Positions 1 through 64,000 of a DNA stretch of 64,000 bases are shown here, one piece after another. The stretch lies in the IMG/VR virus record IMGVR_UViG_3300035199_000184, positions 3,528 through 67,527 of that record; one strand, given 5' to 3'. Numbering within the stretch: the stretch's first letter is position 1; each line of letters opens with the position of its first letter. Position numbers and translations under genes: made by a program. The stretch is from a virus. The notes beneath the pieces are model-generated. The model saw nothing but the letters and a program-made list of their open reading frames with translations, was not told the DNA's origin and did no database searches.

Positions 1-104
1 TGCACGCCCACGATGATTACCGAGACTACAAGCCGACTGTCGGTCAGCGTATCGGTGCTGGGTTTGCAATGCTTGAAGATGACGAAACTCGTTACAGTCT
101 TTGA
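1..104 (+). CDS. 3' end of a small ORF truncated by the window edge (...AMLEDDETRYSL*)
   Basis: Open frame from position 3 to TGA at 102-104, followed by a purine-rich RBS for the next ORF. Confidence 0.45.
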   Translation, partial: HAHDDYRDYKPTVGQRIGAGFAMLEDDETRYSL

Positions 105-116
105 GAAAGGGGTATC

Positions 117-323
117 ATGACTGATCATGAACCACTGTTGCGTTTCCCACACTTACGCAAGTTCGCCCGCAAGGGTGGGGCTTGGTGCTTTCGCTTCGAG
201 GGCCGTGGATACGGTCCATACGATACGAAGGATGAGTGCTGGGAGGATTTCCGAGGCATGACGAAGTCCGCTAGGCGGGATCGTCAAGGCTATTCACCCA
301 CTATCGAAAGGGGGAAACAATAG
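117..323 (+). CDS. Small hypothetical early phage protein (68 aa)
   Basis: AAAGGGG RBS, ATG start, GYGPYDTKDEC motif of the GPYxT type seen in small phage proteins. Confidence 0.65.
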   Translation: MTDHEPLLRFPHLRKFARKGGAWCFRFEGRGYGPYDTKDECWEDFRGMTKSARRDRQGYSPTIERGKQ

Positions 324-435
324 ACCTAACCGAGTTCGTTTGCCCAGTCTGAGCTTGTGGCTCAGCCAACCCGTCCGGGTTTGTTCCCCCGGACGGGCTA
401 CTCAGCCACATACTTATGTGCTGAAGATTCACTAT

Positions 436-639
436 GCCTGGGTGGTGTAATGGCAACACACCGTTTACCTGTTGTTGCCTGATGAGAGTTCGGTAGACCC
501 GTACTCTCTGATGGCTTTGCTTTGCTTATTAGCGGTCTAACTAGCCGCGATGTAAGACCCGTTGAAGGATAGTTACCTTCAACGTTGGGAGGCCGACAGG
601 TATTTGGCGGAGTACAGGGTTCGATTCCCTCCCTGGGCA
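436..639 (+). ncRNA. tRNA-like RNA with the anticodon loop replaced by a ~140-nt structured insert (tmRNA-like architecture)
   Basis: Acceptor GCCTGGG 436-442 / CCTGGGC 632-638 plus A639; D arm GTGT-AATGGCA-ACAC 445-459; stem CCGTT 461-465 / GGCGG 606-610; T arm AGGG-TTCGATT-CCCT 616-630; helix extended by TACCTGTTG/CGACAGGTA and GCCT/AGGC. Confidence 0.8.
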
Positions 640-735
640 GCATACATTGTAGGCCGAAAGGCCGAACAACGAGGCGTCATATGTCCACGCCTACAACCCG
701 AACGGTTCGGGGGAGAATGTATGGGGCAAGTTATC

Positions 736-915
736 GCGGCGAATGCCGCAGAAAGAGGTGAGCATGAGTGATTCAGCACCGACGTTGGTCGCGCCATCAA
801 ACTGCGAGGCGTGTTACGTCGAACTCGACGGGAGGATTTACTACCTCGACAACTCTACCGGAGAGGTGATCGTGGATAGCTGGGAACGAGTAGCAGCGGC
901 GAATGCCGCAGAAAG
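736..915 (+). repeat. Two exact copies of GCGGCGAATGCCGCAGAAAG (736-755, 896-915), a hairpin followed by an RBS
   Basis: 20-nt direct repeat 160 nt apart, each copy 8-9 nt upstream of an ATG (764, 925). Confidence 0.85.
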
Positions 916-943
916 GAGTTACCAATGCACGGTAATTCATTGA
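764..943 (+). CDS. Small hypothetical protein
   Basis: GAGGTG RBS before ATG 764; MSDSAPTLVAPSNCEACYVELDG... Confidence 0.55.
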   Translation: MSDSAPTLVAPSNCEACYVELDGRIYYLDNSTGEVIVDSWERVAAANAAERSYQCTVIH

Positions 944-1152
944 TTCCGACTGCTTCCGAGCATGATCGGTACTGGGGGTATCCGCCTGAGGCACCCTCAG
1001 AGTACCAGGAGTCTTATGACTACTTGGTAGATCACCTGGACATCGAGAGTGATCGTGCCGAGCTCATTGCCGGTGACTACACCCGTTACGATGTCGAGAT
1101 GATGGTTGCTGGTGAGCTCGACGCTCTTATCAAGCGTGAGTACACCGACTGA
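925..1152 (+). CDS. Small acidic hypothetical protein (75 aa)
   Basis: AAGGAG RBS; D/E/Y-rich sequence. Confidence 0.7.
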   Translation: MHGNSLIPTASEHDRYWGYPPEAPSEYQESYDYLVDHLDIESDRAELIAGDYTRYDVEMMVAGELDALIKREYTD

Positions 1153-1229
1153 CGACCAGCACTTCGCCCACTCGTCGTGAGTGGTCGAGGATGTTAGCCG
1201 TTTGTTTCATTTACACAAGGAGATTGAGT

Positions 1230-1682
1230 ATGCATGTATCCGAAAGTGCGATGATTGATGCGTTCAAGCGTGACCGCGACAAGGTTGTGGACATGCTGAG
1301 GCAAGTGCTTCCAGGTTGCGGAAAATACAATCCGCCACTGCTGAAGCGTTTCGTCGTCGAACCACTCAAGCATGTGGATGAGTGCTTCATCGAGATCGAA
1401 GAGCATGGTCTGACCCTGCAAATCGATGAGATGGATATCAGCACCATTGCCGGCAAAAAGTACCATCCATGCTGGACGGTGCTTGAGACTCGCTGTACCC
1501 CCGGCGGTCACTGGGAACCTGACGACTACGATCTGTACGAGTTGTCGTCTCATCGCAGTTACCCCGAGGCGATTGCCAAGGTACTACTGGTCATTGCCGA
1601 GCGTGAGATTGATGGCGTAATGCAATCATACGCCGATGGTAAGCACGCTGAAGAGGTCGAGAGTTGGCCTGACGACAAGTAA
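1230..1682 (+). CDS. Hypothetical acidic protein (~150 aa)
   Basis: AAGGAG RBS before ATG 1230; PGGHWEPDDYD motif. Confidence 0.75.
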   Translation: MHVSESAMIDAFKRDRDKVVDMLRQVLPGCGKYNPPLLKRFVVEPLKHVDECFIEIEEHGLTLQIDEMDISTIAGKKYHPCWTVLETRCTPGGHWEPDDYDLYELSSHRSYPEAIAKVLLVIAEREIDGVMQSYADGKHAEEVESWPDDK

Positions 1683-1785
1683 CGATCCACTGAGGATACC
1701 CCAAATCTGGGGTATCCGATTGTCGACCGTTTGATACAATTGAGATTCTGAGCCGTTTTGTTTCTGTTTTGAGAGGAGTGATTCT

Positions 1786-1992
1786 ATGAGTGAGTCCCAA
1801 AGGGAAGTGATGATGTTTGCTGTGCGTGCAGCAATGGGCGAGCTTAGTGCGTCGGTGTGGGGATACGGTATGCCCCGCAATACCACTAAGCGGACCTTCC
1901 GTGACCTGTTTGAGGCGGCATCCACTGCCGGTCTCGACGTTGAAGAGTACCGTGAAGACTACAATCAGTTCGACCTTAGCAAGGGAGCGTGA
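1786..1992 (+). CDS. Small hypothetical protein
   Basis: GAGGAG RBS and ATG start. Confidence 0.7.
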   Translation: MSESQREVMMFAVRAAMGELSASVWGYGMPRNTTKRTFRDLFEAASTAGLDVEEYREDYNQFDLSKGA

Positions 1993-1994
1993 GC

Positions 1995-2156
1995 ATGAAA
2001 GAACCTAAAGTGCATGGTCTTGAGTACTTGACGATGGCACGCCTTAACGGGCGAGCAGTTGTCATGATCGGGGTTGCTAAGCATTTCGCCGTCGTCCGAT
2101 TCGTGGGCGAGACTAAGCGCTTCAGCGTCCTAGCAAACCTATTGGAGAATTTCTAA
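1995..2156 (+). CDS. Small hypothetical protein (53 aa, MKEPKVHGLEYL...), absent from the ORF track
   Basis: AAGGGAG upstream; TAATG overlap with the next ORF. Confidence 0.55.
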   Translation: MKEPKVHGLEYLTMARLNGRAVVMIGVAKHFAVVRFVGETKRFSVLANLLENF

Positions 2157-2353
2157 TGGGTGCTGGTTTGATGTACTCAGGCTTTACTTACTACCTTTTC
2201 GGTTTCCTGTCCCCGGTCTACTGGGGATGGGAGGCCGAAACCCTTATTGCAACTACCATGCTGGGAGTTGTAATGCATCTAATCGAGAGGAGACAAAAGA
2301 ATGAGATGCTCTATCTGCAAGAAGCCCTTGGTGTCGAAGCACGTCAACGCTGA
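2156..2353 (+). CDS. Small membrane protein with two hydrophobic segments
   Basis: TAATG coupling and hydrophobic stretches. Confidence 0.5.
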   Translation: MGAGLMYSGFTYYLFGFLSPVYWGWEAETLIATTMLGVVMHLIERRQKNEMLYLQEALGVEARQR

Positions 2354-2432
2354 TGTGATGCACGCCAAGTGCTTACACAAGAAGATGTCTGCCGTGCGTG
2401 CACGGGTGACCAAGTTCAGAAACAAGGAGTGA
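2301..2432 (+). CDS. Small basic Zn-finger-like protein (43 aa, MRCSICKKPL...HAKC)
   Basis: GAGGAG RBS; CxxC...HxxC. Confidence 0.55.
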   Translation: MRCSICKKPLVSKHVNADVMHAKCLHKKMSAVRARVTKFRNKE

Positions 2433-2499
2433 GTGGTCTCGGTCGTCTCCTGTGTACACAGGACAGTACGCCGAGGTAATGCATCCCACTGCCCTAGAA

Positions 2500-2535
2500 G
2501 CCCGTCGTCCCTTAATTGGGCCGGCGGGTTTTTTT
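2500..2535 (+). terminator. Intrinsic terminator ending the plus-strand arm
   Basis: GCCCGTCG-TCCC...GGG-CCGGCGGGT stem followed by a T tract, at the convergence of the two arms. Confidence 0.85.
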
Positions 2536-2545
2536 GTGCCCTGAT

Positions 2546-3298
2546 TTATACCAGGGTGCGGACGTGCTCGATCACTCCAGGCTGAATGCCTTTGTACTCG
2601 ACGCCCTCGGGGGGCATCCCTTCGAGTGCGGTCAGCAGTGCCGGCCAGTCAGTCTCGGCGTGATCCAGGTTGTACTGTCGGACAATGAATATGGCACAGT
2701 TAGCCTCGGGGAATCCCTTGGTAAGCTGTCGCTCGACCTGGACGTAGACCTCGGGGTCTGAGGGATTGAACCGGTACGTGTTCCTGTCCTTGTGGTATCG
2801 CAGCAGGTCCTGAGAGTACGCAACCCCCCAGTTGTAACGCACAAAGGGGCCTCCAGTCATCATCGAGTGGGTGAGTGCCGGCGGTAATGCCATGCCTGGG
2901 ACGTCTGCATGTGTGCCGGCAAACGATTCCCCGATCACTTCAGCGGGACTCCATCCACTCGGGAAGCAGAAGTGGAGCATGGCTAGCCAGTCCCGGTCCT
3001 CGGTGTAGCAGTGGATTGCGAAGTCCTCCTGCATTGCCATCGCTAGCTCATCCAGCGTAGCGTCGGCGGGCTCGTTGAGCTCCGCCGCGATCCATTCCCG
3101 CACGGTCTCACGGGCGAGCTCTGGCAGGAAGTGCTCCAGGTGAGGGTCGTGCGTGACGTTACGCTTGGCCTCGATGAATCGGTCGAAGTCCCGGTCCATC
3201 TGGAAGAACTGATCGTCCTGGTCGTGGCCGGTATGATGTGGGAACCTGTGCAGTCCAGGCTTCACGCTCCATCCATTACGGTAGGGGTGATACGTCAT
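2546..3298 (-). CDS. DUF3445 / heme-dependent oxidative N-demethylase alpha-subunit-like protein
   Basis: Motifs QEDF, CFPSGWSPxExIG, HxxVPG, RxNW and VERQxxxxFP; start at ATG 3298 overlapping the upstream TGA. Confidence 0.75.
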   Translation of the reverse strand: MTYHPYRNGWSVKPGLHRFPHHTGHDQDDQFFQMDRDFDRFIEAKRNVTHDPHLEHFLPELARETVREWIAAELNEPADATLDELAMAMQEDFAIHCYTEDRDWLAMLHFCFPSGWSPAEVIGESFAGTHADVPGMALPPALTHSMMTGGPFVRYNWGVAYSQDLLRYHKDRNTYRFNPSDPEVYVQVERQLTKGFPEANCAIFIVRQYNLDHAETDWPALLTALEGMPPEGVEYKGIQPGVIEHVRTLV

Positions 3299-3504
3299 TT
3301 CTCTCGAATCTTCCGTCGCATAGCCGTGTAAACTCGGTCGTGCTCTCTCCGTCTGCCTATGTGCCAGCAATTGCATGCTTCGCACAGGTACACGCTCATG
3401 CCTGACTTCGTCAGACCCCGAACTTGGCGTATCATCTTGGCTCTGGCGGCTACCGCCCCCTTTCGGGTGGAGTGCCGTGCTTTCTGGCAGTGACCGGTTC
3501 TCAT
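3295..3504 (-). CDS. Small basic Zn-ribbon phage protein
   Basis: C..K.R...VYLCEACNCWHIG pattern; ATGA coupling on both sides. Confidence 0.7.
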   Translation of the reverse strand: MRTGHCQKARHSTRKGAVAARAKMIRQVRGLTKSGMSVYLCEACNCWHIGRRREHDRVYTAMRRKIREK

Positions 3505-4025
3505 GACTGGGCCTCCTTGGCTCTCGCATCCGCGACGAACTTCTTGTGGAGTTTATGACCGGCTATCATGTCCACACCATGCTTGAGGCCGTCTCCGTGA
3601 TGGGCGATGCGGCTCAGGTAGGCATTCCGCTTACGCTTGGTGTCGAACTTCTCAGGGTCACCCAAAATCATGGAATGGGCTCCGGTGAGGCTCTCGAATA
3701 TCTCAGCGTCGATGCACAACATCAGCAGGACGTCGGCGGATCGATGGCGGAAAGCAACCATGGCTAGCTCTGAGGTAGACTGATTCCATAGCCTACCCTT
3801 CTCTTTCCAGGTGACTCGCCGCGACATCGAGTTGATCTTGTCAGTGTCGGTGAAGCACAAGAAATCGAACCCAGCCGAGGTCTCAGTGGCCCCAGCGGGA
3901 TCGAACAGCCAGCTACCCGTGGGCACTATCACCAGCAAGTCACCAACGCCGGAGTTCATGGCCTTCTTTTCGTGGGCGTTCATCTCTTTCCATATTCGCT
4001 TTGGCACTCCAGTGGGGCGGTTCAT
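3501..4025 (-). CDS. Hypothetical protein, possible degenerate nucleotidyltransferase fold (TGSWLF)
   Basis: ATGA coupling; TGS motif without clear DxD. Confidence 0.55.
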   Translation of the reverse strand: MNRPTGVPKRIWKEMNAHEKKAMNSGVGDLLVIVPTGSWLFDPAGATETSAGFDFLCFTDTDKINSMSRRVTWKEKGRLWNQSTSELAMVAFRHRSADVLLMLCIDAEIFESLTGAHSMILGDPEKFDTKRKRNAYLSRIAHHGDGLKHGVDMIAGHKLHKKFVADARAKEAQS

Positions 4026-4594
4026 TCGTCACCTCCGTCCAGGTCGAAAAGGTCGTCAAAGAATTTCTGCTTCTTGGCGGGGTCATCCCACTCGCTCGGC
4101 AGACTGAACCCGTCGTCTCCAGACTCCTTGAACCCGTCGAAGTCGTCCTTGAGGATTTTCTTTAGTGCCTCGGGGTCGAACAGGAATCCTATCTTAGAGT
4201 CCACGCCGGCCCCATGCTCCTTCATCTTCTCAATGGCCTTCTCGATACCAATGTCGTCCACTTCGATTCCGAGGTGATCCTTTAGGATGGTCTGTGTGGT
4301 TGAGTTGATGGCGTCGCCCACGGCCTGCATGATCTTGGCGTAGATATCGACAACGTACTCCTCGCCTTGACCGGCACTCCAGGCTAGCCCAGCGACTGCA
4401 CCAGCGGCAGCCTCGGCCATGCCAAGGGCGACGGCTATACCGCCAACCGCACCGAATCGTCCTATCTCTTTTTCTGTGTGCGGTATCATGGTCCTTTCCA
4501 AACTGGAACGAACGTGCTCCTGAACCTTACCGAGTTCGTCCCCGGTATGGTCCATTGTTTCCTTGGGTGTTGGTTTTGGGATTCTGTTCTTCAT
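4022..4594 (-). CDS. Hypothetical protein (190 aa)
   Basis: GGAG RBS and translational coupling. Confidence 0.7.
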   Translation of the reverse strand: MKNRIPKPTPKETMDHTGDELGKVQEHVRSSLERTMIPHTEKEIGRFGAVGGIAVALGMAEAAAGAVAGLAWSAGQGEEYVVDIYAKIMQAVGDAINSTTQTILKDHLGIEVDDIGIEKAIEKMKEHGAGVDSKIGFLFDPEALKKILKDDFDGFKESGDDGFSLPSEWDDPAKKQKFFDDLFDLDGGDE

Positions 4595-4614
4595 TTTGGT
4601 CTCCAGGTTTGGGT

Positions 4615-6132
4615 TTACACTTTCAGTACGTCAGCCACAGCATCGCTCTCAACGCTCAAATTCGTTATGTGGTGGACTTTGTTGCTGACTGCGTTCAATG
4701 AGTCACGGTAGCCGTTCTCGCCTCGGTAGCCGTAGCCATGATCCTTCTGGCTGAGCACCAGCGTGGTCATCTTGACCTCTTTGGCAGCCTTCCAGGTATT
4801 GAACTCGGCCTCAACTTCGGTGGGCACCTTGATGTAGGCGTCGGTGATCAAGATAATGTCGGTCTTGCCGGCAGGGCACCCGAGGGAATCCCATCTAGCC
4901 GGTAGTTCCTTCAGGGGCACGTCGCAGGTAGTGCCACCGCCGTAGAAGTGGTCCAACCAGTCAAGCAGGTCGTCGGGCTTGTTTGCATCGGGCGGGATGG
5001 CAAGGTACGTACCCTCACGACCGCCGCTGAACCCGACTAAGCACACGTAACGCTTGGTGCTCTTGGCTATCCAATACAACGCCAGGGCCAAGGCCTTAGC
5101 GTTTGCTATCGGGTCGCCGTACATGCTGCCAGACTCATCGCACACAACTACGATTGGCCCCTTGCCCTCCTCTTCGTATCCAATGTGCTCACGGGCAAAG
5201 GCCTGGGATTCGCTAATACGACGCAAGCACTCCAGTTCCAGCAGGTCATCCTCACCCAGGAACGCGATCTCTTGCGGCAGAACCTGGGAGATGTCTCCCG
5301 TGCGGGTCACCCCCACGACGTCCTCGCACCCATCGGGTGTCTTGGTACGCTGCTGGGATGCGGCAAGGTTCTGGTATCGACCGGCGAGCCGGCAGATTTC
5401 GGACAATTGCTTGCTGTTCTTGATCTTCTTGTAGATACGCTCAACCTCTTTGATGCCGAGCCGGGAAGTGTCGCCACTGCCCATGCCCCCGAGCGTACGC
5501 TGGGCATCTTTAAGGTCTTGAATGTCCTCTTTAGCGTTGTCCAGGGCCTTTTTAGCCTCTTGGCCGAAGCCTCCCTCAGGCCCAGGTTCCCCCGGCTCTT
5601 CGCCGTGCTTATCTTGGATGGCAGCCCACTGCTCGCTGATCCGCACGGTCGCCAGTGACGACGAATACTCATCCAGGGCGGTATCATTCCGCAATTGCTG
5701 GAACTCCTCGGTCTCCATCAGATCACGCATGTACTGCTCACGCTTGGCGTCGTGCGGGTTCTCAGCGAACTCGGTATTGAGCCCGAACAGAGACTCGAAG
5801 AAGTCAGCGGTCGCAAGCTCGGACTGACGACGTCGTTCCTTGTCCTCATCGGTCTTGAGGGACTGGCACCCGTACATTTCCTGTAGTACCGGCGTGTCGT
5901 CGAGAATCTCGATGCCCCGATTCTTGGACCACAGGTCGTGCCTCAGTACGGTGTCTGAGTACACAACAGGGGTCTCGCCGTCGACCGTGGGGCCGAATTC
6001 GAGGTCATCGGACTTGGTGTCCTGAGCCTCGACCTTGCCGAGGAACCCCAGGTCAGACTTGCCCAGGGGGTTGAGTGACCGATCTAGCTGCGAGGCTAGG
6101 CCAGTCAGTTTTTCAGTTAGGTTCTCGCTCAT
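4615..6132 (-). CDS. VWA (MIDAS) domain protein, ViaA-like
   Basis: GPIVVVCDESGSM (DxSxS), GGGTT, ILITDA; adjacent to a MoxR-type AAA+ gene. Confidence 0.9.
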   Translation of the reverse strand: MSENLTEKLTGLASQLDRSLNPLGKSDLGFLGKVEAQDTKSDDLEFGPTVDGETPVVYSDTVLRHDLWSKNRGIEILDDTPVLQEMYGCQSLKTDEDKERRRQSELATADFFESLFGLNTEFAENPHDAKREQYMRDLMETEEFQQLRNDTALDEYSSSLATVRISEQWAAIQDKHGEEPGEPGPEGGFGQEAKKALDNAKEDIQDLKDAQRTLGGMGSGDTSRLGIKEVERIYKKIKNSKQLSEICRLAGRYQNLAASQQRTKTPDGCEDVVGVTRTGDISQVLPQEIAFLGEDDLLELECLRRISESQAFAREHIGYEEEGKGPIVVVCDESGSMYGDPIANAKALALALYWIAKSTKRYVCLVGFSGGREGTYLAIPPDANKPDDLLDWLDHFYGGGTTCDVPLKELPARWDSLGCPAGKTDIILITDAYIKVPTEVEAEFNTWKAAKEVKMTTLVLSQKDHGYGYRGENGYRDSLNAVSNKVHHITNLSVESDAVADVLKV

Positions 6133-6267
6133 TTCTTTTCTCCGGGGTTAGGATTAAAAGGCCCGCTGGGGCTCGTGTTAGGAGCCCCCGACAGTGGTCT
6201 CATCAATCACTGTCGTTGCGGGGCATTACCATGTTAGTACTACGCATCTGGTGTCTCGGGTGTTCGA

Positions 6268-6327
6268 AAAAACCCAGGGGGGACTGAACGATCTCGGCGA
6301 CCGATCAGGGAGACCTCCCCCCTGGGC
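6268..6327 (-). terminator. Large hairpin with T tract between the AAA+ and VWA genes
   Basis: CCCAGGGGGGA...TCCCCCCTGGG stem followed by TTTTTT on the minus strand. Confidence 0.7.
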
Positions 6328-6333
6328 TGTTGG

Positions 6334-7458
6334 TTAGAATACAAATTCGAGGCTCTCGGCCAGGATGGTCTTGATCCTGCACATCTCGGACTCGATGTTC
6401 TCCGAGATGCGAGAGGCCTTGCTGGTCTGCTTCAGCTTCCCGACCTGCTTGTACACCTTCTTGAGGCGTACCCCGGTGTCAGTCAGGGACTTCACGTTAG
6501 TCATGTCGGCCTCCTCCACGATGCTCTCGGCCTCCATCTTGAGGGTATTCAGCTTGAGAGCCTCGGGGTTAGCGATCTTGGTGACGATGTCCCTGGTCAC
6601 ATTGTGCTGGTCCGGGTCATTCCACATGGTGTGCTCCAGAACGCTCAGGTGCTCGGGCTCTACTGTCTTCGAGCCGGCCAGCCAAGCAGTGGCGTTGATG
6701 GCGGCAGTGGACTGGCGGATACGCCGGCAGCCCGTCATGACACCATTGCGGCGGAGCTCTTTCACGATAGCGTGATAAGAGTGCTCACACTCGGAGCTCG
6801 GCTTGAGTGCCTGAGCCTCGGCGGACGCCTTGTCGATCTCATCCCCACTGATCTTGAATCCGAGATCGGGGGTGAGGTCTTCCGGGGACGCCCACATCAA
6901 GCGGTGAAGTCCAGCGGACGTCGCAACCGGCTTAACGTGCTTGCGGATCAACCAGCGGTCAGCAAAGGCGTCGAGCCCCTGATCCGCCTTGGGGAATTCG
7001 TTAGACGTACCGATCATCGTCTTGACCGGGGTCTGACGAATCTCGTTCCCGTCCTCGAACGTGCCCTCATTGGTGATAGTCAAAAGCGAATTGAGTATGG
7101 CCGAGGAGCCCTTGAAGACTTCGTTGATGACCACAATCTCTGCCTCGGGCAGCTTGTTCGCGGTCAGGCGACGGTACTCGCCTTCTTTGTAGCCACGTAG
7201 GTCCAGGATACCGAACAGTTCATCAGGCATCGAGTACTTGGTGAGGGTACGCTTGAAGATTTTGGCGTCGATGACGTCAGCCCATAGCTCCGCTAGGAGT
7301 GTCTTGGCTGTACCGGGAGCTCCCAGCATAAGGAAGTTGTCGCCGATGATCGCTGCGGTCAGCAGCAGGTCAACTTCGTCCTCACGCTCGATGAGAGCGA
7401 CCTTGAACGCTTCGGCTGCCTGAGAGAACTTGTCGAACGCTGTCATTTTCTTGCTCAT
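6334..7458 (-). CDS. MoxR/RavA-family AAA+ ATPase
   Basis: Walker A GAPGTAKT, PDELFG, NEVFKGSSAILNSLL (Walker B reads NE), SNEFP, AFADRW. Confidence 0.9.
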   Translation of the reverse strand: MSKKMTAFDKFSQAAEAFKVALIEREDEVDLLLTAAIIGDNFLMLGAPGTAKTLLAELWADVIDAKIFKRTLTKYSMPDELFGILDLRGYKEGEYRRLTANKLPEAEIVVINEVFKGSSAILNSLLTITNEGTFEDGNEIRQTPVKTMIGTSNEFPKADQGLDAFADRWLIRKHVKPVATSAGLHRLMWASPEDLTPDLGFKISGDEIDKASAEAQALKPSSECEHSYHAIVKELRRNGVMTGCRRIRQSTAAINATAWLAGSKTVEPEHLSVLEHTMWNDPDQHNVTRDIVTKIANPEALKLNTLKMEAESIVEEADMTNVKSLTDTGVRLKKVYKQVGKLKQTSKASRISENIESEMCRIKTILAESLEFVF

Positions 7459-7483
7459 ATTGGTCTCCGAATGAGTAAGTGGG

Positions 7484-7726
7484 TTACTTGGAATACATGG
7501 TCTTGAGTGCTTCGACGACCAGGGACGAGCCGATGATCGCACAGAACACGAACGCTTCGGCTTTCTCCCTGTCACTGTCGATGAATTTCTTGGCGACGTC
7601 CTGCACGTTGCCGTTATCGTACTCACTGAATGCGTCGCCCATGTTCATTGCCAGTCCTAGTGCAGCATGGGGTCCGATCTTCTCGATCAAATCACTTGCC
7701 AGATGCGTCGGGCTCAGATTTTCCAT
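7484..7726 (-). CDS. Small hypothetical protein
   Basis: AAGGA RBS; overlaps the upstream stop. Confidence 0.55.
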   Translation of the reverse strand: MENLSPTHLASDLIEKIGPHAALGLAMNMGDAFSEYDNGNVQDVAKKFIDSDREKAEAFVFCAIIGSSLVVEALKTMYSK

Positions 7727-8648
7727 TTTTCTTTTCCTTTGCTTCGGTCAGGGTTGTCAGTTGACGCTGGAACCTGCGGTTGATTTCGGTCGCCCGCATA
7801 CGAAAGTCGACACGGCAGGAGTCCAGGTAGCTGTCGTAGGCCTCTAGCTTGAGAACCACGGCCTCAACTTCGCTGACCTTCTTGGCAACTGTGCCTTTGC
7901 GGGTCAAAGAGCCCTCCTCGGGGTCCATGTTGAAGGCCTGTGTAGCCTTCTCCAGGTCCGACAGGAGTTGGTCCATGCCGATTCGGAGCACGTTACTCAG
8001 AGCTTGCTTGCCCCTCTCGGTGCCCACTCGGATGGGGAACCGTGACAGAGCACAGGGGTCGCCAGTGACGTCAGTCATCCAACGCTCCAGTTTGTCGGCA
8101 AAGGCGTGGAACTCTGACGGGCAGAAGTAGGCAACGCCCTTGTTCTTATTGATCGGCCACAGGTCCGCATTGTCCCTGCACAACTTCTTGACCATCCTGG
8201 TGATGTCACCGGAGTTACGTCGGGTCTGCTCTTCGGCCATGTACCGCTCGATGTCGATGGCGAGTCTTTCCTGCCCTAAGGTCACTGGGGTAACGGTCCC
8301 GGTCTTGACGTCCAGTTCGACTACCGCCTCAAAGACGTGATTGATCATAGCGTCGGTCTTGCTCTCGTAGGTGAACTGGTGGCGGACCAAGGTGCCGTCC
8401 CTGGATACCCGCTCGACGATCTTGTCCAGACCCTTCACCATCCTGTTGGTGGCACGGGTGAACGCACTCTTGTGCTGAAGGTCTTGGATCATGTCGGCAT
8501 CCAGGCCGGCGGCAGTTGCTGCGTCCCGCAGTAGCGAAACCTTTACGATCTTACTGGGAATGTCCCAGGTTAGGATATCGCCCGCGAGCTCTTTGTCGTC
8601 CACCTTCGGGGTGGACTTCGGGTTGTGTGAAGTTGTGAGTGTGGTCAT
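7692..8648 (-). CDS. DUF6744-like protein
   Basis: GDILTW, GVAYFCP and coiled-coil C-terminus; position upstream of the AAA/VWA pair. Confidence 0.6.
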   Translation of the reverse strand: MTTLTTSHNPKSTPKVDDKELAGDILTWDIPSKIVKVSLLRDAATAAGLDADMIQDLQHKSAFTRATNRMVKGLDKIVERVSRDGTLVRHQFTYESKTDAMINHVFEAVVELDVKTGTVTPVTLGQERLAIDIERYMAEEQTRRNSGDITRMVKKLCRDNADLWPINKNKGVAYFCPSEFHAFADKLERWMTDVTGDPCALSRFPIRVGTERGKQALSNVLRIGMDQLLSDLEKATQAFNMDPEEGSLTRKGTVAKKVSEVEAVVLKLEAYDSYLDSCRVDFRMRATEINRRFQRQLTTLTEAKEKKNGKSEPDASGK

Positions 8649-9300
8649 GTGTGGTCTCCATTGCGAATATGTCTTGTTCATGGTTAGTCTCGATCAGGTG
8701 AGCATATCTGTTCGTGGTAAGGATTGTTCTGTGCCCGACTGCTCGGGCTACTTCAACTAGTGTCTTACCAGCGTATAGGCAGTTGCTCACATACGAATGT
8801 CTCCCGCTGTGTAGCGTCGTTTGTCTTCCCCGGTCCTCTCCGAGGCACTGTATCAGTGATTTCCATCGTTGACTGAGGGTGCTCTCCTTAAGTCGACCGC
8901 CGACTTTGGCACCAAGTTTGGCTGCATGTGATACGCAACATACGAGAGGTTGGTTCGAATCTTTATCAGAAAAGTAAGAACTTTTTCTGAACTCCATCCA
9001 GGCAGCTAAATCGTCCAGCGTTCCCCGGTCCCAGTACAGCGGTACGTAGCGACCGTGTGCCTCACCCCGAGACGCTTTGGTAGCCTCAGGGCGTACCCGG
9101 ATTACTGGTCGTGCACCTGTTAGCAGCACGTCACGAATCTCCAAGAGGCTAATCTCTTTGCGTCGGAGCCCGCAGCATGCCGCTAGGCGGAAGAGGGTAA
9201 GGTTGAGCCTGCCGGCTGGGTGTCGAGACTTAGACCGCAGCATGGTCACTACGGTGCGTATCTCGTCAGGTTGCAGGATTTCAGATGGATCGAAACTCAC
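8551..9300 (-). CDS. Tyrosine recombinase, catalytic domain only
   Basis: GLRRKEI (R), TK, HSGRH (HxxR), VGH and RY catalytic residues; no N-terminal arm or core-binding domain. Confidence 0.9.
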   Translation of the reverse strand: MSFDPSEILQPDEIRTVVTMLRSKSRHPAGRLNLTLFRLAACCGLRRKEISLLEIRDVLLTGARPVIRVRPEATKASRGEAHGRYVPLYWDRGTLDDLAAWMEFRKSSYFSDKDSNQPLVCCVSHAAKLGAKVGGRLKESTLSQRWKSLIQCLGEDRGRQTTLHSGRHSYVSNCLYAGKTLVEVARAVGHRTILTTNRYAHLIETNHEQDIFAMETTHDHTHNFTQPEVHPEGGRQRARGRYPNLGHSQ

Positions 9301-9635
9301 GGCGTCTCCTCCGCAATGTCTACTTGTCGTCCGTATATCTCTTGGAACCTCTCCAAGTCAAACCCCTCGGGGTCTGCTAACTTCTTCAGTCTCAATTGTC
9401 TCTCGACCGGCCACTCCGCGTAGTCTCCCATGAGCTCATGGCAGGGCCGGCACAGATGAAGTAAGCAACATCGTACACCCTGAGCCCTAACACGTCTAGC
9501 CCCCCTGGCGATCTCATGAACGTCACAGGCGACGCTACCGCATAGCTGGCAGAATGGGAACAGATCACGATAAGTCGACCTCAGTGTCTCGTCCGAACGG
9601 TCCTGTTTCGAGCGTTTCTTTGAGCGGTTTCTCAT
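9297..9635 (-). CDS. HNH-type nuclease
   Basis: CQLCG...DVHEI...LCRPCHE. Confidence 0.75.
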   Translation of the reverse strand: MRNRSKKRSKQDRSDETLRSTYRDLFPFCQLCGSVACDVHEIARGARRVRAQGVRCCLLHLCRPCHELMGDYAEWPVERQLRLKKLADPEGFDLERFQEIYGRQVDIAEETP

Positions 9636-9834
9636 TCTTCGAGCCCCCCGTGGCCTCGATAGTCTCGTCCAAGGCTTGGTCCATTTTCTGCCAGTTCGCC
9701 ATGCGGTCATCCTCAGTTTTCGGGAGCCTAGTCGGGAACAGGGCGGCTAACTTCAGCATGTACACAGCACGTTGCCATGGGTCTAATTCAGCCATGCGAG
9801 ACCAGCGGTCAGATTTCGACGATTTGTAGATCAT
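9565..9834 (-). CDS. Small hypothetical protein (start possibly 9795)
   Basis: Fills the gap between DUF1064 and HNH genes. Confidence 0.45.
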   Translation of the reverse strand: MIYKSSKSDRWSRMAELDPWQRAVYMLKLAALFPTRLPKTEDDRMANWQKMDQALDETIEATGGSKNEKPLKETLETGPFGRDTEVDLS

Positions 9835-10153
9835 AAAGGCACTCCACTATTTTCTTTTTCCTGAGATATTCCTTGGTCCGCCAACCCTTGACGTCCTCTA
9901 CGATTACCTTGCCGTCACCGTCCAGGTATCGAAAGTCAGCCCGGTAATGGTAGCGATTGTTCTCCATGGACCTGCCGTTCGCTTCATAGATTGTCTTCCA
10001 TGAAAACCTTGGTTGCAGTTCCAGGTTGCTTATCAGCCCATCGGCCTTCATGTTACGTAGCTCGACGTAGCGTTTCGATTCCTTGACGCTGGCGAAATTA
10101 TGACCGTCGACCGCAATGGACTTCGCGTTGTACTTATGCCGCTTACCAACCAT
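9809..10153 (-). CDS. DUF1064 PD-(D/E)XK endonuclease
   Basis: KYNAK, DGxxFxSxKExxRY, LELQPRF, YRADF, VEDVKG. Confidence 0.9.
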   Translation of the reverse strand: MVGKRHKYNAKSIAVDGHNFASVKESKRYVELRNMKADGLISNLELQPRFSWKTIYEANGRSMENNRYHYRADFRYLDGDGKVIVEDVKGWRTKEYLRKKKIVECLYDLQIVEI

Positions 10154-10544
10154 ACTTCGTTCTCCGCTTGGCGTCCTCCTTGCATTCCCGTACAGCCGAT
10201 TTCTCTATCTCGCTGAGCATCTGGTCCAGGAACTCCCCCTGACCGTCGCGGCCTAGGTTCTGGATCACTCTGCCTACGTTCTCGACTCGGGCTGTTGTCA
10301 TACCGAGCATGAGCATAATGAAGGCAACCTTTTCAAGTCCCTCTGGTTCATCGGCGTTGGGTGCCGCCTTGTTAAGTTCCCTTCCGATGTCCTTGAAGTC
10401 GGCGGCAATAACTTCAAGGGACCGAGCGAGCCGCCTGATGTTGTCCTTGTTCTTTGTTTCGAGAACTTCCTTGCTAATGTCTACGCGGTCCCAGCGGGTG
10501 GTATCTTCCTTGGCCCTAGAGGCCCGTTGTCGCTTTACCTTCAT
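10143..10544 (-). CDS. Hypothetical helical protein
   Basis: AAGGAG RBS and coupling. Confidence 0.65.
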   Translation of the reverse strand: MKVKRQRASRAKEDTTRWDRVDISKEVLETKNKDNIRRLARSLEVIAADFKDIGRELNKAAPNADEPEGLEKVAFIMLMLGMTTARVENVGRVIQNLGRDGQGEFLDQMLSEIEKSAVRECKEDAKRRTKYGW

Positions 10545-10669
10545 GGTTCACTCCTTGCTAAAATACTCTGAATAACAACCAGACATAGACTATCACGTAA
10601 ATGGGGACCAGTATTACCCCCACTGTATCGAAGTCTTTCTCCTTCATGTCCAAACCCTGAGAACATACG

Positions 10670-10894
10670 TCATCGTCGTACGCCAAGAGAAATAAACAGT
10701 AGGCCAAAACCAAAGTATGCTCCGATCTCAATGATTGCACACGCCGTCATACCGAGTATGATCCCCAGCAGGCCCCCGAGGTACAGCCACACCTCAATGC
10801 CAACTATCACCCCGGCTACTGCCGGCAGGGCGAACAAACAAAACACGAGGACTCCGAAGAAAAAACTGACGATGCATTGCGCTGCTAATTTCAT
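10670..10894 (-). CDS. Small membrane protein
   Basis: Almost entirely hydrophobic 74-aa ORF. Confidence 0.55.
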   Translation of the reverse strand: MKLAAQCIVSFFFGVLVFCLFALPAVAGVIVGIEVWLYLGGLLGIILGMTACAIIEIGAYFGFGLLFISLGVRR

Positions 10895-10908
10895 GAGGTA
10901 TACCCTTC

Positions 10909-11346
10909 CTATTCTGTAAGTTCACTTCGGTACTTGTTTTTAGATATCCTCAAGTACTCGCTGACCACATCCCGAAACTGGTTGGTTCCCCATCCCTTCT
11001 GGATCGCTAGCTCCAAAAACTCGTCCTGGAACTGAGCCGGCAGACGGGCTGCTGTATCGTAGTGAGCCTGTGAGAGCCCCAAATTCGGCTTCCTAGAGGC
11101 TTTCGCCACCCTGTCACTGGTACTACGCAATCTATTTAATTTGCTCAGAGACAGTGATTCTGGGATGCTCTGGGCATATCCGTCCCCGAACCGCCGTTCT
11201 GCTTCATTCAATAGGTCTCCGATCCACCAAGGAGCACCCTGGATGGCCCAGGCCGCGAACTGGAGGGCCTGTTCGAAGTCCCTCACAGTCGCGTCCTTGG
11301 GCATCGTGGCACCGTACTCATCAACTTCAGCTTTGCCGATCTTCAT
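10909..11346 (-). CDS. LmbU-like putative DNA-binding regulator
   Basis: WWIGDLLNxAExRFGxxY and LSxxHY motifs. Confidence 0.6.
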   Translation of the reverse strand: MKIGKAEVDEYGATMPKDATVRDFEQALQFAAWAIQGAPWWIGDLLNEAERRFGDGYAQSIPESLSLSKLNRLRSTSDRVAKASRKPNLGLSQAHYDTAARLPAQFQDEFLELAIQKGWGTNQFRDVVSEYLRISKNKYRSELTE

Positions 11347-11908
11347 GCTCTCTCTCTTCCAGCCCCACGGTGCGGTGCCAAGATACGTAGCGGTCCACCC
11401 AGTGCTCTATGTCGGCCTTCAGGTCAGGGTACGGGTAGCAGACGAACTGCTCCATGCCCTTGACCGTCCAGATTCCATTCAGCAGCTTGATCTGCACCAC
11501 GTCGTACCAGAATTCAGTACCACCGAAAGCCTCAAGGTATATCCGCCACTGGAGACTGTCCAGGTAGCGGTCTATCTTGATAGCTTTCTGTGTTGTCTTA
11601 AGGTCTCGTACCTGGAGCCCATGCAAGTAGTCGGCCTTGGCGACGATCTCGTGTCCGAGGACATCGAGCGTCACCTTGGCCTGGGTAATGCGACCTTCAG
11701 GGAGACGCTCTCGGACGCCTTGCACATCCGATGCGTCTACCCCGTCAGTCACTTCACCGTCCACAGCACTCTCGAAGAGGGTGCCGGCGGACATTGCAGG
11801 TGTCCACTCTTTCGTTCCTGTTGCGGTTGCGACCATGTCGTCGGTCGTCATCCAAGAAAAGGTTCGATAGAGGCGATACGATTCCAGTGTTGTTGTTGAT
11901 ATCCGCAT
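11327..11908 (-). CDS. PD-(D/E)XK (RecB/Cas4-like) exonuclease
   Basis: AMSAGT, KAD...DLKTT, SLQWRIY. Confidence 0.8.
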   Translation of the reverse strand: MRISTTTLESYRLYRTFSWMTTDDMVATATGTKEWTPAMSAGTLFESAVDGEVTDGVDASDVQGVRERLPEGRITQAKVTLDVLGHEIVAKADYLHGLQVRDLKTTQKAIKIDRYLDSLQWRIYLEAFGGTEFWYDVVQIKLLNGIWTVKGMEQFVCYPYPDLKADIEHWVDRYVSWHRTVGLEEREHEDRQS

Positions 11909-11909
11909 C

Positions 11910-12263
11910 TTACCAAGGTAGCTCTTCGGTCACGGTCTGAGTCTCGGCAACAGGTGCCGCTGCGGGGGCTGCGGGACGTACCCAAAGACCTTCGCAGGAC
12001 AAGAAGTAACGCACCTCACTCGACTCATCCTTACGCCAGCGGCGACCGGACAGACGATAGCCGACTTCGACTTCGTCACCGACGTTGAACCCATCGGGGA
12101 TACCGATCAGGTCACGGGTGAATTCAATCGGCACGAAATTCGGGTACTTGCTGTCGGCACCCTGGACCAAAATCATCGACCTCTTCTGGAAGCCGTTCTT
12201 CCCGAATTCCTTCGTGGGCTCGATGTCGTGGACCGTCGCCTTGATTGTTTGTTCTGTGAACAT
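11910..12263 (-). CDS. DUF3127 OB-fold SSB-like protein
   Basis: GFQKR, KYPNFVPIEF, VGDEVEV, LSGRRW, acidic EELPW tail. Confidence 0.85.
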   Translation of the reverse strand: MFTEQTIKATVHDIEPTKEFGKNGFQKRSMILVQGADSKYPNFVPIEFTRDLIGIPDGFNVGDEVEVGYRLSGRRWRKDESSEVRYFLSCEGLWVRPAAPAAAPVAETQTVTEELPW

Positions 12264-12292
12264 ACGCTGTATTCCTTTCTAGAATACGGGGT

Positions 12293-13189
12293 TTAGACAA
12301 AAGCCTTCTGCTTCTTGTCGTAGGTAATCCCAAGTTCAGTCACTCTGACTTGGAGAAGTTTCTTTCGTTGTGCGACCAGGGCGCGGTTGCCCTTGAAGTA
12401 CTTGTCGAGCCCGAGCAGTGTATTGGCGTCGTCAGCGGACTCGACGAAGCCACACTCAGCCTTGAACTCTTCGAGCTCTTCCACTGCCTTGAACTGGGTC
12501 TTGGCAATGCATCCCATGCCCTTCTTGATTGCCGTCACTTGGCCGGCGAACCAGTTGGGCTCGTCGTCGAAGCTAGGCACAACCAGCGGCTGAAGGCCGG
12601 CGGGATTCTTGCCGAGGCACTCGCCACGGGGTGAGAAGTCCAACACGGTCTTGTCGTCTCCACGCTTGTGCAGCCGGCCAACGGCGTCACACAGCTTGAA
12701 GATTTCATGGTACGTGCCGCCGGTAATGTCGGGGCGTATGTACAGGTCGTCACCATTCCGGGCCTCTTTGTCATGAGCCAAGAAGATCACGTCCTTGCCG
12801 AGCGTCAGGATACCCTTAACCCAGCGGGCGAAGGTGCTTTTAAGCTCCCCGTATCCCTGTAGCGTCGGCTCACCAGACTCTCGCACCAGTCGCCGGTCTC
12901 GGCTTCCGATCTCCATGATCAGGTAGTCCAGGGCTCGACCAACGGTGTCCAGGATGACGGTATCGTACTCCACTAGGTCTTGTGCCCCCAAGCCCGAGAC
13001 TTCAGACCAAGAGTCGATGATCACGGTGTCGCCACGGTAGCCCGAGCGATGTGATCCATGGTCGAAGTCCAGGCAAAGAGGCTTGGACGCAGTGAACGCA
13101 CAGGAGGTCTTGCCGGTTCCAGGTGAACCGTAGACCATGACGTTGGTGTTAGCCACTACCAGTTGTTCCGTTGCTCGTACAATCTTCAT
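12293..13189 (-). CDS. AAA_24 / Sak4-like ssDNA-annealing ATPase
   Basis: YGSPGTGKTS, LDFDHG, YDTVILDT, FLAH; adjacent to SSB-like and exonuclease genes. Confidence 0.85.
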   Translation of the reverse strand: MKIVRATEQLVVANTNVMVYGSPGTGKTSCAFTASKPLCLDFDHGSHRSGYRGDTVIIDSWSEVSGLGAQDLVEYDTVILDTVGRALDYLIMEIGSRDRRLVRESGEPTLQGYGELKSTFARWVKGILTLGKDVIFLAHDKEARNGDDLYIRPDITGGTYHEIFKLCDAVGRLHKRGDDKTVLDFSPRGECLGKNPAGLQPLVVPSFDDEPNWFAGQVTAIKKGMGCIAKTQFKAVEELEEFKAECGFVESADDANTLLGLDKYFKGNRALVAQRKKLLQVRVTELGITYDKKQKAFV

Positions 13190-13881
13190 GCGTTCACCTC
13201 TTTCAGTTTCATTGCTCTATGGGTTGCTGTGCGGTCCTGGCTGCACATATCAGCCCAAACTTCGTCATTGATCTCGTCTCGGGACTTCGGTTGCCACTCC
13301 TCGTTCTGGTAGAAGAGCGTATTCTCCATCTCCCGCTTCCGGGCTCGTACCCGCTTTGGTAGCTGCCCCTTGTGGTACAACTGTGAGGCGCGCTGTTTGC
13401 TGATTCCGAGAAGCTTGGACCAGCCTGTCAGAGTTCTAGTGTCACCTCCGACGTCAACCACGGTTCCCGCACACTTGCCGCTGAAAGTTACGTAGTTTTG
13501 TGGACCCAGAAACTTTCTCTTGTCACGGGGGCCGATCCATAGAGTCTCGTCACCGATGTCCCGCAATAGGTCGCGGAAATTGACCCACCGTGCTACGACA
13601 CGACGGAGCTTGATGTACTTTCGATGACACTGGTAGAGTCGACTGCTGACGGGTATGGGGGATTGCCGGAGGGTGCACTGGGCGGTGCAGTAGAGCACTG
13701 CACCTTTTTTTACGGAGTGCTTAACTGCCTGGACCGTCGCACCACAATCGCACCGGATTGTGATTCGAGGATTCGTGCTGCACTGACCCTCGGGATCTTC
13801 CGCTACTACAATGTTGCCGTAGCGGCGACCTTCGAGATTGCAGAACCTAGATGATTTGCTAGGCTGTCGCTCGTTGCTCAT
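13186..13881 (-). CDS. HNH-homing-endonuclease-derived DNA-binding protein
   Basis: LEGRRYG...RCDCG N-terminus and TLTGWSKLLGISKQR helix-turn-helix; nuclease core looks degenerate. Confidence 0.55.
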   Translation of the reverse strand: MSNERQPSKSSRFCNLEGRRYGNIVVAEDPEGQCSTNPRITIRCDCGATVQAVKHSVKKGAVLYCTAQCTLRQSPIPVSSRLYQCHRKYIKLRRVVARWVNFRDLLRDIGDETLWIGPRDKRKFLGPQNYVTFSGKCAGTVVDVGGDTRTLTGWSKLLGISKQRASQLYHKGQLPKRVRARKREMENTLFYQNEEWQPKSRDEINDEVWADMCSQDRTATHRAMKLKEVNA

Positions 13882-13969
13882 TCGTCACTCCTTCTAAAAA
13901 ATTCGAACGTCTGGCTATTGTACGCCGGCTAGACGTCAATGGTTCGATAATTTAGAAAAAATTCCGAAA

Positions 13970-14431
13970 CTATTTACGAGCAGGAAGAAAAGGAATCAAA
14001 TGGGTGTCGGTATCTGTGTCGGGCTGTGGAGTGACTACAGTTCCTGACTTAAACAGACTACCGATAGCGAGGGGAATGCCCACGCCGGCCCCCAAGCCCG
14101 TGCCGCCTATGCCAGCGGCGAGTGCGAACTTGAGAAGGGGAGACAATAAGCTCTTCTTGAGAGCGACCTCCTTTACAGGAGCGGCCTCAGCAGGGGGCTC
14201 GGGATTAGCCGGCATCCCAATGCTAATGTCATCAGCAATGATGATATCACCCATCTGGTCTTCCTCTGCCCCCCCACTAGGGGGGAGCATTTGGTCGAGA
14301 TATCTATCCGCTTTGCGGCGGCTGTGGGACGTCATAGCTATCTGATCCTGAAGGTGCGAGGCTTCTTCCCCCGCCTTCAGTTTCAGAAACTTCGCTGTCA
14401 GCTTCTCCCTCAAATTCTTTGGCAAGGTCAT
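13970..14431 (-). CDS. Membrane-anchored hypothetical protein
   Basis: C-terminal Gly-rich hydrophobic segment followed by DTDTDT. Confidence 0.65.
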   Translation of the reverse strand: MTLPKNLREKLTAKFLKLKAGEEASHLQDQIAMTSHSRRKADRYLDQMLPPSGGAEEDQMGDIIIADDISIGMPANPEPPAEAAPVKEVALKKSLLSPLLKFALAAGIGGTGLGAGVGIPLAIGSLFKSGTVVTPQPDTDTDTHLIPFLPARK

Positions 14432-14543
14432 CAAGTCTTCTTGCGATATCTCTTCCATGCTCTTGAATGACTTTCCCTACACCATCGCCGTCAATTACGG
14501 CTCGGCGTAGCTTGAAGAAGTAGGCATCGTAGTTTATATCCAC
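14304..14543 (-). CDS. Small hypothetical protein
   Basis: GTG start, within the protease cassette; 3' part overlaps the next ORF. Confidence 0.45.
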   Translation of the reverse strand: MDINYDAYFFKLRRAVIDGDGVGKVIQEHGRDIARRLDDLAKEFEGEADSEVSETEGGGRSLAPSGSDSYDVPQPPQSG

Positions 14544-14572
14544 GATTCAGTCCCAGGTTGGTACTACTCAGC

Positions 14573-14767
14573 TTACGAACTGGAAGCAGCATCACGTTCC
14601 GGCGGCAGATTGCGGATCGCTACGCTCTCACGCATGCCCACTTTGCCTTCGAGGTGCTGACTTCGCAGAGCGTCACTGAAGAAATCGGCGGAATCCGACT
14701 GGCGTTGACCACTCTTGTACAAGTGTTCCTTCCAATGCAGATAGCTGTCGCTGTCTAGTGCTGCCAT
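14573..14767 (-). CDS. Small hypothetical protein (MAALDSDS...)
   Basis: GGAG RBS upstream of ATG 14767. Confidence 0.55.
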   Translation of the reverse strand: MAALDSDSYLHWKEHLYKSGQRQSDSADFFSDALRSQHLEGKVGMRESVAIRNLPPERDAASSS

Positions 14768-14834
14768 GCTTTTGTTACTCCCGGACTCAGCCTCGTCGTT
14801 GGGACAGGGCATCCCATCAAGAATTCCCATCCAC

Positions 14835-15875
14835 CTACTCCGACTTCGCTGTATCCTTAGCTTTCCCCTTGAAACCAATTCTCAGCGGCGAGCCAAGGGG
14901 TTGGGCCTGCCGTAGAATCTCGTTGTTATCAATAATCCCGTCTCCGTTAAAGTCATAATGGAGTTCCAGTACGACCGGAGGGAGGAATCTCATTATCTCA
15001 GCCACAGCCTCCTCGTCAAGCACAACCCCAGGTCCGGGGGGGCCTGTCATGCCCTCTGGTCCTCGGAGTTTTTCTAAGTACTTCTCGACGATTATGGGGG
15101 CGAGGGCCTCGGCCAGCTTGTCGTAGTCAATCTCCGGGGACGTGGGCTCTGGTGTGTCTGGAGGACATTTCTCGGGTAGCAACTTCGGAGGCCTAAACTT
15201 AGGACCTGCTTGGCCCGGAGGCAGTCACGTACCACCTGGAGGGCAGCGCCAGCCCAGCTTATTTAGCACCCGTGATGCGAACGACTCGATGTGCTCGGGC
15301 GAGACCGCATTTGTGTGGGTGAACCGAGGATTGGCCGAAAAGCCCTGGCCGGGGGCCGATATCTCGATAGCCATCCCAACAACTCGGGCTTGGTCGTCAA
15401 ATATCGGACCACCGCTATCGCCGGGGCGTACTGCCCCTAATAGTGTGTATTTGGTTTGAAGTTTTGTAGCCTTAAAGCTACCACCACCGTATCCATAAGC
15501 GTGGTAGGTCTTGCCTCGCTCGGCTCTGCCAACGGAATACGGGACCCAGGACTGCTCTCCGGTGTCGATGACGAACGCCGCAAGATCGTGCCCCTCGCCA
15601 TCTTTCCAGACTAACGTGTTGTTGTTGTCTACCCGGTACGAGACAGCCGGGTATGCGGTGTCTCCGAGCTTGGCGAAAGCGTCCCCTTGGGTGTTTAGTA
15701 CATGCCACGCCGTTATGACCAGTGATCTGTTTGCCGTGCCCTTCTGACTTGCGAGGATGAATCCGGTGCCGAGCCGGTCACCTCGACCAACACGTAAAAT
15801 TTTGGATGCAAAGGAATCACTGACTGGTAGTAACGCCAGACAGATCAGGGCCGCTGCTAGTAAAGCTCTCTTCAT
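14835..15875 (-). CDS. Secreted trypsin-like serine protease with an in-frame TGA (15225-15227) joining it to a Pro-rich/collagen-like C-terminal domain (346 aa if read through)
   Basis: Signal peptide; triad TAWH, DLA, GDSGGP; the frame continues past TGA as LPPGQAGPK...IDYDKLAE...GPEGMTGPPGPG...DFNGDG. Confidence 0.8.
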
Positions 15876-15920
15876 ACCATTCTCCAGGCTTATCTACTAA
15901 GCTAGCTTGATGCGTTCTTA

Positions 15921-15949
15921 ATTATAGCCTACTTAGGGGGTTCATTCAA
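15921..15949 (-). promoter_or_regulatory. Sigma70-type promoter for the protease cassette
   Basis: TTGAAT-N17-TATAAT on the minus strand. Confidence 0.75.
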
Positions 15950-16325
15950 AGAGGTGGGCCCAGTTGGCACCCCAAACGGTGTCCTCCATGAGCCGCCGTT
16001 CCTCGACTTCTGGGTCCTGTGACGTAAACGTATACCTCACAACACTATACTCTATCCGACATAGCACCCCCTCACTGTACCAGGACAGGGTCTTCTTGGT
16101 TCCGTCCTCAGACCAACGGGGGTTATGGACTTGGCGTACCCAGTGCCATCCTCGGCACTGTCTACCGAGAACCGGATGATAGTCCCAGAGAATGATCTGG
16201 AAATTGTCCGGTTCATCCCAAGCGTCCGACACCCGAGCGTTGATCTCAAGGATGTCTACCTGGACTACGTGGACTTCTGTTCGGAGCACGGCTCCGAGAA
16301 TGACGATGATTCCGAGGCCTGACAT
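15942..16325 (-). CDS. Hypothetical protein with N-terminal hydrophobic segment
   Basis: GAGGA RBS; VDxLEIN, QIILWD and DPEVEER motifs. Confidence 0.65.
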   Translation of the reverse strand: MSGLGIIVILGAVLRTEVHVVQVDILEINARVSDAWDEPDNFQIILWDYHPVLGRQCRGWHWVRQVHNPRWSEDGTKKTLSWYSEGVLCRIEYSVVRYTFTSQDPEVEERRLMEDTVWGANWAHLFE

Positions 16326-16717
16326 TTTTCTGTCATTTCCTCTCGAACCAACTGCCCAAGCATTTTTGCTTCGTGAACTATCTTGTCGATTTCCTCAAGG
16401 TCGGGATCACCACTGCGGTAGCTGGCCACAAACGAATAGCAGCGGTTGATTATCTCTCCCATTGCGACTTCCGGTCCCCAGTTTTTGAAGTTAGTGACGA
16501 ACGGCTGAACCTTCAGGTGCTTGTAGTGATCACCTCCGACTTGGTCATCGAGCGGCGTGTGCTTATCAAACAGGGATGCACAGAATTCGGGTAGCTTAAT
16601 CTCAGGGGCATGGATAGCGGTTGCTCTGCCGAATTCGATATCCTTAACGACGGGTCGGGGTAGCTCTTTGCTTCTGCCATTTCCGCTTTTGTTCTCAACT
16701 GTGGACGACATGGTCAC
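16265..16717 (-). CDS. DUF3310/SaV-like protein
   Basis: QVGGDHYK...QP motif. Confidence 0.65.
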   Translation of the reverse strand: MTMSSTVENKSGNGRSKELPRPVVKDIEFGRATAIHAPEIKLPEFCASLFDKHTPLDDQVGGDHYKHLKVQPFVTNFKNWGPEVAMGEIINRCYSFVASYRSGDPDLEEIDKIVHEAKMLGQLVREEMTEKCQASESSSFSEPCSEQKST

Positions 16718-16765
16718 TCCTGGGGGGTAGATAGTGTGGAAAAAAAATGTGGGATTGGAATCATA

Positions 16766-16999
16766 CTACCGGCTACAGCCGGGGCAGCATGCGGGATTGT
16801 TGGTAGAGTTGCAGTTGTCGCAACACTTGCATTCGTCACAGTCACAGGAGCCCGTGTCCGAACAGCCAGCACAACACTGACAGTCCTCACAGTCGCATCC
16901 AGAGTTGCTGGACGAGAGCAGGCCAATCGACGCAACAACTAAGATTATTGCTGAGAGTCCCGCTGCTGTTTTGCTTTTGATTAGTTTCTTTAGGTTCAT
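16766..16999 (-). CDS. Membrane-anchored metallothionein-like Cys-rich peptide (in-frame upstream start at 17164 also possible)
   Basis: AGGAG RBS; one TM/signal helix followed by 15 Cys in about 45 residues. Confidence 0.7.
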   Translation of the reverse strand: MNLKKLIKSKTAAGLSAIILVVASIGLLSSSNSGCDCEDCQCCAGCSDTGSCDCDECKCCDNCNSTNNPACCPGCSR

Positions 17000-17193
17000 A
17001 GCTAGGTTACTCCTATTTAGATTCCTTCTGACGCCCCAAACTGCGATCAGTTGGGCGACGATTATGGCCGCACCGATGATGAGCGACCCTCCTAGTAGAC
17101 CGGACGTGATGCCTTCGGCGATGCCGTGACAACTCACGTCGATGGTGATGTCTGATGTGTCCATTATATCACCCCCTGTGGCCTCGGCAAACT

Positions 17194-17763
17194 TTACTTC
17201 TCGTACCAAATATGGTCAGCAATTCCCCAGTCGATAGCCTGCGTTGCCGTAAAAAAAGTGTCGGATGTCTTTGAGCCAAAGCTCTTCCAAAACCGCTTGT
17301 CTTTGTTTGTGTTTAGAGTCATAGCATTTATCCAGGCCTCGTCGGTAAGTTCAAACCATTTCACTGTGGACTTGATGTTGGCACCCCGGTCCTCTAACTC
17401 TCCACCCCAGTCGTGGCACATGAACTGAGCGTTGGGGGCTACCCAGCGTTCCCCCTTGTCACCTGCTGCCAGAATCAGCGGGGCTGCTGACATGCAGCTA
17501 CCGAAGGCAAAGGTGTGGATCGGACACCGGATGGTGTTGATGATATCGTAGAGAGCCAGGGACTCGACTATGTCGCCGCCCGTGGAGTTGACGAACAGTT
17601 CCACGGGCTTGGCGGCGTTGGCTGTCTCCAGGTAGTAGAGCGACTTCACGGCGTTACTGATCGACTCGGTTTCCAGGTCTCCCACCAGGAAGACTCGGCG
17701 GTTAGCCAAATCGAGTCCACGTTCGAAGTATGCACCTGAGATGTCGTTCGACGACGTTGTCAT
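17194..17763 (-). CDS. clpP: ATP-dependent Clp protease proteolytic subunit
   Basis: RRVFL, FVNSTGG, CMSAA (Ser), FMCH (His), DTFFTA..AIDWGIAD. Confidence 0.92.
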   Translation of the reverse strand: MTTSSNDISGAYFERGLDLANRRVFLVGDLETESISNAVKSLYYLETANAAKPVELFVNSTGGDIVESLALYDIINTIRCPIHTFAFGSCMSAAPLILAAGDKGERWVAPNAQFMCHDWGGELEDRGANIKSTVKWFELTDEAWINAMTLNTNKDKRFWKSFGSKTSDTFFTATQAIDWGIADHIWYEK

Positions 17764-17771
17764 GTAACCAC

Positions 17772-18053
17772 CTACTTGGCGATAAACCGGTACATCTGCA
17801 CCGCTGTACGCTCCTCTGTTAGCGGGGAAGTCGTCGGGACTCGACCGAGATTCACGAGTAGGCCGGCGTCTTTGAACTCGCTCAGTCGAAGCAGTGCCGT
17901 TTTTCTTGAGACACCTACGTGTGCCGCGAACTCCTTAGTTGTGAACGCTCCTGCGGGACGTAGTCCGTCGCGGACTCCCCCGAGGTTGGACAGTATCTTC
18001 TTGATCGCTTTGGCGTTTGATTCTAGCCCGTGTTTTGTCGCTGCCTTCGCCAT
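17772..18053 (-). CDS. Winged-helix DNA-binding protein
   Basis: FTTKEFAAHVGVSRKTALLRLSEF. Confidence 0.7.
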   Translation of the reverse strand: MAKAATKHGLESNAKAIKKILSNLGGVRDGLRPAGAFTTKEFAAHVGVSRKTALLRLSEFKDAGLLVNLGRVPTTSPLTEERTAVQMYRFIAK

Positions 18054-18063
18054 ATTGTTACTC

Positions 18064-19008
18064 CTACTTCAACGGAATTAACATGGATTTGCCGTCGATG
18101 ATTTGGACGTTGGTGTGCATGAATCCACCGTCTGGTCTAACATGTTGTAGTGCATATCCATGCGTCCAACTCGACGTGTTGCCGCGAGAGTGCATCCATT
18201 TCGGATTCAGTCCAGTGAGGCATCCAGGGTTGGCGGACATAATTACTCCGGTCCCAGGGGTGCGGATGTACGAGCAGTCCGCACGGTGAGTGTGCCCAAA
18301 TACGACCGAGGCCCCGAACTTGGCTAATGAAGTCCTGGCCGCATTCTGACCCCCAGCAACTTCGTGAATGAAGTGGCACTTGCCTAATTTAATGACACCA
18401 CGCTCCTCACAGGTGTCATTGAACTCACCCCGCCTGAAGTACTTGATCCCTCGTCCCTTGAGGTCCAGTCGGAACTCGGGGTCCAGGGCCTCCATCAGCA
18501 TCTGTCGATCCGAGCTATGAGCGAGCGAGTTCTCCGCTACCCACTTCTCTAGTCGGGCCTCATGGTTCCCCTGGCACATGTAGTACTTGGCGTTTGGGCA
18601 CACTTCCTGTAGCTCGTCCAGCCACTGGTTGGCTGCCTGTATGTCCGTGGCGTACGAATAGTCGGCGTCATCGGCGTACGCTCGACCCTGGTGTGCACTG
18701 AGGAACCCAGAGCAGTCAACGTGGTCACCGAGCAAAACCACTTCCTGGATGTCCAGTGTCTTGAGGTCACCCATACAGGCAGCCCAAGCGTCACGGTCCA
18801 TAAAGGACCCGTGTGTGTCTGCGATGATGACCCGCAGGTATCCCTTGGCAGATCGCCGTGCGGGCTTAGTACGGACAGGCCTCTTGGCCTTGGATAGGCC
18901 GGCTAGCTGCTTACCAAGTACTTTGTTAGCTTTACCGGACTCTGCCAACTGTTTTTTGAGGTCGTCAATCTGCGATTGCAGAACTGATTCATAAGCCTTT
19001 CCGTCCAT
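18064..19008 (-). CDS. Calcineurin-like metallophosphoesterase
   Basis: ADTH, LGDHVD, GNHE, FGHTHR. Confidence 0.9.
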   Translation of the reverse strand: MDGKAYESVLQSQIDDLKKQLAESGKANKVLGKQLAGLSKAKRPVRTKPARRSAKGYLRVIIADTHGSFMDRDAWAACMGDLKTLDIQEVVLLGDHVDCSGFLSAHQGRAYADDADYSYATDIQAANQWLDELQEVCPNAKYYMCQGNHEARLEKWVAENSLAHSSDRQMLMEALDPEFRLDLKGRGIKYFRRGEFNDTCEERGVIKLGKCHFIHEVAGGQNAARTSLAKFGASVVFGHTHRADCSYIRTPGTGVIMSANPGCLTGLNPKWMHSRGNTSSWTHGYALQHVRPDGGFMHTNVQIIDGKSMLIPLK

Positions 19009-19074
19009 ATTACCTCCGTGGGTTTTGCGTCGGGAGGGGGTACTTATACCATGTAAATCAGTCAAAAAAGTCTG

Positions 19075-22000
19075 CTAATTTAGCAATTCGCCTAAGTTCT
19101 TGGCAGACTCAGCCTTACCTGGATGCTTTCTGAAGGACCTTCGTCGGTACTTATATGACTTCTGCTTCTTATACTTACTCAATACCCTAGTGAAGTAGGG
19201 ATTGTCGCTGTTGTTGATGAGCCACAATGCTGCTGCCTCTTGCTTCTCTTTCCAGGTCGCAATAGACTTTTCTCGTTTATCAATGTCGTCGCTATCGTAT
19301 GCTTCGTTCTCTGGATCTATGACACTGGGCATGCGGGCAGCTTGGGCTACTGTGGCTAGCGAATCCCAGGCGATCCTCTCATACTCCTGCTGTACCTTCA
19401 GGTGGTCTCGGTCTACTCCTGGGTTCTTCCGCAGGTACTTGCCCATCGTTTCTTTCCAGTCGTCCCCGGTCTCGGTTCCCTTAATTGGGGAGTCGATGGG
19501 GTCAGGAGCACCCCAATCAGTCATTTCCAGCCGTGCCCATGTCTGAGACAGACGGGCCATATTATTCAGGGCCTTCCGTTCTGCCTCTTTATCATTGGCT
19601 CTGCGGGCCGGCATCACTTCGTTGTCGAAGATTTCCTTAACTTCGGACCACAATCCTGCCGCAATCCTGGCGGACTGGGCGTCGTTACGCATCTGGTCGA
19701 TCTCTATCTGGGACTTGCCCTCCTCTTTGGCCTTGGTGATCTCTCTTCCAATGGCACCATGCGCTCGGTACGCATTGTGTAGTTCCTGGGTAGCGGCGTC
19801 CTCGAACTTAGGCTTGCCCTTCGGAGTCCAAACATGGTCCAGGATGTATCGCTTGGGACCAGAAATGGGGATACCGCCGGCACCTAGTGCGTCCAGGAAC
19901 TTGTCGCCGGCTACCTTTAACTGCTCCGGTCTCTTCGACTGCCCCTCGCGGATGTCGCCCTTAGCGTACTCGCCACCCGTAGTGAGTGCGCCCAGTGCCT
20001 TGCCGAAATCGACGACCTTGGTTATAGCGGAGGCGACAACCGTCTGTCGCGGTCTCTTGAAGTGATCGGGCTTGTCGTCATTAAGGAGCACATCCCTGGT
20101 CAGATCAATCCAGTCGCCTGCGGCTACGTATGTAGTGATCGCAACCCCGCCGGTGTCCCAGGCCAGTCCTTCCCAGAACCCTTGTTCTTCATCTTCATCA
20201 TCGCCACCAAATCCCAACATAGCCCACCATAGAGCCGTGCCGGCAACGACGCCTCGTTTTGTCGCGGCAATCATTACTGCGTTAAGCACCAGGGGAGCGA
20301 ACATCTTTTTAAGCATTATCCCGATAGCCTTAGGGCTGTTCATCTCGCCGAACTCCCCGTGCTTCCAGTCCAGGAATACCTGCCGCATCATGTTGGTGAT
20401 CTTGCTACGCTGGGTCCCATACGCGGTGGATGTTAACTTGAATATATCACCGTGGCGTCCCTCTCGTGCCAGACCAGAGATCGTCGATGCATCCCAGGTG
20501 GGCTGAGACCTCAGGAACACGTCCACTGCCATGTCATTAACTCGCTCGAAGAACTCAGCGTCCTCGACGATGGGGGTGGTGTCCTTAGCGGCAGCCTTTT
20601 CTGCCTTGATCTGCTGGGTTACTTTCCACTTCGAGCCTTCCCAGACCATGTAGCCGATCTGCATGTCCATCTCTTGAATGCCCCACATGCCTAGCTCGCC
20701 AAACTCGCTTATGGCCCAGCGTGTTCTGGCTAACAGGCCGGTCCGTTTTTCCATGCCTGGAGTAAAGTACTTGCCCTGCATGTAGAACTCCTGCATGCCC
20801 CCTCCACCGAGGCCGGCGGACAGTATCTGGTGCCCCCCACCTTGCTTACGCTCTCGGAAGAACGGGGAGTGCTTCTCCATCTCGTCGTTGAGTCGTCCCC
20901 GAGTTTTCCCTCTTACTTTTATAAACCCTCCATGGCCCATAGCCCTGAGACCCAGTATCTCCTGGGCAGTGACCCATGACGTTGTCTGAAAGAGTGCAAT
21001 GTGTAGCTTGAGGCCGAGGATACCCTTATGTGCCATCGACATATATGACTTGAGCATCGCGGCTGAGGCGTCCATCCCTGGACGGTTAACCCCGGCAAAG
21101 TGGTCAAGGTTAGCCTTCATTTCCTGCCTTAGCCGGCGGGCCTTCATCGGATGGAACCGAGCAGTAACCTCGGACTCCAGTATCCTCAGTAGATGCTCAG
21201 CGTCCCGATACGCCTCTTGCTTGGAGATGTACAGATTTGTCATCTGCATGGTCTCGAAGAAGTTAGAGAACAGCCCCTCGATCAGGAACGGTGCGTTGGA
21301 CCGATTGCGGTGAAGGAAAATATGCTGGGACTCGATAGATCCCTCTTTGTCCTTGGCGTCTCGTATGTCTTTGTCCTTGGCGCTGGCATAGGCGGGGTCA
21401 AGTTTCATGGCCCGTGCTCGGTGCCAGTACTCGGGATTGTTTGCGATCTCGCTACCCGTTACCCGCACGCTGACTTCGTTCAACTGGTCACGCATGTGGG
21501 TGTTCAGGTATCGCTTCATCGCCTTGGCAAGCGTCATGATCTTCTTGTACTTGGGCTTCTCGGACTCCCTTAGGATAACGTCGAGCGTCTCTGCGGTGAC
21601 CTTGCTGGCTGTCTCGCCGGCACGATTCATATTCTTAGCGACGACGCCCAGGTTGTTGTTGCGTAACATCTCGGCCTTGGTCATGGGGTCACTGATCATA
21701 TTGATCAGGCCGGCGAACTCGTCCATGCCGATTACTAGGTTGGGAACCTCCTCGATGACTCGCCCCTTATTGTCCCGGATAGGCGGCATCTCAATCTCAA
21801 CTGAATTTTCGTCCTTATGCCAGTCTGAGATATCCTTATCGGTTACACCTAGATGCTCCCGAACTGAATTAACGAAGTCCATAGCTGTATGGTTCAGTTC
21901 GAGCATCTTCTCTTCGGCTTTGTTCACATTATCCAGGAGGATCTTTGTGGCTTCCGGCCCCCTGCCTACTAGCTCGACCACCAGGGAGATTTGATTCCAC

Positions 22001-25000
22001 TGCTGCTGTCGGAAGTAGTTATTAGCACCTTCTGTAAGTTTCCCCGAGAACGTAGAGTCATGGCGATCCTTCTGTCCTTCTCGCTGTTCCCTGGTGGACT
22101 GCTTCGGGTTAGCCTTAGCCAGTTCCTTCTTGGCTTCCTCGACGATCCTGGCAGACTCCTTCGCGTCCCTGGCTGTGATCAGTCGGTACTTGGTCTTCTG
22201 TGCATGTGCAGTGGCCTCGATGCCTCGCAGGATAAGGCGGAATACGTCGATCTTCTGTATGACCTGAAGGTCTAGTGCGTCTCGCAGTCCCTTGATCTTG
22301 GCGTTGATTGCATTACGCCGCCCTCTTACTCTGTCCTTCTCTGACTCCTCGGTCAGTGCAGACAACTCAGGCAGATTCTTCTTCTGCTCTGCGAGCTCGG
22401 CGAGTTTCTTATTGATCGCCTCAGTGTCCCTGCCCCAGGTGTCGATATCGGCAGCCTCAAGGACCTCCGCCATGTTATCCTTTAGCCGCTGTGGGATCGT
22501 GCCGTTGGGGTCAGCGGCATTCAGTACGCTCTGCGCATGCTCGATCATTGCCTTACTGGGGAACGCTTTACCTGACGCAATAGCCTTGCCGAGTAGACCG
22601 GACAGTGCGTCCAGTCTCTCCAGGTACTTCTTCTGGTCCTCAATGTCAGTGACTGGTGCCTGCTCAGCGTCATTGATCGCGTCCTTGAGCTTGCTCATCA
22701 CTTCGCCGAGCTCAAAGCTGTCTCGGTATCTCTCGGCAGACTCCCATACTCTCTTGATCTGTGACGGCGTCCGAGCTCTCACTAGGTGACGCATGATCCG
22801 GTCAACGACGGGCTTGGGCATGAATGCTTTCATGTAGTCGTACATACCCAGGTGAATTTCAACCAACTCCTTCTTGCCCGCCTTGGTGCCCTCCTTGTAG
22901 CCTCGGTCCAGGCCGGCGATCAGGCCAACGACGTAAGCCTCCTTCTTGCCGTCTCTCTTGCCGGCCTTGTAGCCACGGGCTTCCAGCTTGTCGTGCACCT
23001 TGCGTGAGTCCCTGGCGAGCTTCGCTATGTTCATGGTCATGCGGGCGTCGGGCTCTGCGTACTTCAGGATTTCTGCGGCGAGCTCGTCGCTATCCAGCGG
23101 GGCGTCGGCCAGGATCTTGCGGACGATCTTAGACATATCAGATGCCTTGTCGGCCTTGGCTTGCTTGTCGCCAGGGGATCTCTGGGCGTCCTTCCTCTTC
23201 TTGGCTGCCTTGGCTCTCCTGGCAACGCTGGCTTCATCGTCCTTGAGCTCACGCTTTGGTGGAGCAGCCATCGCAGAGGACTCGGTACTCCGCTCGGCGT
23301 TCCTGGTGCCCATCTTTGGCGTCTTAACGAATACCGTATTGCCTACTGAGATGGCGTCGGTCCCGCCCAGGACTTCTGTCCCGGTTCGCTTGTCGTAGAA
23401 GAACGGTGCCTTCTTGGGGTTGTACCCCACGGGGGTGTAGTCATCGAAGTCTGAGGGGATCTCCGTTGCGTCCTTGTCTACCCGTCCCTTCACTGTTGCG
23501 ATGGGCGACTTGGCCTTTTCCCCTGATTGGATTTCTCCAGCCATACGCTCGTCGCTTACGAACGTAACGTCGCCCTTCATGAACACGATACCAGTGTATG
23601 TCAGCACGTCACTGGGAACTCCGCTCTTGGAGGACCTTGCGTGGATCGTCTGGAAGTACTGCCCCGTGCTTGAGTAGATCGGAATGTCGATCCGCACGTA
23701 GACGTCACTGTCAGTGGGTATGTCGTGATTCTCTCCCAGGGTCGCCAGTTGATTCTTGGATGCCATGGAGAGAATGAGTGACTCCGATGGGATGCCTGTA
23801 TTCTTCAGCCACTCGGAGTTGGTCGAGTCTCCGTGTAATTCTTCGAACCTTTCCTGTGACGCCTTGGACCAGTCCCTGAAGTTCAGGTCTGTCTTCTTGT
23901 CACCCTTCTCGATGATGTAGTGGTCAAACTGACTGCGATACTCTGGCTCCTTACTCTTGGCCCATACGTATAGACGACGCTCGTCCATGCCACGCTTAGT
24001 CTCCAGGTGATCCGGGGCACCTTCTACTTCGGACTCTAGTACCCCCAGGTCCTGGGGCAGAGTCAGTATCTCCGTGCCCCATGGATTGGCGGTGTCACTG
24101 ACTGGTCCGGGGGTCCTAATGGCAGCGGCGGACTCGCCCTTTACCCGCTCGAAGTAGCTGTCGTCAATGGGGAGCAGTAGCTTCGTTAGTTCCTCAATAA
24201 GATCGTCTCTCTCTTTAGAGAGCTTCGCGTCATCTTGCCCGAAGGCTCTCTCCCTCTCGATACTTTCTAGTCGTCTATGTATCCTCGCTCTCTCTTCCTT
24301 GATAGCGGGCAGGTCCTCATTGAGTCGCCTTCGGTTCTCATTGATTGTTCTGGGGAGACCTGTCGTCAGTACGAGGTTCTCCTGTTCCTTCACTAGCTCA
24401 GAGATCATGGTGTCGGTTAGGGCCTGGACCTCTTCAAGAGCAGATGTTCCTTTTACGCCCAAGAACGACATGAGGTCTTTCACAACAGCCATCACGGCGT
24501 CGAAGAAGTTGCCCCCTCGGATTCCCTTGTATCGCATAGACCCAGGCACTTTCTGCTTCTGTAGCCATGCCATGAATTCAATGTTTGAGAATGACTCGGT
24601 AATTAACTCGGCGGGATTTTTTAGGCCATACCAATCGGTCGTTTCTCCTGGAATCAGGTCTTCCCACCCCGTCGCTTTGCCTTTCTTCTTATTCTTCCGG
24701 TATAGGTATCCCCAGATTTGCAGCAAACGAGAAGACGCCGCAACTTGCTTCTTGGATAGACCTGTCGCCTTCGCCCTGTCCCTCAATAATATACCCAATC
24801 TCGTAGGATCGGTTGTGTCTTTAAGGAGCTTGGAATAGATTTGTCCAGATAACTGCATGTCATCTGCCGGTCCCGTTCCTCCATACGTCGGGGCACGCAT
24901 ATTCATCGGCATGACAAGATTGATGGTGTCCACGGTCAGTGCGTGCAGTACTTCATGAAGCACCGTGCCGGCCAGATTGCCGCCACCGCCACCTTTGTTT

Positions 25001-28000
25001 ACATGTATTGCACTGAGATAAATTTCGCCGTCTTTTCGGATGTACTTCCCGGCATACGTATGAGCATCGAGATCGTCCTTCCATATGACCTGCCCTGTGC
25101 CTGACGTGTGGCGTCCAAGACTCCCTATCATCACAGTACGGGACCACTTCTCATTCGGATCGTCAGTCTTAGCCTCTTCGTCCTTTTCTATGTTCTTGGC
25201 GGCGGCGTCCTGAACTTGCTGTAGTCTGGAGGTAGCCGCAATGAGTGCATCGAGCAGAACCACTTGGTCTGGCAGCAGTGCTCTCGCTCTGCCCCCATGG
25301 CTGGCCTTGAGCTCGCGTAGCACTTCTTCATAGGTGCCCAGTGAGCGTTCCCTCTTGTCAACCACTGCCAGTGCCAGTTGATCCAGGAGCAGCTTTGGGG
25401 TGGGGGTCTTCTGAGATGCTTTGAAGTCCCACTGATGCATGAGAGCCTCGTCTCTCTCTTCTACTCGCTGCTTGAACTCCCTCCATTTCTGGTTTCTCTT
25501 TCGTTCTTCTGTATCTACATTGGTTCCCTGGCCCCTGCTCTTGTTTCTTTGTATCCTCAGTCGTCTCTGGGCGGCTGTCTCTTTTGGTATTCCAGGGGCT
25601 GGTTCCTTTAGGCTTTCGGTGGATTCTTCTTTGAAGCTACCTTTAGTGCTGCGAGTGTCTGCTCCAGACTCATCTCCCCTAGCGGGTGGTGCTCCTCGTG
25701 CTTCTTGGCTAATGAATCCAGTTGTGGACTCTGTTGAAAAGATTCCAGTGCTTTTGTTAGCGCGTCGGTTTTCTTCTTGTCGCTCATATTCTTCTTCTCC
25801 TAGTTCATCTTTGACTAGCGTCGTAGCGTTACGGTCGAAGTCATTGTCTCGTACTGTTGGTGGCAGTCCTACTTCCTTGAACAGATGCTTCTCGAAGTAC
25901 CAAAGCACGCTCTGCACCTGGGCGGGCTTCATGTCCACCCCTCGTCTCTTGAGCTCGCCTACTATCTCGGCGACTACTTCGTCAAACAGCTTTCGCATTC
26001 CGCCGGCACCGGGATCATCTACGACCCTGTTGACTACGTCGTGCATGCCCTTGGTGAGCTTGGCTTTCTTAGCCCTGGCTATGTCTTCTGGAGAAAACCT
26101 TGCCATCTGCTCGTCGGAGAATCCCTTTGCCTTTTCTGAAGGCTTGCTGCTCAGGGCGTTAGCGATCCCGCTAAGGACTACGTGGGCTGATCCAAGAAGA
26201 TCGGGATCCTTCTGGTCTTTACTGGTCTTCACCAAGGGGCGTTTAGTAACGACATCCCTGGGACCACCAGTGGATGAGTTGAAGTAGGAATACTCCTCGG
26301 CGTATGTCTTGTCGGCGTAATCCACAGAGGCTTGATTGTCTTCTGCCCTGACCTTGAACTTCTGCCTTTGGCTTTTATTGGGAAGGGCCTCCTTAGCCGC
26401 GAGGTATTTCTCTTCTGTCAGCTTCGTGCCTGCTTTGATTCCTGTCTTACCTGGATCGACAACGATGTACTTAACTTGGAACTTCTTGGGGAGCGGCTCT
26501 CCTGTGAGTCTCTCGTATTTCTCTCTGAAGTTCTTCTGCTGTAGAAGCGTCGCGTATGGTGCCAGTTCCCCGAGGTATCGGTACATGCTCCTGGCGAACC
26601 AGCGGTCTTGTGTCACTACACTCAGATCCCCGCGTAGGTTCGTGTAGAACGTGCCCACCTTCGGCCCGAACAGGTTGCTGACGTGAATCTCGTCATTCGT
26701 TCGACGAGAGCTAACGTCCACTCCCTTCACTGCCTTACGAACGACCTTTTTATCTTCCTTTTTCTCGCCAAAGTACTCCGATGACTTGAGGTCTTTGACC
26801 TTGACCGTCTTGCCCAGTAAGTCTAGGTAAGCGTCCCACTTGTTCTCTTCATTGATTTCTTTCCCCTGGGCCTTCAGTCGATCCTCGACGACTTCACTAT
26901 TAAGCGTGTTGACCAGCAAGTTGAGAGACTTCTTGATTGCTGCGGCTTTGCCGTCATACTTCAGACCGAGGATCGCCTTGACGTCCCCCTTCTCCGACAT
27001 CGCCCTGTAGGCGTCTACGGCATTCTTTAGGTTCTGCTCCACCTTGGTCTCGGTGGACGTGAGTGCCGTAAACAAAGTGAGCTTCAGTCTGGCTATCTCG
27101 ATCTCTCGCAGGATGGCCTTACGCTCGTCTTCGGTTGCCCCCTCTAGTCGTTTCTTGTTTTGCTCGGAGTGGGGATTCATCTCGGGGAACATGTAGGAGA
27201 TTTTGTCTAGGGCCTCCTGTGTGTTCTTTGTGTACCATTCAGCGGCCTCTTCGTAGGTGTAAGGGAACTTCTCGTTGGGTCCTTCGCCTTTCGATTCCCT
27301 CGGTAAATTATCCATTATCCACTGGATCTCGTCTGACGCCTCTTCTCTGGCGAACTTATGGAACGCTGATCTTGCCCTTCCTGCGGGGGAGTCCGGGTCA
27401 GCGAACTCGCCATTGACGATGAGCTCGATGTCCCAAGACTGGGACTCTTCATTCCATCGCTCTCCGAACATGCGATTGGTTCGTTCTGTTTCCGCTGCTA
27501 CTTCTCCCTTTTTATTCAGCACCCCACGCATGAATGTCTTGGGGTTGAGAAGACTTAGGATGTCGGTCGCAAATGAGAACGCTGGGGAGTCCGTGCTTGT
27601 TTTCGTAGTTCCAGAGAGCCCCTCGATCTTTCTGTCTTCAAGAGCGTGGGTGCCCCTGTCTGTTCGGGCAGTCTCTCCCACAGTTTGTCGGGCTATGTCT
27701 CCTAGCACCTCAAGCAGGGTCTGTACTGTCGCCTCCCCTTTCTTGAAGGACTTCTTAGAGGAACCAAACAGGGAGTCACTTAGTTTTAGATTCGCCTTCT
27801 TAATAATATCCCTGAGTGCCTCGACCAAGCTCTTGAGCAGGGAGCGAATCTCTGATTTCTCCTTGGGGGTTTTAGCAGCAGCGGCCATCTCTTTTAGGAA
27901 GTCAAGTCCTGCTTCTATTGCGTCTTGCCCTGTGAGATTGCCTCCAGCGAAGTGATCCTGGATGTACTGAGTAACTGCCTCTTCTTTTGCTATGTTATCG

Positions 28001-31000
28001 TCTATGCCATGCAAAGCTGAGCCCACTGCTCGGGCGGCTGCGAGCTTCTCCTGATACCACTCGCCGGCAGCCTTGAGACCTTCCGGGTCATACTCCTGGA
28101 GGGCATCAAACAGCCTGAGACCCATTTCCGGTGAGGTTCTGAACACGCTGTGAATCCACTCATGAGCGATAACCCCAACCCGATATCCCTCATCTACCCC
28201 CTGGGTTGACTGAACCATGAGGTACTTTGGATCGTTGATCGTGTTCATTCCACCGATCTTCTTGACAGTAGACGGGGCATCTATGAACATGATTTCCCTG
28301 CCCAGTGCCTTGGCGAGCTTAGCCAATTCTTTTTCGGCGGCAGTGTATTCGTTCTCTGTCTTTAGATGAGCGTCATCTCCAAAGTAGTACTCGACATGAT
28401 GAGCCATGGATTCCCTGGAAGTACTAGACTCCCCTTCCATAAACGCATCAACTTCGCTGACGATTCGAGGACTAATCTTAGGCTTGGGAGCCGCCTTAGG
28501 CTTAGGAGTCGCCTTGGGCTTAGTGGCAGTAGTGTCGCCTGCAACGGCGAAGGGGGGAGCACTCTCGTCCCTGAGTTTTTGTGCTGCGGCGGCGTCCGCC
28601 TTGGCAGCAGCCTCGTTGCCTGCTAACTCATGGGCAAGGCCCCGCTTGTGATACGCATGCGAGTCAGACGGATTTTTGTTAATCCGCTCGGTCATCGCCT
28701 CTATCTCTGCATGGATCCCTTCGGAGTCGCTCTGCTGAGCTTGAGACGACGCCTCACCAGGAGGCACAATGTCTTCATTTTTTAGCTGCTCGCGGGCCTC
28801 TTCCCTTCGGGCCTCCCTGGCTTCTGAATTCGCACGCCCCTTAACTGGCTTTGGCCCTGGGCCATTCCTGAGCAGGTCGAATACCACCTCTGCGGCGTCG
28901 ATTCCATCGCCCGTTTCAGCATTCTCGCCCAGTTCAGTCTTAGTCCCCAGAATCCCTTCGGTATCGATTCCTTCTTGCCTGAGATCTCTAGCAACTACGT
29001 CCAGGTTCTTGACTGCGTCGGCGTCTCTAAGTTCACTGCGTCTCTCTTTCCACCTCGCAGGTGTCATGTAGGGAATCCCGAGCTTCTTGAATGCCTCTGT
29101 TCGGATTCTCTGCCTATTGTCCCACTGTCTTTTTTCTGATTCGTAATTCTCTTCCGCCCTTTGATCGACCGCACGATCATAGTCCTCTTGGGTGGGCTTT
29201 GGTGCGGGCGTCGGGTCTACGTCGAATCCTGACCCGTCATCTATGGGCGTGACTACTGGGGTATCTTCGGGCGTTACTACCGGGGTATCTTCACTCGCCT
29301 TCTCGGCGGTCGGCGTTCCCGTTTTGTCACTAAGTTCAGAAATGACATCTGCATCAGGCTCCGATAATTCAACGTCATCGGCCTCATCATCAACGATATC
29401 ATCGGTAGCAGTCTCGTCACCGAGGTCAAGGAAATCATCGGTGGACGTCTCGTCACCGAGGTCAAGGAAATCATCGGTGGACGTCTCGTCACCGAGGTCA
29501 AGGACATCATCAGGATTGTAGTCCGGGTCAATGCCGTCAAGCGCGGCGTCTTCAGCGGCGGAAGAATCAGCCTCTTCTTGATCATTAGCTTCAGCTTCTG
29601 CGGCTTCAGCTTGGTCTGCTAAGTCGTTCTTGATCTTCTCGCTTTTGGCCTCCTGCTCCGCCTTGATCTTGTCCTGTGCTTCCATGAACTTATGGAGGCG
29701 TTCTCTCTTCTCCTTAGGGGAACCCGCAGTGTCCTCTCCGGCGATTTCAAGTAGCCGATTGACTTCGCTGTTGTCTACCTTCTTGCCGTCCAGGAGATCC
29801 GCTGTTGAATAACCCTGGAGCTCCATGGAGACTCGGGCACTGAATATCTGGTCTTCTTTTTCAGCGGCTTCAGCGACTTCCGCTAGGGTCTTTTCTATGA
29901 GCTCAACCTGGGAGTCGATGGTGTCTAGGGCTTGCTGTTTATCCCCTTCGCTGAACTGGTCATCTCCTGGTATGTCGATCTCAGCCCTAAGTTTCTTGAG
30001 CCTAGCGATGTCGGCCTCTGCCGCCGACTTAAGCATCTCGGCCTGCCCCTTGGCCCGTGACTTCTCATACTCGGCCTCGGTTATCGGGAAGTCCAGGATG
30101 GCGTCCTGCATTAACTTCTTCTGTTGATCATCTGGCTTGCCCGTGCCTTCACGGTTGGGATCGTGACTGTCTATCAAGCCACGAGCTCTGTCGAGTGCGC
30201 CTTCGGAACCAATAAGGAGCCCAGATGATTCGTCAGTCTTGATCCCCAAGAAGTCACGTCGCCTAGCGTTCCTGGCTATCTCCTGTGGGCTCGCATCCTC
30301 TGCATCGGGGGTCATTGCCTGATTGACTAACCAAGCCGCGTAGGAATCCTTGTGTTTTACTACCGGGGCCTGCTCTTTGTCACCGATGGGCTTGCCCTTG
30401 TCGTCCATCTTGGTATGACGGTCCTCAAAGTAAGCCTCGACATCTCTAGCCTGAAGGAGTTTTCTAACCTTCTCTCCATCGGCCTTGCTTATGGACCCAT
30501 CATAGAATGACTCCATCAGTCGCATGCCTTCTTTTTCACCGAAGGCGTCTATGTATAGCTGCGACTCTCCCTTGTGTTCCTTCATCCACTTTGCGCCCTT
30601 GATCGCTTGCACGATATTGATCGGACCCGTGGTAATGAGCGTGGACTTCAGGACGTCCATGAACTCGTCGACTGTCCCGAAATGCCCCTGCTTATTGAAC
30701 GTCTGGTTGAGATGAACGAGAGGCTCTTCGATGAGCTCTCCACCAGTCGCACGGATGAACTGACGAGCGGATCCTTTGCCGACGTCCTTTAGGCTCTGCG
30801 TGAACAAGCCCTCAGCGCCGGGACCAAAGACCTTGTGCACGATGGCCTGCATGGCGACCTCGGGGATGCCCTGGGCTGCACCCACCAGTAATCCATCAAT
30901 AAGGTCGCCACCCTCGATCACATGCCGCAGTGTCTCTTCCGTTGTGATCTGTCCGCCCATCGTGCCGTACATACCCCAGTTAAGGGCAGCCACTTTGGAT

Positions 31001-32532
31001 ACTCCGGGGATGGCAGTCATTAACCTACCAACGGCACCACCCTGGGCCATGGTTCCTAAGGACCTAGCGGCGTTACTGAATAGTGCGTGATACTCTGCTC
31101 CAACGGACCCCTCTTCGTAGTTGCTCGCAGTAGCTTCAGCCATGGCGTCGAAGTCGCCCATGCGTGCCCCGCCAAAGCCCATCTCTCCCAGTAATGCTGC
31201 TCCGAGCCCAACGACACTGCTCTGCGCTGCCCCACCGGCAATTGTGCCGAATACCTTGTTCTTGTAGGCTCCCCCGTACCAGTTCTCTTTCCAGTTCTCT
31301 ACGACGTCGCCTTTGTGGCCCCGGTACTCCTTGACTACGTCCGCTTGTCCAGATAACTTTGCACGTCGGAGTCGGTCAGTCTTGGACTTCTTTACCCCCC
31401 TGACTTTACTGTCGATGTACTTGTTTATCTCATCCTTTTTCTTAGGATCACTTTTGCTGTGGAGGTCTTTTCTCAGCTTCTCCAGGTCTTCTAAGTCGCC
31501 GGCAATCGAAGCGTCTACCTCAGCACGCTGGTCGCCTACCATCCTGTCGAACGCTGCGGCGTCGTTTAATCCACTGCCGATTTCCTGTCTGGTCTGATCA
31601 ACACTGTCGGCTCTAGCCATTGGGTCCTTCAGGCTAGCGGTGAACTCTCGCTCTAGCTTGGACCCGTACTTCGAGGATTGATTAGGGGCTCCCTTGAAGA
31701 ACTTATGCCCAGGCTTGCTTCCGGTGCGGCCTCCAACAATTGGCATGTCATGAAAGTATCCCTTCTCTCCTAGTATTTCTCGGCCCGTCTTCAGCCAGTC
31801 GTTGTATCTGGCGTCGGCTAACTCCTGATTGATACCAGGGAATTGCTTGGCTAGATTCTGACCGAACGTGAGCCCCGGTTCGATCTTGTAGGGATTAGCC
31901 ATAGACTGACCATAGCCCTCATCTGTGAGGATGCGAGCCCTCGAAGCGGCCATGGCGTGAGCGTCCCTTAGCTTGTTCCACTTTGCCTGAGTCAGCCCCT
32001 TGGGGACCCAGTCTTCCTTTTTAGACCTGTCATCCAGATCGTACCCGAGGGCAATCCCGTTATCTGTACCCTGCGGGATGTCGGAGTATCTCGTCTTCCC
32101 CTTTGGTAACTTGTGATCAAGGAATACCTCACCGGACTCTCGTGCTGTCATGGCCGCTTTGTCGAGGCCGTACTGGAAGTCTTCCCTAGACGACGTCCGA
32201 GTGTCGCCCATCTGGTCGGCTAGCTCGGGGGTCATGCGGGGAGAGATGGTGCGCCCGTCTGCCGTCATGGTAGGAGCCGCCTCAGCGGGAGCGGCAGCGG
32301 CAGGAGTCACGGTGGGCTCAGGTTCCGGGGCGGGCTGTACGGCGAACGCCGACAGAAAGTCCCTTTCAGCGCTTCGCGTCTGTTCCTCTTTCAGGACTTC
32401 ACTACGAACTCGCTGACGCTCTTCCTCAGCCTGCTGTTCCTGAACAGCTAGAGTGCCGTCGTCTTCAGGAGCTAGGGGTTCGAGAGGTTCGAGTGGTGGA
32501 GTCGGATTGAGGGGGTCGAAGTTATCGGGCAC
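19075..32532 (-). CDS. Giant polyvalent virion/ejection protein (4485 aa)
   Basis: Last gene of the structural operon; two HExxH zincin-like modules, a TPR-like segment, an HhH-like module, acidic repeats and a hydrophobic C-terminal region. Confidence 0.85.
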   Translation of the reverse strand: MPDNFDPLNPTPPLEPLEPLAPEDDGTLAVQEQQAEEERQRVRSEVLKEEQTRSAERDFLSAFAVQPAPEPEPTVTPAAAAPAEAAPTMTADGRTISPRMTPELADQMGDTRTSSREDFQYGLDKAAMTARESGEVFLDHKLPKGKTRYSDIPQGTDNGIALGYDLDDRSKKEDWVPKGLTQAKWNKLRDAHAMAASRARILTDEGYGQSMANPYKIEPGLTFGQNLAKQFPGINQELADARYNDWLKTGREILGEKGYFHDMPIVGGRTGSKPGHKFFKGAPNQSSKYGSKLEREFTASLKDPMARADSVDQTRQEIGSGLNDAAAFDRMVGDQRAEVDASIAGDLEDLEKLRKDLHSKSDPKKKDEINKYIDSKVRGVKKSKTDRLRRAKLSGQADVVKEYRGHKGDVVENWKENWYGGAYKNKVFGTIAGGAAQSSVVGLGAALLGEMGFGGARMGDFDAMAEATASNYEEGSVGAEYHALFSNAARSLGTMAQGGAVGRLMTAIPGVSKVAALNWGMYGTMGGQITTEETLRHVIEGGDLIDGLLVGAAQGIPEVAMQAIVHKVFGPGAEGLFTQSLKDVGKGSARQFIRATGGELIEEPLVHLNQTFNKQGHFGTVDEFMDVLKSTLITTGPINIVQAIKGAKWMKEHKGESQLYIDAFGEKEGMRLMESFYDGSISKADGEKVRKLLQARDVEAYFEDRHTKMDDKGKPIGDKEQAPVVKHKDSYAAWLVNQAMTPDAEDASPQEIARNARRRDFLGIKTDESSGLLIGSEGALDRARGLIDSHDPNREGTGKPDDQQKKLMQDAILDFPITEAEYEKSRAKGQAEMLKSAAEADIARLKKLRAEIDIPGDDQFSEGDKQQALDTIDSQVELIEKTLAEVAEAAEKEDQIFSARVSMELQGYSTADLLDGKKVDNSEVNRLLEIAGEDTAGSPKEKRERLHKFMEAQDKIKAEQEAKSEKIKNDLADQAEAAEAEANDQEEADSSAAEDAALDGIDPDYNPDDVLDLGDETSTDDFLDLGDETSTDDFLDLGDETATDDIVDDEADDVELSEPDADVISELSDKTGTPTAEKASEDTPVVTPEDTPVVTPIDDGSGFDVDPTPAPKPTQEDYDRAVDQRAEENYESEKRQWDNRQRIRTEAFKKLGIPYMTPARWKERRSELRDADAVKNLDVVARDLRQEGIDTEGILGTKTELGENAETGDGIDAAEVVFDLLRNGPGPKPVKGRANSEAREARREEAREQLKNEDIVPPGEASSQAQQSDSEGIHAEIEAMTERINKNPSDSHAYHKRGLAHELAGNEAAAKADAAAAQKLRDESAPPFAVAGDTTATKPKATPKPKAAPKPKISPRIVSEVDAFMEGESSTSRESMAHHVEYYFGDDAHLKTENEYTAAEKELAKLAKALGREIMFIDAPSTVKKIGGMNTINDPKYLMVQSTQGVDEGYRVGVIAHEWIHSVFRTSPEMGLRLFDALQEYDPEGLKAAGEWYQEKLAAARAVGSALHGIDDNIAKEEAVTQYIQDHFAGGNLTGQDAIEAGLDFLKEMAAAAKTPKEKSEIRSLLKSLVEALRDIIKKANLKLSDSLFGSSKKSFKKGEATVQTLLEVLGDIARQTVGETARTDRGTHALEDRKIEGLSGTTKTSTDSPAFSFATDILSLLNPKTFMRGVLNKKGEVAAETERTNRMFGERWNEESQSWDIELIVNGEFADPDSPAGRARSAFHKFAREEASDEIQWIMDNLPRESKGEGPNEKFPYTYEEAAEWYTKNTQEALDKISYMFPEMNPHSEQNKKRLEGATEDERKAILREIEIARLKLTLFTALTSTETKVEQNLKNAVDAYRAMSEKGDVKAILGLKYDGKAAAIKKSLNLLVNTLNSEVVEDRLKAQGKEINEENKWDAYLDLLGKTVKVKDLKSSEYFGEKKEDKKVVRKAVKGVDVSSRRTNDEIHVSNLFGPKVGTFYTNLRGDLSVVTQDRWFARSMYRYLGELAPYATLLQQKNFREKYERLTGEPLPKKFQVKYIVVDPGKTGIKAGTKLTEEKYLAAKEALPNKSQRQKFKVRAEDNQASVDYADKTYAEEYSYFNSSTGGPRDVVTKRPLVKTSKDQKDPDLLGSAHVVLSGIANALSSKPSEKAKGFSDEQMARFSPEDIARAKKAKLTKGMHDVVNRVVDDPGAGGMRKLFDEVVAEIVGELKRRGVDMKPAQVQSVLWYFEKHLFKEVGLPPTVRDNDFDRNATTLVKDELGEEEYERQEENRRANKSTGIFSTESTTGFISQEARGAPPARGDESGADTRSTKGSFKEESTESLKEPAPGIPKETAAQRRLRIQRNKSRGQGTNVDTEERKRNQKWREFKQRVEERDEALMHQWDFKASQKTPTPKLLLDQLALAVVDKRERSLGTYEEVLRELKASHGGRARALLPDQVVLLDALIAATSRLQQVQDAAAKNIEKDEEAKTDDPNEKWSRTVMIGSLGRHTSGTGQVIWKDDLDAHTYAGKYIRKDGEIYLSAIHVNKGGGGGNLAGTVLHEVLHALTVDTINLVMPMNMRAPTYGGTGPADDMQLSGQIYSKLLKDTTDPTRLGILLRDRAKATGLSKKQVAASSRLLQIWGYLYRKNKKKGKATGWEDLIPGETTDWYGLKNPAELITESFSNIEFMAWLQKQKVPGSMRYKGIRGGNFFDAVMAVVKDLMSFLGVKGTSALEEVQALTDTMISELVKEQENLVLTTGLPRTINENRRRLNEDLPAIKEERARIHRRLESIERERAFGQDDAKLSKERDDLIEELTKLLLPIDDSYFERVKGESAAAIRTPGPVSDTANPWGTEILTLPQDLGVLESEVEGAPDHLETKRGMDERRLYVWAKSKEPEYRSQFDHYIIEKGDKKTDLNFRDWSKASQERFEELHGDSTNSEWLKNTGIPSESLILSMASKNQLATLGENHDIPTDSDVYVRIDIPIYSSTGQYFQTIHARSSKSGVPSDVLTYTGIVFMKGDVTFVSDERMAGEIQSGEKAKSPIATVKGRVDKDATEIPSDFDDYTPVGYNPKKAPFFYDKRTGTEVLGGTDAISVGNTVFVKTPKMGTRNAERSTESSAMAAPPKRELKDDEASVARRAKAAKKRKDAQRSPGDKQAKADKASDMSKIVRKILADAPLDSDELAAEILKYAEPDARMTMNIAKLARDSRKVHDKLEARGYKAGKRDGKKEAYVVGLIAGLDRGYKEGTKAGKKELVEIHLGMYDYMKAFMPKPVVDRIMRHLVRARTPSQIKRVWESAERYRDSFELGEVMSKLKDAINDAEQAPVTDIEDQKKYLERLDALSGLLGKAIASGKAFPSKAMIEHAQSVLNAADPNGTIPQRLKDNMAEVLEAADIDTWGRDTEAINKKLAELAEQKKNLPELSALTEESEKDRVRGRRNAINAKIKGLRDALDLQVIQKIDVFRLILRGIEATAHAQKTKYRLITARDAKESARIVEEAKKELAKANPKQSTREQREGQKDRHDSTFSGKLTEGANNYFRQQQWNQISLVVELVGRGPEATKILLDNVNKAEEKMLELNHTAMDFVNSVREHLGVTDKDISDWHKDENSVEIEMPPIRDNKGRVIEEVPNLVIGMDEFAGLINMISDPMTKAEMLRNNNLGVVAKNMNRAGETASKVTAETLDVILRESEKPKYKKIMTLAKAMKRYLNTHMRDQLNEVSVRVTGSEIANNPEYWHRARAMKLDPAYASAKDKDIRDAKDKEGSIESQHIFLHRNRSNAPFLIEGLFSNFFETMQMTNLYISKQEAYRDAEHLLRILESEVTARFHPMKARRLRQEMKANLDHFAGVNRPGMDASAAMLKSYMSMAHKGILGLKLHIALFQTTSWVTAQEILGLRAMGHGGFIKVRGKTRGRLNDEMEKHSPFFRERKQGGGHQILSAGLGGGGMQEFYMQGKYFTPGMEKRTGLLARTRWAISEFGELGMWGIQEMDMQIGYMVWEGSKWKVTQQIKAEKAAAKDTTPIVEDAEFFERVNDMAVDVFLRSQPTWDASTISGLAREGRHGDIFKLTSTAYGTQRSKITNMMRQVFLDWKHGEFGEMNSPKAIGIMLKKMFAPLVLNAVMIAATKRGVVAGTALWWAMLGFGGDDEDEEQGFWEGLAWDTGGVAITTYVAAGDWIDLTRDVLLNDDKPDHFKRPRQTVVASAITKVVDFGKALGALTTGGEYAKGDIREGQSKRPEQLKVAGDKFLDALGAGGIPISGPKRYILDHVWTPKGKPKFEDAATQELHNAYRAHGAIGREITKAKEEGKSQIEIDQMRNDAQSARIAAGLWSEVKEIFDNEVMPARRANDKEAERKALNNMARLSQTWARLEMTDWGAPDPIDSPIKGTETGDDWKETMGKYLRKNPGVDRDHLKVQQEYERIAWDSLATVAQAARMPSVIDPENEAYDSDDIDKREKSIATWKEKQEAAALWLINNSDNPYFTRVLSKYKKQKSYKYRRRSFRKHPGKAESAKNLGELLN
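29411..29504 (-). repeat. In-frame 36-nt tandem repeat (about 3 copies) encoding DDFLDLGDETST
   Basis: GTCTCGTCACCGAGGTCAAGGA at 29411, 29447 and 29483. Confidence 0.9.
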
Positions 32533-32548
32533 TGGTTACTACCTTGTT

Positions 32549-34144
32549 TTATAATGCGTTTGCTTCATCCCATGCTATCTTCTTTAGTAGCAATTCATCG
32601 AGCGTGTGCCTTACACCGTCTATGATGTAAAGGTGCTCTCCAGCGTCTCCTTCCCCTGCTTTAACTTCTAGGGCAACTCCGTAAACAGCGTTCTGATCTT
32701 TTAGCCAATCATGGACGATCTTCTTTTGATCTGAGATACGCTCGGGGCCATTACCTTCTCCGTCTTCATGAGCCTTCGCAAACCTTGCTCTCGTGTCCTC
32801 GGACTGCTTGTACTTCTCGATGAATGCAGCGGCGTGGTTGTGCTCGTAGGTGTTCCCTCGACGATACCCCTCGATGGTCTCTTTCACGTTCCCCAGGATT
32901 CCGCCTTTCTTTTTCCTGAAGTCTGACTTGTCTTTGATTCCGTATTCGTCATTCAGGAACTGCTTGGTTTCGTCACTCAGGTCAACCCAGCCCTTACCTT
33001 TCACGGCAGTGCCGATGTTTCTCCGAATGTCTTCATAGTATCCAGCGTCAGTCTCGTCGTTCATGAGAGTAGATGCCGCATACTTCGCTCTCGCTGCGGC
33101 CATCCTGTCCCGTGGTTTCTTGCTTTCTTCTAAGTCGCGGACCTTCTTGTCATCGTCGGTTTTCCGCTCGCTATGTGAGTACTGGGTCCCGTACCTGCGT
33201 CTAGCCAAGTCCTCCGCCTCTTGGCGGGTGTACAGAGGCGTAGCGAGGTCGGGATCAGCATCCCCATCACTGTCGACGCCCGGTTTAGTCATCGCCCTTA
33301 GTTCCTTCACATATTCCTCATGTGCGTCCCTATTGGCCTTCGTTGCAGCGGACTTTGCGGTCGCGTCCTGCACTCGCATTTTGGCGTGCTCTTCTTGAGT
33401 CTTCGCTGTGGCTCTCCAGTGTCCGCCAGATCCGTCGTCGTTCTGGACGTACTCGTACTGATCCCCTGGTCGGCCATATGGGCTTTCTGGAACCTGGATT
33501 CCTTTTCCGCGTAGGTTCTCAGCAGAGGGGCTTTCCCCGGACAGACTGAACTGCTGTGACGGCGTCATTGTTGCCTTCTGGAGAGCGGCCAGCTTTTCGT
33601 GCTCAGCCGCAAGCAGCTTGAGTTTAGTTTCCGGCGGCACCCCTGAAGCGTTATTAAGGATCTTGATCATCGAGTCCTTGATCTCCTGGGCTTGGTCCCG
33701 AGACGAACCAAGAACGCCACCGTCCCCTGTCTCATACGCTGATGAGTCTATGGCAGTCGCCTGGGTCCGCATGTTTTCAATGCCCGTCAGGTCGTCCGCT
33801 CTCTTGAACCCCTCCTGCTGAATGGTAGCGTCGTGCTCGAATCCTTTGCCTTGGATGTCCAGTCTGTTCTGGTGGGCTTGGTTCGCGGCGGCAATGTTAG
33901 CGTCACGTCCCATCTGGGCTTGGTTCCCCCGGAACTGCTGGTCCCGTTCCTGTGCGAACCGCTCTGCCATGAGCTTCTGCTGGAACTGTTTTTGCTGCGT
34001 CTGGTCTCGACGGGCAGATGCATCTATCTGCTGCTGACTCTGATTAAGCTGGATAGCCTTTGGAATCTGCTCAGCGTAGCCGGCCTTCTGTTCCAGGTTC
34101 GCAATTACCGACGCCTGGGGATAATGCTTAAAGACGAATGGCAT
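32549..34144 (-). CDS. Putative internal virion / DNA ejection protein
   Basis: Gln-rich helical N-terminus; located between the nozzle gene and the giant protein. Confidence 0.65.
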   Translation of the reverse strand: MPFVFKHYPQASVIANLEQKAGYAEQIPKAIQLNQSQQQIDASARRDQTQQKQFQQKLMAERFAQERDQQFRGNQAQMGRDANIAAANQAHQNRLDIQGKGFEHDATIQQEGFKRADDLTGIENMRTQATAIDSSAYETGDGGVLGSSRDQAQEIKDSMIKILNNASGVPPETKLKLLAAEHEKLAALQKATMTPSQQFSLSGESPSAENLRGKGIQVPESPYGRPGDQYEYVQNDDGSGGHWRATAKTQEEHAKMRVQDATAKSAATKANRDAHEEYVKELRAMTKPGVDSDGDADPDLATPLYTRQEAEDLARRRYGTQYSHSERKTDDDKKVRDLEESKKPRDRMAAARAKYAASTLMNDETDAGYYEDIRRNIGTAVKGKGWVDLSDETKQFLNDEYGIKDKSDFRKKKGGILGNVKETIEGYRRGNTYEHNHAAAFIEKYKQSEDTRARFAKAHEDGEGNGPERISDQKKIVHDWLKDQNAVYGVALEVKAGEGDAGEHLYIIDGVRHTLDELLLKKIAWDEANAL

Positions 34145-34173
34145 TAGTCTTGTCCTCTATTGAAGTTCATTAT

Positions 34174-35250
34174 CTAGCCTTGAGCCTCGCGTCGAGCTTT
34201 ACGCTGGGCGCGGTCCTGTTGCCGAATGCCACGGTTCTGGGGGCGAAATCCCTGGGCTTGGTTCGCCATGTTCTGCATCCTTTGTCCAGCGTTCCAAGCA
34301 CCTGCATGTCCACCTCCCATCCGCCTGCCGATACCCTGGAACTGCGCTGCCAGTCCCTGCATTGCACCACCACCGCCGCCGTATGCTCCACCGCCACCGA
34401 TAGCTCGGTTAGCACCGGCGAACTGCTGCCAGTCGGGTCCCTGGTTGTGTACACTAGCCAAGGTCCGGGCTACATTACCAGAACCCCAGCGATGGGAGCC
34501 AATTTTGTTAGTGGCGTACTGCCCCATGATGTTAGCTCGATCTCTGGCTGTCCTGGCGTCCTGTTCTCCACCCCAGCGACCGACGTCTGCTCTGCGAGCG
34601 GCGTTGCGCTCCATCATCCCAGTGACTTCTCTGGCTCGGCGGGACATTCCCATGGTCGCTAGTTCTGGCGTCGATCCCTGAAATCTGCCACCAGTAGTGC
34701 CACGGCCAGCACCAACATAGCCACCCAAACCACGGCTAACGTTTTTTTGGTAGTCACCAACAGTACCCATATCAAGGTCATAACCAAGTCCTTCTGCTGC
34801 GGCCCTTTCCCCAGCGTGTAGTGCCGCCATTTGGTTTGCTTCACCACGCTGATGTCCGCCTTGCCCGATGGCTCCAAGCTGAAGGCGTGCACCTTCTTCG
34901 CCGGCCATCAACTGCCGTTGGCGTCCAGCTTGGTACTGGTCGATGGTAGCCCCAAGCATCCTCCGGTTCTCGGCGTTGGCCTGATCCTGGGCCTGCTGGT
35001 AGGCACCGGCAGCATCATTTGAATAAGACCGCCCAGGGGAGGCTCCGCCGCGCGATGTCGAGCCAGAGCCTGACCCCTGAACGGCTTGTGCACTCATGCC
35101 TCCACGTCTACCGAACGGCCTCGCACTGGGCCGACCGCCCGGTCGATTGGCCGATCCGAGAGAGACGAAAGGTTGATTTTGCATTCGGGCGCGATTGGTA
35201 GCTGCCCTGTTCGATCTCATCATCTGACCCATTCCGTATCCCATGGGCAT
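34174..35250 (-). CDS. Gly/Ala/Gln/Arg-rich putative ejection (pilot) protein
   Basis: Low-complexity composition and synteny. Confidence 0.6.
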   Translation of the reverse strand: MPMGYGMGQMMRSNRAATNRARMQNQPFVSLGSANRPGGRPSARPFGRRGGMSAQAVQGSGSGSTSRGGASPGRSYSNDAAGAYQQAQDQANAENRRMLGATIDQYQAGRQRQLMAGEEGARLQLGAIGQGGHQRGEANQMAALHAGERAAAEGLGYDLDMGTVGDYQKNVSRGLGGYVGAGRGTTGGRFQGSTPELATMGMSRRAREVTGMMERNAARRADVGRWGGEQDARTARDRANIMGQYATNKIGSHRWGSGNVARTLASVHNQGPDWQQFAGANRAIGGGGAYGGGGGAMQGLAAQFQGIGRRMGGGHAGAWNAGQRMQNMANQAQGFRPQNRGIRQQDRAQRKARREAQG

Positions 35251-35262
35251 GTTTATCTACTC

Positions 35263-35961
35263 CTATAGCTTGGTTATGCAAAGAAAACTGGGGGTCTGTA
35301 GTGTCCAGTTGGCTGAAGAGTCTCCAGCCACACGCTCTATCCATATTCCTATTTTATCATTTGCCTGTATATCGAAACAGCGTGCTGGGTAAACCAGGGA
35401 CTGGGTGATCCCTGTGTCCTCTTCTCCGAATGACGCAGCACTTGAGTAGTGCCGTTCGCTGTCTTCGGTTCGCATTGAGGGGTAAGTCTTAGCATGGTCC
35501 TGAGTTGACCCATGTGCGGTCCAGACTAATGCCCATGATAACTGATACAGGCCCCCAGCGGTGAACTGAATTTCAGTTGTACCTGGACCGCCAGTCTCCC
35601 AGTTGCCTATCCAGTTAGGGACCAGCCCGTCTCCGTCTGGTCGATTTAGGTACAGGTAGTCCCACCTAATGAGTCCGCTGTCGGGAGACGCTTCAGTCCT
35701 CCCCGGAGTTGCGCCCAGGTCCAGGTCCTGACCGATTCCAAGCGTGACCGTGGTCTGGCTGATTGGTCTGGCGACCTGACCACGCATAAAATCACTAAGA
35801 CGACGCAGGCCGTCGCTTAACTGGTTCAGCCCATCTATCTCAATCTGAGGAGGGGGCATCGTGACATTGCCCTGATCATCGACCCTGCCCGGCTCCTGAG
35901 TAGCCCGGATGTTAAAACATACGTTAGTTGGGATACTTGCGCTAGCTGGTGTTCTTGACAT
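35263..35961 (-). CDS. Tail-associated protein with C1q/TNF-like C-terminus
   Basis: TAATG coupling; GGLYQLSW...ANDKIGIW...FLCITKL. Confidence 0.55.
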   Translation of the reverse strand: MSRTPASASIPTNVCFNIRATQEPGRVDDQGNVTMPPPQIEIDGLNQLSDGLRRLSDFMRGQVARPISQTTVTLGIGQDLDLGATPGRTEASPDSGLIRWDYLYLNRPDGDGLVPNWIGNWETGGPGTTEIQFTAGGLYQLSWALVWTAHGSTQDHAKTYPSMRTEDSERHYSSAASFGEEDTGITQSLVYPARCFDIQANDKIGIWIERVAGDSSANWTLQTPSFLCITKL

Positions 35962-38123
35962 TAGGCTCGAGTCCTCGACACCGTACGCACCGTGCCTATT
36001 AGAGACTCTAAGGCCCAACGTCGGTCACTGTCACCGTTTTTCAGGCGGACCTTAGCCCAGGTGCCCTTGCACATCGGGTACTCTGTGTGCTGCATGCCGG
36101 CGTCTGAGTGACCATACCACGTTCCCTTGTAGTTAGGCTCAGTCATGTTATTGACCCGCTCAGCGGATGATCCGATGTAGACTTCAAAGTCCACGTCCCC
36201 TGAGCCCTCGGCTAGGGTACACTTGAGATTCATCAGCATGGCTTCCATGCCTTCCTCTACTAGCTGACCGAACAGGTCCACGTAGCTCTCGATGTCAGTG
36301 GAGGCATCATCCTGCGCTTGGCCCTCATCATGGTACATAACGTACCCGTTTCGAGTGCCAATCAGTGCCCAGGAAGTGTTCTTGGTGTACCCCCTCCTTT
36401 GGTGGGCCATACGGGGCTCATCGTTGCTGTCGCCAAAGGTTTCCTCGAAAAACGAAAGGTCAAATCTGTCGCCCTTCAGTGTGGTGCTAATGTCTACGTA
36501 GTAGTGAGTCTTGGCCCCTGACGTCGCACTGCGGAAGATATAGAACCCACGGGCGTGTGTGTCCTTCATTAGGATGAGGTCATCTGATTCGTTTAGTAGG
36601 TCCGCTGGTAGCCGCTCCCTGGACAGACTGGCGGGTGGGCTCCCACAGGGGCCGGATACGAGATAGAGACCATCGTGTGACATGAAGACTGCTCGGTTCA
36701 TTCCCACGAAGCACCACGCTAGCGGGCTGACCATGCCGATCTCACCGTCCAGCTTGATCAGTTGGCCGGCACTGGCAGGGTCACCACGCAGAACCCAAGT
36801 GGAGTTCTCGGTGAATATCATGAGACAGTTGTCGGACCAGTCGATGCATCCGATGATGGGCTCGCCCAGTACGCCAGCTTCTGCCGTGGCGAACTCCATC
36901 GGGCGTCCAACGTCGTACACGTCGTCGGTGATCTGCCAGTCGTGGGGGTCTCCCTGTCGGGACATCCTCAGGACGTGGGGATCGGAGTTGTCGGCCATCA
37001 CCATACGTGATCGCCAGTTGACCAGGAACTTGGAGCCAATCGGAATCTGCCCCTTACCGGGGGCCGCTTCCCACCGAACCACGTCCGCTGCACCAGCAAC
37101 TGGGTCATTGGGGTCCAGTATTTTGGGGCACCTCTCGATCCGGTAGTTTATGGCAGTAGCCCCTGCGGTGGGGTCCGGTGAGTACTTTACTCGTAGCTCA
37201 GTCTGGCTGGTAATTACCTCAATGGGGTAGGACCCCTTACGTGCGAGGCCTGTTGAACCCTTGGTTGTCTCTGCGATGACCACCTGTGGGGACGATCCCG
37301 TCAGGGAGTTGTCCTCGACGACAATCATTGGGGCGTCACCAAAAATCGGGAAGGCTCCCACTTTTGTGAACGTGATTGTCACCGCTGTGGGGAGAGCACC
37401 GCCCGCTCCAGCCACTCCACCGACACCGATAGTGGAAAGGTTTTCTAGTTCCTTTTGGATAGTAGCGGCAGCAGCGTTGTACGCGATGGCGTTTGTCTCT
37501 TCGCCCTGGAAGCTCAGGGTGAACGTACCGCCCGAGACTGTGCCCGTGTTTGTTATGGTCTGGACCTCGGCGGTCTGTGCCCCGGCATCCTCAAGGACTA
37601 GCATGTGCTTCTCGATACTGACTCCAGCGTCCGTGAAGGTAGCCCCTGAGGAGGTGACCGTCGTTCCCGTTGTTGTGGTAGCCCCTACTGCCATGTTGCT
37701 GCCAGAGGAGATCGGCGTCGTATCGTAGTCAGCGATGTACAACTTGCCGGCGAACTCCACTGACTGTATGGGATGATCGGCTGCAAGGATGCCCGCAGCG
37801 GCGGTACTTATCTTGGATAGAGTACCCGTATCTCCCCACCACACTTCTCCGTTGGCGGAGGCCACAACCTTCTCGTTACGTCCTGATCCTGGCTGAGTGA
37901 GATACCTAACAGTGTCCAGAAGGACAATGTCATAGTCCCCGCCGGCTACCTGTGTGGAGTACTCTTTGGCGAGTGCGGGGCGAGAGCCGCCACGTTCACG
38001 TCGCTCAAAGCTGTCATCCGGTCGGACGTTACGAGCGGCTGGGGTCGTTAGCTCGGGCTGTGCCCCATGGGGTAGCCTCTTGTTGATGCCCTGGACTGGG
38101 AACGAGAATTTGACTTTACGCAT
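35961..38123 (-). CDS. Tail nozzle / stabilization protein (P22 gp10-like)
   Basis: 720-aa beta-rich protein with SRQGDPHDW and IFTENSTWVL; EVQTIT..GGTFTLSF insert; synteny. Confidence 0.75.
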   Translation of the reverse strand: MRKVKFSFPVQGINKRLPHGAQPELTTPAARNVRPDDSFERRERGGSRPALAKEYSTQVAGGDYDIVLLDTVRYLTQPGSGRNEKVVASANGEVWWGDTGTLSKISTAAAGILAADHPIQSVEFAGKLYIADYDTTPISSGSNMAVGATTTTGTTVTSSGATFTDAGVSIEKHMLVLEDAGAQTAEVQTITNTGTVSGGTFTLSFQGEETNAIAYNAAAATIQKELENLSTIGVGGVAGAGGALPTAVTITFTKVGAFPIFGDAPMIVVEDNSLTGSSPQVVIAETTKGSTGLARKGSYPIEVITSQTELRVKYSPDPTAGATAINYRIERCPKILDPNDPVAGAADVVRWEAAPGKGQIPIGSKFLVNWRSRMVMADNSDPHVLRMSRQGDPHDWQITDDVYDVGRPMEFATAEAGVLGEPIIGCIDWSDNCLMIFTENSTWVLRGDPASAGQLIKLDGEIGMVSPLAWCFVGMNRAVFMSHDGLYLVSGPCGSPPASLSRERLPADLLNESDDLILMKDTHARGFYIFRSATSGAKTHYYVDISTTLKGDRFDLSFFEETFGDSNDEPRMAHQRRGYTKNTSWALIGTRNGYVMYHDEGQAQDDASTDIESYVDLFGQLVEEGMEAMLMNLKCTLAEGSGDVDFEVYIGSSAERVNNMTEPNYKGTWYGHSDAGMQHTEYPMCKGTWAKVRLKNGDSDRRWALESLIGTVRTVSRTRA

Positions 38124-38276
38124 GTCACACCAAGGCTAGGGCTAGAATCACAATAGACTGGATGGCAACAACTATTGACAATGCCAGACATGTACTGGCT
38201 TGGCCTTCACTTCTTGGGGCCGGAATAGGCTGAATGTCCGGGGTGCCAAAACCCCTGTCGGCTCCCTTAAAGCCGT

Positions 38277-38486
38277 TCAGCCCTTCAGTGCCGCTGCTCC
38301 TAGGCCTATTGCCACGGCAGCCATGCCTCCCATTAGCCCCCAGATTCCAGACCTCACCTTGAGTGCGGTGATCCCGATCAGGCATTGGTCTACCTTCCTG
38401 TCTATTTGTTCCACTCGCTGTTTTAGCTCCAGAATATCCGAAGTAACTTTGAGTCGATGCTCATTCCAACCATTATCAGGAGCCAT
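38277..38486 (-). CDS. XhlA/holin-like small protein (coiled coil plus C-terminal TM)
   Basis: Heptad repeat followed by a hydrophobic helix. Confidence 0.55.
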   Translation of the reverse strand: MAPDNGWNEHRLKVTSDILELKQRVEQIDRKVDQCLIGITALKVRSGIWGLMGGMAAVAIGLGAAALKG

Positions 38487-38649
38487 ATTAGGCCTCGTAT
38501 ATTACACCTTCATGTAGCGTCCAGTGACGTTCATGTTCCTAAGTTAGTGATGCCCCCTGCCCCCAGGTGATACCTAGGGGCGAGGGGGGGTTACCAGCGA
38601 TCATATCCTTTAGGCCAGTGAAGTCCATTTCACCACTCCCAAGGAAGCG

Positions 38650-39012
38650 TTACGACAGGGAGCCGCCGTCGTTTTCTATTACTCGCCATACAAAATCACC
38701 GCTGGATGATGGATCGGGAACCGAAACCAGCGCGAGTATGTCGCCAGCATCCGCGAAAACACAGACGGTATTGCCAGCCTGATTGATCCCAGTCGAGGCC
38801 GTTACCGTGCAGTCACCGCCATCGGTTTTCAAGGTGAGAACCAGGAAAACGCCAGCCGCCAACGGATCGGCCAGCGTCCGGGCTTCTGCGTCAGCAGTAA
38901 CGATATCGACAACAGCAGGGGATCGATGAACCTGAATGGTTCCGCCAGCACCTGGGTCTTCGACAGTGGTATCTCCGAGATAGTTGTCACTTAAAGCTCT
39001 GTGACCTGACAT
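38650..39012 (-). CDS. Putative virion structural protein
   Basis: Strong GGAGG RBS; beta-rich sequence; downstream GC hairpin at about 38553-38590. Confidence 0.65.
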   Translation of the reverse strand: MSGHRALSDNYLGDTTVEDPGAGGTIQVHRSPAVVDIVTADAEARTLADPLAAGVFLVLTLKTDGGDCTVTASTGINQAGNTVCVFADAGDILALVSVPDPSSSGDFVWRVIENDGGSLS

Positions 39013-39213
39013 AAGTAATTCCTCCTTAAGGGAAAATGTAAGACCCCGGTTTGAAGGTCTTGGGAGTAATATCCTACTTCGCCGTGGCTGATAGGCGATA
39101 CTATGTATCTACAGCACCGGGGGTGTTATTCAGTTAAAGTATCCAAATTGTATCCAAAAATAGTAACCGAGAAGTTCCTCCCCAGGAGGGTTCTCATGCA
39201 TTCGTCTAGGTCA

Positions 39214-39588
39214 TTAGTCCTCTACGAGGAGGTACTCAAGAGTGGGAGTACCCGAAGCGGCAATAACGTAAGGAGCCGTCGCGTTAGACCCGAATCGGAA
39301 ACAGGCAAACTCCCCAGGCTCGATCTTTATCGTGTCATACGCCGCGCCGGTCTGAGTTCTAATTTCAATGATTTCTGCGGCGGTTGTTGATCTATTGATA
39401 CCAAGAAACCAACCAGGGGTTGTTATTTTCCCTAAATCAAGAGCCGCCTCGCCTGTAGCAGTATTCTGGCTCTGGTGAACAAAGTCTGACCCTGCCAGAT
39501 CGACGCTGAGACCAACCTTAGACAGACTGGCTGAGACAATGCCATTATCGACTGCTAACGAAGCAGATACAGTGATTTCTTCGGCCAT
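39214..39588 (-). CDS. Putative virion structural protein
   Basis: Beta-rich sequence with IEPGEFA; coupled start. Confidence 0.65.
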   Translation of the reverse strand: MAEEITVSASLAVDNGIVSASLSKVGLSVDLAGSDFVHQSQNTATGEAALDLGKITTPGWFLGINRSTTAAEIIEIRTQTGAAYDTIKIEPGEFACFRFGSNATAPYVIAASGTPTLEYLLVED

Positions 39589-39800
39589 TACTTATCTCCT
39601 GTCTGGAACATCCCTGTGGATTCAGGCACTTCCTTGTAGATTACATATTTGTGTTGATGACCAACCGTGTCCATGAAGTAATGGAGGTCGGAGGTCGTGG
39701 TTACGGTAATTGATTCCCCTAGGCTATTGATCGTTTTGCAACCATCATAATGGATTGCTGCGTCTATTAGTGTCGGATATTCCAGTCTCAATTCGGGCAT
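39588..39800 (-). CDS. Small hypothetical protein
   Basis: TAATG coupling on both sides. Confidence 0.6.
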   Translation of the reverse strand: MPELRLEYPTLIDAAIHYDGCKTINSLGESITVTTTSDLHYFMDTVGHQHKYVIYKEVPESTGMFQTGDK

Positions 39801-41308
39801 TAGTACAGTATCCCATTGTATGAGATTGTGTTTAGGTCAGCGTCATGGTAGTCAAACGGGAACGAGGGACGATCTGATCCGTCGTAGTCACGGCCCAGCG
39901 TCTCGGGTGACGACTGCTGTCGGTCGTAGCTAACTGAGGCCTGCAAACACCTTACATACTCATTGTAGTGTAATGACCTATTATTGCCCAGAAACTGATC
40001 TGCCGCGAACAGACAGGACTCCAGGGTCGTCTGGGCGTGAGGCTGTCCCCCGAGTGGATGCTCCGACTCCTCTACCAGGAACCGGGGGTTGGTCTCATAG
40101 CGGTAATGTAGCGTATAGGCCTGATCCGGGACCGGGTATAGGAGGACCTCATATCGGGTCCCCTTGAACTCGCCGTGCAGTGTCGGCCTTAGGGCATAGT
40201 ACTTAGTTCTTCCGGTGAAGTCCCCGGCTTGCCTTAGCTGCTCGATCTGGGATTCCGAGACCTCTTCGACAGCGGGGTATAGGACTGAGGAGCCCGGAGC
40301 GTAATGCAGCGGACCCATCATGGACCCAAAGTCGTCTGGGAGGTCGTGAGTGTAGGTTGATGCGGCGAGTTTTAGGGTCTGGCTTGGGTATAGAAAAGAC
40401 CAACGATGCATCTCTCTTTCGTTAGGAAGGACCATCGGATAGTAGAACTTCCTGAGTCCGTCCATGACAATCTGTTCTAGGCGGACTTTCTCGTCATGTG
40501 ACCAGGAACCCCGGTTGGGCTTGTCGAACGTGTGGTCGCCCACTCTCTGTAACAGAGTCTCACGGTTGAGAGCTAGGTCAGTTGGTGTGTCCTTGACGGG
40601 CCACAGTGACGCGCCTTCTGCTGATTCCTTGAACTCACGATCCCGGTAGACCGAGGCCGCTAGGCACTTCTGGAACTCTTGGTCGTGATTAACCCCGGAC
40701 TCTTCAGTGTCGAGGAACTTGCGTTGGGCGACGGCGAGGCAGGACTCAAGGATAGTGACTGAGTGCAGCCGGCTCCCATAGGGGAACTTATTGGAGTCAT
40801 CGATAAGGCCCGGAATGACCGAGTATCGGTATCGAAGGGTGTGAGCCGCAGTGGGCTTTGGATAGAATAAAATCTCGTAAATCTGCTCGTGTCCTTCGCT
40901 GCTGATCTTGGGGCGGATGGCGCAGTACGACGGACCACTAGCCGTCTTAGCCACAGTACCCCTTACTTGACGCAACTCCTCTTCGGTAACCAGTTTAATG
41001 GGGGACTGTGACCCTGAGTCGAAGGTGAACCCGTCAGAATACATTCCCCCGAAGTCCGTAGGAAGGTCGTAAGTGTCGGTATCAGCGATAAGACTGAGAA
41101 TCTTGCTGGGCCGAAGGAAGGACCATGAGTGCTGTCGTTGCCCCTCCGGGGGGACGTACCAGTAAAATTGGGACAGCCCGGTAACAATCACGTCCCGCAC
41201 GTTTCGAGCTAGTTCTGGCTCCCACTGCTCGGGGTCACGAGACTGACCGATCATCCAGCCTATCTCTCGGCGTAGGTCTTCGAAACTTTTTGAGAGAGTC
41301 TGTGGCAT
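39800..41308 (-). CDS. Head-tail adaptor made of two tandem adaptor domains
   Basis: Duplicated motifs WSFL...LPxDFG.M...YPxP...YRY...LESCL...CLxASVxxDR. Confidence 0.75.
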   Translation of the reverse strand: MPQTLSKSFEDLRREIGWMIGQSRDPEQWEPELARNVRDVIVTGLSQFYWYVPPEGQRQHSWSFLRPSKILSLIADTDTYDLPTDFGGMYSDGFTFDSGSQSPIKLVTEEELRQVRGTVAKTASGPSYCAIRPKISSEGHEQIYEILFYPKPTAAHTLRYRYSVIPGLIDDSNKFPYGSRLHSVTILESCLAVAQRKFLDTEESGVNHDQEFQKCLAASVYRDREFKESAEGASLWPVKDTPTDLALNRETLLQRVGDHTFDKPNRGSWSHDEKVRLEQIVMDGLRKFYYPMVLPNEREMHRWSFLYPSQTLKLAASTYTHDLPDDFGSMMGPLHYAPGSSVLYPAVEEVSESQIEQLRQAGDFTGRTKYYALRPTLHGEFKGTRYEVLLYPVPDQAYTLHYRYETNPRFLVEESEHPLGGQPHAQTTLESCLFAADQFLGNNRSLHYNEYVRCLQASVSYDRQQSSPETLGRDYDGSDRPSFPFDYHDADLNTISYNGILY

Positions 41309-41324
41309 AGGTTGTTCCCTTTAC

Positions 41325-41501
41325 TTATACGGTCTTCGTGACGCTGTCGCCCACAATCCAGGCAACGATGCACATAACTACGTTATTGATGGCGTCTGGG
41401 GACAGTCCTAGTCCCAGGCCATCCGAGATGACAATTAGGATACCTGTCACTGCGGCGTAGAACCTACGGCTCTTAAGTAGTGATTTTAGCTTATCGATCA
41501 T
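41325..41501 (-). CDS. Holin-like 58-aa protein with two TM segments (MIDKLKSLLKSRRFYAAV...IVGDSVTKTV), absent from the ORF track
   Basis: AAGGAG RBS; basic N-terminus, SRRF motif and two hydrophobic helices. Confidence 0.7.
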   Translation of the reverse strand: MIDKLKSLLKSRRFYAAVTGILIVISDGLGLGLSPDAINNVVMCIVAWIVGDSVTKTV

Positions 41502-41545
41502 GTGTGTCTCCTTATATGGGGTGGGCCTGTTGGAATTGTGCCATT

Positions 41546-41764
41546 TCAGTCTCCAAACATGCCAGGGGAACGAGCTAGACGTTTTCGGTCTCGACCGTCA
41601 ACCTTCTCTTTGCCTGATACGTAGTGTGGATTGTTCTTGTAGAACGCAGCCCAGTCGGGGACGCCTGGGTAAGGCTTCTTGGGCTTACGTTTTTTCTTCT
41701 TAGACTTGGCGGCATTAGCCGCCTGCTCGACGTTCGATGTCGGTCTTAAGCTTTCGTAGGGCAT
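41546..41764 (-). CDS. Small very basic protein
   Basis: TAATG coupling; KSKKKKRKPKK. Confidence 0.55.
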   Translation of the reverse strand: MPYESLRPTSNVEQAANAAKSKKKKRKPKKPYPGVPDWAAFYKNNPHYVSGKEKVDGRDRKRLARSPGMFGD

Positions 41765-42090
41765 TAGGCTAGGTTCCTTTTGACGTGGAAGCCCTCGATC
41801 TCGGACTTGAAGGTTCCGGCTGTGATTATCACCTTTGCTTGCATCTCCCAGTAACCGACTTCGTCTAAGTCACCGGCAACTGTTGTATATTTGATCCTAC
41901 CATCTTCTCCGCCAGTGCCCCCTGCGGTTCCGAACGCAGCAGTTTGAGTCACAACCTTTCCGCTAGGCTTCTTGAAGAAGATTTGCATTTCGTTGGCACC
42001 GTCAGCATCGCTAACATCCACGGCAACGCCCGCGTCCTTAAGCGTCAGCATGAAGATAGTGCCGATGTCGCCCTTGTGTATTTCAGCCAT
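41764..42090 (-). CDS. BppU N-terminal-like Ig-fold structural protein
   Basis: GDIGT, FKKPSG, DGRIKY, GDLDEVGYW. Confidence 0.75.
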   Translation of the reverse strand: MAEIHKGDIGTIFMLTLKDAGVAVDVSDADGANEMQIFFKKPSGKVVTQTAAFGTAGGTGGEDGRIKYTTVAGDLDEVGYWEMQAKVIITAGTFKSEIEGFHVKRNLA

Positions 42091-42335
42091 AGGACTACCT
42101 GTCTGTTGGTTTATTCACGCCGATGCCGAGCTCTGGGTCCTCGTCGAAGGTCCCTGTGATCTCGGCTCTCTGGCTCTTAGTCTGAGTGAACGCAGTGTCC
42201 ACCTCGAAAACCGTTGTTATCTCCGTCGCGGTAAACAGAGTCTGGCTGAATTCCATGTCAAACTCATGAGCATAGACAGTAGCACTGCCCGCAACCCCAA
42301 GCCAAACAATATTACCAAGACCAAGTCCCATGACG

Positions 42336-43208
42336 TTACACCTCAATGTATGACAAGTGACCGTCCACGCTGACTCCAGAGCTTAGTTCCAGATTCAGGA
42401 GTGCGCTAGCCGCTGTCTCAAACAGACCGTCCGATGAAGCCGCAGATACAACAGAATTAGCAACTAAATTCATTTGACCAGTCTTGGCCGTTCCAGATGC
42501 ACCGCTCTCAAACCTAGCGGTAACCGTGCCAGAAGACACCAACGTGTAGGACAAGACCCGTATTTTCTTGTCGGTCACTCCAGCGACTATAGTGTTGTCT
42601 CCACTGCTGGCATCATCAATCACGGCAAACTTCACATCCACTGTGTTTATGCCTTGAACCCACAGCGCGCCCTTATTCCCCACACGAAGAAAAGTATAGT
42701 CAGCGTCCGCATTGGTTCCAGCATTGGCAGAGGGAGTGTCTTTTCTCTGAACCAGTGCCAACATGCCCTTATCGCCACTTTGTACAGCCACATCTTCAGC
42801 ATGAACGGCTTCGGCAATTACGTCCAGAACTGCGTTGTCTGTTGGCGAGAGGGCGGCGATCAGGTATCCGTTCGCCGTAACCTGAACCGGCCCAACGTCG
42901 CCATCAGTAATAGACTGTGGAGAACTTTGATAGAGGCCGCCGACTAGAGCGTGCTTACTGCTACCATCCGACCAATCTGCATCATCCGCATAGACAACGT
43001 CGTCGATTAGTTGGAGGGAGGTCAGCGCGGACCCCGCTACCAGATCAACCGGCAGTCCTGTTGAGCCAGTCACAAGGGTCTTCGATCCGTTGTCAGCACC
43101 AACAATCAGTTGGCTAACGGGGTAATCTACGTCAGATACCCTATCAACTGCTATGTTGGCAATGACCGATGAAGCATCGCTTGTGATATTTTTGACTTCG
43201 AATCCCAT
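42336..43208 (-). CDS. Putative tail-associated structural protein
   Basis: HAEDVAVQSGDKG and ITDGD repeats; VAGVTDKKIRV C-terminal domain. Confidence 0.6.
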   Translation of the reverse strand: MGFEVKNITSDASSVIANIAVDRVSDVDYPVSQLIVGADNGSKTLVTGSTGLPVDLVAGSALTSLQLIDDVVYADDADWSDGSSKHALVGGLYQSSPQSITDGDVGPVQVTANGYLIAALSPTDNAVLDVIAEAVHAEDVAVQSGDKGMLALVQRKDTPSANAGTNADADYTFLRVGNKGALWVQGINTVDVKFAVIDDASSGDNTIVAGVTDKKIRVLSYTLVSSGTVTARFESGASGTAKTGQMNLVANSVVSAASSDGLFETAASALLNLELSSGVSVDGHLSYIEV

Positions 43209-43209
43209 C

Positions 43210-44025
43210 TTACTCTACCCCCAGTAGCATCATAGATTTTGAAGCCTCGCCCACAACCGCCGAGGCCACCGGCAGGTGATGGAACCGTGTTGGCTGTCTC
43301 GCCAGATCGCCATAGCCGCCGCTGCGGGTTTGGTTGTAAGTAACTGCGACCTCGCCGGTGGATAAGGTGCGATCATAAATGCGGACATCGTCAATCAAGC
43401 CATTCCACGCATTGCTGCCAGCGTTATGCGCTCCGATTCGGCCATGATTTATGTGGGCGGCAGAGGCACCTACTGCTGGCGTTTGACTCCCGGAACCATC
43501 TTGTGTGCCATTGATGTAAAGCTTTTGTGCCGTTCCCACCGACGTAAAGCCTACGTGATACCACGTATTAGCTGAGAGTGTTGCGCTAGAATTAAAGTAT
43601 GCAAGGCCGTTAACGCTGCAACCCAGGACTCCACTCGCTTGAACTACCAACTGAATCCATCCGGTCCCTTGTGAGAATGCGGTTATATAAGTGCCGATAG
43701 CCGCAGCATTAATCCACATAAACAGGCTGAATTCGTTTGTGTTTCTGATTGGACCATAGTAGCCACCTGCTCCGTCCAGAAAGTAATAGTGGGAGTCGGT
43801 TCCGCTGCCAGGAAATTGCACACCTCGCCGGTGACCGTGACTCACAACGCCACCGACAGTGGTATCGGGTGTAGCGGACCTGGGAAGCTTGTACAGACCT
43901 AAATTTCTCCCATCTCGGTAGCGAGCAATTGGAAACCAACTAAGTAAACCCGCAGCTTGCCACGAATTGCGGTTCAACTCGATCCTGTTGGAATGCTGCG
44001 GTAGTGGTGTTGCGATTACGGGCAT
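43210..44025 (-). CDS. LamG/concanavalin A-like protein, paralog 2
   Basis: WYHVG, LYING, WNGLIDDVRIYDRTLS. Confidence 0.9.
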   Translation of the reverse strand: MPVIATPLPQHSNRIELNRNSWQAAGLLSWFPIARYRDGRNLGLYKLPRSATPDTTVGGVVSHGHRRGVQFPGSGTDSHYYFLDGAGGYYGPIRNTNEFSLFMWINAAAIGTYITAFSQGTGWIQLVVQASGVLGCSVNGLAYFNSSATLSANTWYHVGFTSVGTAQKLYINGTQDGSGSQTPAVGASAAHINHGRIGAHNAGSNAWNGLIDDVRIYDRTLSTGEVAVTYNQTRSGGYGDLARQPTRFHHLPVASAVVGEASKSMMLLGVE

Positions 44026-44877
44026 TTACTCTACCCCCAGAAACATCGCTGTTCTTGAGCCTTTTCCTGTCACCGCAGCGGCTGCCGACAGGTGGTGGAA
44101 CCGTGTCGGCTGCTTAGCTAAACCGCCGTAGCCACCGTCTCTTGTCTCATTATAGATAGCCGCAACTTCGTTTGCACTTAGTGCGCGGTTGTAGATACGG
44201 GCATCGTCGAGATTTGCATGTGTGAAATATCCTGGCGCGTGGCTAACGGTAGTACCTGCACCGATACGCACCCCATAGACACTCAGGCGGGCCGCATTGC
44301 TGTGGGTATTCCACGTTTTTGCCCCTGTGTCCTTCAGAACACCGTCCAAATAGATTCTTTCGTTTGTGCCATCGTATGTACCTACGATGTGATGCCAGGG
44401 CGTCGGATACGACCAACCGCTAATGTCAATTCCCGTAGCGGTTCCGTACTCGCTAACCCAGAATTGCAATTCAGTTTGCGCGGCGATAGTATTAAAGCCC
44501 CAACCTGCAGTCCAAGCACTGCTGTTTCCCATTCCAAAGAAGCCACGATACGCTGAAAACGATAGAAACTTGGCCCATATCGAAGCGGTTATGTGAGTGA
44601 ACTGCTCTGTGTCTCCCTTAGTCTCGACGGAATCATCTGTGCCGTCGAAAAGAAGACTGCGGCGAGGGGCATCATAAATGGGACTCGATGCCGAATTGAG
44701 CGGGTGAGATGATCGCCAATATCCGTGATGACCATGAAGGCTCATGTCCCTCATGTCAGGACACGCACCAAGCGGCCACCATCCTTTCAGACCCGCAGCC
44801 TGCCACGAATTGCGGTTCAACTCGATGCGATCCGTGTTGTGTAGCCGCTGCGGGAGTGGTGTTGCGATTACGGGCAT
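44026..44877 (-). CDS. LamG/concanavalin A-like protein, paralog 1
   Basis: FDGTDD, WHHIVGTYDG, IYLDG, LDDARIYNRALS. Confidence 0.9.
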   Translation of the reverse strand: MPVIATPLPQRLHNTDRIELNRNSWQAAGLKGWWPLGACPDMRDMSLHGHHGYWRSSHPLNSASSPIYDAPRRSLLFDGTDDSVETKGDTEQFTHITASIWAKFLSFSAYRGFFGMGNSSAWTAGWGFNTIAAQTELQFWVSEYGTATGIDISGWSYPTPWHHIVGTYDGTNERIYLDGVLKDTGAKTWNTHSNAARLSVYGVRIGAGTTVSHAPGYFTHANLDDARIYNRALSANEVAAIYNETRDGGYGGLAKQPTRFHHLSAAAAVTGKGSRTAMFLGVE

Positions 44878-45324
44878 CTACTGACTCTCAGCGGAATGTA
44901 ATCTGTACTTGAGCGTTGAACCGGAACCGAAGAACGCCTGACCGAGTTCGTTCATAACTAACAATTTGAAATCAAACGGCGCAAGCGGCAGGTTGGCCAC
45001 TGTCCGATAGCGAGTCGTTGTTGCTGCGTCAAACGACATCACGGTCAGCAGCGTTTCGGGGCGAGGATCAACAGAGGCCGAACCCATGTCGAAGTTGGTA
45101 TCGTCCACGCTGTACAATACGTAAATCTCTATCCGTGCATCTGCGTCCCTGGAAGATGTGGCGGCGAGATTCAATTCCAAGTTAATGAACATCTCGTTCT
45201 CGCCATCTGCGACGTTGTCAACTTTCGCACCCAGTACGTTTGCACCGTCTGCCAGAGAATTGAGTTCCGTTGTTAGGTACGAAACTATACTCGCAGGGGC
45301 TTCCCATTTGGATTCTGTTGGCAT
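44878..45324 (-). CDS. Beta-sandwich protein, LamG cassette companion
   Basis: AAGGA RBS; TELNSLADG motif. Confidence 0.65.
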   Translation of the reverse strand: MPTESKWEAPASIVSYLTTELNSLADGANVLGAKVDNVADGENEMFINLELNLAATSSRDADARIEIYVLYSVDDTNFDMGSASVDPRPETLLTVMSFDAATTTRYRTVANLPLAPFDFKLLVMNELGQAFFGSGSTLKYRLHSAESQ

Positions 45325-45336
45325 TTTGTTGTTCCT

Positions 45337-45783
45337 TTATGCTCTGGCTTTTCCGATGTACCCAGGCTTAACTCGGCCCAGGCCCAATTCCGCAGCGCGG
45401 CTGGTTGGTGTTGTACCTAATGCCACAAGGTCGTCCCGCTCATCCAACGTAAAGACACCCGCCGTCACCAGGGCGTCGAGCATCTCGGACAGTTCGGGGT
45501 CGTGGACATTAAACGACTCGATATGCGGCGAGGCGATCATTATCTGTGCGGCGCGGGCCACGGAGCGTACCCCTGGAGAGGCACTGGACGCTGCGGTATC
45601 AAGCGAGGCCAGAGAATCATGTCTCGCACACCAGCGTACAACGCTTGCCATAGGGACAGGCTGGAGGTCACTGCGATATTCCGCTTGTAGGTCGGCGGCA
45701 GCTTCCTCGTCGGACATAGACGAATAGCCGCGATCCAACGGATCATCCGCTAGCTCGGCTCTTAGTTTCTCGTAACTAGGCAT
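45337..45783 (-). CDS. Helical hypothetical protein, LamG cassette companion
   Basis: AAGGA RBS; DPLDRGY...SRAAELGLG. Confidence 0.7.
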   Translation of the reverse strand: MPSYEKLRAELADDPLDRGYSSMSDEEAAADLQAEYRSDLQPVPMASVVRWCARHDSLASLDTAASSASPGVRSVARAAQIMIASPHIESFNVHDPELSEMLDALVTAGVFTLDERDDLVALGTTPTSRAAELGLGRVKPGYIGKARA

Positions 45784-45798
45784 TTTTGTTCCTTTTAT

Positions 45799-46191
45799 TT
45801 ACGTGTAAGCGTCTATGTATCCGGTAACTATAATTGAAATGCTGCCTCCGGTAGCCTCTTCGCATGTATACCTCAAGTCCTCGTCAGCCGCGCCGTATGC
45901 TATCGGCTCACCATGATTATTAACCACAGCACCACCACCCTTGCTAACGCCAGGGTGATCAAACGCAATTCCGTCATTCTCTGCCAATGCTGGCGTCGGA
46001 ACGGCAGCGGTGCCGAACCCAACCTGAACCCCTACATCCACTGAATTGGCGTTGTCGGCCATTACGCGAACACTGGTGAGAACGAGTCTTGAGTCGCCAG
46101 GGCATGCGAATAGTTCGATGTTGCTCTTGGCACCATCAGCCTCGGCAACACGCACATGACGAGTAAACGTCATTTGGGCTAATTCTCTCAT
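45799..46191 (-). CDS. Putative structural protein
   Basis: GGAG RBS; beta-rich sequence. Confidence 0.6.
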   Translation of the reverse strand: MRELAQMTFTRHVRVAEADGAKSNIELFACPGDSRLVLTSVRVMADNANSVDVGVQVGFGTAAVPTPALAENDGIAFDHPGVSKGGGAVVNNHGEPIAYGAADEDLRYTCEEATGGSISIIVTGYIDAYT

Positions 46192-46245
46192 TATTTAAAC
46201 TCCATTTACTGTCTGGGATTTTGGAATGAAGGACATGACGCTCTC

Positions 46246-47028
46246 CTACTCATGGCCGGCGACAGCGGAGAGGTCGGCAAGAGTGACTTGTTCCTCGAAG
46301 TATTCTCCAGGCCCACTGTCCCCATGGGGCGTAGCCAGAACCTTAACGAACTCCCGAGTCTCACCCTTTACGTCCATCTTGACTGTGGTTACCGCCGCGA
46401 ACTTTCCTTCCGCAAACGAACCATCTTCGTTCTCGATGTACACGGCGTCACCTTGGGACACACTGTTCCAGTCCGTGCTATCCAGGTCGATGTCGACCAA
46501 TTGCGGGTCTGGATCAACAAAGTCCTCTGTTGGATCTTCTTCGATGTCTGCGATGTATTGCGACTCATCGAACTCAGCGGCGGCGGCGGTAATGTCCTTC
46601 TTGGCTTCGTTCTCTCTGGCGAACGTGCCCTGTTGCACAACCCGGACGAGGTCCTTAGTTGCTCGGGCTAGCTCGACAATCCTGCCGGGTTCGTCCATCA
46701 TCTCGACGCCGAGGGTGCCGCTCGCAATCTTCCCTCGGTACTTGGCCGGCAACCAGTCTCCGTTCATGCGAACCTCGACCAGGATACTACCGTCTGTGGG
46801 AAGAAGGTCCCAGTCGGCTACAGAGTGTAGCTCTTTCTTTCCAGGTGCTGACCGGAACTTGATTCCTAGGCGGGCTACCATGTTGATGAGCATGTCGAAC
46901 CCGATAGGTCCGTTCTTAAACATGTGCCGTACGTTCACTAATTTAGTGTATGCTTCGGTCACCTCTGCCGTTGGCTCTCGGCCTGTAATCTTAATGTACT
47001 GCTCATAGTCCGTGGGGTGCATGTCCAT
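46246..47028 (-). CDS. Hypothetical acidic protein with SH3/Tudor-like segments
   Basis: AGGAG RBS; 260 aa. Confidence 0.65.
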   Translation of the reverse strand: MDMHPTDYEQYIKITGREPTAEVTEAYTKLVNVRHMFKNGPIGFDMLINMVARLGIKFRSAPGKKELHSVADWDLLPTDGSILVEVRMNGDWLPAKYRGKIASGTLGVEMMDEPGRIVELARATKDLVRVVQQGTFARENEAKKDITAAAAEFDESQYIADIEEDPTEDFVDPDPQLVDIDLDSTDWNSVSQGDAVYIENEDGSFAEGKFAAVTTVKMDVKGETREFVKVLATPHGDSGPGEYFEEQVTLADLSAVAGHE

Positions 47029-47038
47029 AATCGCGCTC

Positions 47039-47362
47039 CTATTCGTATAATGTTGCGTGTCCGTCTTCGATCATCTGTGAATTTATATTGACCCCCTCCT
47101 GGTCGTATATTACCGCAAGGTATCTACCGTACTTGCCTTTTTTGTCTTTAATGGTCTGGACCAGTAGGGGTCCTTTTAGTAGAAGCTCCAGGTGACGAGT
47201 GGCCTCGATACCTTCTACTCTTTCTTCACCTCTCTTCTCGGGGGCATCTATTCCGTGCAAACGTAAGCGTTCATTCTTATAAATTCCGAGCCCTAGATCA
47301 AGGCGAACGTCTACAGTATCTCCGTCCACTACTCGAACTAGATTGGCGTGGTATTCATACAT
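47039..47362 (-). CDS. Staphylococcal nuclease (thermonuclease)-like protein
   Basis: RVVDGDT, RLHGIDAPE, GKYGRYLA. Confidence 0.92.
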   Translation of the reverse strand: MYEYHANLVRVVDGDTVDVRLDLGLGIYKNERLRLHGIDAPEKRGEERVEGIEATRHLELLLKGPLLVQTIKDKKGKYGRYLAVIYDQEGVNINSQMIEDGHATLYE

Positions 47363-47375
47363 AAGCTGTCGCTAT

Positions 47376-47414
47376 AAAAAAGGGGGGAGAGGTCTCGTCA
47401 GACCGCTTCCCCCC
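47376..47414 (-). terminator. Intrinsic terminator after the capsid decoration gene
   Basis: GGGGGAAGCGGTCT..AGACCTCTCCCCC stem followed by T tract on the minus strand. Confidence 0.7.
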
Positions 47415-47456
47415 GGCGCAATTAACCGGGCAGCGTAATCCCGGCGCAACATTACA

Positions 47457-48311
47457 TTACGTTATGACCTGGGCAAAGGCCCACCAATCAACACCCAAGG
47501 TAGCGGCTGTCGCGGTGATACCCTTAGTGGCAAATACCGCCGTCAGAGCCTCGGCGTCGGGGAACGTCGCCGCTGCGATGTTCGTTCCCGTAACGTATGT
47601 CGATTGCTCGACATTATCGACGTATACCTTGATCCGTTTGGAAGTCGCTTCGTCGGGATCGTAGAGGAACCCCAACTTAACGAACGTATCAGCAACCGGA
47701 ACAGCCACACCCTCGATGACATCCACCCGAGCCTGACCAGCCGCCTCATAAAAGAAGTCAATGGCATCGCCATCGTCCGCTTTAATGTTGAAGCCAATGC
47801 CATGATTGGCAGCGGTTGGAATTCCACTCGTGTCGGTGAGTACGTCACCATCGTTTGAACCAGGACCAGCCAGACCAGCCAGCATAGAGGCTGCACCATC
47901 CGTGATCGTGCTGATCTTCACTCGGCACTCGAATGCCGTCATGTGGGCATCTGCGGTAGTGTCAGAAATTTGACCCAACTGCTGCACACCGTCGCCGCAT
48001 TCGATTCCAGTTTCCTCATTGGCACCAGAAGCGTCCACGAGAATGTTAACCACGCCGCCCTTTTGGTCGGCTGCACCCAGGATCGTTCCGCCGGTATCGA
48101 TGTAGCCTACATAATTCAAATCGCCTGAGATTTCAGTATATGTGTTACTGTTATCCACTGACGAGAAATCGTCTCCGGTCAGGAACAATCTCTTCGTTCC
48201 ATCAGACGACATGATGTTTCCAGAGACTTGACTCCAGAGACGAGGTGAAAGACCAGAGGTACTCTGGCCTAAATGATTAGTAAATAAATTGTGCGGTAAG
48301 AAACCAAACAT
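47457..48311 (-). CDS. Putative capsid decoration / minor capsid protein
   Basis: Directly follows the MCP gene; strong GGAGG RBS; beta-rich. Confidence 0.65.
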   Translation of the reverse strand: MFGFLPHNLFTNHLGQSTSGLSPRLWSQVSGNIMSSDGTKRLFLTGDDFSSVDNSNTYTEISGDLNYVGYIDTGGTILGAADQKGGVVNILVDASGANEETGIECGDGVQQLGQISDTTADAHMTAFECRVKISTITDGAASMLAGLAGPGSNDGDVLTDTSGIPTAANHGIGFNIKADDGDAIDFFYEAAGQARVDVIEGVAVPVADTFVKLGFLYDPDEATSKRIKVYVDNVEQSTYVTGTNIAAATFPDAEALTAVFATKGITATAATLGVDWWAFAQVIT

Positions 48312-48350
48312 AGTTTAAACTCCTCCTAAACCACGGAGTTAAAAGTAAAT

Positions 48351-48382
48351 GCTAGGGGCTAGCGGAATTGCTAACCCCTAGC
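48351..48382 (-). terminator. Hairpin immediately after the MCP gene
   Basis: GCTAGGGG...CCCCTAGC inverted repeat followed by ATTTACTTTT. Confidence 0.6.
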
Positions 48383-48397
48383 GGTTATCATCTTCTG

Positions 48398-49435
48398 TTA
48401 CTTGGACCCAACCCACATGGCTCGGCGGTTGTAACAGACATAATTCATCCAGTTATCAATATGGACTTCCCTAACGGTATGCTGTTTCGCAGCAGCCTTC
48501 GGCTTGTTGCGACGCATATTCGCACCCTTCTTGACGACGGGGCGGAAGTATTTCCAATTGATGCCGTACAGCGGATCGGAGGTGTCGTTGCTTTCCAAGT
48601 AGGGAACCCACTTGACCGGCACACCACCGATAACAGTCGAGTTAATGTACTTCGCCACATCAGTACCAAGATTATCATTGCGAGTTTCCGCCAGTCGCTC
48701 CAGCGGCTCTTGCACTCGGTACGTGGTGTAGATACAGTGACTCGGGGACGAGAATCCGAGCTCCGGGTGCGGAACGGGCGGGGTGAACTTGGTGAAGGCC
48801 AAGGATTTCTTTACCTTCTTTACCAAGTCGTCCGTAGCCACGTTAGTGTACCCAAACGTCCAGTTTTTCCAGCGGGGGTAGGTATCAGCATCGACACCCG
48901 CCGCACCGGCGGTAAAACCAGTAGGATCGCCACCATTAAAGCCACCGCCGACCGTGGTCGTGGCGTCTTTCTGAATCCAGAACGGGATGCCCATCGGGCG
49001 CGTGTCCGTGGTTCCAGTCGGTGCCGACCAAAGATTCTCTTCATTCAGTTCGGCCATATCGCTGAGTGCATCGTGCTCACGCAGGACGAGCTCTTTGATA
49101 ATGGTCTCTTTATCGCTTTGAAACAAGTCTTCGTAGATATCATAGCTAAAATTGGTAGTCTGCATAGCCCACGGGACTGCTGCGTTCACGGTGACATCTT
49201 CCACAGCCGTAATGTCCTGGGCGAACATTCCGGTGTTTCGGGAGTTACCTGTATTTTTATGCTTGATGCGGAAGGCAATATCCTTGCCGCCTCTTTCCTG
49301 CACGTTTTTGTCGGTGATAATCGACGACGCGATATACTCTTGATGCTCAAGGGACAGGTCTGTCCACTTATGACGCTTAAAGAGCGATAATGTCAAATTG
49401 ACAAAATCGTCGATTTGGTCTGGTGTCAAAGCCAT
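48398..49435 (-). CDS. Major capsid protein (HK97 fold)
   Basis: 345 aa, downstream of portal and scaffold; GGKDI, GVPVKWVP, LYGINW, NYVCYNRR pattern. Confidence 0.85.
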   Translation of the reverse strand: MALTPDQIDDFVNLTLSLFKRHKWTDLSLEHQEYIASSIITDKNVQERGGKDIAFRIKHKNTGNSRNTGMFAQDITAVEDVTVNAAVPWAMQTTNFSYDIYEDLFQSDKETIIKELVLREHDALSDMAELNEENLWSAPTGTTDTRPMGIPFWIQKDATTTVGGGFNGGDPTGFTAGAAGVDADTYPRWKNWTFGYTNVATDDLVKKVKKSLAFTKFTPPVPHPELGFSSPSHCIYTTYRVQEPLERLAETRNDNLGTDVAKYINSTVIGGVPVKWVPYLESNDTSDPLYGINWKYFRPVVKKGANMRRNKPKAAAKQHTVREVHIDNWMNYVCYNRRAMWVGSK

Positions 49436-49523
49436 CTTGTAATTCCTTCTACAATGTAGGGCTAGTTAGTAAGTACCGTCGTTAGCGAAAACAGATCGCC
49501 AAGTCAGGTAAACGAATAAAATG

Positions 49524-49937
49524 TTAAGTACTACGCTTCTTTTCTTTTTCTAAAATCAATCTGGCCTGTTCTGCCTTGCGGTCCATAGTCTTACCTTGGT
49601 CCGTCCAGCTAGACAACCGGCGATCCGCTGGATCCGGCCTGCGTGTGGCCTTGGCGTAGTCGGCCCTGGCTCGAGCAGTTCGATCTTCCGGCGTCTCTGC
49701 CGCTCTAATTCTTTTTTTCGCCCTCGCCTCGACTGCGGCCTTCTGGGCATTTCGTCTGGCAGTTGCCGCTGCTGTCTTTTGTGCGGCGGTTGGCTTGCCT
49801 CGGAACTTGGCTTCGGATAACTTCTGTTTGGCCGTTTTCTTGCCGGCCTGCCGGCCCGCCGCGCGGGCAGCCTTAGCAGCCGCCAGCTTCTTTCTCGGGG
49901 ATGAGCCGGGGATGTCTTCATAGCCGGGATTTGGCAT
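49524..49937 (-). CDS. Lys/Ala/Arg-rich basic protein A
   Basis: AAGGAAA RBS; C-terminus shared with 50324-50821. Confidence 0.65.
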   Translation of the reverse strand: MPNPGYEDIPGSSPRKKLAAAKAARAAGRQAGKKTAKQKLSEAKFRGKPTAAQKTAAATARRNAQKAAVEARAKKRIRAAETPEDRTARARADYAKATRRPDPADRRLSSWTDQGKTMDRKAEQARLILEKEKKRST

Positions 49938-49963
49938 TGTGCTTTCCTTGTGTTTAGCTTGTA

Positions 49964-50281
49964 TTAGCCACTGCGTCCGCGAAAGCCAGTTAAATCTTCT
50001 AGGTCTTTAGTTCTCTTTGTCCACTTCTGCGATTTCAACCGTCTGCCGGCCTCGGCTTGGTTTTTATCCATACTGTCTCCTGGGGCAGCCTCAGTTTTCT
50101 TTTTCGTTGTTTTCTGTTTCTTTGACGCAGGGGCTGCCCTCGCTCGCTCCTCTCCAGGTTTCCTGTCTTCCTGCTGCTGCCTTTGCCAATCCGTGGTTCC
50201 AGAGTCATCTGCTGGAATGTCTGTTCTCTCCGTCTTCACCATCAGTTTCTTTACGTACTTCGGTTTTTTCTTAGCCGCCAT
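49964..50281 (-). CDS. Lys-rich basic protein B
   Basis: 5' UTR similar to that of protein A. Confidence 0.6.
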   Translation of the reverse strand: MAAKKKPKYVKKLMVKTERTDIPADDSGTTDWQRQQQEDRKPGEERARAAPASKKQKTTKKKTEAAPGDSMDKNQAEAGRRLKSQKWTKRTKDLEDLTGFRGRSG

Positions 50282-50323
50282 TGCGTTTTCCTTGCTGTTG
50301 AGCTTTATGTTATCTTGCGTTAT

Positions 50324-50821
50324 TTAACCGCCGCTCTGCTTACGTTCTCGTTCTAAAATCAATCTGGCCTTTTCTGCCTTGCTAGCCATTCTGTCTTCGA
50401 CATCCATTTTAATTTTAGCCGTTCTCGCTTGTTCAGCGATTCCAGAACGACGCTTGGGCGCGGCGGCCTTCCTGGCAGGGTCTGGGCCACTTTCTGCCTT
50501 ACCTAGCACACCTTGGCGTGGGGTAAGCCGGTTCGCCAATGTATCAGCAGGACCAATTCGTCCCGGTTTGCCAGTTATAGGACCTCTTTCCCCGTATCTT
50601 TTCGAAGAAGTTCGACCGGCGGCTGCCTTGGCGGCAGCGGCCTTTCTGTCTCTCGCCCTTTGAGCAGTGGCGTCTGACTTTGCTTTTCGGCTGGCCGCCG
50701 CTTCCTCTATCTTTTGTTTCTGACCTTTAGGATAGGCCTTGGCTTGAGCCCTTTTTTCTTTGCTTGTTAACTCTCTCTGCTTACCCGCAAAAAGGGCGTC
50801 TTCATCTCGTTGATTTGCCAT
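50324..50821 (-). CDS. Lys/Ala/Arg-rich basic protein C
   Basis: AAGGAAA RBS; KAEKARLILE tail. Confidence 0.65.
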   Translation of the reverse strand: MANQRDEDALFAGKQRELTSKEKRAQAKAYPKGQKQKIEEAAASRKAKSDATAQRARDRKAAAAKAAAGRTSSKRYGERGPITGKPGRIGPADTLANRLTPRQGVLGKAESGPDPARKAAAPKRRSGIAEQARTAKIKMDVEDRMASKAEKARLILERERKQSGG

Positions 50822-50851
50822 GATCTATGTTTTCCTTTGTTGAGCCCTGTG

Positions 50852-51880
50852 TTAATTCTTGAAGAACTCTTCGAATCGTGGGTCAGAAGCGATGTCCTCG
50901 ACCGACCGTTCCTTGGTCTGCTGTGTGGCCGAGGGTGCGGACGCCTTAGCGGAACCAACAGGACGACGCCTGTTAGACTGCTGCTGTACCTTGCGGGAGA
51001 CATCCTTAGCAGCCCGACCGCGAAGATCGGTGCCGAACTCCATGTTGAGCGCAAGCTCGGCTAGTGCCTTATCGGACGGCAGGTGGGGTTCCTTGCCCTC
51101 CCTGACAGCTTGCTGGACCATGCCATTAGCAATGACATCCATGGCGTTCCAGAGCTTCTCCCTATTAGCGTCATGTTCCTTGCTAATGTTTGTGAACTTG
51201 CCGTCTTCGAACGTCTGTCCGAATAGGCTCTCATCGAGAGTGTCGGCAAGGCTATGAAAGTCTGCCGCCTGCCGGTCGAGGTCATCTTGTTGTTGTCTCT
51301 CGACAAGATGTTCCATTTGAGAGCGGAGCTCCTCAGAATGCTGCTTCTCCGTCATGACCGCTTCATGCTGGTCTCTTAGAAGATCGAGGACATCATCCTC
51401 GTATCCAGCTTCTCTGAGAGTCTCAACCCGCTCATTAAACTTCCCTGTGAGGTCCTCAGGAGAGTCCTCCTCTGAGGACGAAGATTCCTCGGAGGTCTCT
51501 TCGGGTGTTTCTTTGGTTAATTCTTCGTCGCCCACTTCGGCGAACTTCTTTGAGAACGCATTTGCGGCGGCGTTGAATGACGCCTCGGAGTCGAAGTCCG
51601 ATATGTCGAGTCCGTATGCCTCGGAAATCTCTCGGGCGTCGTCGCCGGCCCAGTCAGGCGACTGATCCGTCTCAGGCTTTTCGGGTTCAGGCTCTGGGTC
51701 CGTGTTCTCTTCGGCAGCGGGCTCCTCAGGAGCAGCTTCCGAAGCTTCTATCATATCGGGGTCTTCGCCACGAGCGATAGCCATCTCCCGCTCGGAGAGT
51801 TCAAATTCGCTGTTGGCCTGAGCGACTTCGGGGCTGTCAACTTCTTCTGCCACGGCTTGTTGTGTGCTTTCTTCTGACAT
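50852..51880 (-). CDS. Capsid scaffolding protein
   Basis: Highly acidic, coiled coil, basic C-terminus; lies between portal and MCP. Confidence 0.75.
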   Translation of the reverse strand: MSEESTQQAVAEEVDSPEVAQANSEFELSEREMAIARGEDPDMIEASEAAPEEPAAEENTDPEPEPEKPETDQSPDWAGDDAREISEAYGLDISDFDSEASFNAAANAFSKKFAEVGDEELTKETPEETSEESSSSEEDSPEDLTGKFNERVETLREAGYEDDVLDLLRDQHEAVMTEKQHSEELRSQMEHLVERQQQDDLDRQAADFHSLADTLDESLFGQTFEDGKFTNISKEHDANREKLWNAMDVIANGMVQQAVREGKEPHLPSDKALAELALNMEFGTDLRGRAAKDVSRKVQQQSNRRRPVGSAKASAPSATQQTKERSVEDIASDPRFEEFFKN

Positions 51881-52036
51881 TATTGCGCGCCTCGTAATGT
51901 TGTTGCTGGGTAATGTTGCTAAGAGAGACTAACAGGCTCTCTCTAAGAAATTATTCTATCAGACAAACGTAAACACCGAAACTCCAAAGATAGACGGCAG
52001 TTAGGTGTGTGACCAGAGAGTCATCGTGGTAGGACC

Positions 52037-52300
52037 TTAGCTCTTATAGATGAAAACTGGAGTGTACTCTCCCACCCAGGCCCCAATGATATTGAACTGG
52101 AAATACTCCTCTGCGGCTTCCCGGCTCAGGTCCTTCATGAGTATTTCAATACACTTCTCGTAGTCGTAGGCAACCACAGGCTCCTGGCCGAACCGATGAC
52201 AGGTTCCAATAATGGCGTTTTCAAACCCGTCCGCAAGTATGGCATCGGGGTTCTGCTCGGCAATACTAGCCAGGAACTGGGTCGCGTTTTCAGTTGTCAT
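52037..52300 (-). CDS. Conserved small phage protein
   Basis: ADGFENAIIG...EAAEEYFQFNIIGAWVGEYTPVF. Confidence 0.75.
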   Translation of the reverse strand: MTTENATQFLASIAEQNPDAILADGFENAIIGTCHRFGQEPVVAYDYEKCIEILMKDLSREAAEEYFQFNIIGAWVGEYTPVFIYKS

Positions 52301-52330
52301 ATCCTCACCTTTTCCTCTGTTGGAACAGAT

Positions 52331-52575
52331 CAGAGTGCAGTAAGCCCTAGTAGACTTAATACACCCTGCCGAGAAAGGGAATCCCCTCCGCCGGAACGAG
52401 TCGTCGCTTGGTCGCCCTCCGTGTTTTTAACGTGGTATCCTCCGCCCACCGCAGTGGGTCCATCCACGCCCCTGACGGAAGACCACCAGGGGAGCGACTC
52501 AACACATGGATTAGACGACACTGGCACTACGCCACCCCCGTCTAGTACGCCATGACCGTACAATTAAATTTTACC
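52331..52575 (-). ncRNA. Putative structured non-coding RNA or long structured leader
   Basis: At least five stems; mismatches resolve as G-U pairs only on the minus strand; upstream promoter. Confidence 0.55.
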
Positions 52576-52584
52576 GACGTCGGA

Positions 52585-52612
52585 ATAGTAGCATACTTGG
52601 GAACCTTGACAA
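52585..52612 (-). promoter_or_regulatory. Sigma70-type promoter with extended -10
   Basis: TTGTCA-N16-TACTAT with TGn; palindrome CCGACGTCGG at 52574-52583 near the predicted start site. Confidence 0.6.
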
Positions 52613-52633
52613 GCCCCCTAAATGAAAACATTA

Positions 52634-53077
52634 CTACGTCGGTTTTCCGTACTGGTCAAGTACCCTCTGTTTGGCCTTCTCTAGGTCCAGCGGACTGAGG
52701 GCCTTTCCGCTGTGAGGGTTCTTATCGAAGAACCCTCTGGCCCGGACGTACTTCTCACGTTCCCGCTCAGACTCGAATACAGCGTTGTAGAACGTGGGCT
52801 CGTGGGGATCAGGGACGAACTCGACGTCGTGGTTCCCTAGGCGGGCATGTTCACGCCAATCATCTACAGATGACTCAGGACACCCCATAGCTGACGAAAC
52901 GGTCTTAGGCGTAGAGCTAGAGGGCTCCTTGATGGTCCTGCGGATGTTACCTCCCTCATGGAAGCGTCTGGCCCACTCGCCATTATCTAGCTCAAGGAAC
53001 CCGTCCTTGGCTCGCATCATCGTGTCGTAGTCCACTTCGATGATCTCACCGCAGTCCTTGCGGAACTTGTACGTCAT
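52634..53077 (-). CDS. Hypothetical protein with a degenerate FmdB-like N-terminus
   Basis: ATGA coupling; post-portal position. Confidence 0.6.
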   Translation of the reverse strand: MTYKFRKDCGEIIEVDYDTMMRAKDGFLELDNGEWARRFHEGGNIRRTIKEPSSSTPKTVSSAMGCPESSVDDWREHARLGNHDVEFVPDPHEPTFYNAVFESEREREKYVRARGFFDKNPHSGKALSPLDLEKAKQRVLDQYGKPT

Positions 53078-53376
53078 AACTCAATTCTCCCATGTCTTAG
53101 CTCATGTCTGACGATCTCCTCGAATTCCAGTCCCCGCCTCACGCCGGCCTCGGCAATACGGTCAGGGTCTCCCAGGCCGGATTTCCGTAGACGCTCCTTA
53201 TGGTACTCACGGATTTCGAGACACTTCTTGCGTATGTGCTCCTGGACTAGCTCGTGATCCCCCTCAAGCGGGACGAGCTTTACGTTGCGATCACGGCCTT
53301 CGAGTCTCAATAGAGCACGGTACACCTCATCAGGTGTTTCTTCCATGCCGTAGAGGCTATTCTCCAGGCTCGCCAT
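53074..53376 (-). CDS. Hypothetical protein
   Basis: Coupled ORF after the portal gene. Confidence 0.6.
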   Translation of the reverse strand: MASLENSLYGMEETPDEVYRALLRLEGRDRNVKLVPLEGDHELVQEHIRKKCLEIREYHKERLRKSGLGDPDRIAEAGVRRGLEFEEIVRHELRHGRIEL

Positions 53377-53385
53377 TTCGCAATC

Positions 53386-55227
53386 CTAGGCGACAGGAAC
53401 TTCTTCTTGCGGTGCACCTTCTGGTCCCGGACCATTGATTGGCCCCAGTTCCTGTTCTGCATTACTGGAGATGTTGTGCCTGATACTCTCATTCGGGGTG
53501 CTTGGCGGCTTGGCTCCAGCCCCTTGAGGACCGTTGCCCATCTGTGTATTATCAATCCCGCCCTCGAATGTGATGACCTCTTTAAGTCGAGGCTCATTAG
53601 TGAGTTCAGAGTATAGTTCAACTAGGCGTTGCAAGTCAATTCGACCCCCAGACGCTTGGAGGGATTCCTGATGCTGTGCTATCAAGCCGACCACTTCGAC
53701 TATGCTTCCGATACGATCCTTGGGACTTTTGTAGCTCATGGAGTAGACATCGATGTCCATGTTGTAGTCAAAGAAGTCGCCCTCCCGGTATTCCGGGGTC
53801 CAGTCAGCCTTGATGATCACGTCCTTCATGCCCTCGATGGCATACTCACCTGGAGTGGATCGGACGTTATCGTGCCACAACATGAACCCCAGGTCCCGAA
53901 TCAGCCCCTGAGTTCCCTTGATGACACGGTGCTGCATCTGCGCTTCCTTCTTGGAAGCGTGACGGGCGACAAGCTGCTCCTGGCGGGCTGTCGGAGCAGA
54001 CGCCCCCAGGCCTGCCTGAAGTTGGAGATTGCCCGCCATGCGGTCGAACATTTGAATGACGCCCTGAAGAAATCCTTGGTTCTCAGCGTCAACCCCACCG
54101 ATCTGGACATCCCGTAGCTCACCGTTCTCCTGGACCTTCACCCAGGCGTCATCTCCGGCCCGCTGCACTGCCTGGGCGTCCTGGTGGGAAGCCGGTGGGT
54201 ACGTGTGGATGCGACGAGCGGAACGGGCCCGCTTGCCCTGCTTGCGGATGATGTTGTTCGCCAACTTAGACAGGTTGTTCAGATGCCCGGCTGGACTGGA
54301 CGGCATGATGTTCTCAGGCACGTCATTGAACGACAGAATGTGGTACGGGCCGAACTCCGGGCCGTTCCATTCCATCTCGGCAAGCGGCGCATGCCGGTTC
54401 TCGAAACGTTTGACATGGTCCATGGCGAACGTGTAAATCTTGCCATCACGGGGAATCCAGATGTCCATGAGGTCGATCATGGGCTCGTACTCGTCTGGAT
54501 CAGTAACCTGTCCGCGACTGATTAGCTCCAAGCGGGACTCCTCTTGCTGGAACTTCGATGTCGGCGAGAGCTCTTTGGTTACCTTCTGATCGTACATATT
54601 TGAATCTTTAAGGGCATTGAACGGCACCCGGTAGCTGTCACCGGCCCACTGAATCTCGGACCACTTCTTCGCACCGGTGTCGAAGACGAAGTTATCCAAG
54701 GCCACATTACTGGCAAAGGGCTTGCCTGGGTCCATCCAGAGGTCCTGCTCGATCTCCACCTGACCCGAGTCGGCCATGTGCACTTTGACGATACCAACAC
54801 AGAAGAACGCATCCAGCACCCAACGGCGAATTGTCTCTTCGAGTTGGATTTCCTTCATTAAATTGTTGCAAGCCTGCTCGAACGTCGTAGCGAAGTGCCG
54901 CATCTGCTCGTACTCTGTGGTGATCAGAATACGGGGCGTGTTTGCGGCTAGGCTCATGGTGTACGCCTCGACTGCCTGATTCATCAGGTTGAGGTATATC
55001 TCATGACGGGGACCTGTACCGGTGCCGTACGAGGAGCCGGCATACTCTTCTACTAGAGTGTGCATTAGTCGGCGGAACGGTTCCAGCTTCTTATAAGAAC
55101 CCGATACGGCTGTCATGAGACGGCCCCTGGTCTCTTCGTCCTTCATTCCCTTCGGCTTGAAGTCATCCCCTCGGCCTGCGCCCATCTGGCCTCGATAGTC
55201 CTTATCGCCTGTATATTTACCTTCCAT
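53386..55227 (-). CDS. Portal protein
   Basis: 613 aa after the terminase; NLMNQAV, GIVKV, PTARQEQL; P22-like layout. Confidence 0.85.
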   Translation of the reverse strand: MEGKYTGDKDYRGQMGAGRGDDFKPKGMKDEETRGRLMTAVSGSYKKLEPFRRLMHTLVEEYAGSSYGTGTGPRHEIYLNLMNQAVEAYTMSLAANTPRILITTEYEQMRHFATTFEQACNNLMKEIQLEETIRRWVLDAFFCVGIVKVHMADSGQVEIEQDLWMDPGKPFASNVALDNFVFDTGAKKWSEIQWAGDSYRVPFNALKDSNMYDQKVTKELSPTSKFQQEESRLELISRGQVTDPDEYEPMIDLMDIWIPRDGKIYTFAMDHVKRFENRHAPLAEMEWNGPEFGPYHILSFNDVPENIMPSSPAGHLNNLSKLANNIIRKQGKRARSARRIHTYPPASHQDAQAVQRAGDDAWVKVQENGELRDVQIGGVDAENQGFLQGVIQMFDRMAGNLQLQAGLGASAPTARQEQLVARHASKKEAQMQHRVIKGTQGLIRDLGFMLWHDNVRSTPGEYAIEGMKDVIIKADWTPEYREGDFFDYNMDIDVYSMSYKSPKDRIGSIVEVVGLIAQHQESLQASGGRIDLQRLVELYSELTNEPRLKEVITFEGGIDNTQMGNGPQGAGAKPPSTPNESIRHNISSNAEQELGPINGPGPEGAPQEEVPVA

Positions 55228-55420
55228 GGCTTACTCCTGGTTTGTCTTGCCCCTTACAGACAAGGTCGTCGGGGTGATGTATATTCTCCCCCACGGCGTC
55301 TCGTTCTGCCATGAGGTGTACCTTACTTTTTGATCCCGGCCTGAGCTCCGTTGGGGAACTGGCAGGGAGAATAATCTTCTGTCTTTCTTCGTCGTAAACT
55401 GGTTCGCTTCTCAAGTCCAT
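55217..55420 (-). CDS. Small hypothetical protein between TerL and portal
   Basis: Overlaps both neighbours by about 10 nt. Confidence 0.55.
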   Translation of the reverse strand: MDLRSEPVYDEERQKIILPASSPTELRPGSKSKVHLMAERDAVGENIHHPDDLVCKGQDKPGVSHGR

Positions 55421-57378
55421 TGTTGTCCTGACATCCTTCCTACTTCGACCTCATCCCAGTCGTCACTCTTTTTATTGTCGTCCCACTCGGCCATCCGAGC
55501 CGCCATAGTCCAGGGTGGGATATGACCCTGGTTTGCGGATGTCTGGCCCAGGCTCACACTAGACCCCGTGGGCCTGTCGATTGCTGCCTGGACGCTGACC
55601 ATGAACGCCATTACTCTGTCACCATGGGCCTCGCCCTTGGTGGTGTCGCTCGGGTTCTTCTTGGCAGTGAGGTGCTCTATCTTGCCCTCGATCATCACAT
55701 ACTCACTGCATTCCTGCCGTAGAGCTTCGGAGCGAATCTTAATTTCGCCCTTCTCTACCATCCGTATCATGTCAGCAAACCCAGCGGACTTACTGGCAGG
55801 GTTAGTGTGCCAGCCAATCTCTTTGGTCTTTCGACGCCCCTTCTTGGTCCACGCTGTACGCATGAAGACGTTAGGGTAGTTCAGGTCCTTCACCCGCTTA
55901 CCGAACCCACCGCCGTAGTTGATTTCCCAAGCAAGGTATGCCTCGTGAAACCACTTAGAGATGGCTACTGCCTGTTCCCCAAATACCGAGGGTTCTACGA
56001 TGTTAGTCGTGTACTCCATCACCTGCTCCATAGAGATCAGGTCGATCACCTGGATGACAGAGTTCGACGTGTGAGAGCCACCAAGACCTGACGAAACATC
56101 TGCCGCTACGACGTAAGGACGAATCGGCGGACGCCCCGAGTGGTCGAGGTTACACCAAATCTTTATGGGACCATTCTTAGTCTCCTGAAAGTTCATTTTC
56201 ATTGTGCCACGGTCATAGGTGAGACCGCCCTCAACCTTGTGGGGCATGACGGTCGACCGGGCCTTCTTAAAGAACGCATCACCCATAATACGATGCACGG
56301 AGCCGCCATAATCCCGGTCTAGCTCCTGTGCGATAGATTGTGGAGTTGCGCCGGGCTTATCGCATTGCCTGTCGTACCAGGGGGAACGGGCCTTGTTCTC
56401 TAGCTTGAAACCCTTGGCCCTTAGTCGGGAGAACATGTCCTTGACGTCCTCGGATGGCGGATCGTAATCTGCCGCCAGTGTATGTCCCTCCAACGGGACG
56501 GTCTTTCCGTGAACTAATTTATACGACCCCTGGTTCCTGGTCTGGTTGTCTTTCCAGTCGAATACCAACTTAACCATATTGCTTGGCCTGTGCATGATTT
56601 GGTAGTACTCACCGGATGCTCCTTTGGGAGTGGAGATAAGAACCTTAGTGTCTGTTACGTGCTCAATGGACGCCATGACTTCGTGGTCTAGAGGACGAGG
56701 GAAGGACGCGAGTTCATCAAACATGATCCAGGTCCGTCGCCCGCCACGGAACGTGTCTCCAGTAGCAGACGCCCCCACTATCTGGGAACCGTTTTGGTGA
56801 TTAGTGATCGTATGCTTGCTTACACTACGAGTCCAGTCTTTCGGTTTATCCCCCGGACCCGTCTTATCTCCCACTAGCCACTGCGGTAATGATTCGATAG
56901 CCCAGTTAATCTTCCACAACAGCGTGTCCGGGTCATCGGTTGCGTCGACTGCGGCCTCACTTCGGGACATGATACCGATAGAACACATGTCCTCGAACAG
57001 CCAGTCGTGCATTGCCATCAGACAGAATATCCAGGAGGCCCCCTCGCCACGAGACTTCTCGATGCCCAGGTCTCCACCCTCTTCTGACTGCATCACGTCC
57101 CGAGCCTTCTGGATGATCGGGACTTGGTGCTTCCAGGGGATGAACGGGATTACATTGGGAAGACGCTTGCCGTCGACGTACCTCTTGCGGGGTTCGTATA
57201 GCCAGCATGCGGATATGAAAAAGAACAAGATGTCCTTCTGCCAAGACGCAATCAGGCCCTTCTGGAACACTGGTTCGTTAGCTGCCCTATTGAGCATTTC
57301 GGCCCGGAGCGTCAGGTTCTTGGCGAATTCATCGCCGCCTTTGGCAAGAAAACTCTCGTAGTACTTGCTAAACGCCAT
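55411..57378 (-). CDS. terL: Terminase large subunit
   Basis: KSRGEGASW, RGGR, FDELA, ISTPKG, AADVSSG, WEIN, HGDRVMA. Confidence 0.92.
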   Translation of the reverse strand: MAFSKYYESFLAKGGDEFAKNLTLRAEMLNRAANEPVFQKGLIASWQKDILFFFISACWLYEPRKRYVDGKRLPNVIPFIPWKHQVPIIQKARDVMQSEEGGDLGIEKSRGEGASWIFCLMAMHDWLFEDMCSIGIMSRSEAAVDATDDPDTLLWKINWAIESLPQWLVGDKTGPGDKPKDWTRSVSKHTITNHQNGSQIVGASATGDTFRGGRRTWIMFDELASFPRPLDHEVMASIEHVTDTKVLISTPKGASGEYYQIMHRPSNMVKLVFDWKDNQTRNQGSYKLVHGKTVPLEGHTLAADYDPPSEDVKDMFSRLRAKGFKLENKARSPWYDRQCDKPGATPQSIAQELDRDYGGSVHRIMGDAFFKKARSTVMPHKVEGGLTYDRGTMKMNFQETKNGPIKIWCNLDHSGRPPIRPYVVAADVSSGLGGSHTSNSVIQVIDLISMEQVMEYTTNIVEPSVFGEQAVAISKWFHEAYLAWEINYGGGFGKRVKDLNYPNVFMRTAWTKKGRRKTKEIGWHTNPASKSAGFADMIRMVEKGEIKIRSEALRQECSEYVMIEGKIEHLTAKKNPSDTTKGEAHGDRVMAFMVSVQAAIDRPTGSSVSLGQTSANQGHIPPWTMAARMAEWDDNKKSDDWDEVEVGRMSGQQWT

Positions 57379-57384
57379 GGAGGT

Positions 57385-58023
57385 CTATTCCTCTAGGGAG
57401 ACGCCGTCACCCAGGAAAGCCTCTAGCATTTCCCGGCACTGCTTGGCGGTAGGGTCGATCTTTACCTTCTCGGCCTCATCCTTCTGAACTTTCTTGGATG
57501 CAGGGGGAGGGGCCGGCTTCTCTGCGGCCTGGAGCCCCTTAAAGAACTCCTTAGGCTCATTGGCCCAGTATTGTAGTTTATTCACAGCCGCCTGTGAGGG
57601 GGCATCGGTGATGTCGTCTATAGTTAGCACGACCGCCTTGGCCCCCGTCAGGGCCTTCCGCCTCATGGCAGCATGGGATGCAATCCAGTTGTTCTCTTTC
57701 TTGGAGGAGACGCGGTCTGATAGGCGGGACACGATCTTCTCAAACTCCAGCAACGCCTCGGTTCTCAGGTCGCCGCCTTCTTGGAGAGCATCTTCAAGTG
57801 CCTCATACTTACGAAACAACTCACGCTCCTTCGCGGCACCATCATACCCATGGTCCTTAGCGTGTTTGTGCATAATGGAAGAGAACCCCTTCTCCCCTGT
57901 AGCCTCTTGAATACTCTTGAAGTCCTCTAGGATGTCTTTCCAGGTTCCGTCCTTCTCCATGCGGAACTGCCACAACTTAAACGGGTCGCTCTTCTTAGCA
58001 TCGAGCAGGTCTCTTGCAATCAT
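57385..58023 (-). CDS. Putative terminase small subunit
   Basis: Helical protein directly upstream of TerL (position only). Confidence 0.45.
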   Translation of the reverse strand: MIARDLLDAKKSDPFKLWQFRMEKDGTWKDILEDFKSIQEATGEKGFSSIMHKHAKDHGYDGAAKERELFRKYEALEDALQEGGDLRTEALLEFEKIVSRLSDRVSSKKENNWIASHAAMRRKALTGAKAVVLTIDDITDAPSQAAVNKLQYWANEPKEFFKGLQAAEKPAPPPASKKVQKDEAEKVKIDPTAKQCREMLEAFLGDGVSLEE

Positions 58024-58301
58024 TCTTTCCTCCCGAACAAGGCGGAGTCGGTTAGTTTCCTTAGAACGGATGTGGGGCTTTGGCCTGTTACGATCCAGTT
58101 CTCCTGTGCGTCGATGATCATGAATTCTTCAGAGCCTTCGTCATCCTCCACTTGCCCCTCAACTTCATTCTTAATCGAGGGCGGTATCGCCACAGCAGTA
58201 TATTTGTTATTCTGGTTTATGAACAGTTGGATCATCCACCCGTTGTCTAGCAGCTTCATGCACTCGTCGCCAGGAGCTAGTGGGCTCAATTCTTCGGACA
58301 T
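58020..58301 (-). CDS. Small acidic hypothetical protein
   Basis: ATGA coupling. Confidence 0.6.
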   Translation of the reverse strand: MSEELSPLAPGDECMKLLDNGWMIQLFINQNNKYTAVAIPPSIKNEVEGQVEDDEGSEEFMIIDAQENWIVTGQSPTSVLRKLTDSALFGRKE

Positions 58302-58304
58302 GAC

Positions 58305-58332
58305 TTGTCACCTTGGTATTTCGGCCTAAGAT
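58305..58332 (+). promoter_or_regulatory. Promoter for the inverted methyltransferase unit
   Basis: TTGTCA-N16-TAAGAT. Confidence 0.55.
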
Positions 58333-58350
58333 GTATGGAGAAGAACAGCT

Positions 58351-58566
58351 ATGCATGCATCATCTTTATGGACTTGTCCTACTTGCAAACGTGAGATATT
58401 ATCTAAACCCGGCCTGAGACCTCGGCGATGTAATAAATGTAAAACCGCTGGGGATCAGTTAGCTTATAGGGGTGGACGCTGGAATACCAAGGAGCCCAAG
58501 AATGCCAAAGACGACAATAATCGAGGGAAGCTGCATTTCGGCGATGAGCCACCTAGACCGGGATAG
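58351..58566 (+). CDS. Small Zn-finger protein
   Basis: GGAG RBS; CPTC...CNKC. Confidence 0.55.
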   Translation: MHASSLWTCPTCKREILSKPGLRPRRCNKCKTAGDQLAYRGGRWNTKEPKNAKDDNNRGKLHFGDEPPRPG

Positions 58567-59242
58567 CTTGCCTGATCTGGTATTTCTTGATCCACCTCCC
58601 TATGACATCCCGGACGATGACCCCTCAAAAGTGCTCCGAGTAAACGAGGAACAGTACAAGTATAACATCCGTGCCGCTACTATGTTAAGTTGGAAAGTGT
58701 GCCAGGGTGTCATGGTGCTTCACGGTGATGACGAGTTGGTCAAGCTATGGCTCGACTTGGAGGATAAAGCTGGAATGTCCCGAGTATGCTGGATCAATTG
58801 GCTATACGACTTCGGCAAGAACGACAGGCACAACTTCAACGACAGCAGAACTCACCTGCTGGTCTACGCTAAGGACACTGAGAACTACACCAAGAACATA
58901 GACTCGGTCCTCATTAGCGGAGCCAAGAAGGGCAGCAAGGCCACAAGGACCCCTGGGCGTGTGTGGGGGATTCCCCCGGACGGCCCCAACTGGGGAAGGG
59001 TGACCGGAACTTCAAAGGAACATGTGGCCTCCGGGCGGGCTCAGCTTCCCGAGAACCTCATGGCTCGGATCATCAAGTTCTACTCCAACCCCGGCGATAC
59101 CGTTCTGGACCCGTACTCCAACGCCGGCACCACGGCAGTCGTGGCTGAAGCCCTCGGTCGTAGCGTGATTGCCATCGATGACGACACCACAGTTACTGAG
59201 GAGCGGATTCAGCGTGGGCCGTCTAGGAAGCTCTCTTCTTAG
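58502..59242 (+). CDS. N4/N6 DNA methyltransferase (beta order) with atypical motifs
   Basis: AAGGAG RBS; DPPPY, QLPExLxxRII, SNPGDTVLDPYSNAGTT. Confidence 0.8.
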   Translation: MPKTTIIEGSCISAMSHLDRDSLPDLVFLDPPPYDIPDDDPSKVLRVNEEQYKYNIRAATMLSWKVCQGVMVLHGDDELVKLWLDLEDKAGMSRVCWINWLYDFGKNDRHNFNDSRTHLLVYAKDTENYTKNIDSVLISGAKKGSKATRTPGRVWGIPPDGPNWGRVTGTSKEHVASGRAQLPENLMARIIKFYSNPGDTVLDPYSNAGTTAVVAEALGRSVIAIDDDTTVTEERIQRGPSRKLSS

Positions 59243-60758
59243 TCCACGGGTAGACTTCGGCGGCCTTCTTGTGCCAGTCCGGGTCATCCTTCAGTGGGAT
59301 GTAGATATCCACGTCATCTCGACGGATATTGATGGATAGATCAAGGGGCTTGCCGTAGTACTCACGCTTGGCCTTGACGGCGATACCAAAGGCCTGGCCG
59401 ACAGTCATGTTACACTTAGAAGCCGCCCATATTCCCGACCGAATGAACTGACTGTCCCGCTTGAGCTTACGCTTCTTTGTGACGGCCCCGGTTTTCTTGA
59501 CGAGCCTCCCATCCACCTGGATGATTCGACGCTGGGACTTTCCGAACTTGTGGCCACATAAACACTTTGTCGGGAACCGCCTCCAAAGCCTCGAGCATGA
59601 TGGGCAGCGAACCGGCTCCGATTCCTTCTCCAGTGCCGACTCGTACTTCTTGCGTCGCTTCGATCTTATCTTCCTGGCGGTGTCTCCAATCTCCCAATGG
59701 CGGTCCTCGTTGGGGCTCCCTAGCTCATACCAGGAGCCTGTGTGGTCCTGTAGTGTGGCGTGGTCCTTGCCTGGGGAGGCCCTGAGAATACGTCCTACAG
59801 ACTGGAGGTACACAGCCACGCTCTTGGTAGGCCGGCAGAATATGGCATGGGAAACCCTGGGGCAATCCCACCCCACATTGATGATCCCAAAACTGGAGAT
59901 CATGTTGATGGAGCCGTCCGTAAGATCAGAAAACGCCTTATTTCGGACTGCGTCCTTGGTCTTAGCTTCCAAGTGAACACAGGACACGCCAGCGTGGTTC
60001 ATATACTCAGTAATCCATCGGCTCTCGGGGACCCCTGGCGCGAACAGGACAGTGGGAGCTCTCAGAGGATTGAGCCTCAGGTAGTGCTTGTGGATGTCCC
60101 CGATTACGGAGTTCTTTACCGTGTTAAACCGCTCTCGCATCGCCTCCTGAACATAGTCATCCCCTGACTCTGAGACTCCAGACATGTCGATCTCTGAGGG
60201 GGCAAACACCTCGCAGGGGACGATAACCCCCTTGGCCCTCAACTCGGAGCTAGACACCAAGTGCACTATCTCCATGTAGTACCCTTTGAGTCCGACTGGG
60301 GTTGCTGAGAATCCGACTTGGTATGCCCCGGCCTTACTATGGAATTCCATAATCGCCTGAGCAGTCTTCCCTTTGACAGCGTGACATTCGTCGTAGATTG
60401 CGAGGGTTGCGGCATGGAGGGGCCACTTCCCTCCTGAAACGGCTCGGGCAGCTTCGGTATGGACACTGGAGACCTGCGCATCCTCTCCAAGACTCGCGTT
60501 AACTCCACTCGCTCGGATTCCGTGGGAAATACCGTGCCTTGCCAGAGTGCTTGAAAGCTGTTCTCGAAGCACCCGTCTATGCGTATAAACAATCGGCCTT
60601 CCTCCATTACTAAGCTCCTTACTAAAAAGTTCTGTAATGATCCTTGTCTTGCCGGCCCCCGTGGGGGCACAGGCACACACTCTCCCACCCGAGGACCGCT
60701 TCTCGATGATCTTCTGAAGAGCTCCCGATTGATAGGAATAGTCAGGCTTCTTACTCAT
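59223..60758 (-). CDS. SF2 DExH helicase (RadD/YejH-like) with C-terminal Zn finger
   Basis: APTGAGKT, DECH, SATP, GWDCP, QSVGRILR, CPSC..CLCG. Confidence 0.92.
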   Translation of the reverse strand: MSKKPDYSYQSGALQKIIEKRSSGGRVCACAPTGAGKTRIITELFSKELSNGGRPIVYTHRRVLREQLSSTLARHGISHGIRASGVNASLGEDAQVSSVHTEAARAVSGGKWPLHAATLAIYDECHAVKGKTAQAIMEFHSKAGAYQVGFSATPVGLKGYYMEIVHLVSSSELRAKGVIVPCEVFAPSEIDMSGVSESGDDYVQEAMRERFNTVKNSVIGDIHKHYLRLNPLRAPTVLFAPGVPESRWITEYMNHAGVSCVHLEAKTKDAVRNKAFSDLTDGSINMISSFGIINVGWDCPRVSHAIFCRPTKSVAVYLQSVGRILRASPGKDHATLQDHTGSWYELGSPNEDRHWEIGDTARKIRSKRRKKYESALEKESEPVRCPSCSRLWRRFPTKCLCGHKFGKSQRRIIQVDGRLVKKTGAVTKKRKLKRDSQFIRSGIWAASKCNMTVGQAFGIAVKAKREYYGKPLDLSINIRRDDVDIYIPLKDDPDWHKKAAEVYPWTKKRAS

Positions 60759-61123
60759 AGATACGCTCCTAGTTCGGCTCTACGCTGCCAGATCGCAGTG
60801 TTGTACTTGTCGTCCCTCTTCCGAAGTTCCTCAAGCCATCGGTAGCGATCCTCCTTTGACTTAAGGCCCTTGGTGATACAGAACTCCAAGTAGCCGGTGG
60901 GTACGTCATTGATATGCCGGCCCTGGTGCTTTCCGAAGTCCATGGTATTCCAGGAGTCCTGTAGTTCCTGGCAGGGATCGGAGTGCTTGTAGTGAAGGCC
61001 ACAGAAGGCACAGGGTCTGAACGGCCCCGCCCCTTGGAGATAATGCACGCAGTCTTCCCCGAACATATCATCCCAGTAATCAAGGTACTCGGCCCCTTGG
61101 AGAGTGGTCTTCTTAACCGGCAT
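60755..61123 (-). CDS. DUF3820 / ExoX C-terminal-like protein
   Basis: MDFGKHQG..INDVPTGYLEF. Confidence 0.75.
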   Translation of the reverse strand: MPVKKTTLQGAEYLDYWDDMFGEDCVHYLQGAGPFRPCAFCGLHYKHSDPCQELQDSWNTMDFGKHQGRHINDVPTGYLEFCITKGLKSKEDRYRWLEELRKRDDKYNTAIWQRRAELGAYL

Positions 61124-61610
61124 GACCAGACCCCGGCGACATGGCTTCCTTGCCACCCCTGTCTGATAGACTAACGGTTCCTTCTTGGGGTTTCGCCGGC
61201 GATTTGTCTAGAATCTTCTGGACTACGAAATCCTTCCGCTGCTCTTGTGTGAGCAGGTCCTTCAGGTACTCGTGCAGGCACTCGTTGGTGGACAGATTGG
61301 GCTTACGGTCGAACCGGGGAGTAGCCATAGCCTTCTTCTTGCGGTCCACGGGCATATTCTCATCGGCCACTTCATCCAGATCATGGATGTGGTGGACCCT
61401 GATCCACATAGGTTCCTCACCGTAGCAGTCCACGTTGCCGTGGCGGTCCATGAACAGGTCAACCTTGGCAGCCTCACGCTTCATCTCGATCTCAGTTGCG
61501 GACTCCACGTAGTGAAGTACGGTGTCCTTGAGGGCCGCTATGAGGCTCTGGTATTCCTGGTAATCTTCCGGTCGAATAGACTCGACCGCTTCACGGGTAA
61601 GTACGGGCAT
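61113..61610 (-). CDS. Hypothetical protein
   Basis: AGGAG RBS. Confidence 0.65.
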   Translation of the reverse strand: MPVLTREAVESIRPEDYQEYQSLIAALKDTVLHYVESATEIEMKREAAKVDLFMDRHGNVDCYGEEPMWIRVHHIHDLDEVADENMPVDRKKKAMATPRFDRKPNLSTNECLHEYLKDLLTQEQRKDFVVQKILDKSPAKPQEGTVSLSDRGGKEAMSPGSGHAG

Positions 61611-61619
61611 TGCTGTCTC

Positions 61620-61931
61620 CTAGATGTCCTCGGCATCATTGACAATGTCCGCAACGAGGTCCCTTGGAGGGACATGGAAATAGGCGAGACCGCCCTCATT
61701 ATGGCGATACCACTCCTCGGTGAATGACCCGACCTTGGGGGTGACTCGGATGGTGGGCCGAATGTCGTTCAGGACTTCGGTATGGATAGGTGTGAAAGAG
61801 TAACGCTTTCCCTGAATCACCTTACATGTCTTGCAAGCTGCATCGAGATGTTCCAGGGACCAACCTAATGCTTTTCTGATCTTCTCGCTTAATCGCCAGT
61901 ACGCCTTATCTTTCCCTGTCGCTTTCTTCAT
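61620..61931 (-). CDS. Hypothetical protein
   Basis: GGAG RBS. Confidence 0.6.
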   Translation of the reverse strand: MKKATGKDKAYWRLSEKIRKALGWSLEHLDAACKTCKVIQGKRYSFTPIHTEVLNDIRPTIRVTPKVGSFTEEWYRHNEGGLAYFHVPPRDLVADIVNDAEDI

Positions 61932-62223
61932 TCTGTTGCTCCGTGTTTGCTGTTACGCTACGGTGAATTGCGTCCAAGCTGGAAACCGCCCTCGCCAGAG
62001 CGGCTGTCAGTCCTTTACTAGACTCTTGTCGGTAAATCGTCCCGATCTGGTATTCTACGATGTACACCCCACTTTGGTTCTTGGTCTTTAGGACATAATA
62101 GTCACATTTTTCCGACAGACATTCCAGGGCCCCCTGGATAAAGTACTGGTTCTCGTGTCCTAGGGCCTCCAGTACGGACGCATGATCTTCGATATTTCGG
62201 AATCTATTGTATTGGTAACTCAC
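61906..62223 (-). CDS. Hypothetical protein
   Basis: GGAGG RBS with GTGA coupling. Confidence 0.6.
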   Translation of the reverse strand: MSYQYNRFRNIEDHASVLEALGHENQYFIQGALECLSEKCDYYVLKTKNQSGVYIVEYQIGTIYRQESSKGLTAALARAVSSLDAIHRSVTANTEQQNEESDRER

Positions 62224-62450
62224 CCCTCCTCCTCCACATCCACATCAGGAGGATCGGGTAGATCAGGCGGCAGTATGTCGTCATCCTTAAGGTCTAGCCA
62301 CCACTGCTTGCACAGATCAAGGGACTCACCGATGGAGTCATTGTCAGCTTCTAGGTAGTTTCCAAGGACCTGTATAGCCTCTTCGCGGGTACATTCCCCC
62401 TTGGCGAACATCTCCGATACCTGACCAATCCACTCAAAGTCCGGTTTCAT
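62220..62450 (-). CDS. Small acidic hypothetical protein
   Basis: ATGA coupling. Confidence 0.6.
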   Translation of the reverse strand: MKPDFEWIGQVSEMFAKGECTREEAIQVLGNYLEADNDSIGESLDLCKQWWLDLKDDDILPPDLPDPPDVDVEEEG

Positions 62451-62725
62451 CCCCCAGGCCCCCCTTCTGACCCCTTCACGGCGAACAGGCCCTCGCTTCC
62501 CCGAATTTTTTTAAGATATTTTCTCCCCAGACAAACCACCATTCCTGTTCGGTTGTAACAGTAATAGTACGTCGTCCAGGTTTCATAATACGTTGGGACA
62601 CAAATTTCCTCCACCGTCATAATGCCCGCCCCTTGCAGACGACCGTCTTTGTCTCGGCTAGTATCACGCAATACCTCGAGATACTTAGGATCAACGATCA
62701 CTCGGTCTCCGACCTCGATCTTCAT
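62447..62725 (-). CDS. Small KOW/SH3-like protein
   Basis: AAGGA RBS; MKIEVGDRVIV. Confidence 0.55.
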   Translation of the reverse strand: MKIEVGDRVIVDPKYLEVLRDTSRDKDGRLQGAGIMTVEEICVPTYYETWTTYYYCYNRTGMVVCLGRKYLKKIRGSEGLFAVKGSEGGPGG

Positions 62726-63149
62726 GCAACTTCCTTTTAGGGTTTGGACGGCTTCAGCCACCGTGCAGTTCCCAAAGGCATTTCTGGCCCTTCGTTGTCA
62801 TCCAAGGCAAACATCCCCGTGGACGGGAACCTCGAAAAACGCTCGTACTCATCGTGTAGCAGGATGACAAGTTCCAACACACCCGTGCGGGGGTGTCGGG
62901 GGTGTCGTGCGTGCGGTTCCCGGTAACGGGCGATGACGCCCTGGGGCCGACGCAAGGTGACCACCAACACGGTCCCCTTGTTACATCCAGTATAGCCTGT
63001 GATTGTGTTTGTGACATGCTGGGTAGCTCTGATAAGGGACCCCAGAGGTGGTCCTTTTCCGTCGTGCGAATCTCTTGATCTCTTCGTCATCTCATAGGTA
63101 TCCAGGCCGGCGGAACTGCCGAATCGAAATTGAATGAAGGCTGACACTG

Positions 63150-63350
63150 CTATAACCCCCGTCGCAGCATCCTGCGAACCTCTCCCTCTGTGACAGCGTC
63201 CCCCGTGGTCGACCACTCCCCGCCGGAATTGCGGACCTGGAACCACTGGCCTAAGTCGTCCACCAGGATCATGGCGTACCCCCAGCCATCACCCCTCAGG
63301 TAAACGCGCTTAAAGGTCTTCTCTTCCCCGTTGTGGATAACCTTAGTCAT
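63150..63350 (-). CDS. First small ORF of the minus-strand arm
   Basis: GAGGA RBS. Confidence 0.6.
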   Translation of the reverse strand: MTKVIHNGEEKTFKRVYLRGDGWGYAMILVDDLGQWFQVRNSGGEWSTTGDAVTEGEVRRMLRRGL

Positions 63351-63397
63351 TTCATCCTCTTTCCATAGTGGTCAGTTGGGGCCACTTTCCGGTCAGT

Positions 63398-63524
63398 TGC
63401 AATGGAATGCAACAGAATGCAATGGAATGCAACAGAGACGTTTACATGTAACTACACATGTAATGACAAACTAACCGACAAACTAACCGACAAACTAACC
63501 GACAAACTAACCGACAAACGTCTC
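63398..63524. repeat. Iteron-like tandem repeats (putative origin or terminus region)
   Basis: 20-mer TGCAATGGAATGCAACAGAR x2 (63398-63437); 12-mer GACAAACTAACC x4.6 (63465-63519); flanking inverted repeat GAGACGTTT/AAACGTCTC. Confidence 0.85.
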
Positions 63525-64000
63525 CGTAGATTACGTTACTAGGAACTCGCATGCAAGAGTAGTACGATATTGGGGACCCCCCGGTTCACGACAAAACGCG
63601 GTATTTTTCGCCGTCGTCCGTATGGGGGGTACTCTGATACCCAGGAGGGATAACATGCCCTTACGCGCTGCCCTGTGGACGCACAGAGGACGCTGGGCCC
63701 CCAGTCTGAGCGCATGTCCGCTGGGGCCCCCTGGTGTGCGGCTAGGTCAGGCCGGGTCAGGGAAATCACGTAAGTGAGTGGATGCGGGCTATCCAGTACC
63801 TCTACCCTCTCGCCCCCCCGCGCGGGTTCCGAGTTCGAGTTCGGAGTTGGGGCCCCCCGGTGTACAAATGTACACTACGCACATCGACGCAAGCCTAGGC
63901 CACAGCACGACCTACACGCCCTGGTCACACACTCTATACAAACTGTGCTACCACAGCCCTGCCCAGTCTCATCAAGCCATGCGTGCGTGCGTGCTGGGTA

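What the first reader, a model, noticed from the sequence alone, without database searches (positions are those of the whole stretch)
436..639. tRNA body carrying an mRNA-like domain instead of an anticodon: a non-alanine mini tmRNA-like RNA
Seen: a complete tRNA frame with a 7-bp acceptor (436-442/632-638), A73, U8, a paired D arm with GG in the loop, a short variable loop AGTA and a TTCGATT T loop. The anticodon stem does not close a 7-nt loop. It extends as a long bulged helix (TACCTGTTG/CGACAGGTA, GCCT/AGGC) enclosing three hairpins (484-508, 532-548, 560-584). A mini-ORF, ATG GCT TTG CTT TGC TTA TTA GCG GTC TAA (511-540, MALLCLLAV*), starts just after the first hairpin, and its stop lies in the loop of the second. 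TAGACC 494-499 and AGACC 555-559 can each pair with GGTCT(A) 534-539, allowing a pseudoknot or switch. Known: tmRNA has a tRNA-like domain, a long helix 2, and a tag ORF ending in hydrophobic residues (-LAA type) with its stop in the H5 loop; it is usually much longer, lacks a D stem and carries G3:U70. This RNA keeps the D stem and has C3-G70, and CCA is not encoded (GCA follows A73). Inference: a ribosome-rescue or tagging RNA built on a different tRNA scaffold, or an anticodon-less tRNA decoy against anticodon nucleases or tRNA-sensing defences.
Basis: partly seen in the sequence, partly recalled or inferred. Interest (0 to 1): 0.9.

Follow-up and report, generated by a model that had tools for sequence, protein, structure and literature searches.

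The report
tRNA-shaped phage RNA plus partner RNA
A marine phage encodes an RNA that keeps the top half of a tRNA but carries a folded 137-base domain where the anticodon loop should be, and it is fused to a conserved cross-shaped RNA found in many uncultured phages and some tiny-genome bacteria; it is not a small tmRNA.

Summary
Window 436-639 has a 7-bp acceptor stem, a D arm, a T arm and A73. A 5-bp anticodon-stem analogue runs on into an 18-bp bulged helix carrying three hairpins.

The mini-tmRNA reading is not supported:
- tmRNA models fail and 3:70 is C-G.
- A D stem and an anticodon stem occupy SmpB's place.
- The ORF has no counterpart in relatives.

It is also not a convincing intron. 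No cut restores a U33/R37 loop, and ARAGORN's 'tRNA-SeC' call is of a kind made on 216 of 290 insert-shuffled controls.

New findings:
- The loops of hairpins 2 and 3 are complementary over 6 nt, which suggests a kissing contact.
- One base after A73 begins an 83-nt four-way-junction RNA (641-723) with strong covariation and no Rfam match.
- Its core pattern occurs in 91 IMG/VR stretches and 37 GTDB genome stretches.
- In 62 of 77 viral matches it abuts a tRNA-like 3' end. In 20 of 24 bacterial-genome matches, mostly Patescibacteria, it stands alone.

Best reading: a non-decoding, tRNA-scaffolded RNA in a two-part phage RNA unit. Its function is unknown. Earlier notes of this scan reported similar anticodon-less phage tRNA-like RNAs on other DNA.

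The parts
436..639 (+). tRNA-scaffold RNA: a tRNA top half with a 137-nt structured domain (466-602) in place of the anticodon loop
   Evidence: Sequence. ARAGORN -i finds the frame. Folds. Same register before the 4WJ RNA as in 62 of 77 viral matches.
436..442 (+). Acceptor stem, 5' strand. Pairs with 632-638. A639 is the discriminator.
   Evidence: C3-G70, U4-G69, G5-U68. No G3:U70.
445..459 (+). D arm: GTGT / AATGGCA / ACAC
   Evidence: The same D-arm letters occur in a phage tRNA-Gln-like gene, L008.
461..465 (+). Anticodon-stem analogue CCGTT, pairs with GGCGG 606-610. It closes no 7-nt loop.
   Evidence: None of the 8 possible 7-nt splice loops has both U33 and R37.
466..480 (+). 5' strands of the long bulged helix: 466-474 pairs with 594-602, and 477-480 pairs with 590-593
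   Evidence: MFE and centroid folds
484..508 (+). Hairpin 1, apical loop UAGAC
511..540 (+). Mini-ORF MALLCLLAV*. Present in the sequence but not supported as coding.
   Evidence: No SD upstream. No counterpart in relatives.
532..548 (+). Hairpin 2: 5-bp stem with 7-nt loop CUAACUA (537-543)
560..584 (+). Hairpin 3: 9-bp stem with 7-nt loop AUAGUUA (569-575). Bases 570-575 are complementary to 538-543, a candidate kissing contact.
   Evidence: A 6-nt match was reached by 78 of 100,000 random-composition loop pairs and by 776 of 100,000 composition-preserving shuffles. An X7 contig carries A581G, which keeps the pair as U563-G581.
615..631 (+). T arm: CAGGG / TTCGATT / CCCTC
640..640 (+). Single spacer G between the discriminator and P1 of the downstream RNA
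   Evidence: In 60 of the 66 matches with an abutting T arm there is exactly one nt, usually G, after N73.
641..723 (+). Conserved four-way-junction (4WJ) RNA. Layout: P1 641-648/716-723; GUA; Ha 652-663 (GAAA loop); GAACAACG; Hb 672-692; ACAA; Hc 697-711; GGAG.
   Evidence: Model R1 scores 79.3 bits, E 3e-20, and this is the only hit in the window. Covariation. Not in Rfam 15.

Best explanation
Window 436-639 is a non-decoding tRNA-scaffold RNA. It is the first half of a two-part phage RNA unit (436-723). The second half is a conserved 83-nt four-way-junction (4WJ) RNA that starts one base after the discriminator.

The retained tRNA top half (acceptor, T and D arms) is the part read by tRNA-maturation enzymes: RNase P, the 3' trimming enzymes and the CCA-adding enzyme. 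I infer that it sets the 5' end at G436 and the 3' end at A639. The same 3' cut would free or define the 5' end of the 4WJ RNA, and the scaffold would give the cargo tRNA-like stability.

The anticodon arm is replaced by 5+9+4 bp of bulged helix. This helix carries three hairpins, two of which can lock together by a 6-bp loop-loop contact. The RNA therefore cannot read codons. The insert is a folded cargo domain, most likely a binding surface for a host or phage factor early in infection.

Shown: the frame, the fold, the absence of any restorable anticodon loop, the family context, and the reality of the 4WJ RNA.
Inferred: processing, accumulation and the cargo's function. The cargo's target is unknown.
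For: 1. The tRNA frame and the insert anatomy are confirmed. The insert has z = -5.4.
2. No cut restores a 7-nt loop with U33 and R37.
3. The loops of hairpins 2 and 3 are complementary over 6 nt. This was reached by 78 of 100,000 random loop pairs.
4. The 4WJ RNA is real. On 94 distinct sequences, 95.6% of cells are paired against 70.0% in shuffles. The covariation score is 0.621 against 0.161, reached by 0 of 500 shuffles. All 15 pairs of P1, Ha and Hc show changes on both sides.
5. The coupling recurs. 62 of 77 viral 4WJ matches have a T arm and acceptor 3' strand abutting P1. In 60 of the 66 abutting cases exactly one nt follows N73.
6. The upstream RNAs are tRNA bodies with inserts. Rfam's tRNA model spans L129 (46.3 bits, 76 nt inserted) and L131 (43.4 bits, 78 nt inserted).
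7. In one subfamily of 13 sequences, the anticodon-stem analogue and two insert hairpins covary while their loops stay constant. Inserts there are therefore selected structures, not decaying filler.
8. In L124-L127 a TTGACA / TATAAT-like pair precedes the unit, and in L124, L127 and L129 a new one follows it. I read these by eye. This fits a self-contained RNA transcription unit.
9. An X7 contig from another study covers 534-672. Its A581G change keeps the pair as G-U, and its T603C change and T551 deletion lie in unpaired stretches.
Against: - No RNA data exist, so no transcript, end or CCA addition is shown.
- The window's own insert has no homologue in anything fetched. Its structure therefore rests on thermodynamics, one loop-loop match and four variant positions, not on covariation.
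- Rfam's tRNA model does not reach E<=10 on the window's copy. The T stem has a C-C mismatch and the acceptor stem has two G-U pairs.
- No promoter was found directly upstream in the window.
- 15 of 77 viral 4WJ matches lack an abutting tRNA-like 3' end. In L184, L189 and twice in L145 the 4WJ instead follows a tRNA 5'-half-like stretch. In L171 ARAGORN calls an ordinary tRNA-Lys shortly upstream. The scaffold-with-insert is therefore not obligatory for the 4WJ RNA.
- The cargo's function is a guess.
Confidence: 0.55

Rival explanations
1. Mini tmRNA-like tagging or rescue RNA. The RNA is charged, enters stalled ribosomes, and the ribosome resumes on the internal ORF (…ALLCLLAV*), tagging proteins for a protease such as the phage ClpP.
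For: - It has a tRNA-like acceptor/T domain and A73, a long helix, and an ORF whose stop lies in a hairpin loop.
- GCU follows the AUG.
- UAG/UAA-rich loops recur in the inserts of relatives.
Against: - ARAGORN tmRNA mode finds nothing and Rfam gives no tmRNA hit at E<=10 over 380-700.
- 3:70 is C-G. G3:U70 occurs in 1 of 58 unique family frames, and N73 is not conserved (T 28, A 25, C 4, G 1).
- A 4-bp D stem and an anticodon-stem analogue occupy the position that SmpB takes in tmRNA. That role of SmpB is established knowledge, recalled.
- The ORF has no homologue. ATG ORFs of 6 or more codons occur in only 16 of 58 inserts and are unrelated.
- The UAG/UAA loops are better explained as palindromes: ACUAGU, UCUAGA, GCUAGC, CCUAGG and ACAUGU keep self-complementarity rather than a frame.
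- The phage has no SmpB.
Confidence: 0.03
2. Intron-containing tRNA. The insert is removed, by an unknown or RNase-plus-ligase route as proposed for Lak megaphage 'enigmatic introns', to give a working tRNA. One candidate product is the opal-reading tRNA(UCA) with a long variable arm that ARAGORN draws.
For: - ARAGORN -i calls tRNA-SeC(tca) with a 111-nt intron and a canonical loop CUUCAAC.
- Relative L125 can be drawn as tRNA-Pro(UGG) with a perfect 5-bp stem and a 60-nt insert.
- Phage tRNA introns are in print (PMC6784885, passages read).
Against: - With the strong stem 461-465/606-610 no cut gives U33 and R37.
- ARAGORN's model needs a stem of 2 G-C, 2 G-U and a U-U mismatch. It also unzips the perfect 9-bp hairpin 560-584.
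- ARAGORN -i makes such calls on 216 of 290 insert-shuffled frames.
- Close relatives get different anticodons: Val, Lys, Ala and Ile within one subfamily.
- There is no Rfam group I intron hit and the insert is only 137 nt.
- The phage has no RtcB or RNA ligase.
- The 4485-aa ORF is open under table 11, so TGA is not generally read through.
Confidence: 0.07
3. Anticodon-less decoy or sponge. The tRNA top half titrates a host tRNA-binding factor, such as a defence nuclease, a tRNA-sensing system, a modification enzyme or RNase P, while offering no cleavable anticodon loop.
For: - It lies among small early-type ORFs on the + strand.
- It retains exactly the tRNA parts that proteins read.
- Inserts are very diverse between phages, as expected under conflict.
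- Phage tRNAs that evade anticodon nucleases are in print (PMC10264068 and PMC11555353, search listing only).
Against: - Known anticodon nucleases read the anticodon loop, which is missing here.
- A decoy needs no elaborate, conserved cargo and no fixed coupling to a 4WJ RNA.
- The 4WJ RNA also lives free in Patescibacteria genomes, where no phage defence logic is evident.
Confidence: 0.15
4. Disabled tRNA gene kept only as a processing handle, or plain debris. A small mobile or recombined DNA segment with inverted ends (TACCTGTTG…CGACAGGTA) landed in the anticodon loop of a tRNA-Gln-like gene. Only the downstream 4WJ RNA matters.
For: - The insert has no homologue anywhere searched.
- Its ends are a 9-bp inverted repeat.
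- The D arm matches phage tRNA-Gln-like genes.
- The 4WJ RNA also follows tRNA 5' halves, is preceded by an ordinary tRNA-Lys call in L171, or stands alone.
Against: - There is no second copy of the insert in the genome and no target duplication that restores a loop.
- The insert is far more structured than shuffles and has a 6-nt loop-loop match.
- The variant contig changes only pair-preserving or unpaired positions.
- In other subfamilies the inserts are under purifying and compensatory selection.
Confidence: 0.15

Closest known systems
tmRNA (SsrA; Rfam RF00023)
   Same: It has a tRNA-like acceptor/T domain, a long helix leaving the tRNA-like part, and internal hairpins. In this one copy a short ORF has its stop in a hairpin loop.
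   Different: - It has no G3:U70.
- It keeps a D stem and an anticodon-stem analogue.
- At 204 nt it has no pseudoknot series.
- Its ORF is not conserved.
- It is not found by ARAGORN or Rfam tmRNA models.
- It is followed by a 4WJ RNA instead of ending at CCA.
Bacteriophage T4 stable RNAs C and D (species 1 and 2 RNA; rnaC, rnaD)
   Same: These are phage-encoded stable RNAs of unknown function at the end of a tRNA cluster (annotation seen). rnaC carries a canonical T arm and a large structured body. That they are matured with the tRNAs is recalled, not tested.
   Different: - BLAST found no sequence similarity; T4 locus L252 was in the database.
- By eye I saw no 4WJ core pattern in the T4 stretch read.
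- T4 rnaC does not show a clean D arm / anticodon-stem frame.
'Enigmatic' tRNA introns of Lak megaphages (Devoto et al. 2019, PMC6784885; passages read)
   Same: Phage tRNA genes are interrupted in the anticodon region by conserved inserts with no known splicing mechanism. My side find L008, a tRNA nested in a tRNA, is of that type.
   Different: In Lak phages a normal tRNA is restored by removing the insert. Here no canonical loop can be restored, and the insert is not tRNA-shaped. Their Supplementary Table 6 could not be seen.
HDV-like theta ribozymes downstream of phage tRNAs (Kienbeck et al. 2024, PMC10879173; search listing and abstract start only)
   Same: A conserved structured RNA is placed directly 3' of phage tRNAs, which suggests a role in tRNA 3'-end formation.
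   Different: - The element here is a four-way junction closed by its own 5' and 3' ends, not a nested double pseudoknot.
- No Rfam HDV-type model matches.
- It also stands alone behind a promoter in Patescibacteria, where there is no leader to cleave.
- Self-cleavage is untested.
Bacterial Y RNA YrlA, a tRNA mimic bound by Ro60/Rsr (recalled: Chen et al. 2014; Wang et al. 2018)
   Same: It is a non-coding RNA that mimics the tRNA elbow and acceptor while the anticodon side is replaced by a long helix.
   Different: - YrlA is circularly permuted relative to this RNA: its ends lie in the long helix and its acceptor end is closed by a loop.
- It needs Ro. The phage has no TROVE domain.
- The phage's 505-aa vWA protein resembles CoxE/ViaA-type MoxR partners.
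Engineered 'tRNA scaffold' for expressing structured RNAs (recalled: Ponchon and Dardel 2007)
   Same: The design is the same. The cargo RNA is grafted onto the anticodon stem of a tRNA so that tRNA enzymes process and stabilise it.
   Different: That is a laboratory device. Here the design appears to be natural, and it is coupled to a second conserved RNA.

Membership tests
tmRNA | Recognised by tmRNA covariance or heuristic models | tested here: not met
   ARAGORN tRNA+tmRNA on the window: 0 genes. ARAGORN -m on 380-700: nothing. Rfam at gathering score: none. Rfam at E<=10 over 380-700: none. Over 600-800 only a 13-nt T-loop piece, 7.2 bits.
tmRNA | G3:U70 alanine identity pair | tested here: not met
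   C438-G636. Family-wide, G:U at 3:70 in 1 of 58 unique frames.
tmRNA | tRNA-like domain without a D stem and without an anticodon stem, leaving room for SmpB | tested here: not met
   A 4-bp D stem 445-448/456-459 and a 5-bp stem 461-465/606-610 are present.
tmRNA | Conserved tag reading frame ending in a hydrophobic tail | tested here: not met
   The ORF exists in this copy only. The insert has no homologue. 16 of 58 inserts have any ATG ORF of 6 or more codons, and these are unrelated.
tmRNA | Pseudoknot (PK1) just upstream of the resume codon | tested here: inconclusive
   UAGAC(C) 494-499 can pair with 534-540, but that competes with hairpin 2. No comparative data exist.
tmRNA | Aminoacylation and SmpB-dependent trans-translation | not testable with these tools
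   The phage encodes no SmpB. The host is unknown.
canonical or intron-containing tRNA | Acceptor, D and T arms with conserved U8, G18G19 and a T-loop | tested here: met
canonical or intron-containing tRNA | A 5-bp anticodon stem closing a 7-nt loop with U33 and R37, directly or after removal of one insert | tested here: not met
   All 8 splits of a 7-nt loop fail. ARAGORN's alternative uses a weak stem and breaks a 9-bp hairpin. Control: 216 of 290 insert-shuffled frames also get a call.
canonical or intron-containing tRNA | Score of the Rfam tRNA model | tested here: not met
   No hit at E<=10 on the window copy. Relatives L129 and L131 do reach 46.3 and 43.4 bits with 76-78 nt inserted.
group I intron in a tRNA | Group I catalytic core | tested here: not met
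   No Rfam match. The insert is 137 nt. That the smallest known group I introns are about 200 nt is recalled.
tRNA-like RNA + 4WJ RNA unit (uncatalogued; defined here) | 4WJ RNA matching model R1 | tested here: met
   Window 641-723, 79.3 bits, E 3.3e-20, full length
tRNA-like RNA + 4WJ RNA unit (uncatalogued; defined here) | T arm and acceptor 3' strand abutting P1, with N73 plus one nt between | tested here: met
   A639, G640, P1 from 641. The same holds in 62 of 77 viral matches.
tRNA-like RNA + 4WJ RNA unit (uncatalogued; defined here) | tRNA frame with a long insert between the D arm and the variable loop | tested here: met
   137 nt here. 58 unique frames of 100 nt or more were found by my script upstream of the element.
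HDV-like (theta) ribozyme | Nested double-pseudoknot fold or an HDV-type model match | tested here: not met
   No Rfam match. The covarying P1 joins the element's two ends, which by eye does not fit the HDV strand order.
Y RNA / YrlA | Ro60 (TROVE) partner and Ro-binding stem formed by the RNA ends | tested here: not met
   No TROVE in the genome. The RNA ends lie in the acceptor stem.

The most novel reading that the evidence does not exclude
The tRNA-scaffold RNA and the four-way-junction RNA form a previously undescribed two-RNA system of uncultured phages. The 4WJ RNA has a near-invariant core in the set collected (part of it fixed by the search pattern), covarying stems, a GNRA loop, and a single free-standing copy in some Patescibacteria. 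It would be a new functional RNA class: a ribozyme, or a ligand of a universal machine such as RNase P, the ribosome or tRNA enzymes, acting on or with tRNA-shaped RNAs. The tRNA scaffolds would present swappable cargo domains that pair with each other through kissing or palindromic loops, as higher-order RNA assemblies.
Probability: 0.2. Interest if true: 0.85.

Novelty: new variant of a known kind. Interest (0 to 1): 0.6.

Why it matters
tRNA-shaped RNAs that cannot decode have been known since the T4 'species 1 and 2' RNAs and are still unexplained. This locus shows that such an RNA is one half of a recurrent unit. The other half is a strongly covarying, sequence-conserved four-way-junction RNA with these properties:
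- It is absent from Rfam 15.
- It was not found by BLAST in the INPHARED phage records tried.
- Its core pattern is present in at least 91 IMG/VR stretches.
- Very deep contigs in the four marine runs laid match the stretch 635-702.
- It is also a single-copy free-standing gene in some Patescibacteria.

This gives two concrete new RNA classes to test, with defined ends, mutations and partners. It also suggests that phages use the tRNA body as a natural expression scaffold for structured RNAs. Finally, it removes a tempting but wrong reading (a mini tmRNA), and it shows that intron-tolerant tRNA finders will mislabel these genes as odd tRNAs, here as 'tRNA-SeC'.

Tried and rejected
- Relatives of the phage. 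DNA search of 1-6000 against INPHARED found no match. TerL by tblastn hit 136 records, all under 60% identity, with about 29% the highest among the 25 rows listed. The search for related loci with ORF 1191-1682 and with TerL found none. The search for homologous proteins with ORF 1191-1682 found only itself.
- Pattern scans for the RNA itself. D arm + T loop found 0. The junction 20-mer in metagenome contigs gave 3 hits, all chance matches inside coding sequence. An exact 19-mer of the downstream hairpin found 0.
- RNA evidence. No RNA holder was listed among the 17 runs, so expression, ends and splicing could not be examined. In one search most of 403-536 had next to no cover in the four runs laid. 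This says nothing either way.
- INPHARED blastn with three versions of the unit. Two gave no match and one gave only T-arm-sized matches.
- Ro/Y-RNA idea. The 505-aa neighbour is a vWA/CoxE-type MoxR partner, not Ro. There is no TROVE domain.
- Protein partner of the 4WJ RNA. GP88 and DUF932 genes lie upstream in 4 loci but are absent from this genome. In 12 Patescibacteria-type loci the neighbours are unrelated housekeeping genes. No consistent downstream gene was found, so a riboswitch is unlikely.
- Antisense targets of the insert in the phage genome. One 13-mer was found, which is about chance level by my estimate.
- MITE idea. The insert has no other copy in the genome.
- HDV, hatchet, twister-sister, hammerhead and yybP-ykoY likenesses of the 4WJ RNA. 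These were considered from memory only. No Rfam model matches. The CUGAUGAG at 479-486 has no matching GAAA.
- Literature. Five searches and passages of three papers gave no description of the 4WJ core or of this unit. The letter strings searched hit only unrelated primer lists. Those of PMC6784885, PMC10879173 and PMC10690425 might list such motifs.
- Prevalence in Patescibacteria. 3 of 121 sampled genomes matched R1 at E<=0.001 under the stricter filters. This is 'not found in those searched', not absence.
- My own slips. One search was a script error, fixed. One search used wrong coordinates and gave a useless alignment (A2). The MAFFT alignments A1 and A3 were out of register at the 3' end and were not used for counts.
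Full report
**What is there.** The window is bases 3528-67527 of a 67,527-base IMG/VR virus record rated 100% complete. It comes from marine samples, since every run that holds it is a marine or seawater metagenome. The phage has a 4485-aa ORF, a TerL, a MoxR ATPase with a vWA partner, and an integrase-family ORF. It has no close cultured relative: the highest TerL identity among the rows listed is about 29%. The finding lies in a run of small + strand ORFs near the left end of the genome.

**The observation.** All stated pairs, loops and the mini-ORF are in the sequence at the stated coordinates. ARAGORN in its default and tmRNA modes finds nothing. Rfam finds nothing at gathering score, and no tRNA or tmRNA hit at E<=10 over 380-700. 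With introns allowed, ARAGORN recognises the acceptor, D and T arms, and this is the only tRNA-like call in the genome. The whole RNA folds at -77.8 kcal/mol (z = -2.9). The part 461-613 folds at -60.1 kcal/mol (z = -5.4, 0 of 200 shuffles as good). The fold is a 5-bp anticodon-stem analogue, a 3-nt bulge, a 9-bp helix, a 2-nt bulge, a 4-bp helix and three hairpins.

**Not an ordinary interrupted tRNA.** With the stem 461-465/606-610, none of the eight ways of composing a 7-nt loop from the insert's ends gives U33 and a purine at 37. ARAGORN's drawing, tRNA-SeC(tca) with a 111-nt intron, uses a stem with two G-U pairs and a U-U mismatch. It takes its 'anticodon loop' from one strand of the perfect 9-bp hairpin 560-584. 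As a control I shuffled only the inserts of 58 unique family frames, five times each. ARAGORN -i still called a tRNA in 216 of 290. On the real sequences it of 58, but close relatives receive different anticodons. No Rfam intron model matches. The phage has no RtcB or RNA ligase.

**Not a tmRNA.**
- 3:70 is C-G.
- The D stem and the anticodon-stem analogue are present.
- No tmRNA model matches.
- The ORF has no SD.
- The insert has no homologue in anything fetched.
- Among 58 unique relatives, G3:U70 occurs once and N73 varies (T 28, A 25, C 4, G 1). Only 16 have any ATG ORF of 6 or more codons in the insert, and these share nothing.
- The phage has no SmpB.

The 7-nt loops of hairpin 2 (CUAACUA, 537-543) and hairpin 3 (AUAGUUA, 569-575) are complementary over six bases, 538-543 with 570-575. 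A match that long arose in 78 of 100,000 random-composition loop pairs. It arose in 776 of 100,000 shuffles that keep each loop's composition.

**How the family was found.** Laying contigs of four other marine runs on 1-4000 gave two leads.
- One 151-nt contig of run X7 (depth 10.4) covers 534-672 with four other letters and one gap. A581G turns U563-A581 into U-G. T603C lies in the 3-nt bulge. The deleted T551 lies in a linker.
- Very deep contigs (depth 115-349, 832-880 nt) in three runs match only 635-681. Others match up to 702.

That stretch, just 3' of the discriminator, led to a conserved element. Patterns from it found 4, then 6, then 91 IMG/VR stretches and 37 GTDB genome stretches.

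**The downstream element is a real RNA.** It is closed by an 8-bp P1 (window 641-648/716-723). Its layout is: GUA; hairpin Ha, usually with a GAAA loop; GAACAACG; hairpin Hb (AGGCGU…ACGCCU); ACAA; a variable hairpin Hc; (A/G)GAG. I built a covariance model from six sequences (A4, R1). It found 101 matches in 100 sources, and exactly one in the window, at 79.3 bits.

On the model-made alignment of 94 distinct rows:
- 95.6% of cells pair, against 70.0% in shuffles.
- The covariation score is 0.621 against 0.161, reached by 0 of 500 shuffles.
- Sliding the partners by 1-3 columns drops pairing to 33-46%.
- All 15 pairs of P1, Ha and Hc change on both sides.

Two caveats apply. Hb and the two junction strings are invariant because the search pattern fixed them. 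The alignment was also fitted to the model. GUAG and GAG-A were not part of the pattern and are still at least 90% conserved. No Rfam 15 family matches it in the window, in ten phage or bacterial loci, or in three further genomes at E<=5.

**Coupling to tRNA-like RNAs.**
- Of the 77 viral matches, 62 have a 5-bp T stem, a T-loop and a 7-nt acceptor strand ending just before P1.
- Of the 66 matches with an abutting T arm (62 viral, 4 in genomes), 60 have exactly one nt after N73, mostly G.
- The RNAs upstream are not called by default ARAGORN, but they are tRNA bodies with inserts. Rfam's tRNA model spans L129 and L131 with 76-78 extra bases at the anticodon loop. My script found full frames of 100 nt or more in 58 unique sequences.
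- In a 13-member subfamily the acceptor, D, anticodon-stem analogue, two insert hairpins and T stems all covary. A 14-nt loop (UAUACUAGUUAAGC) and a 7-nt loop (YUGAUCA) stay constant.
- Six-base palindromes recur in insert loops: ACUAGU, UCUAGA, GCUAGC, CCUAGG, ACAUGU, UGAUCA and UGUACA. By MFE loops, 19 of 58 have a 6-mer palindrome and 2 more have an 8-mer. This points to loop-loop pairing between molecules. In the window's copy the two complementary loops sit in one molecule.

**Exceptions.**
- 15 of 77 viral matches lack an abutting tRNA 3' end.
- In L184, L189 and twice in L145 the element follows a tRNA 5'-half-like stretch, that is, it sits where the anticodon loop would be.
- In L171 ARAGORN calls an ordinary tRNA-Lys shortly upstream of the element.
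- In 20 of 24 matches in GTDB genomes, nearly all titled Patescibacteria-type MAGs, the element stands alone. It begins a few bases after a TTGACA/TATAAT-like pair and is followed by a hairpin and a U run.
- It is single-copy in 5 of 5 such genomes, but it was found in only 3 of 121 sampled genomes of that phylum.
- It has no conserved protein neighbour.

**Mechanism proposed.** The tRNA top half is what RNase P, the 3' trimming enzymes and the CCA-adding enzyme read; this is established knowledge. Keeping it while replacing the anticodon arm is the design of the laboratory 'tRNA scaffold', which I recall. I therefore read 436-639 as a natural tRNA-scaffold RNA. Its maturation would also define the 5' end of the 4WJ RNA one base downstream. 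Its cargo is a compact three-hairpin domain. The steps shown and the steps inferred are separated under Best explanation. What the cargo and the 4WJ RNA bind or do is not known.

**Comparison with known systems and novelty.** The closest described things are:
- T4 rnaC and rnaD (annotation; no sequence likeness).
- Lak megaphage tRNA introns.
- Theta ribozymes behind phage tRNAs (listing only).
- YrlA.

None of these fits as a family. Earlier notes of this scan had already reported anticodon-less tRNA-like phage RNAs on other genomes. The new points here are the fixed link to the 4WJ RNA, the breadth of that RNA's distribution, and the kissing or palindromic-loop theme.

**Verdict.** The tmRNA reading is rejected and the intron reading is unlikely. 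The RNA is a new variant of the poorly understood tRNA-like phage RNAs, with a newly recognised conserved partner RNA.

Noticed in passing
L008:5140-5316 (IMGVR_UViG_3300025411_001034): A tRNA-Gln-like gene (U1-A72, G73, encoded CCA) is interrupted after its anticodon loop TTTTGGA by about 110 nt. The interruption contains a complete second tRNA-Gln(UUG). This is a nested tRNA like the Lak megaphage 'enigmatic introns'.
   Followed up: partly
window 735-757 and 896-918: A direct repeat (small hairpin plus an RBS-like stretch) stands in front of two successive small ORFs. One contig of run X4 joins 735 to 896, skipping 160 nt, so a deletion variant between the repeats exists in nature.
   Followed up: no
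window 4615-7626 (-): A MoxR-type AAA ATPase (PF20030 bpMoxR) lies next to a 505-aa vWA/CoxE-like protein. This is a phage-borne MoxR-vWA pair with no link to the RNA.
   Followed up: partly
window 8551-9300 (-): This ORF has a Phage_integrase family match (E 2e-12), so the phage may be temperate. No att site was sought.
   Followed up: no
L156:5423-5638 (-): Downstream of that phage's 4WJ RNA, Rfam reports a 126-nt tRNA match and a 64-nt tmRNA match (59 bits) listed as spanning model positions 1-374. Further non-canonical tRNA-like RNAs therefore sit in the same array.
   Followed up: no
L145:3226-3467 (-), L184:5419-5499 (-), L189:8047-8121 (+): Here the 4WJ RNA follows a tRNA 5'-half-like stretch (acceptor strand, D arm, anticodon-stem strand) instead of a complete tRNA-like RNA. 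L145 has two such units in tandem.
   Followed up: partly
L132, L135, L150, L166: A GP88 (PF17338) gene lies upstream of the tRNA-like + 4WJ unit in all four loci, whose contigs are 17-56 kb. A DUF932 gene also lies upstream in three of them (L132, L135, L166). Both families are absent from this genome.
   Followed up: partly
window 371-397: A strong GC-rich hairpin (CCCGTCCGGG…CCCGGACGGG) without a U run lies 40 nt upstream of the RNA. Its role (terminator, processing site or promoter element) was not examined.
   Followed up: no
window 63398-63524: Tandem 10-nt and 12-nt repeats (the latter GACAAACTAACC, about 5 copies) lie near the right end of the record.
   Followed up: no

What the first reader, a model, noticed from the sequence alone, without database searches (positions are those of the whole stretch)
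14835..15875. In-frame UGA with SECIS-like hairpin: candidate phage selenoprotein protease
Seen: the protease ORF and the downstream ORF share one frame, separated only by TGA at 15225-15227: ...WRCPPGGT*LPPGQAGPKFRPPKLLPEKCPP. The downstream ORF has only a TTG start with no convincing RBS. After the UGA the mRNA reads CUG CCU CCG GGC CAA GCA GGU CCU AAG UUU AGG CC, which can fold as GGCC-AAGC-[AGGUCCUAA]-GUUU-A-GGCC. Known (from memory): E. coli fdhF reads UGA CAC GGC CCA UCG GUU GCA GGU CUG, with GCAGGUC starting 15 nt after the UGA, the same heptamer and spacing as here. UGA is an ordinary stop elsewhere in this genome (many ATGA overlaps), so this is not genome-wide recoding. Inference: the UGA sits where a second Cys of a CxxGxxC-type motif would be, so host SelB could insert selenocysteine and fuse the protease to a Pro/collagen-like tail. 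Leaky UGA-CUG readthrough giving two isoforms is the main alternative.
Basis: partly seen in the sequence, partly recalled or inferred. Interest (0 to 1): 0.85.

Follow-up and report, generated by a model that had tools for sequence, protein, structure and literature searches.

The report
Candidate selenocysteine site in phage protease
A marine phage's secreted protease gene stops at a conserved UGA just where related proteins carry a cysteine and then run on into a collagen-like tail, so the UGA is probably read through, perhaps as selenocysteine, which would be a first for a phage but is not proven.

Summary
On the minus strand a 216-aa signal-peptide trypsin-like protease (15228-15875) ends at TGA 15225-15227, and the same frame stays open for 129 codons to 14838. 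An independent run and a relative with 55% identity also carry the TGA, so it is not an error.

The main new result is 25 distant homologues in which protease, Pro-rich linker and tail form one uninterrupted protein. Of these, 19 have a CxnC cysteine pair at the junction. The phage clade keeps the first Cys in an invariant CPPGGT, and the UGA stands where the second Cys belongs. The match is exact against a Cx5C metagenome homologue.

Both lineages with DNA keep Pro-Pro codons directly after the UGA, upstream of any canonical start. Both also carry an fdhF-type hairpin (NGUN tetraloop) 18-25 nt downstream, which occurs at about 1% of control positions.

Weak points: the generic SECIS model is unspecific here, Rfam finds nothing, the host is unknown, and the phage has no sel genes or tRNA. 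Two closer relatives have tail ORFs called from ATG or GTG, and I could not fetch their DNA.

Odds: selenocysteine recoding 0.5, gene fission with reinitiation 0.27, near-cognate leaky readthrough 0.15.

The parts
15228..15875 (-). Secreted trypsin-like serine protease, 216 aa. It has an N-terminal hydrophobic signal-like segment (residues 1-23). The catalytic His58, Asp97 and Ser154 fall in conserved columns.
   Evidence: ORF. Pfam Trypsin_2 E 3.8e-11, 44.4 bits against a cut-off of 27.6. H58, S154 invariant and D97 nearly invariant in the 19-sequence alignment A3. Confident AF2 model of this domain. That the segment is a signal peptide is inferred from the sequence.
15228..15245 (-). Invariant C-terminal motif CPPGGT. 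Cys211 is the only Cys of the mature short protease.
   Evidence: All five protease clusters (56-77% identity) end in W.CPPGGT. Codons differ synonymously between the window and G001. Cys positions are 12, 211 and 237.
15225..15227 (-). In-frame UGA, the candidate recoding site. It stands at the position of the second Cys of the family's CxnC pair.
   Evidence: Also TGA in G001 and L001. Cys pair present in 14 of 17 plus 5 of 8 fused homologues. Exact ungapped match to CRPGVIC on L005. Identical in run X2.
15190..15206 (-). Small hairpin GG-U(bulge)-CCUA-[AGUU]-UAGG-CC. Its loop starts 25 nt after the UGA. It has the same architecture as the E. coli fdhF apical SECIS hairpin: a bulged U on the 5' side and a tetraloop with G-U at positions 2-3.
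   Evidence: It is part of the MFE folds. Energy -4.5 kcal/mol against -4.2 for the fdhF mini-hairpin. This feature class occurs at 1.07% of positions on the coding strand, in 110 of 5000 synonymous resamplings and in 39 of 5000 dinucleotide shuffles.
15190..15215 (-). It excludes the small hairpin. The GCAGGUC heptamer starts 15 nt after the UGA.
   Evidence: -7.4 kcal/mol, MFE of the 26-mer. Heptamer and offset are identical to E. coli K-12 fdhF.
15135..15224 (-). Pro-rich linker of 30 codons, open in the protease frame. Codons +2 and +3 are Pro-Pro. The only canonical start codon is TTG at 15180-15182 (codon +15), and it has no SD.
   Evidence: G001 has K-P-P after its TGA with different Pro codons. 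Fused homologues continue with a Pro-rich linker after the second Cys. Disordered in the AF2 model.
14838..15134 (-). Tail domain. It comprises an EIDYDKLAE helix (15114-15134), four collagen-like G-X-Y triplets (15027-15062), an LPPVV strand, an EF-hand-like loop DFNGDGIIDNNE (14919-14954) and PLGSPLRIGF (14871-14900). It has no signal peptide of its own.
   Evidence: Homologues P0006, P0007, P0009 and P0010. The same module lies at the C-terminus of fused proteases and of other exported proteins. EF-hand Pfam hits are below threshold, E 0.08-0.12. AF2 gives a helix at 251-270 and strands at 301-306 and 320-325.
14835..14837 (-). TAG stop that ends the 346-residue readthrough product.

Best explanation
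The protease and the tail are one gene whose UGA at 15225-15227 is recoded, most likely as selenocysteine by the host's SelB and tRNA-Sec. Ribosomes that terminate release a free 216-aa secreted protease. Ribosomes that decode the UGA make a 346-residue protein in which Cys211 and residue 217 restore the family's Cys pair (here C-x5-U) at the base of a Pro-rich linker. That linker carries a collagen-like, Ca-loop-containing tail that would oligomerise or tether the protease. Shown: the conserved UGA, the fused Cys-pair homologues, the coding-type conservation directly after the UGA, and an fdhF-type hairpin in both lineages. Inferred: Sec as the inserted residue, a Sec-competent host, the two-isoform outcome and the role of the tail.
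For: 1) All 5 protease clusters found (56-77% identity) end at exactly W.CPPGGT. The two lineages with DNA both have TGA there, followed in frame by a homologous tail (55% identity over residues 7-340, one TGA inside).
2) An exhaustive profile search with the tail found fused proteins without a stop. Of 17 protease-tail fusions, 14 have CxnC (n = 2, 4 or 6) at the junction. Of 8 further fusions, 5 have it. L005 has CRPGVIC, whose second Cys (TGT) aligns without gaps to the UGA and is followed by x-P-P as in the window.
3) The mature short protease has a single Cys, and it is invariant. That is odd unless a partner residue follows.
4) Codons +2 and +3 after the UGA are Pro-Pro in both lineages with different third bases. 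They lie upstream of the first canonical start (TTG at +15 in the window, GTG at +6 in G001), and neither start has an SD, although most genes of this phage have ATG plus an SD.
5) The tail has no signal peptide. In other proteins this module sits behind N-terminal hydrophobic or exported domains.
6) A hairpin with an NGUN tetraloop, 6 bp or more, and a loop 16-37 nt after the UGA is present in the window (7 bp, bulged U, 25 nt) and in G001 (GGUC loop, 18 nt, as in fdhF). Such a hairpin occurs at 1.07% and 1.12% of coding-strand positions, in 110 and 14 of 5000 synonymous resamplings, and in 39 and 25 of 5000 dinucleotide shuffles.
7) GCAGGUC lies at the fdhF offset.
8) There is precedent. A marine GOS survey predicted Sec forms of secreted serine proteases, one with a CxxU motif (PMC2398784, passages read).
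9) The TGA is identical in an independent run.
Against: - Rfam has no match.
- The 81-nt region folds no better than shuffles (z 0.17).
- The published generic bSECIS constraints pass at 111 of 300 random coding-strand positions here. G001's hairpin is only -6.8 kcal/mol alone and -8.3 with flanks, around the -7.5 limit.
- My NGUN criterion was set after seeing the hairpins. Only 1 of 3 E. coli SECIS elements meets it: fdhF does, fdnG and fdoG do not.
- The two phage hairpins sit at different distances (25 and 18 nt) and are not homologous structures.
- With X at the stop, MAFFT puts the Cx4C homologues' second Cys under T216, one residue before the UGA. The 16-of-17 Cys column was obtained with U sent as C.
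- Relatives P0006 and P0007 have tail ORFs called from ATG and GTG about 28-29 residues before EIDY. The window's +1 codon is CTG. This fits reinitiation.
- DNA is available for only two lineages.
- No close relative has Cys at this site.
- The host is unknown, and the phage has no tRNA or selB.
- A Sec in a structural, non-oxidoreductase position is unusual. This last point is general knowledge, not a call.
Confidence: 0.5

Rival explanations
1. Gene fission. An ancestral fused gene suffered a TGY-to-TGA nonsense change at the second Cys. Protease and tail are now two proteins. The tail is started by termination-reinitiation at a nearby NTG codon: CTG at +1 or TTG at +15 in the window, GTG at +6 in G001, and ATG or GTG in P0006 and P0007.
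For: Gene callers report separate tail ORFs starting with M (P0006) and V (P0007) at about the position of the stop. The +1 codon is CTG in the window. Cys codons are one step from TGA, so a nonsense origin also places the UGA at a Cys column. A shared frame is the expected legacy of a fission and is common among neighbours anyway. Tail-only ORFs that begin with a Pro-rich stretch exist in other lineages (P0033, P0039, P0041, P0052). No Sec machinery or SECIS family was detected.
Against: Neither the window nor G001 has an SD or a canonical start near the UGA. G001's +1 codon is AAG. Pro-Pro codons directly after the UGA are kept with synonymous differences although they would be untranslated. 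A tail made alone has no signal peptide, while its partner is exported and the module elsewhere follows exported domains. The unpaired Cys211 stays invariant. An fdhF-type hairpin in both lineages is unexplained.
Confidence: 0.27
2. Programmed leaky termination. The UGA is read at a low rate by a near-cognate tRNA (Trp, recalled as the usual one in bacteria). This gives a fixed ratio of free protease to tail-bearing protease, as in RNA phage Q-beta. The identity of the inserted residue is unimportant.
For: The UGA is followed by C in the window and A in G001; I recall these as weak termination contexts in E. coli, and no call tested this. The stop and in-frame tail are conserved, and codons after the stop look coding. 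Downstream hairpins could slow termination. It needs no special host machinery. Stop-codon readthrough was first found in Q-beta (PMC8310308, passage read).
Against: It does not explain why the stop is at the missing second Cys, why Cys211 remains invariant without a partner, or why the hairpins have the G-U tetraloop. The +4 base is not distinctive: the phage's other TGA stops use G5, T4, A4, C4.
Confidence: 0.15
3. Artefact or decaying gene: a sequencing error, or a recent inactivating mutation in a fused gene.
For: A single in-frame TGA between two homologous halves is what an error or a fresh nonsense mutation would look like.
Against: The same stop position occurs in 5 of 5 clusters down to 56% identity. 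TGA is present in G001 and L001. The sequence is identical in an independent run. The tail is conserved at 45-79% identity with in-frame indels only.
Confidence: 0.03

Closest known systems
Bacterial selenoprotein genes with a SECIS in the coding sequence, prototype E. coli fdhF
   Same: An in-frame UGA at a position where homologues have Cys, with coding sequence continuing in frame. The window has GCAGGUC 15 nt after the UGA, as in fdhF, and G001 has a GGUC tetraloop starting 18 nt after the UGA, as in fdhF. The window hairpin has a bulged U and a tetraloop with G-U at positions 2-3.
   Different: In the window GGUC is not in the tetraloop of the MFE fold, and the fdhF-like hairpin lies 7 nt further downstream. 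There is no long lower stem as in fdhF (-14.2 kcal/mol). The protein is a secreted protease, not an oxidoreductase. The gene is in a phage with no Sec genes. No Rfam or experimental support.
Predicted Sec-containing serine proteases of the GOS marine metagenome ('Putative secreted serine protease MucD', CxxU, 2 Sec and 12 Cys sequences; 'Trypsin-like serine protease', COG5640, 9 Sec and 128 Cys). Zhang & Gladyshev 2008, PMC2398784, passages read.
   Same: Marine origin, secreted serine protease, and a UGA replacing one Cys of a close Cys pair. The fused homologues found here include CxxC forms: CPSC, CPQC, CPEC, CAVC, CPTC.
   Different: Here the spacing is C-x5-UGA and a collagen-like tail follows. 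The carrier is a complete phage genome. I could not see their alignment (figure 6D) or any supplement, so whether it is the same family is untested.
Q-beta A1 readthrough protein (leaky UGA at the end of the coat gene)
   Same: A phage makes a short product and a C-terminally extended product from one frame across a UGA (PMC8310308, passage).
   Different: Q-beta is an RNA phage whose extension is a virion protein. There the residue inserted is irrelevant. Here the UGA replaces a conserved Cys.
Poxvirus glutathione peroxidase selenoproteins (fowlpox, molluscum contagiosum)
   Same: Virus-encoded genes that rely on the host Sec machinery. The fowlpox SECIS lies inside the coding sequence (PMC8310308, passage).
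   Different: They are eukaryotic viruses with a eukaryotic SECIS type and encode a redox enzyme captured from the host.

Membership tests
Bacterial selenoprotein gene | In-frame UGA with conserved coding sequence on both sides | tested here: met
   The protease before the UGA and the tail after it are conserved in the window and G001, and the TGA is present in both.
Bacterial selenoprotein gene | Homologues with Cys at the UGA position | tested here: met
   19 of 25 fused homologues have a CxnC pair at the junction. L005's Cx5C aligns exactly. Caveat: an unbiased MAFFT run places the Cx4C homologues' second Cys one residue before the UGA.
Bacterial selenoprotein gene | SECIS hairpin after the UGA, by the bSECIS constraints: loop 3-9 nt, G in the first two loop positions, 16-37 nt from the UGA, MFE at or below -7.5 kcal/mol (PMC13188914 figure legend) | tested here: inconclusive
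   The window passes (-12.9 kcal/mol, loop AGUU, 25 nt). G001 is borderline (-6.8 or -8.3). The model also passes at 111 of 300 random positions. A stricter fdhF-type hairpin is present in both lineages and is rare, about 1%. That criterion was set post hoc, and fdnG and fdoG fail it. Rfam finds none.
Bacterial selenoprotein gene | Sec machinery (selA, selB, selC, selD) in the translating cell | not testable with these tools
   The host is unknown. Nothing was found in GenBank phages or in GTDB genomes. The phage has no tRNA and no selB. selA and selD were not searched.
Bacterial selenoprotein gene | Selenium in the protein | not testable with these tools
   Needs 75Se labelling or mass spectrometry.
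Programmed stop-codon readthrough (Q-beta A1 type) | Conserved leaky stop followed by a conserved in-frame extension that lacks its own initiation signals | tested here: met
   Whether ribosomes actually pass the stop is not testable here.
Peptidase S1/PA clan, Pfam Trypsin_2 (PF13365) | Domain match above the gathering score and a His-Asp-Ser triad | tested here: met
   44.4 bits against 27.6. H58, S154 invariant and D97 nearly invariant in A3.
GOS 'putative secreted serine protease MucD' selenoprotein family | Sequence homology to the published Sec reads, and a CxxU motif | not tested
   Only text passages could be read. The figure and supplements were not available. The motif here is C-x5-UGA, not CxxU.

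The most novel reading that the evidence does not exclude
This is the first phage-encoded selenoprotein. The secreted serine protease has a structural Cys pair whose second member has become selenocysteine (C-x5-U). The host's selenium status and SelB would then decide how much protease is released free and how much carries the collagen-like tail. The whole clade of these marine phages would depend on Sec-competent hosts.
Probability: 0.45. Interest if true: 0.85.

Novelty: new variant of a known kind. Interest (0 to 1): 0.72.

Why it matters
In the searches I ran no phage selenoprotein gene turned up. What did turn up were poxvirus selenoproteins, tRNA-Sec genes reported in huge phages without any target gene (PMC10747093, passage), and predicted Sec serine proteases in marine metagenomes of unknown carrier (PMC2398784). 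A phage gene that needs host Sec decoding would tie phage fitness to selenium and to host Sec capacity. It would also be a usable marker for host prediction, and it would give a Sec site outside the redox enzymes. If the residue is not Sec, a conserved UGA readthrough that makes two protease isoforms in a dsDNA phage is still an uncommon form of recoding. Either way the case is directly testable with a short reporter. It also shows that gene callers split this family into two ORFs in every relative found.

Tried and rejected
- Genome-wide UGA reassignment is rejected. 17 minus-strand ORFs end in TGA and several form ATGA overlaps.
- A suppressor tRNA or tRNA-Sec in the phage is rejected. ARAGORN finds none in the window or in the whole 67.5-kb record.
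- Rfam found no family at gathering scores in the window. In 15050-15350 there were only three chance-level hits at E 2-7, none a SECIS.
- The +4 base gives no signal.
- Whole-region folding energy gives no signal.
- Search for relatives' DNA:
  - Viral contig scans found only G001.
It returned L001, a near-copy of G001 at 99.68%, plus distant proteases, and not the contigs of P0002-P0004, P0006 or P0007.
  - GTDB genomes gave nothing, and GenBank phages gave no match.
  - A broad tail alignment was too diverse for the search for related loci.
- Independent split lineages: a profile search with 14 fused homologues listed 26 hits at E 1e-5 or better among 8000 scored candidates. None was a protease ORF ending just before the second Cys.
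- Read laying used contigs only. Runs X3, X4 and X5 cover other parts of the stretch, and no variants were seen anywhere. This says nothing about population variation.
- The AF2 model gave no contact between the tail and the protease, and the linker is disordered. No fold search was run.
- The GOS paper's alignment figure and all supplements were not visible to me. They may show whether this family was already predicted.

Full report
WHAT IS THERE. The window is bases 3528-67527 of a 67,527-bp IMG/VR virus record that CheckV rates complete. Most genes lie on the minus strand. They usually start with ATG behind a Shine-Dalgarno motif, and they use TAA, TAG and TGA as stops, including ATGA overlaps. 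At 15225..15875 (-) there is a 216-aa ORF. It has a hydrophobic N-terminus and a Pfam Trypsin_2 domain (E 3.8e-11, 44.4 bits against a cut-off of 27.6). His58 and Ser154 are invariant, and Asp97 nearly so, in a 19-sequence alignment. The ORF ends ...WRCPPGGT-TGA. The same frame then runs on for 129 codons to TAG at 14835-14837.

THE STOP IS REAL AND OLD. A word-indexed search of 5.8 billion clusters with the 346-residue readthrough product returned five proteins, the window's own among them. Their lengths are 216, 215, 215, 208 and 208 aa at 56-77% identity, and all end in W.CPPGGT. DNA could be obtained for one other lineage: IMG/VR record G001 and its 99.68% twin L001. There the protease also ends ACG TGA, and a homologous tail follows in the same frame. 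The Pro and Gly codons of CPPGGT differ synonymously between the two lineages. A contig of an independent seawater run covers 15186-15327 without any difference. Error and fresh pseudogenisation are therefore excluded.

THE TWO HALVES ARE ONE PROTEIN ELSEWHERE. An exhaustive HMMER search of 1.84 billion representatives with a tail profile gave 60 hits. Seventeen of them are single proteins made of a protease, a Pro-rich linker, one or more IDYxKLA...LRGPxGxxG collagen-like modules and an LPP...PLG.P end. Fourteen of the 17 have a close Cys pair exactly at the protease/linker junction:
- CxxC in four;
- Cx4C in eight (for example CPGGSC, CPDGSC, CGPGGC);
- Cx6C in two (including CPPGTQPC).
A second profile search added eight fusions, five of them with the pair. 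Metagenome locus L005 carries CRPGVIC-SPP, a Cx5C pair. It lines up without gaps on C-PPGGT-UGA-LPP, and its second Cys codon is TGT.

Two alignment caveats apply. When U was passed to the aligner as C, 16 of 17 homologues had Cys in the UGA column. With X at the stop, MAFFT puts the Cx4C homologues' second Cys under T216, one residue earlier. The statement that holds is this: the clade has lost the second Cys, and the UGA stands in its place within one residue, exactly so for the Cx5C form. The mature short protease keeps one invariant Cys.

IS THE UGA PASSED? A shared frame alone proves nothing. Same-frame neighbours are common here, and a fission would leave the halves in frame. Three observations favour translation across the stop.
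- In both lineages the codons directly after the UGA read x-Pro-Pro with different third bases (CTG CCT CCG against AAG CCC CCT). They lie upstream of any canonical start: TTG at codon +15 in the window and GTG at +6 in G001. Neither start has an SD, in a genome where SD plus ATG is the rule.
- The tail has no signal peptide. In other proteins this module follows exported or hydrophobic N-terminal parts.
- Both lineages have a particular hairpin downstream, described in the next section.
Against this, the closer relatives' tail ORFs are called from ATG (P0006) and GTG (P0007), roughly where the stop should be, and the window has CTG at +1. This would suit termination-reinitiation. Their DNA could not be fetched.

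SECIS QUESTION. Rfam gives nothing, and the region as a whole folds like its shuffles. I applied the published bSECIS constraints, taken from a figure legend in PMC13188914. The window passes (-12.9 kcal/mol, loop AGUU, 25 nt from the UGA) and G001 is borderline. So do 111 of 300 random positions on the coding strand, so this test has no power here.

I then took E. coli K-12 fdhF from its record. G001 has GGUC at the fdhF offset of 18 nt, as the tetraloop of a 5-bp hairpin. The window's MFE hairpin, GG-U-CCUA[AGUU]UAGG-CC, has fdhF's architecture: a bulged U on the 5' side and a tetraloop with G-U at positions 2-3. It lies 7 nt further downstream.

I defined a hairpin class as an NGUN tetraloop, 6 bp or more, one 5' bulge allowed, and a loop 16-37 nt downstream. 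Its frequency in controls is:
- 1.07% and 1.12% of all coding-strand positions in G000 and G001;
- 110 and 14 of 5000 synonymous-codon resamplings;
- 39 and 25 of 5000 dinucleotide shuffles.
The criterion was chosen after I had seen the data. Of the three E. coli SECIS elements, only fdhF meets it. I count this as moderate support, not proof.

CONTEXT. The phage carries no tRNA and no selB, so any Sec insertion must be done by the host. The host could not be inferred. In print, a GOS survey predicted Sec forms of secreted serine proteases in marine metagenomes, one with CxxU (PMC2398784, passages). I could not see its alignments. My searches found no described phage selenoprotein. One paper reports tRNA-Sec genes in huge phages (PMC10747093, passage). 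Poxvirus selenoproteins and Q-beta readthrough are reviewed in PMC8310308 (passages).

VERDICT. I weigh four points: the Cys correspondence, the invariant lone Cys, coding-type conservation right after the UGA, and the paired fdhF-type hairpins. On these I put selenocysteine recoding at about 0.5, fission with reinitiation at 0.27, near-cognate leaky readthrough at 0.15 and artefact at 0.03. The AF2 model is confident for the protease and disordered in the linker, and shows a small helix-and-strand tail. That fits a tethering or oligomerising appendage but adds nothing on decoding. The decisive data are the relatives' DNA, the host's sel genes, and a selB/selC-dependent reporter or 75Se test.

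Noticed in passing
window 19075-32532 (-): A single ORF of 4,485 codons, about a fifth of the phage genome.
   Followed up: no
window 17194-17763 (-): Phage-encoded ClpP (Pfam CLP_protease, E 3.6e-33), two genes upstream of the secreted protease.
   Followed up: partly
window 2546-3529 (-): HODM_asu-like (haem-dependent oxidative N-demethylase alpha-like) protein, Pfam E 8.1e-21. No close relative in GTDB genomes.
   Followed up: partly
window 6334-7626 (-): MoxR-type AAA ATPase (Pfam bpMoxR, E 5.9e-47) in a phage genome.
   Followed up: no
window 16766-17209 (-): ORF with a hydrophobic stretch followed by a very Cys-rich C-terminus.
   Followed up: no
proteins P0015, P0028, P0038, P0045, P0051: The same tail module (collagen-like triplets, LPP strand, YDD.NGDG loop, PLG.P end) is attached to unrelated N-terminal parts. 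These include a Cys-rich exported segment and a zincin-like domain (HEVCH, Pfam PF13485 precomputed). The tail therefore looks like a portable C-terminal appendage.
   Followed up: partly
proteins P0012, P0014, P0018, P0029, P0059: Membrane-anchored proteins built of many tandem copies of an A.LL...H.DKLRGP.GP.G collagen-like unit, related to the helix-plus-triplet part of the tail.
   Followed up: no
proteins P0033, P0039, P0041, P0052: Tail-only ORFs in other lineages begin with a Pro-rich stretch and have no signal peptide. They may be the downstream halves of further stop-split genes. Their DNA could not be fetched.
   Followed up: no
window 15237-15245 (-), motif C-P-P-G: The invariant end of the protease contains Pro-Pro-Gly, which I recall as a strong EF-P-dependent ribosome stalling motif. 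It lies two codons before the UGA. Whether this affects termination is untested.
   Followed up: no
runs X10, X13: Two marine oligo-dT RNA-seq runs hold a small share (0.06-0.08) of the stretch's words.
   Followed up: no
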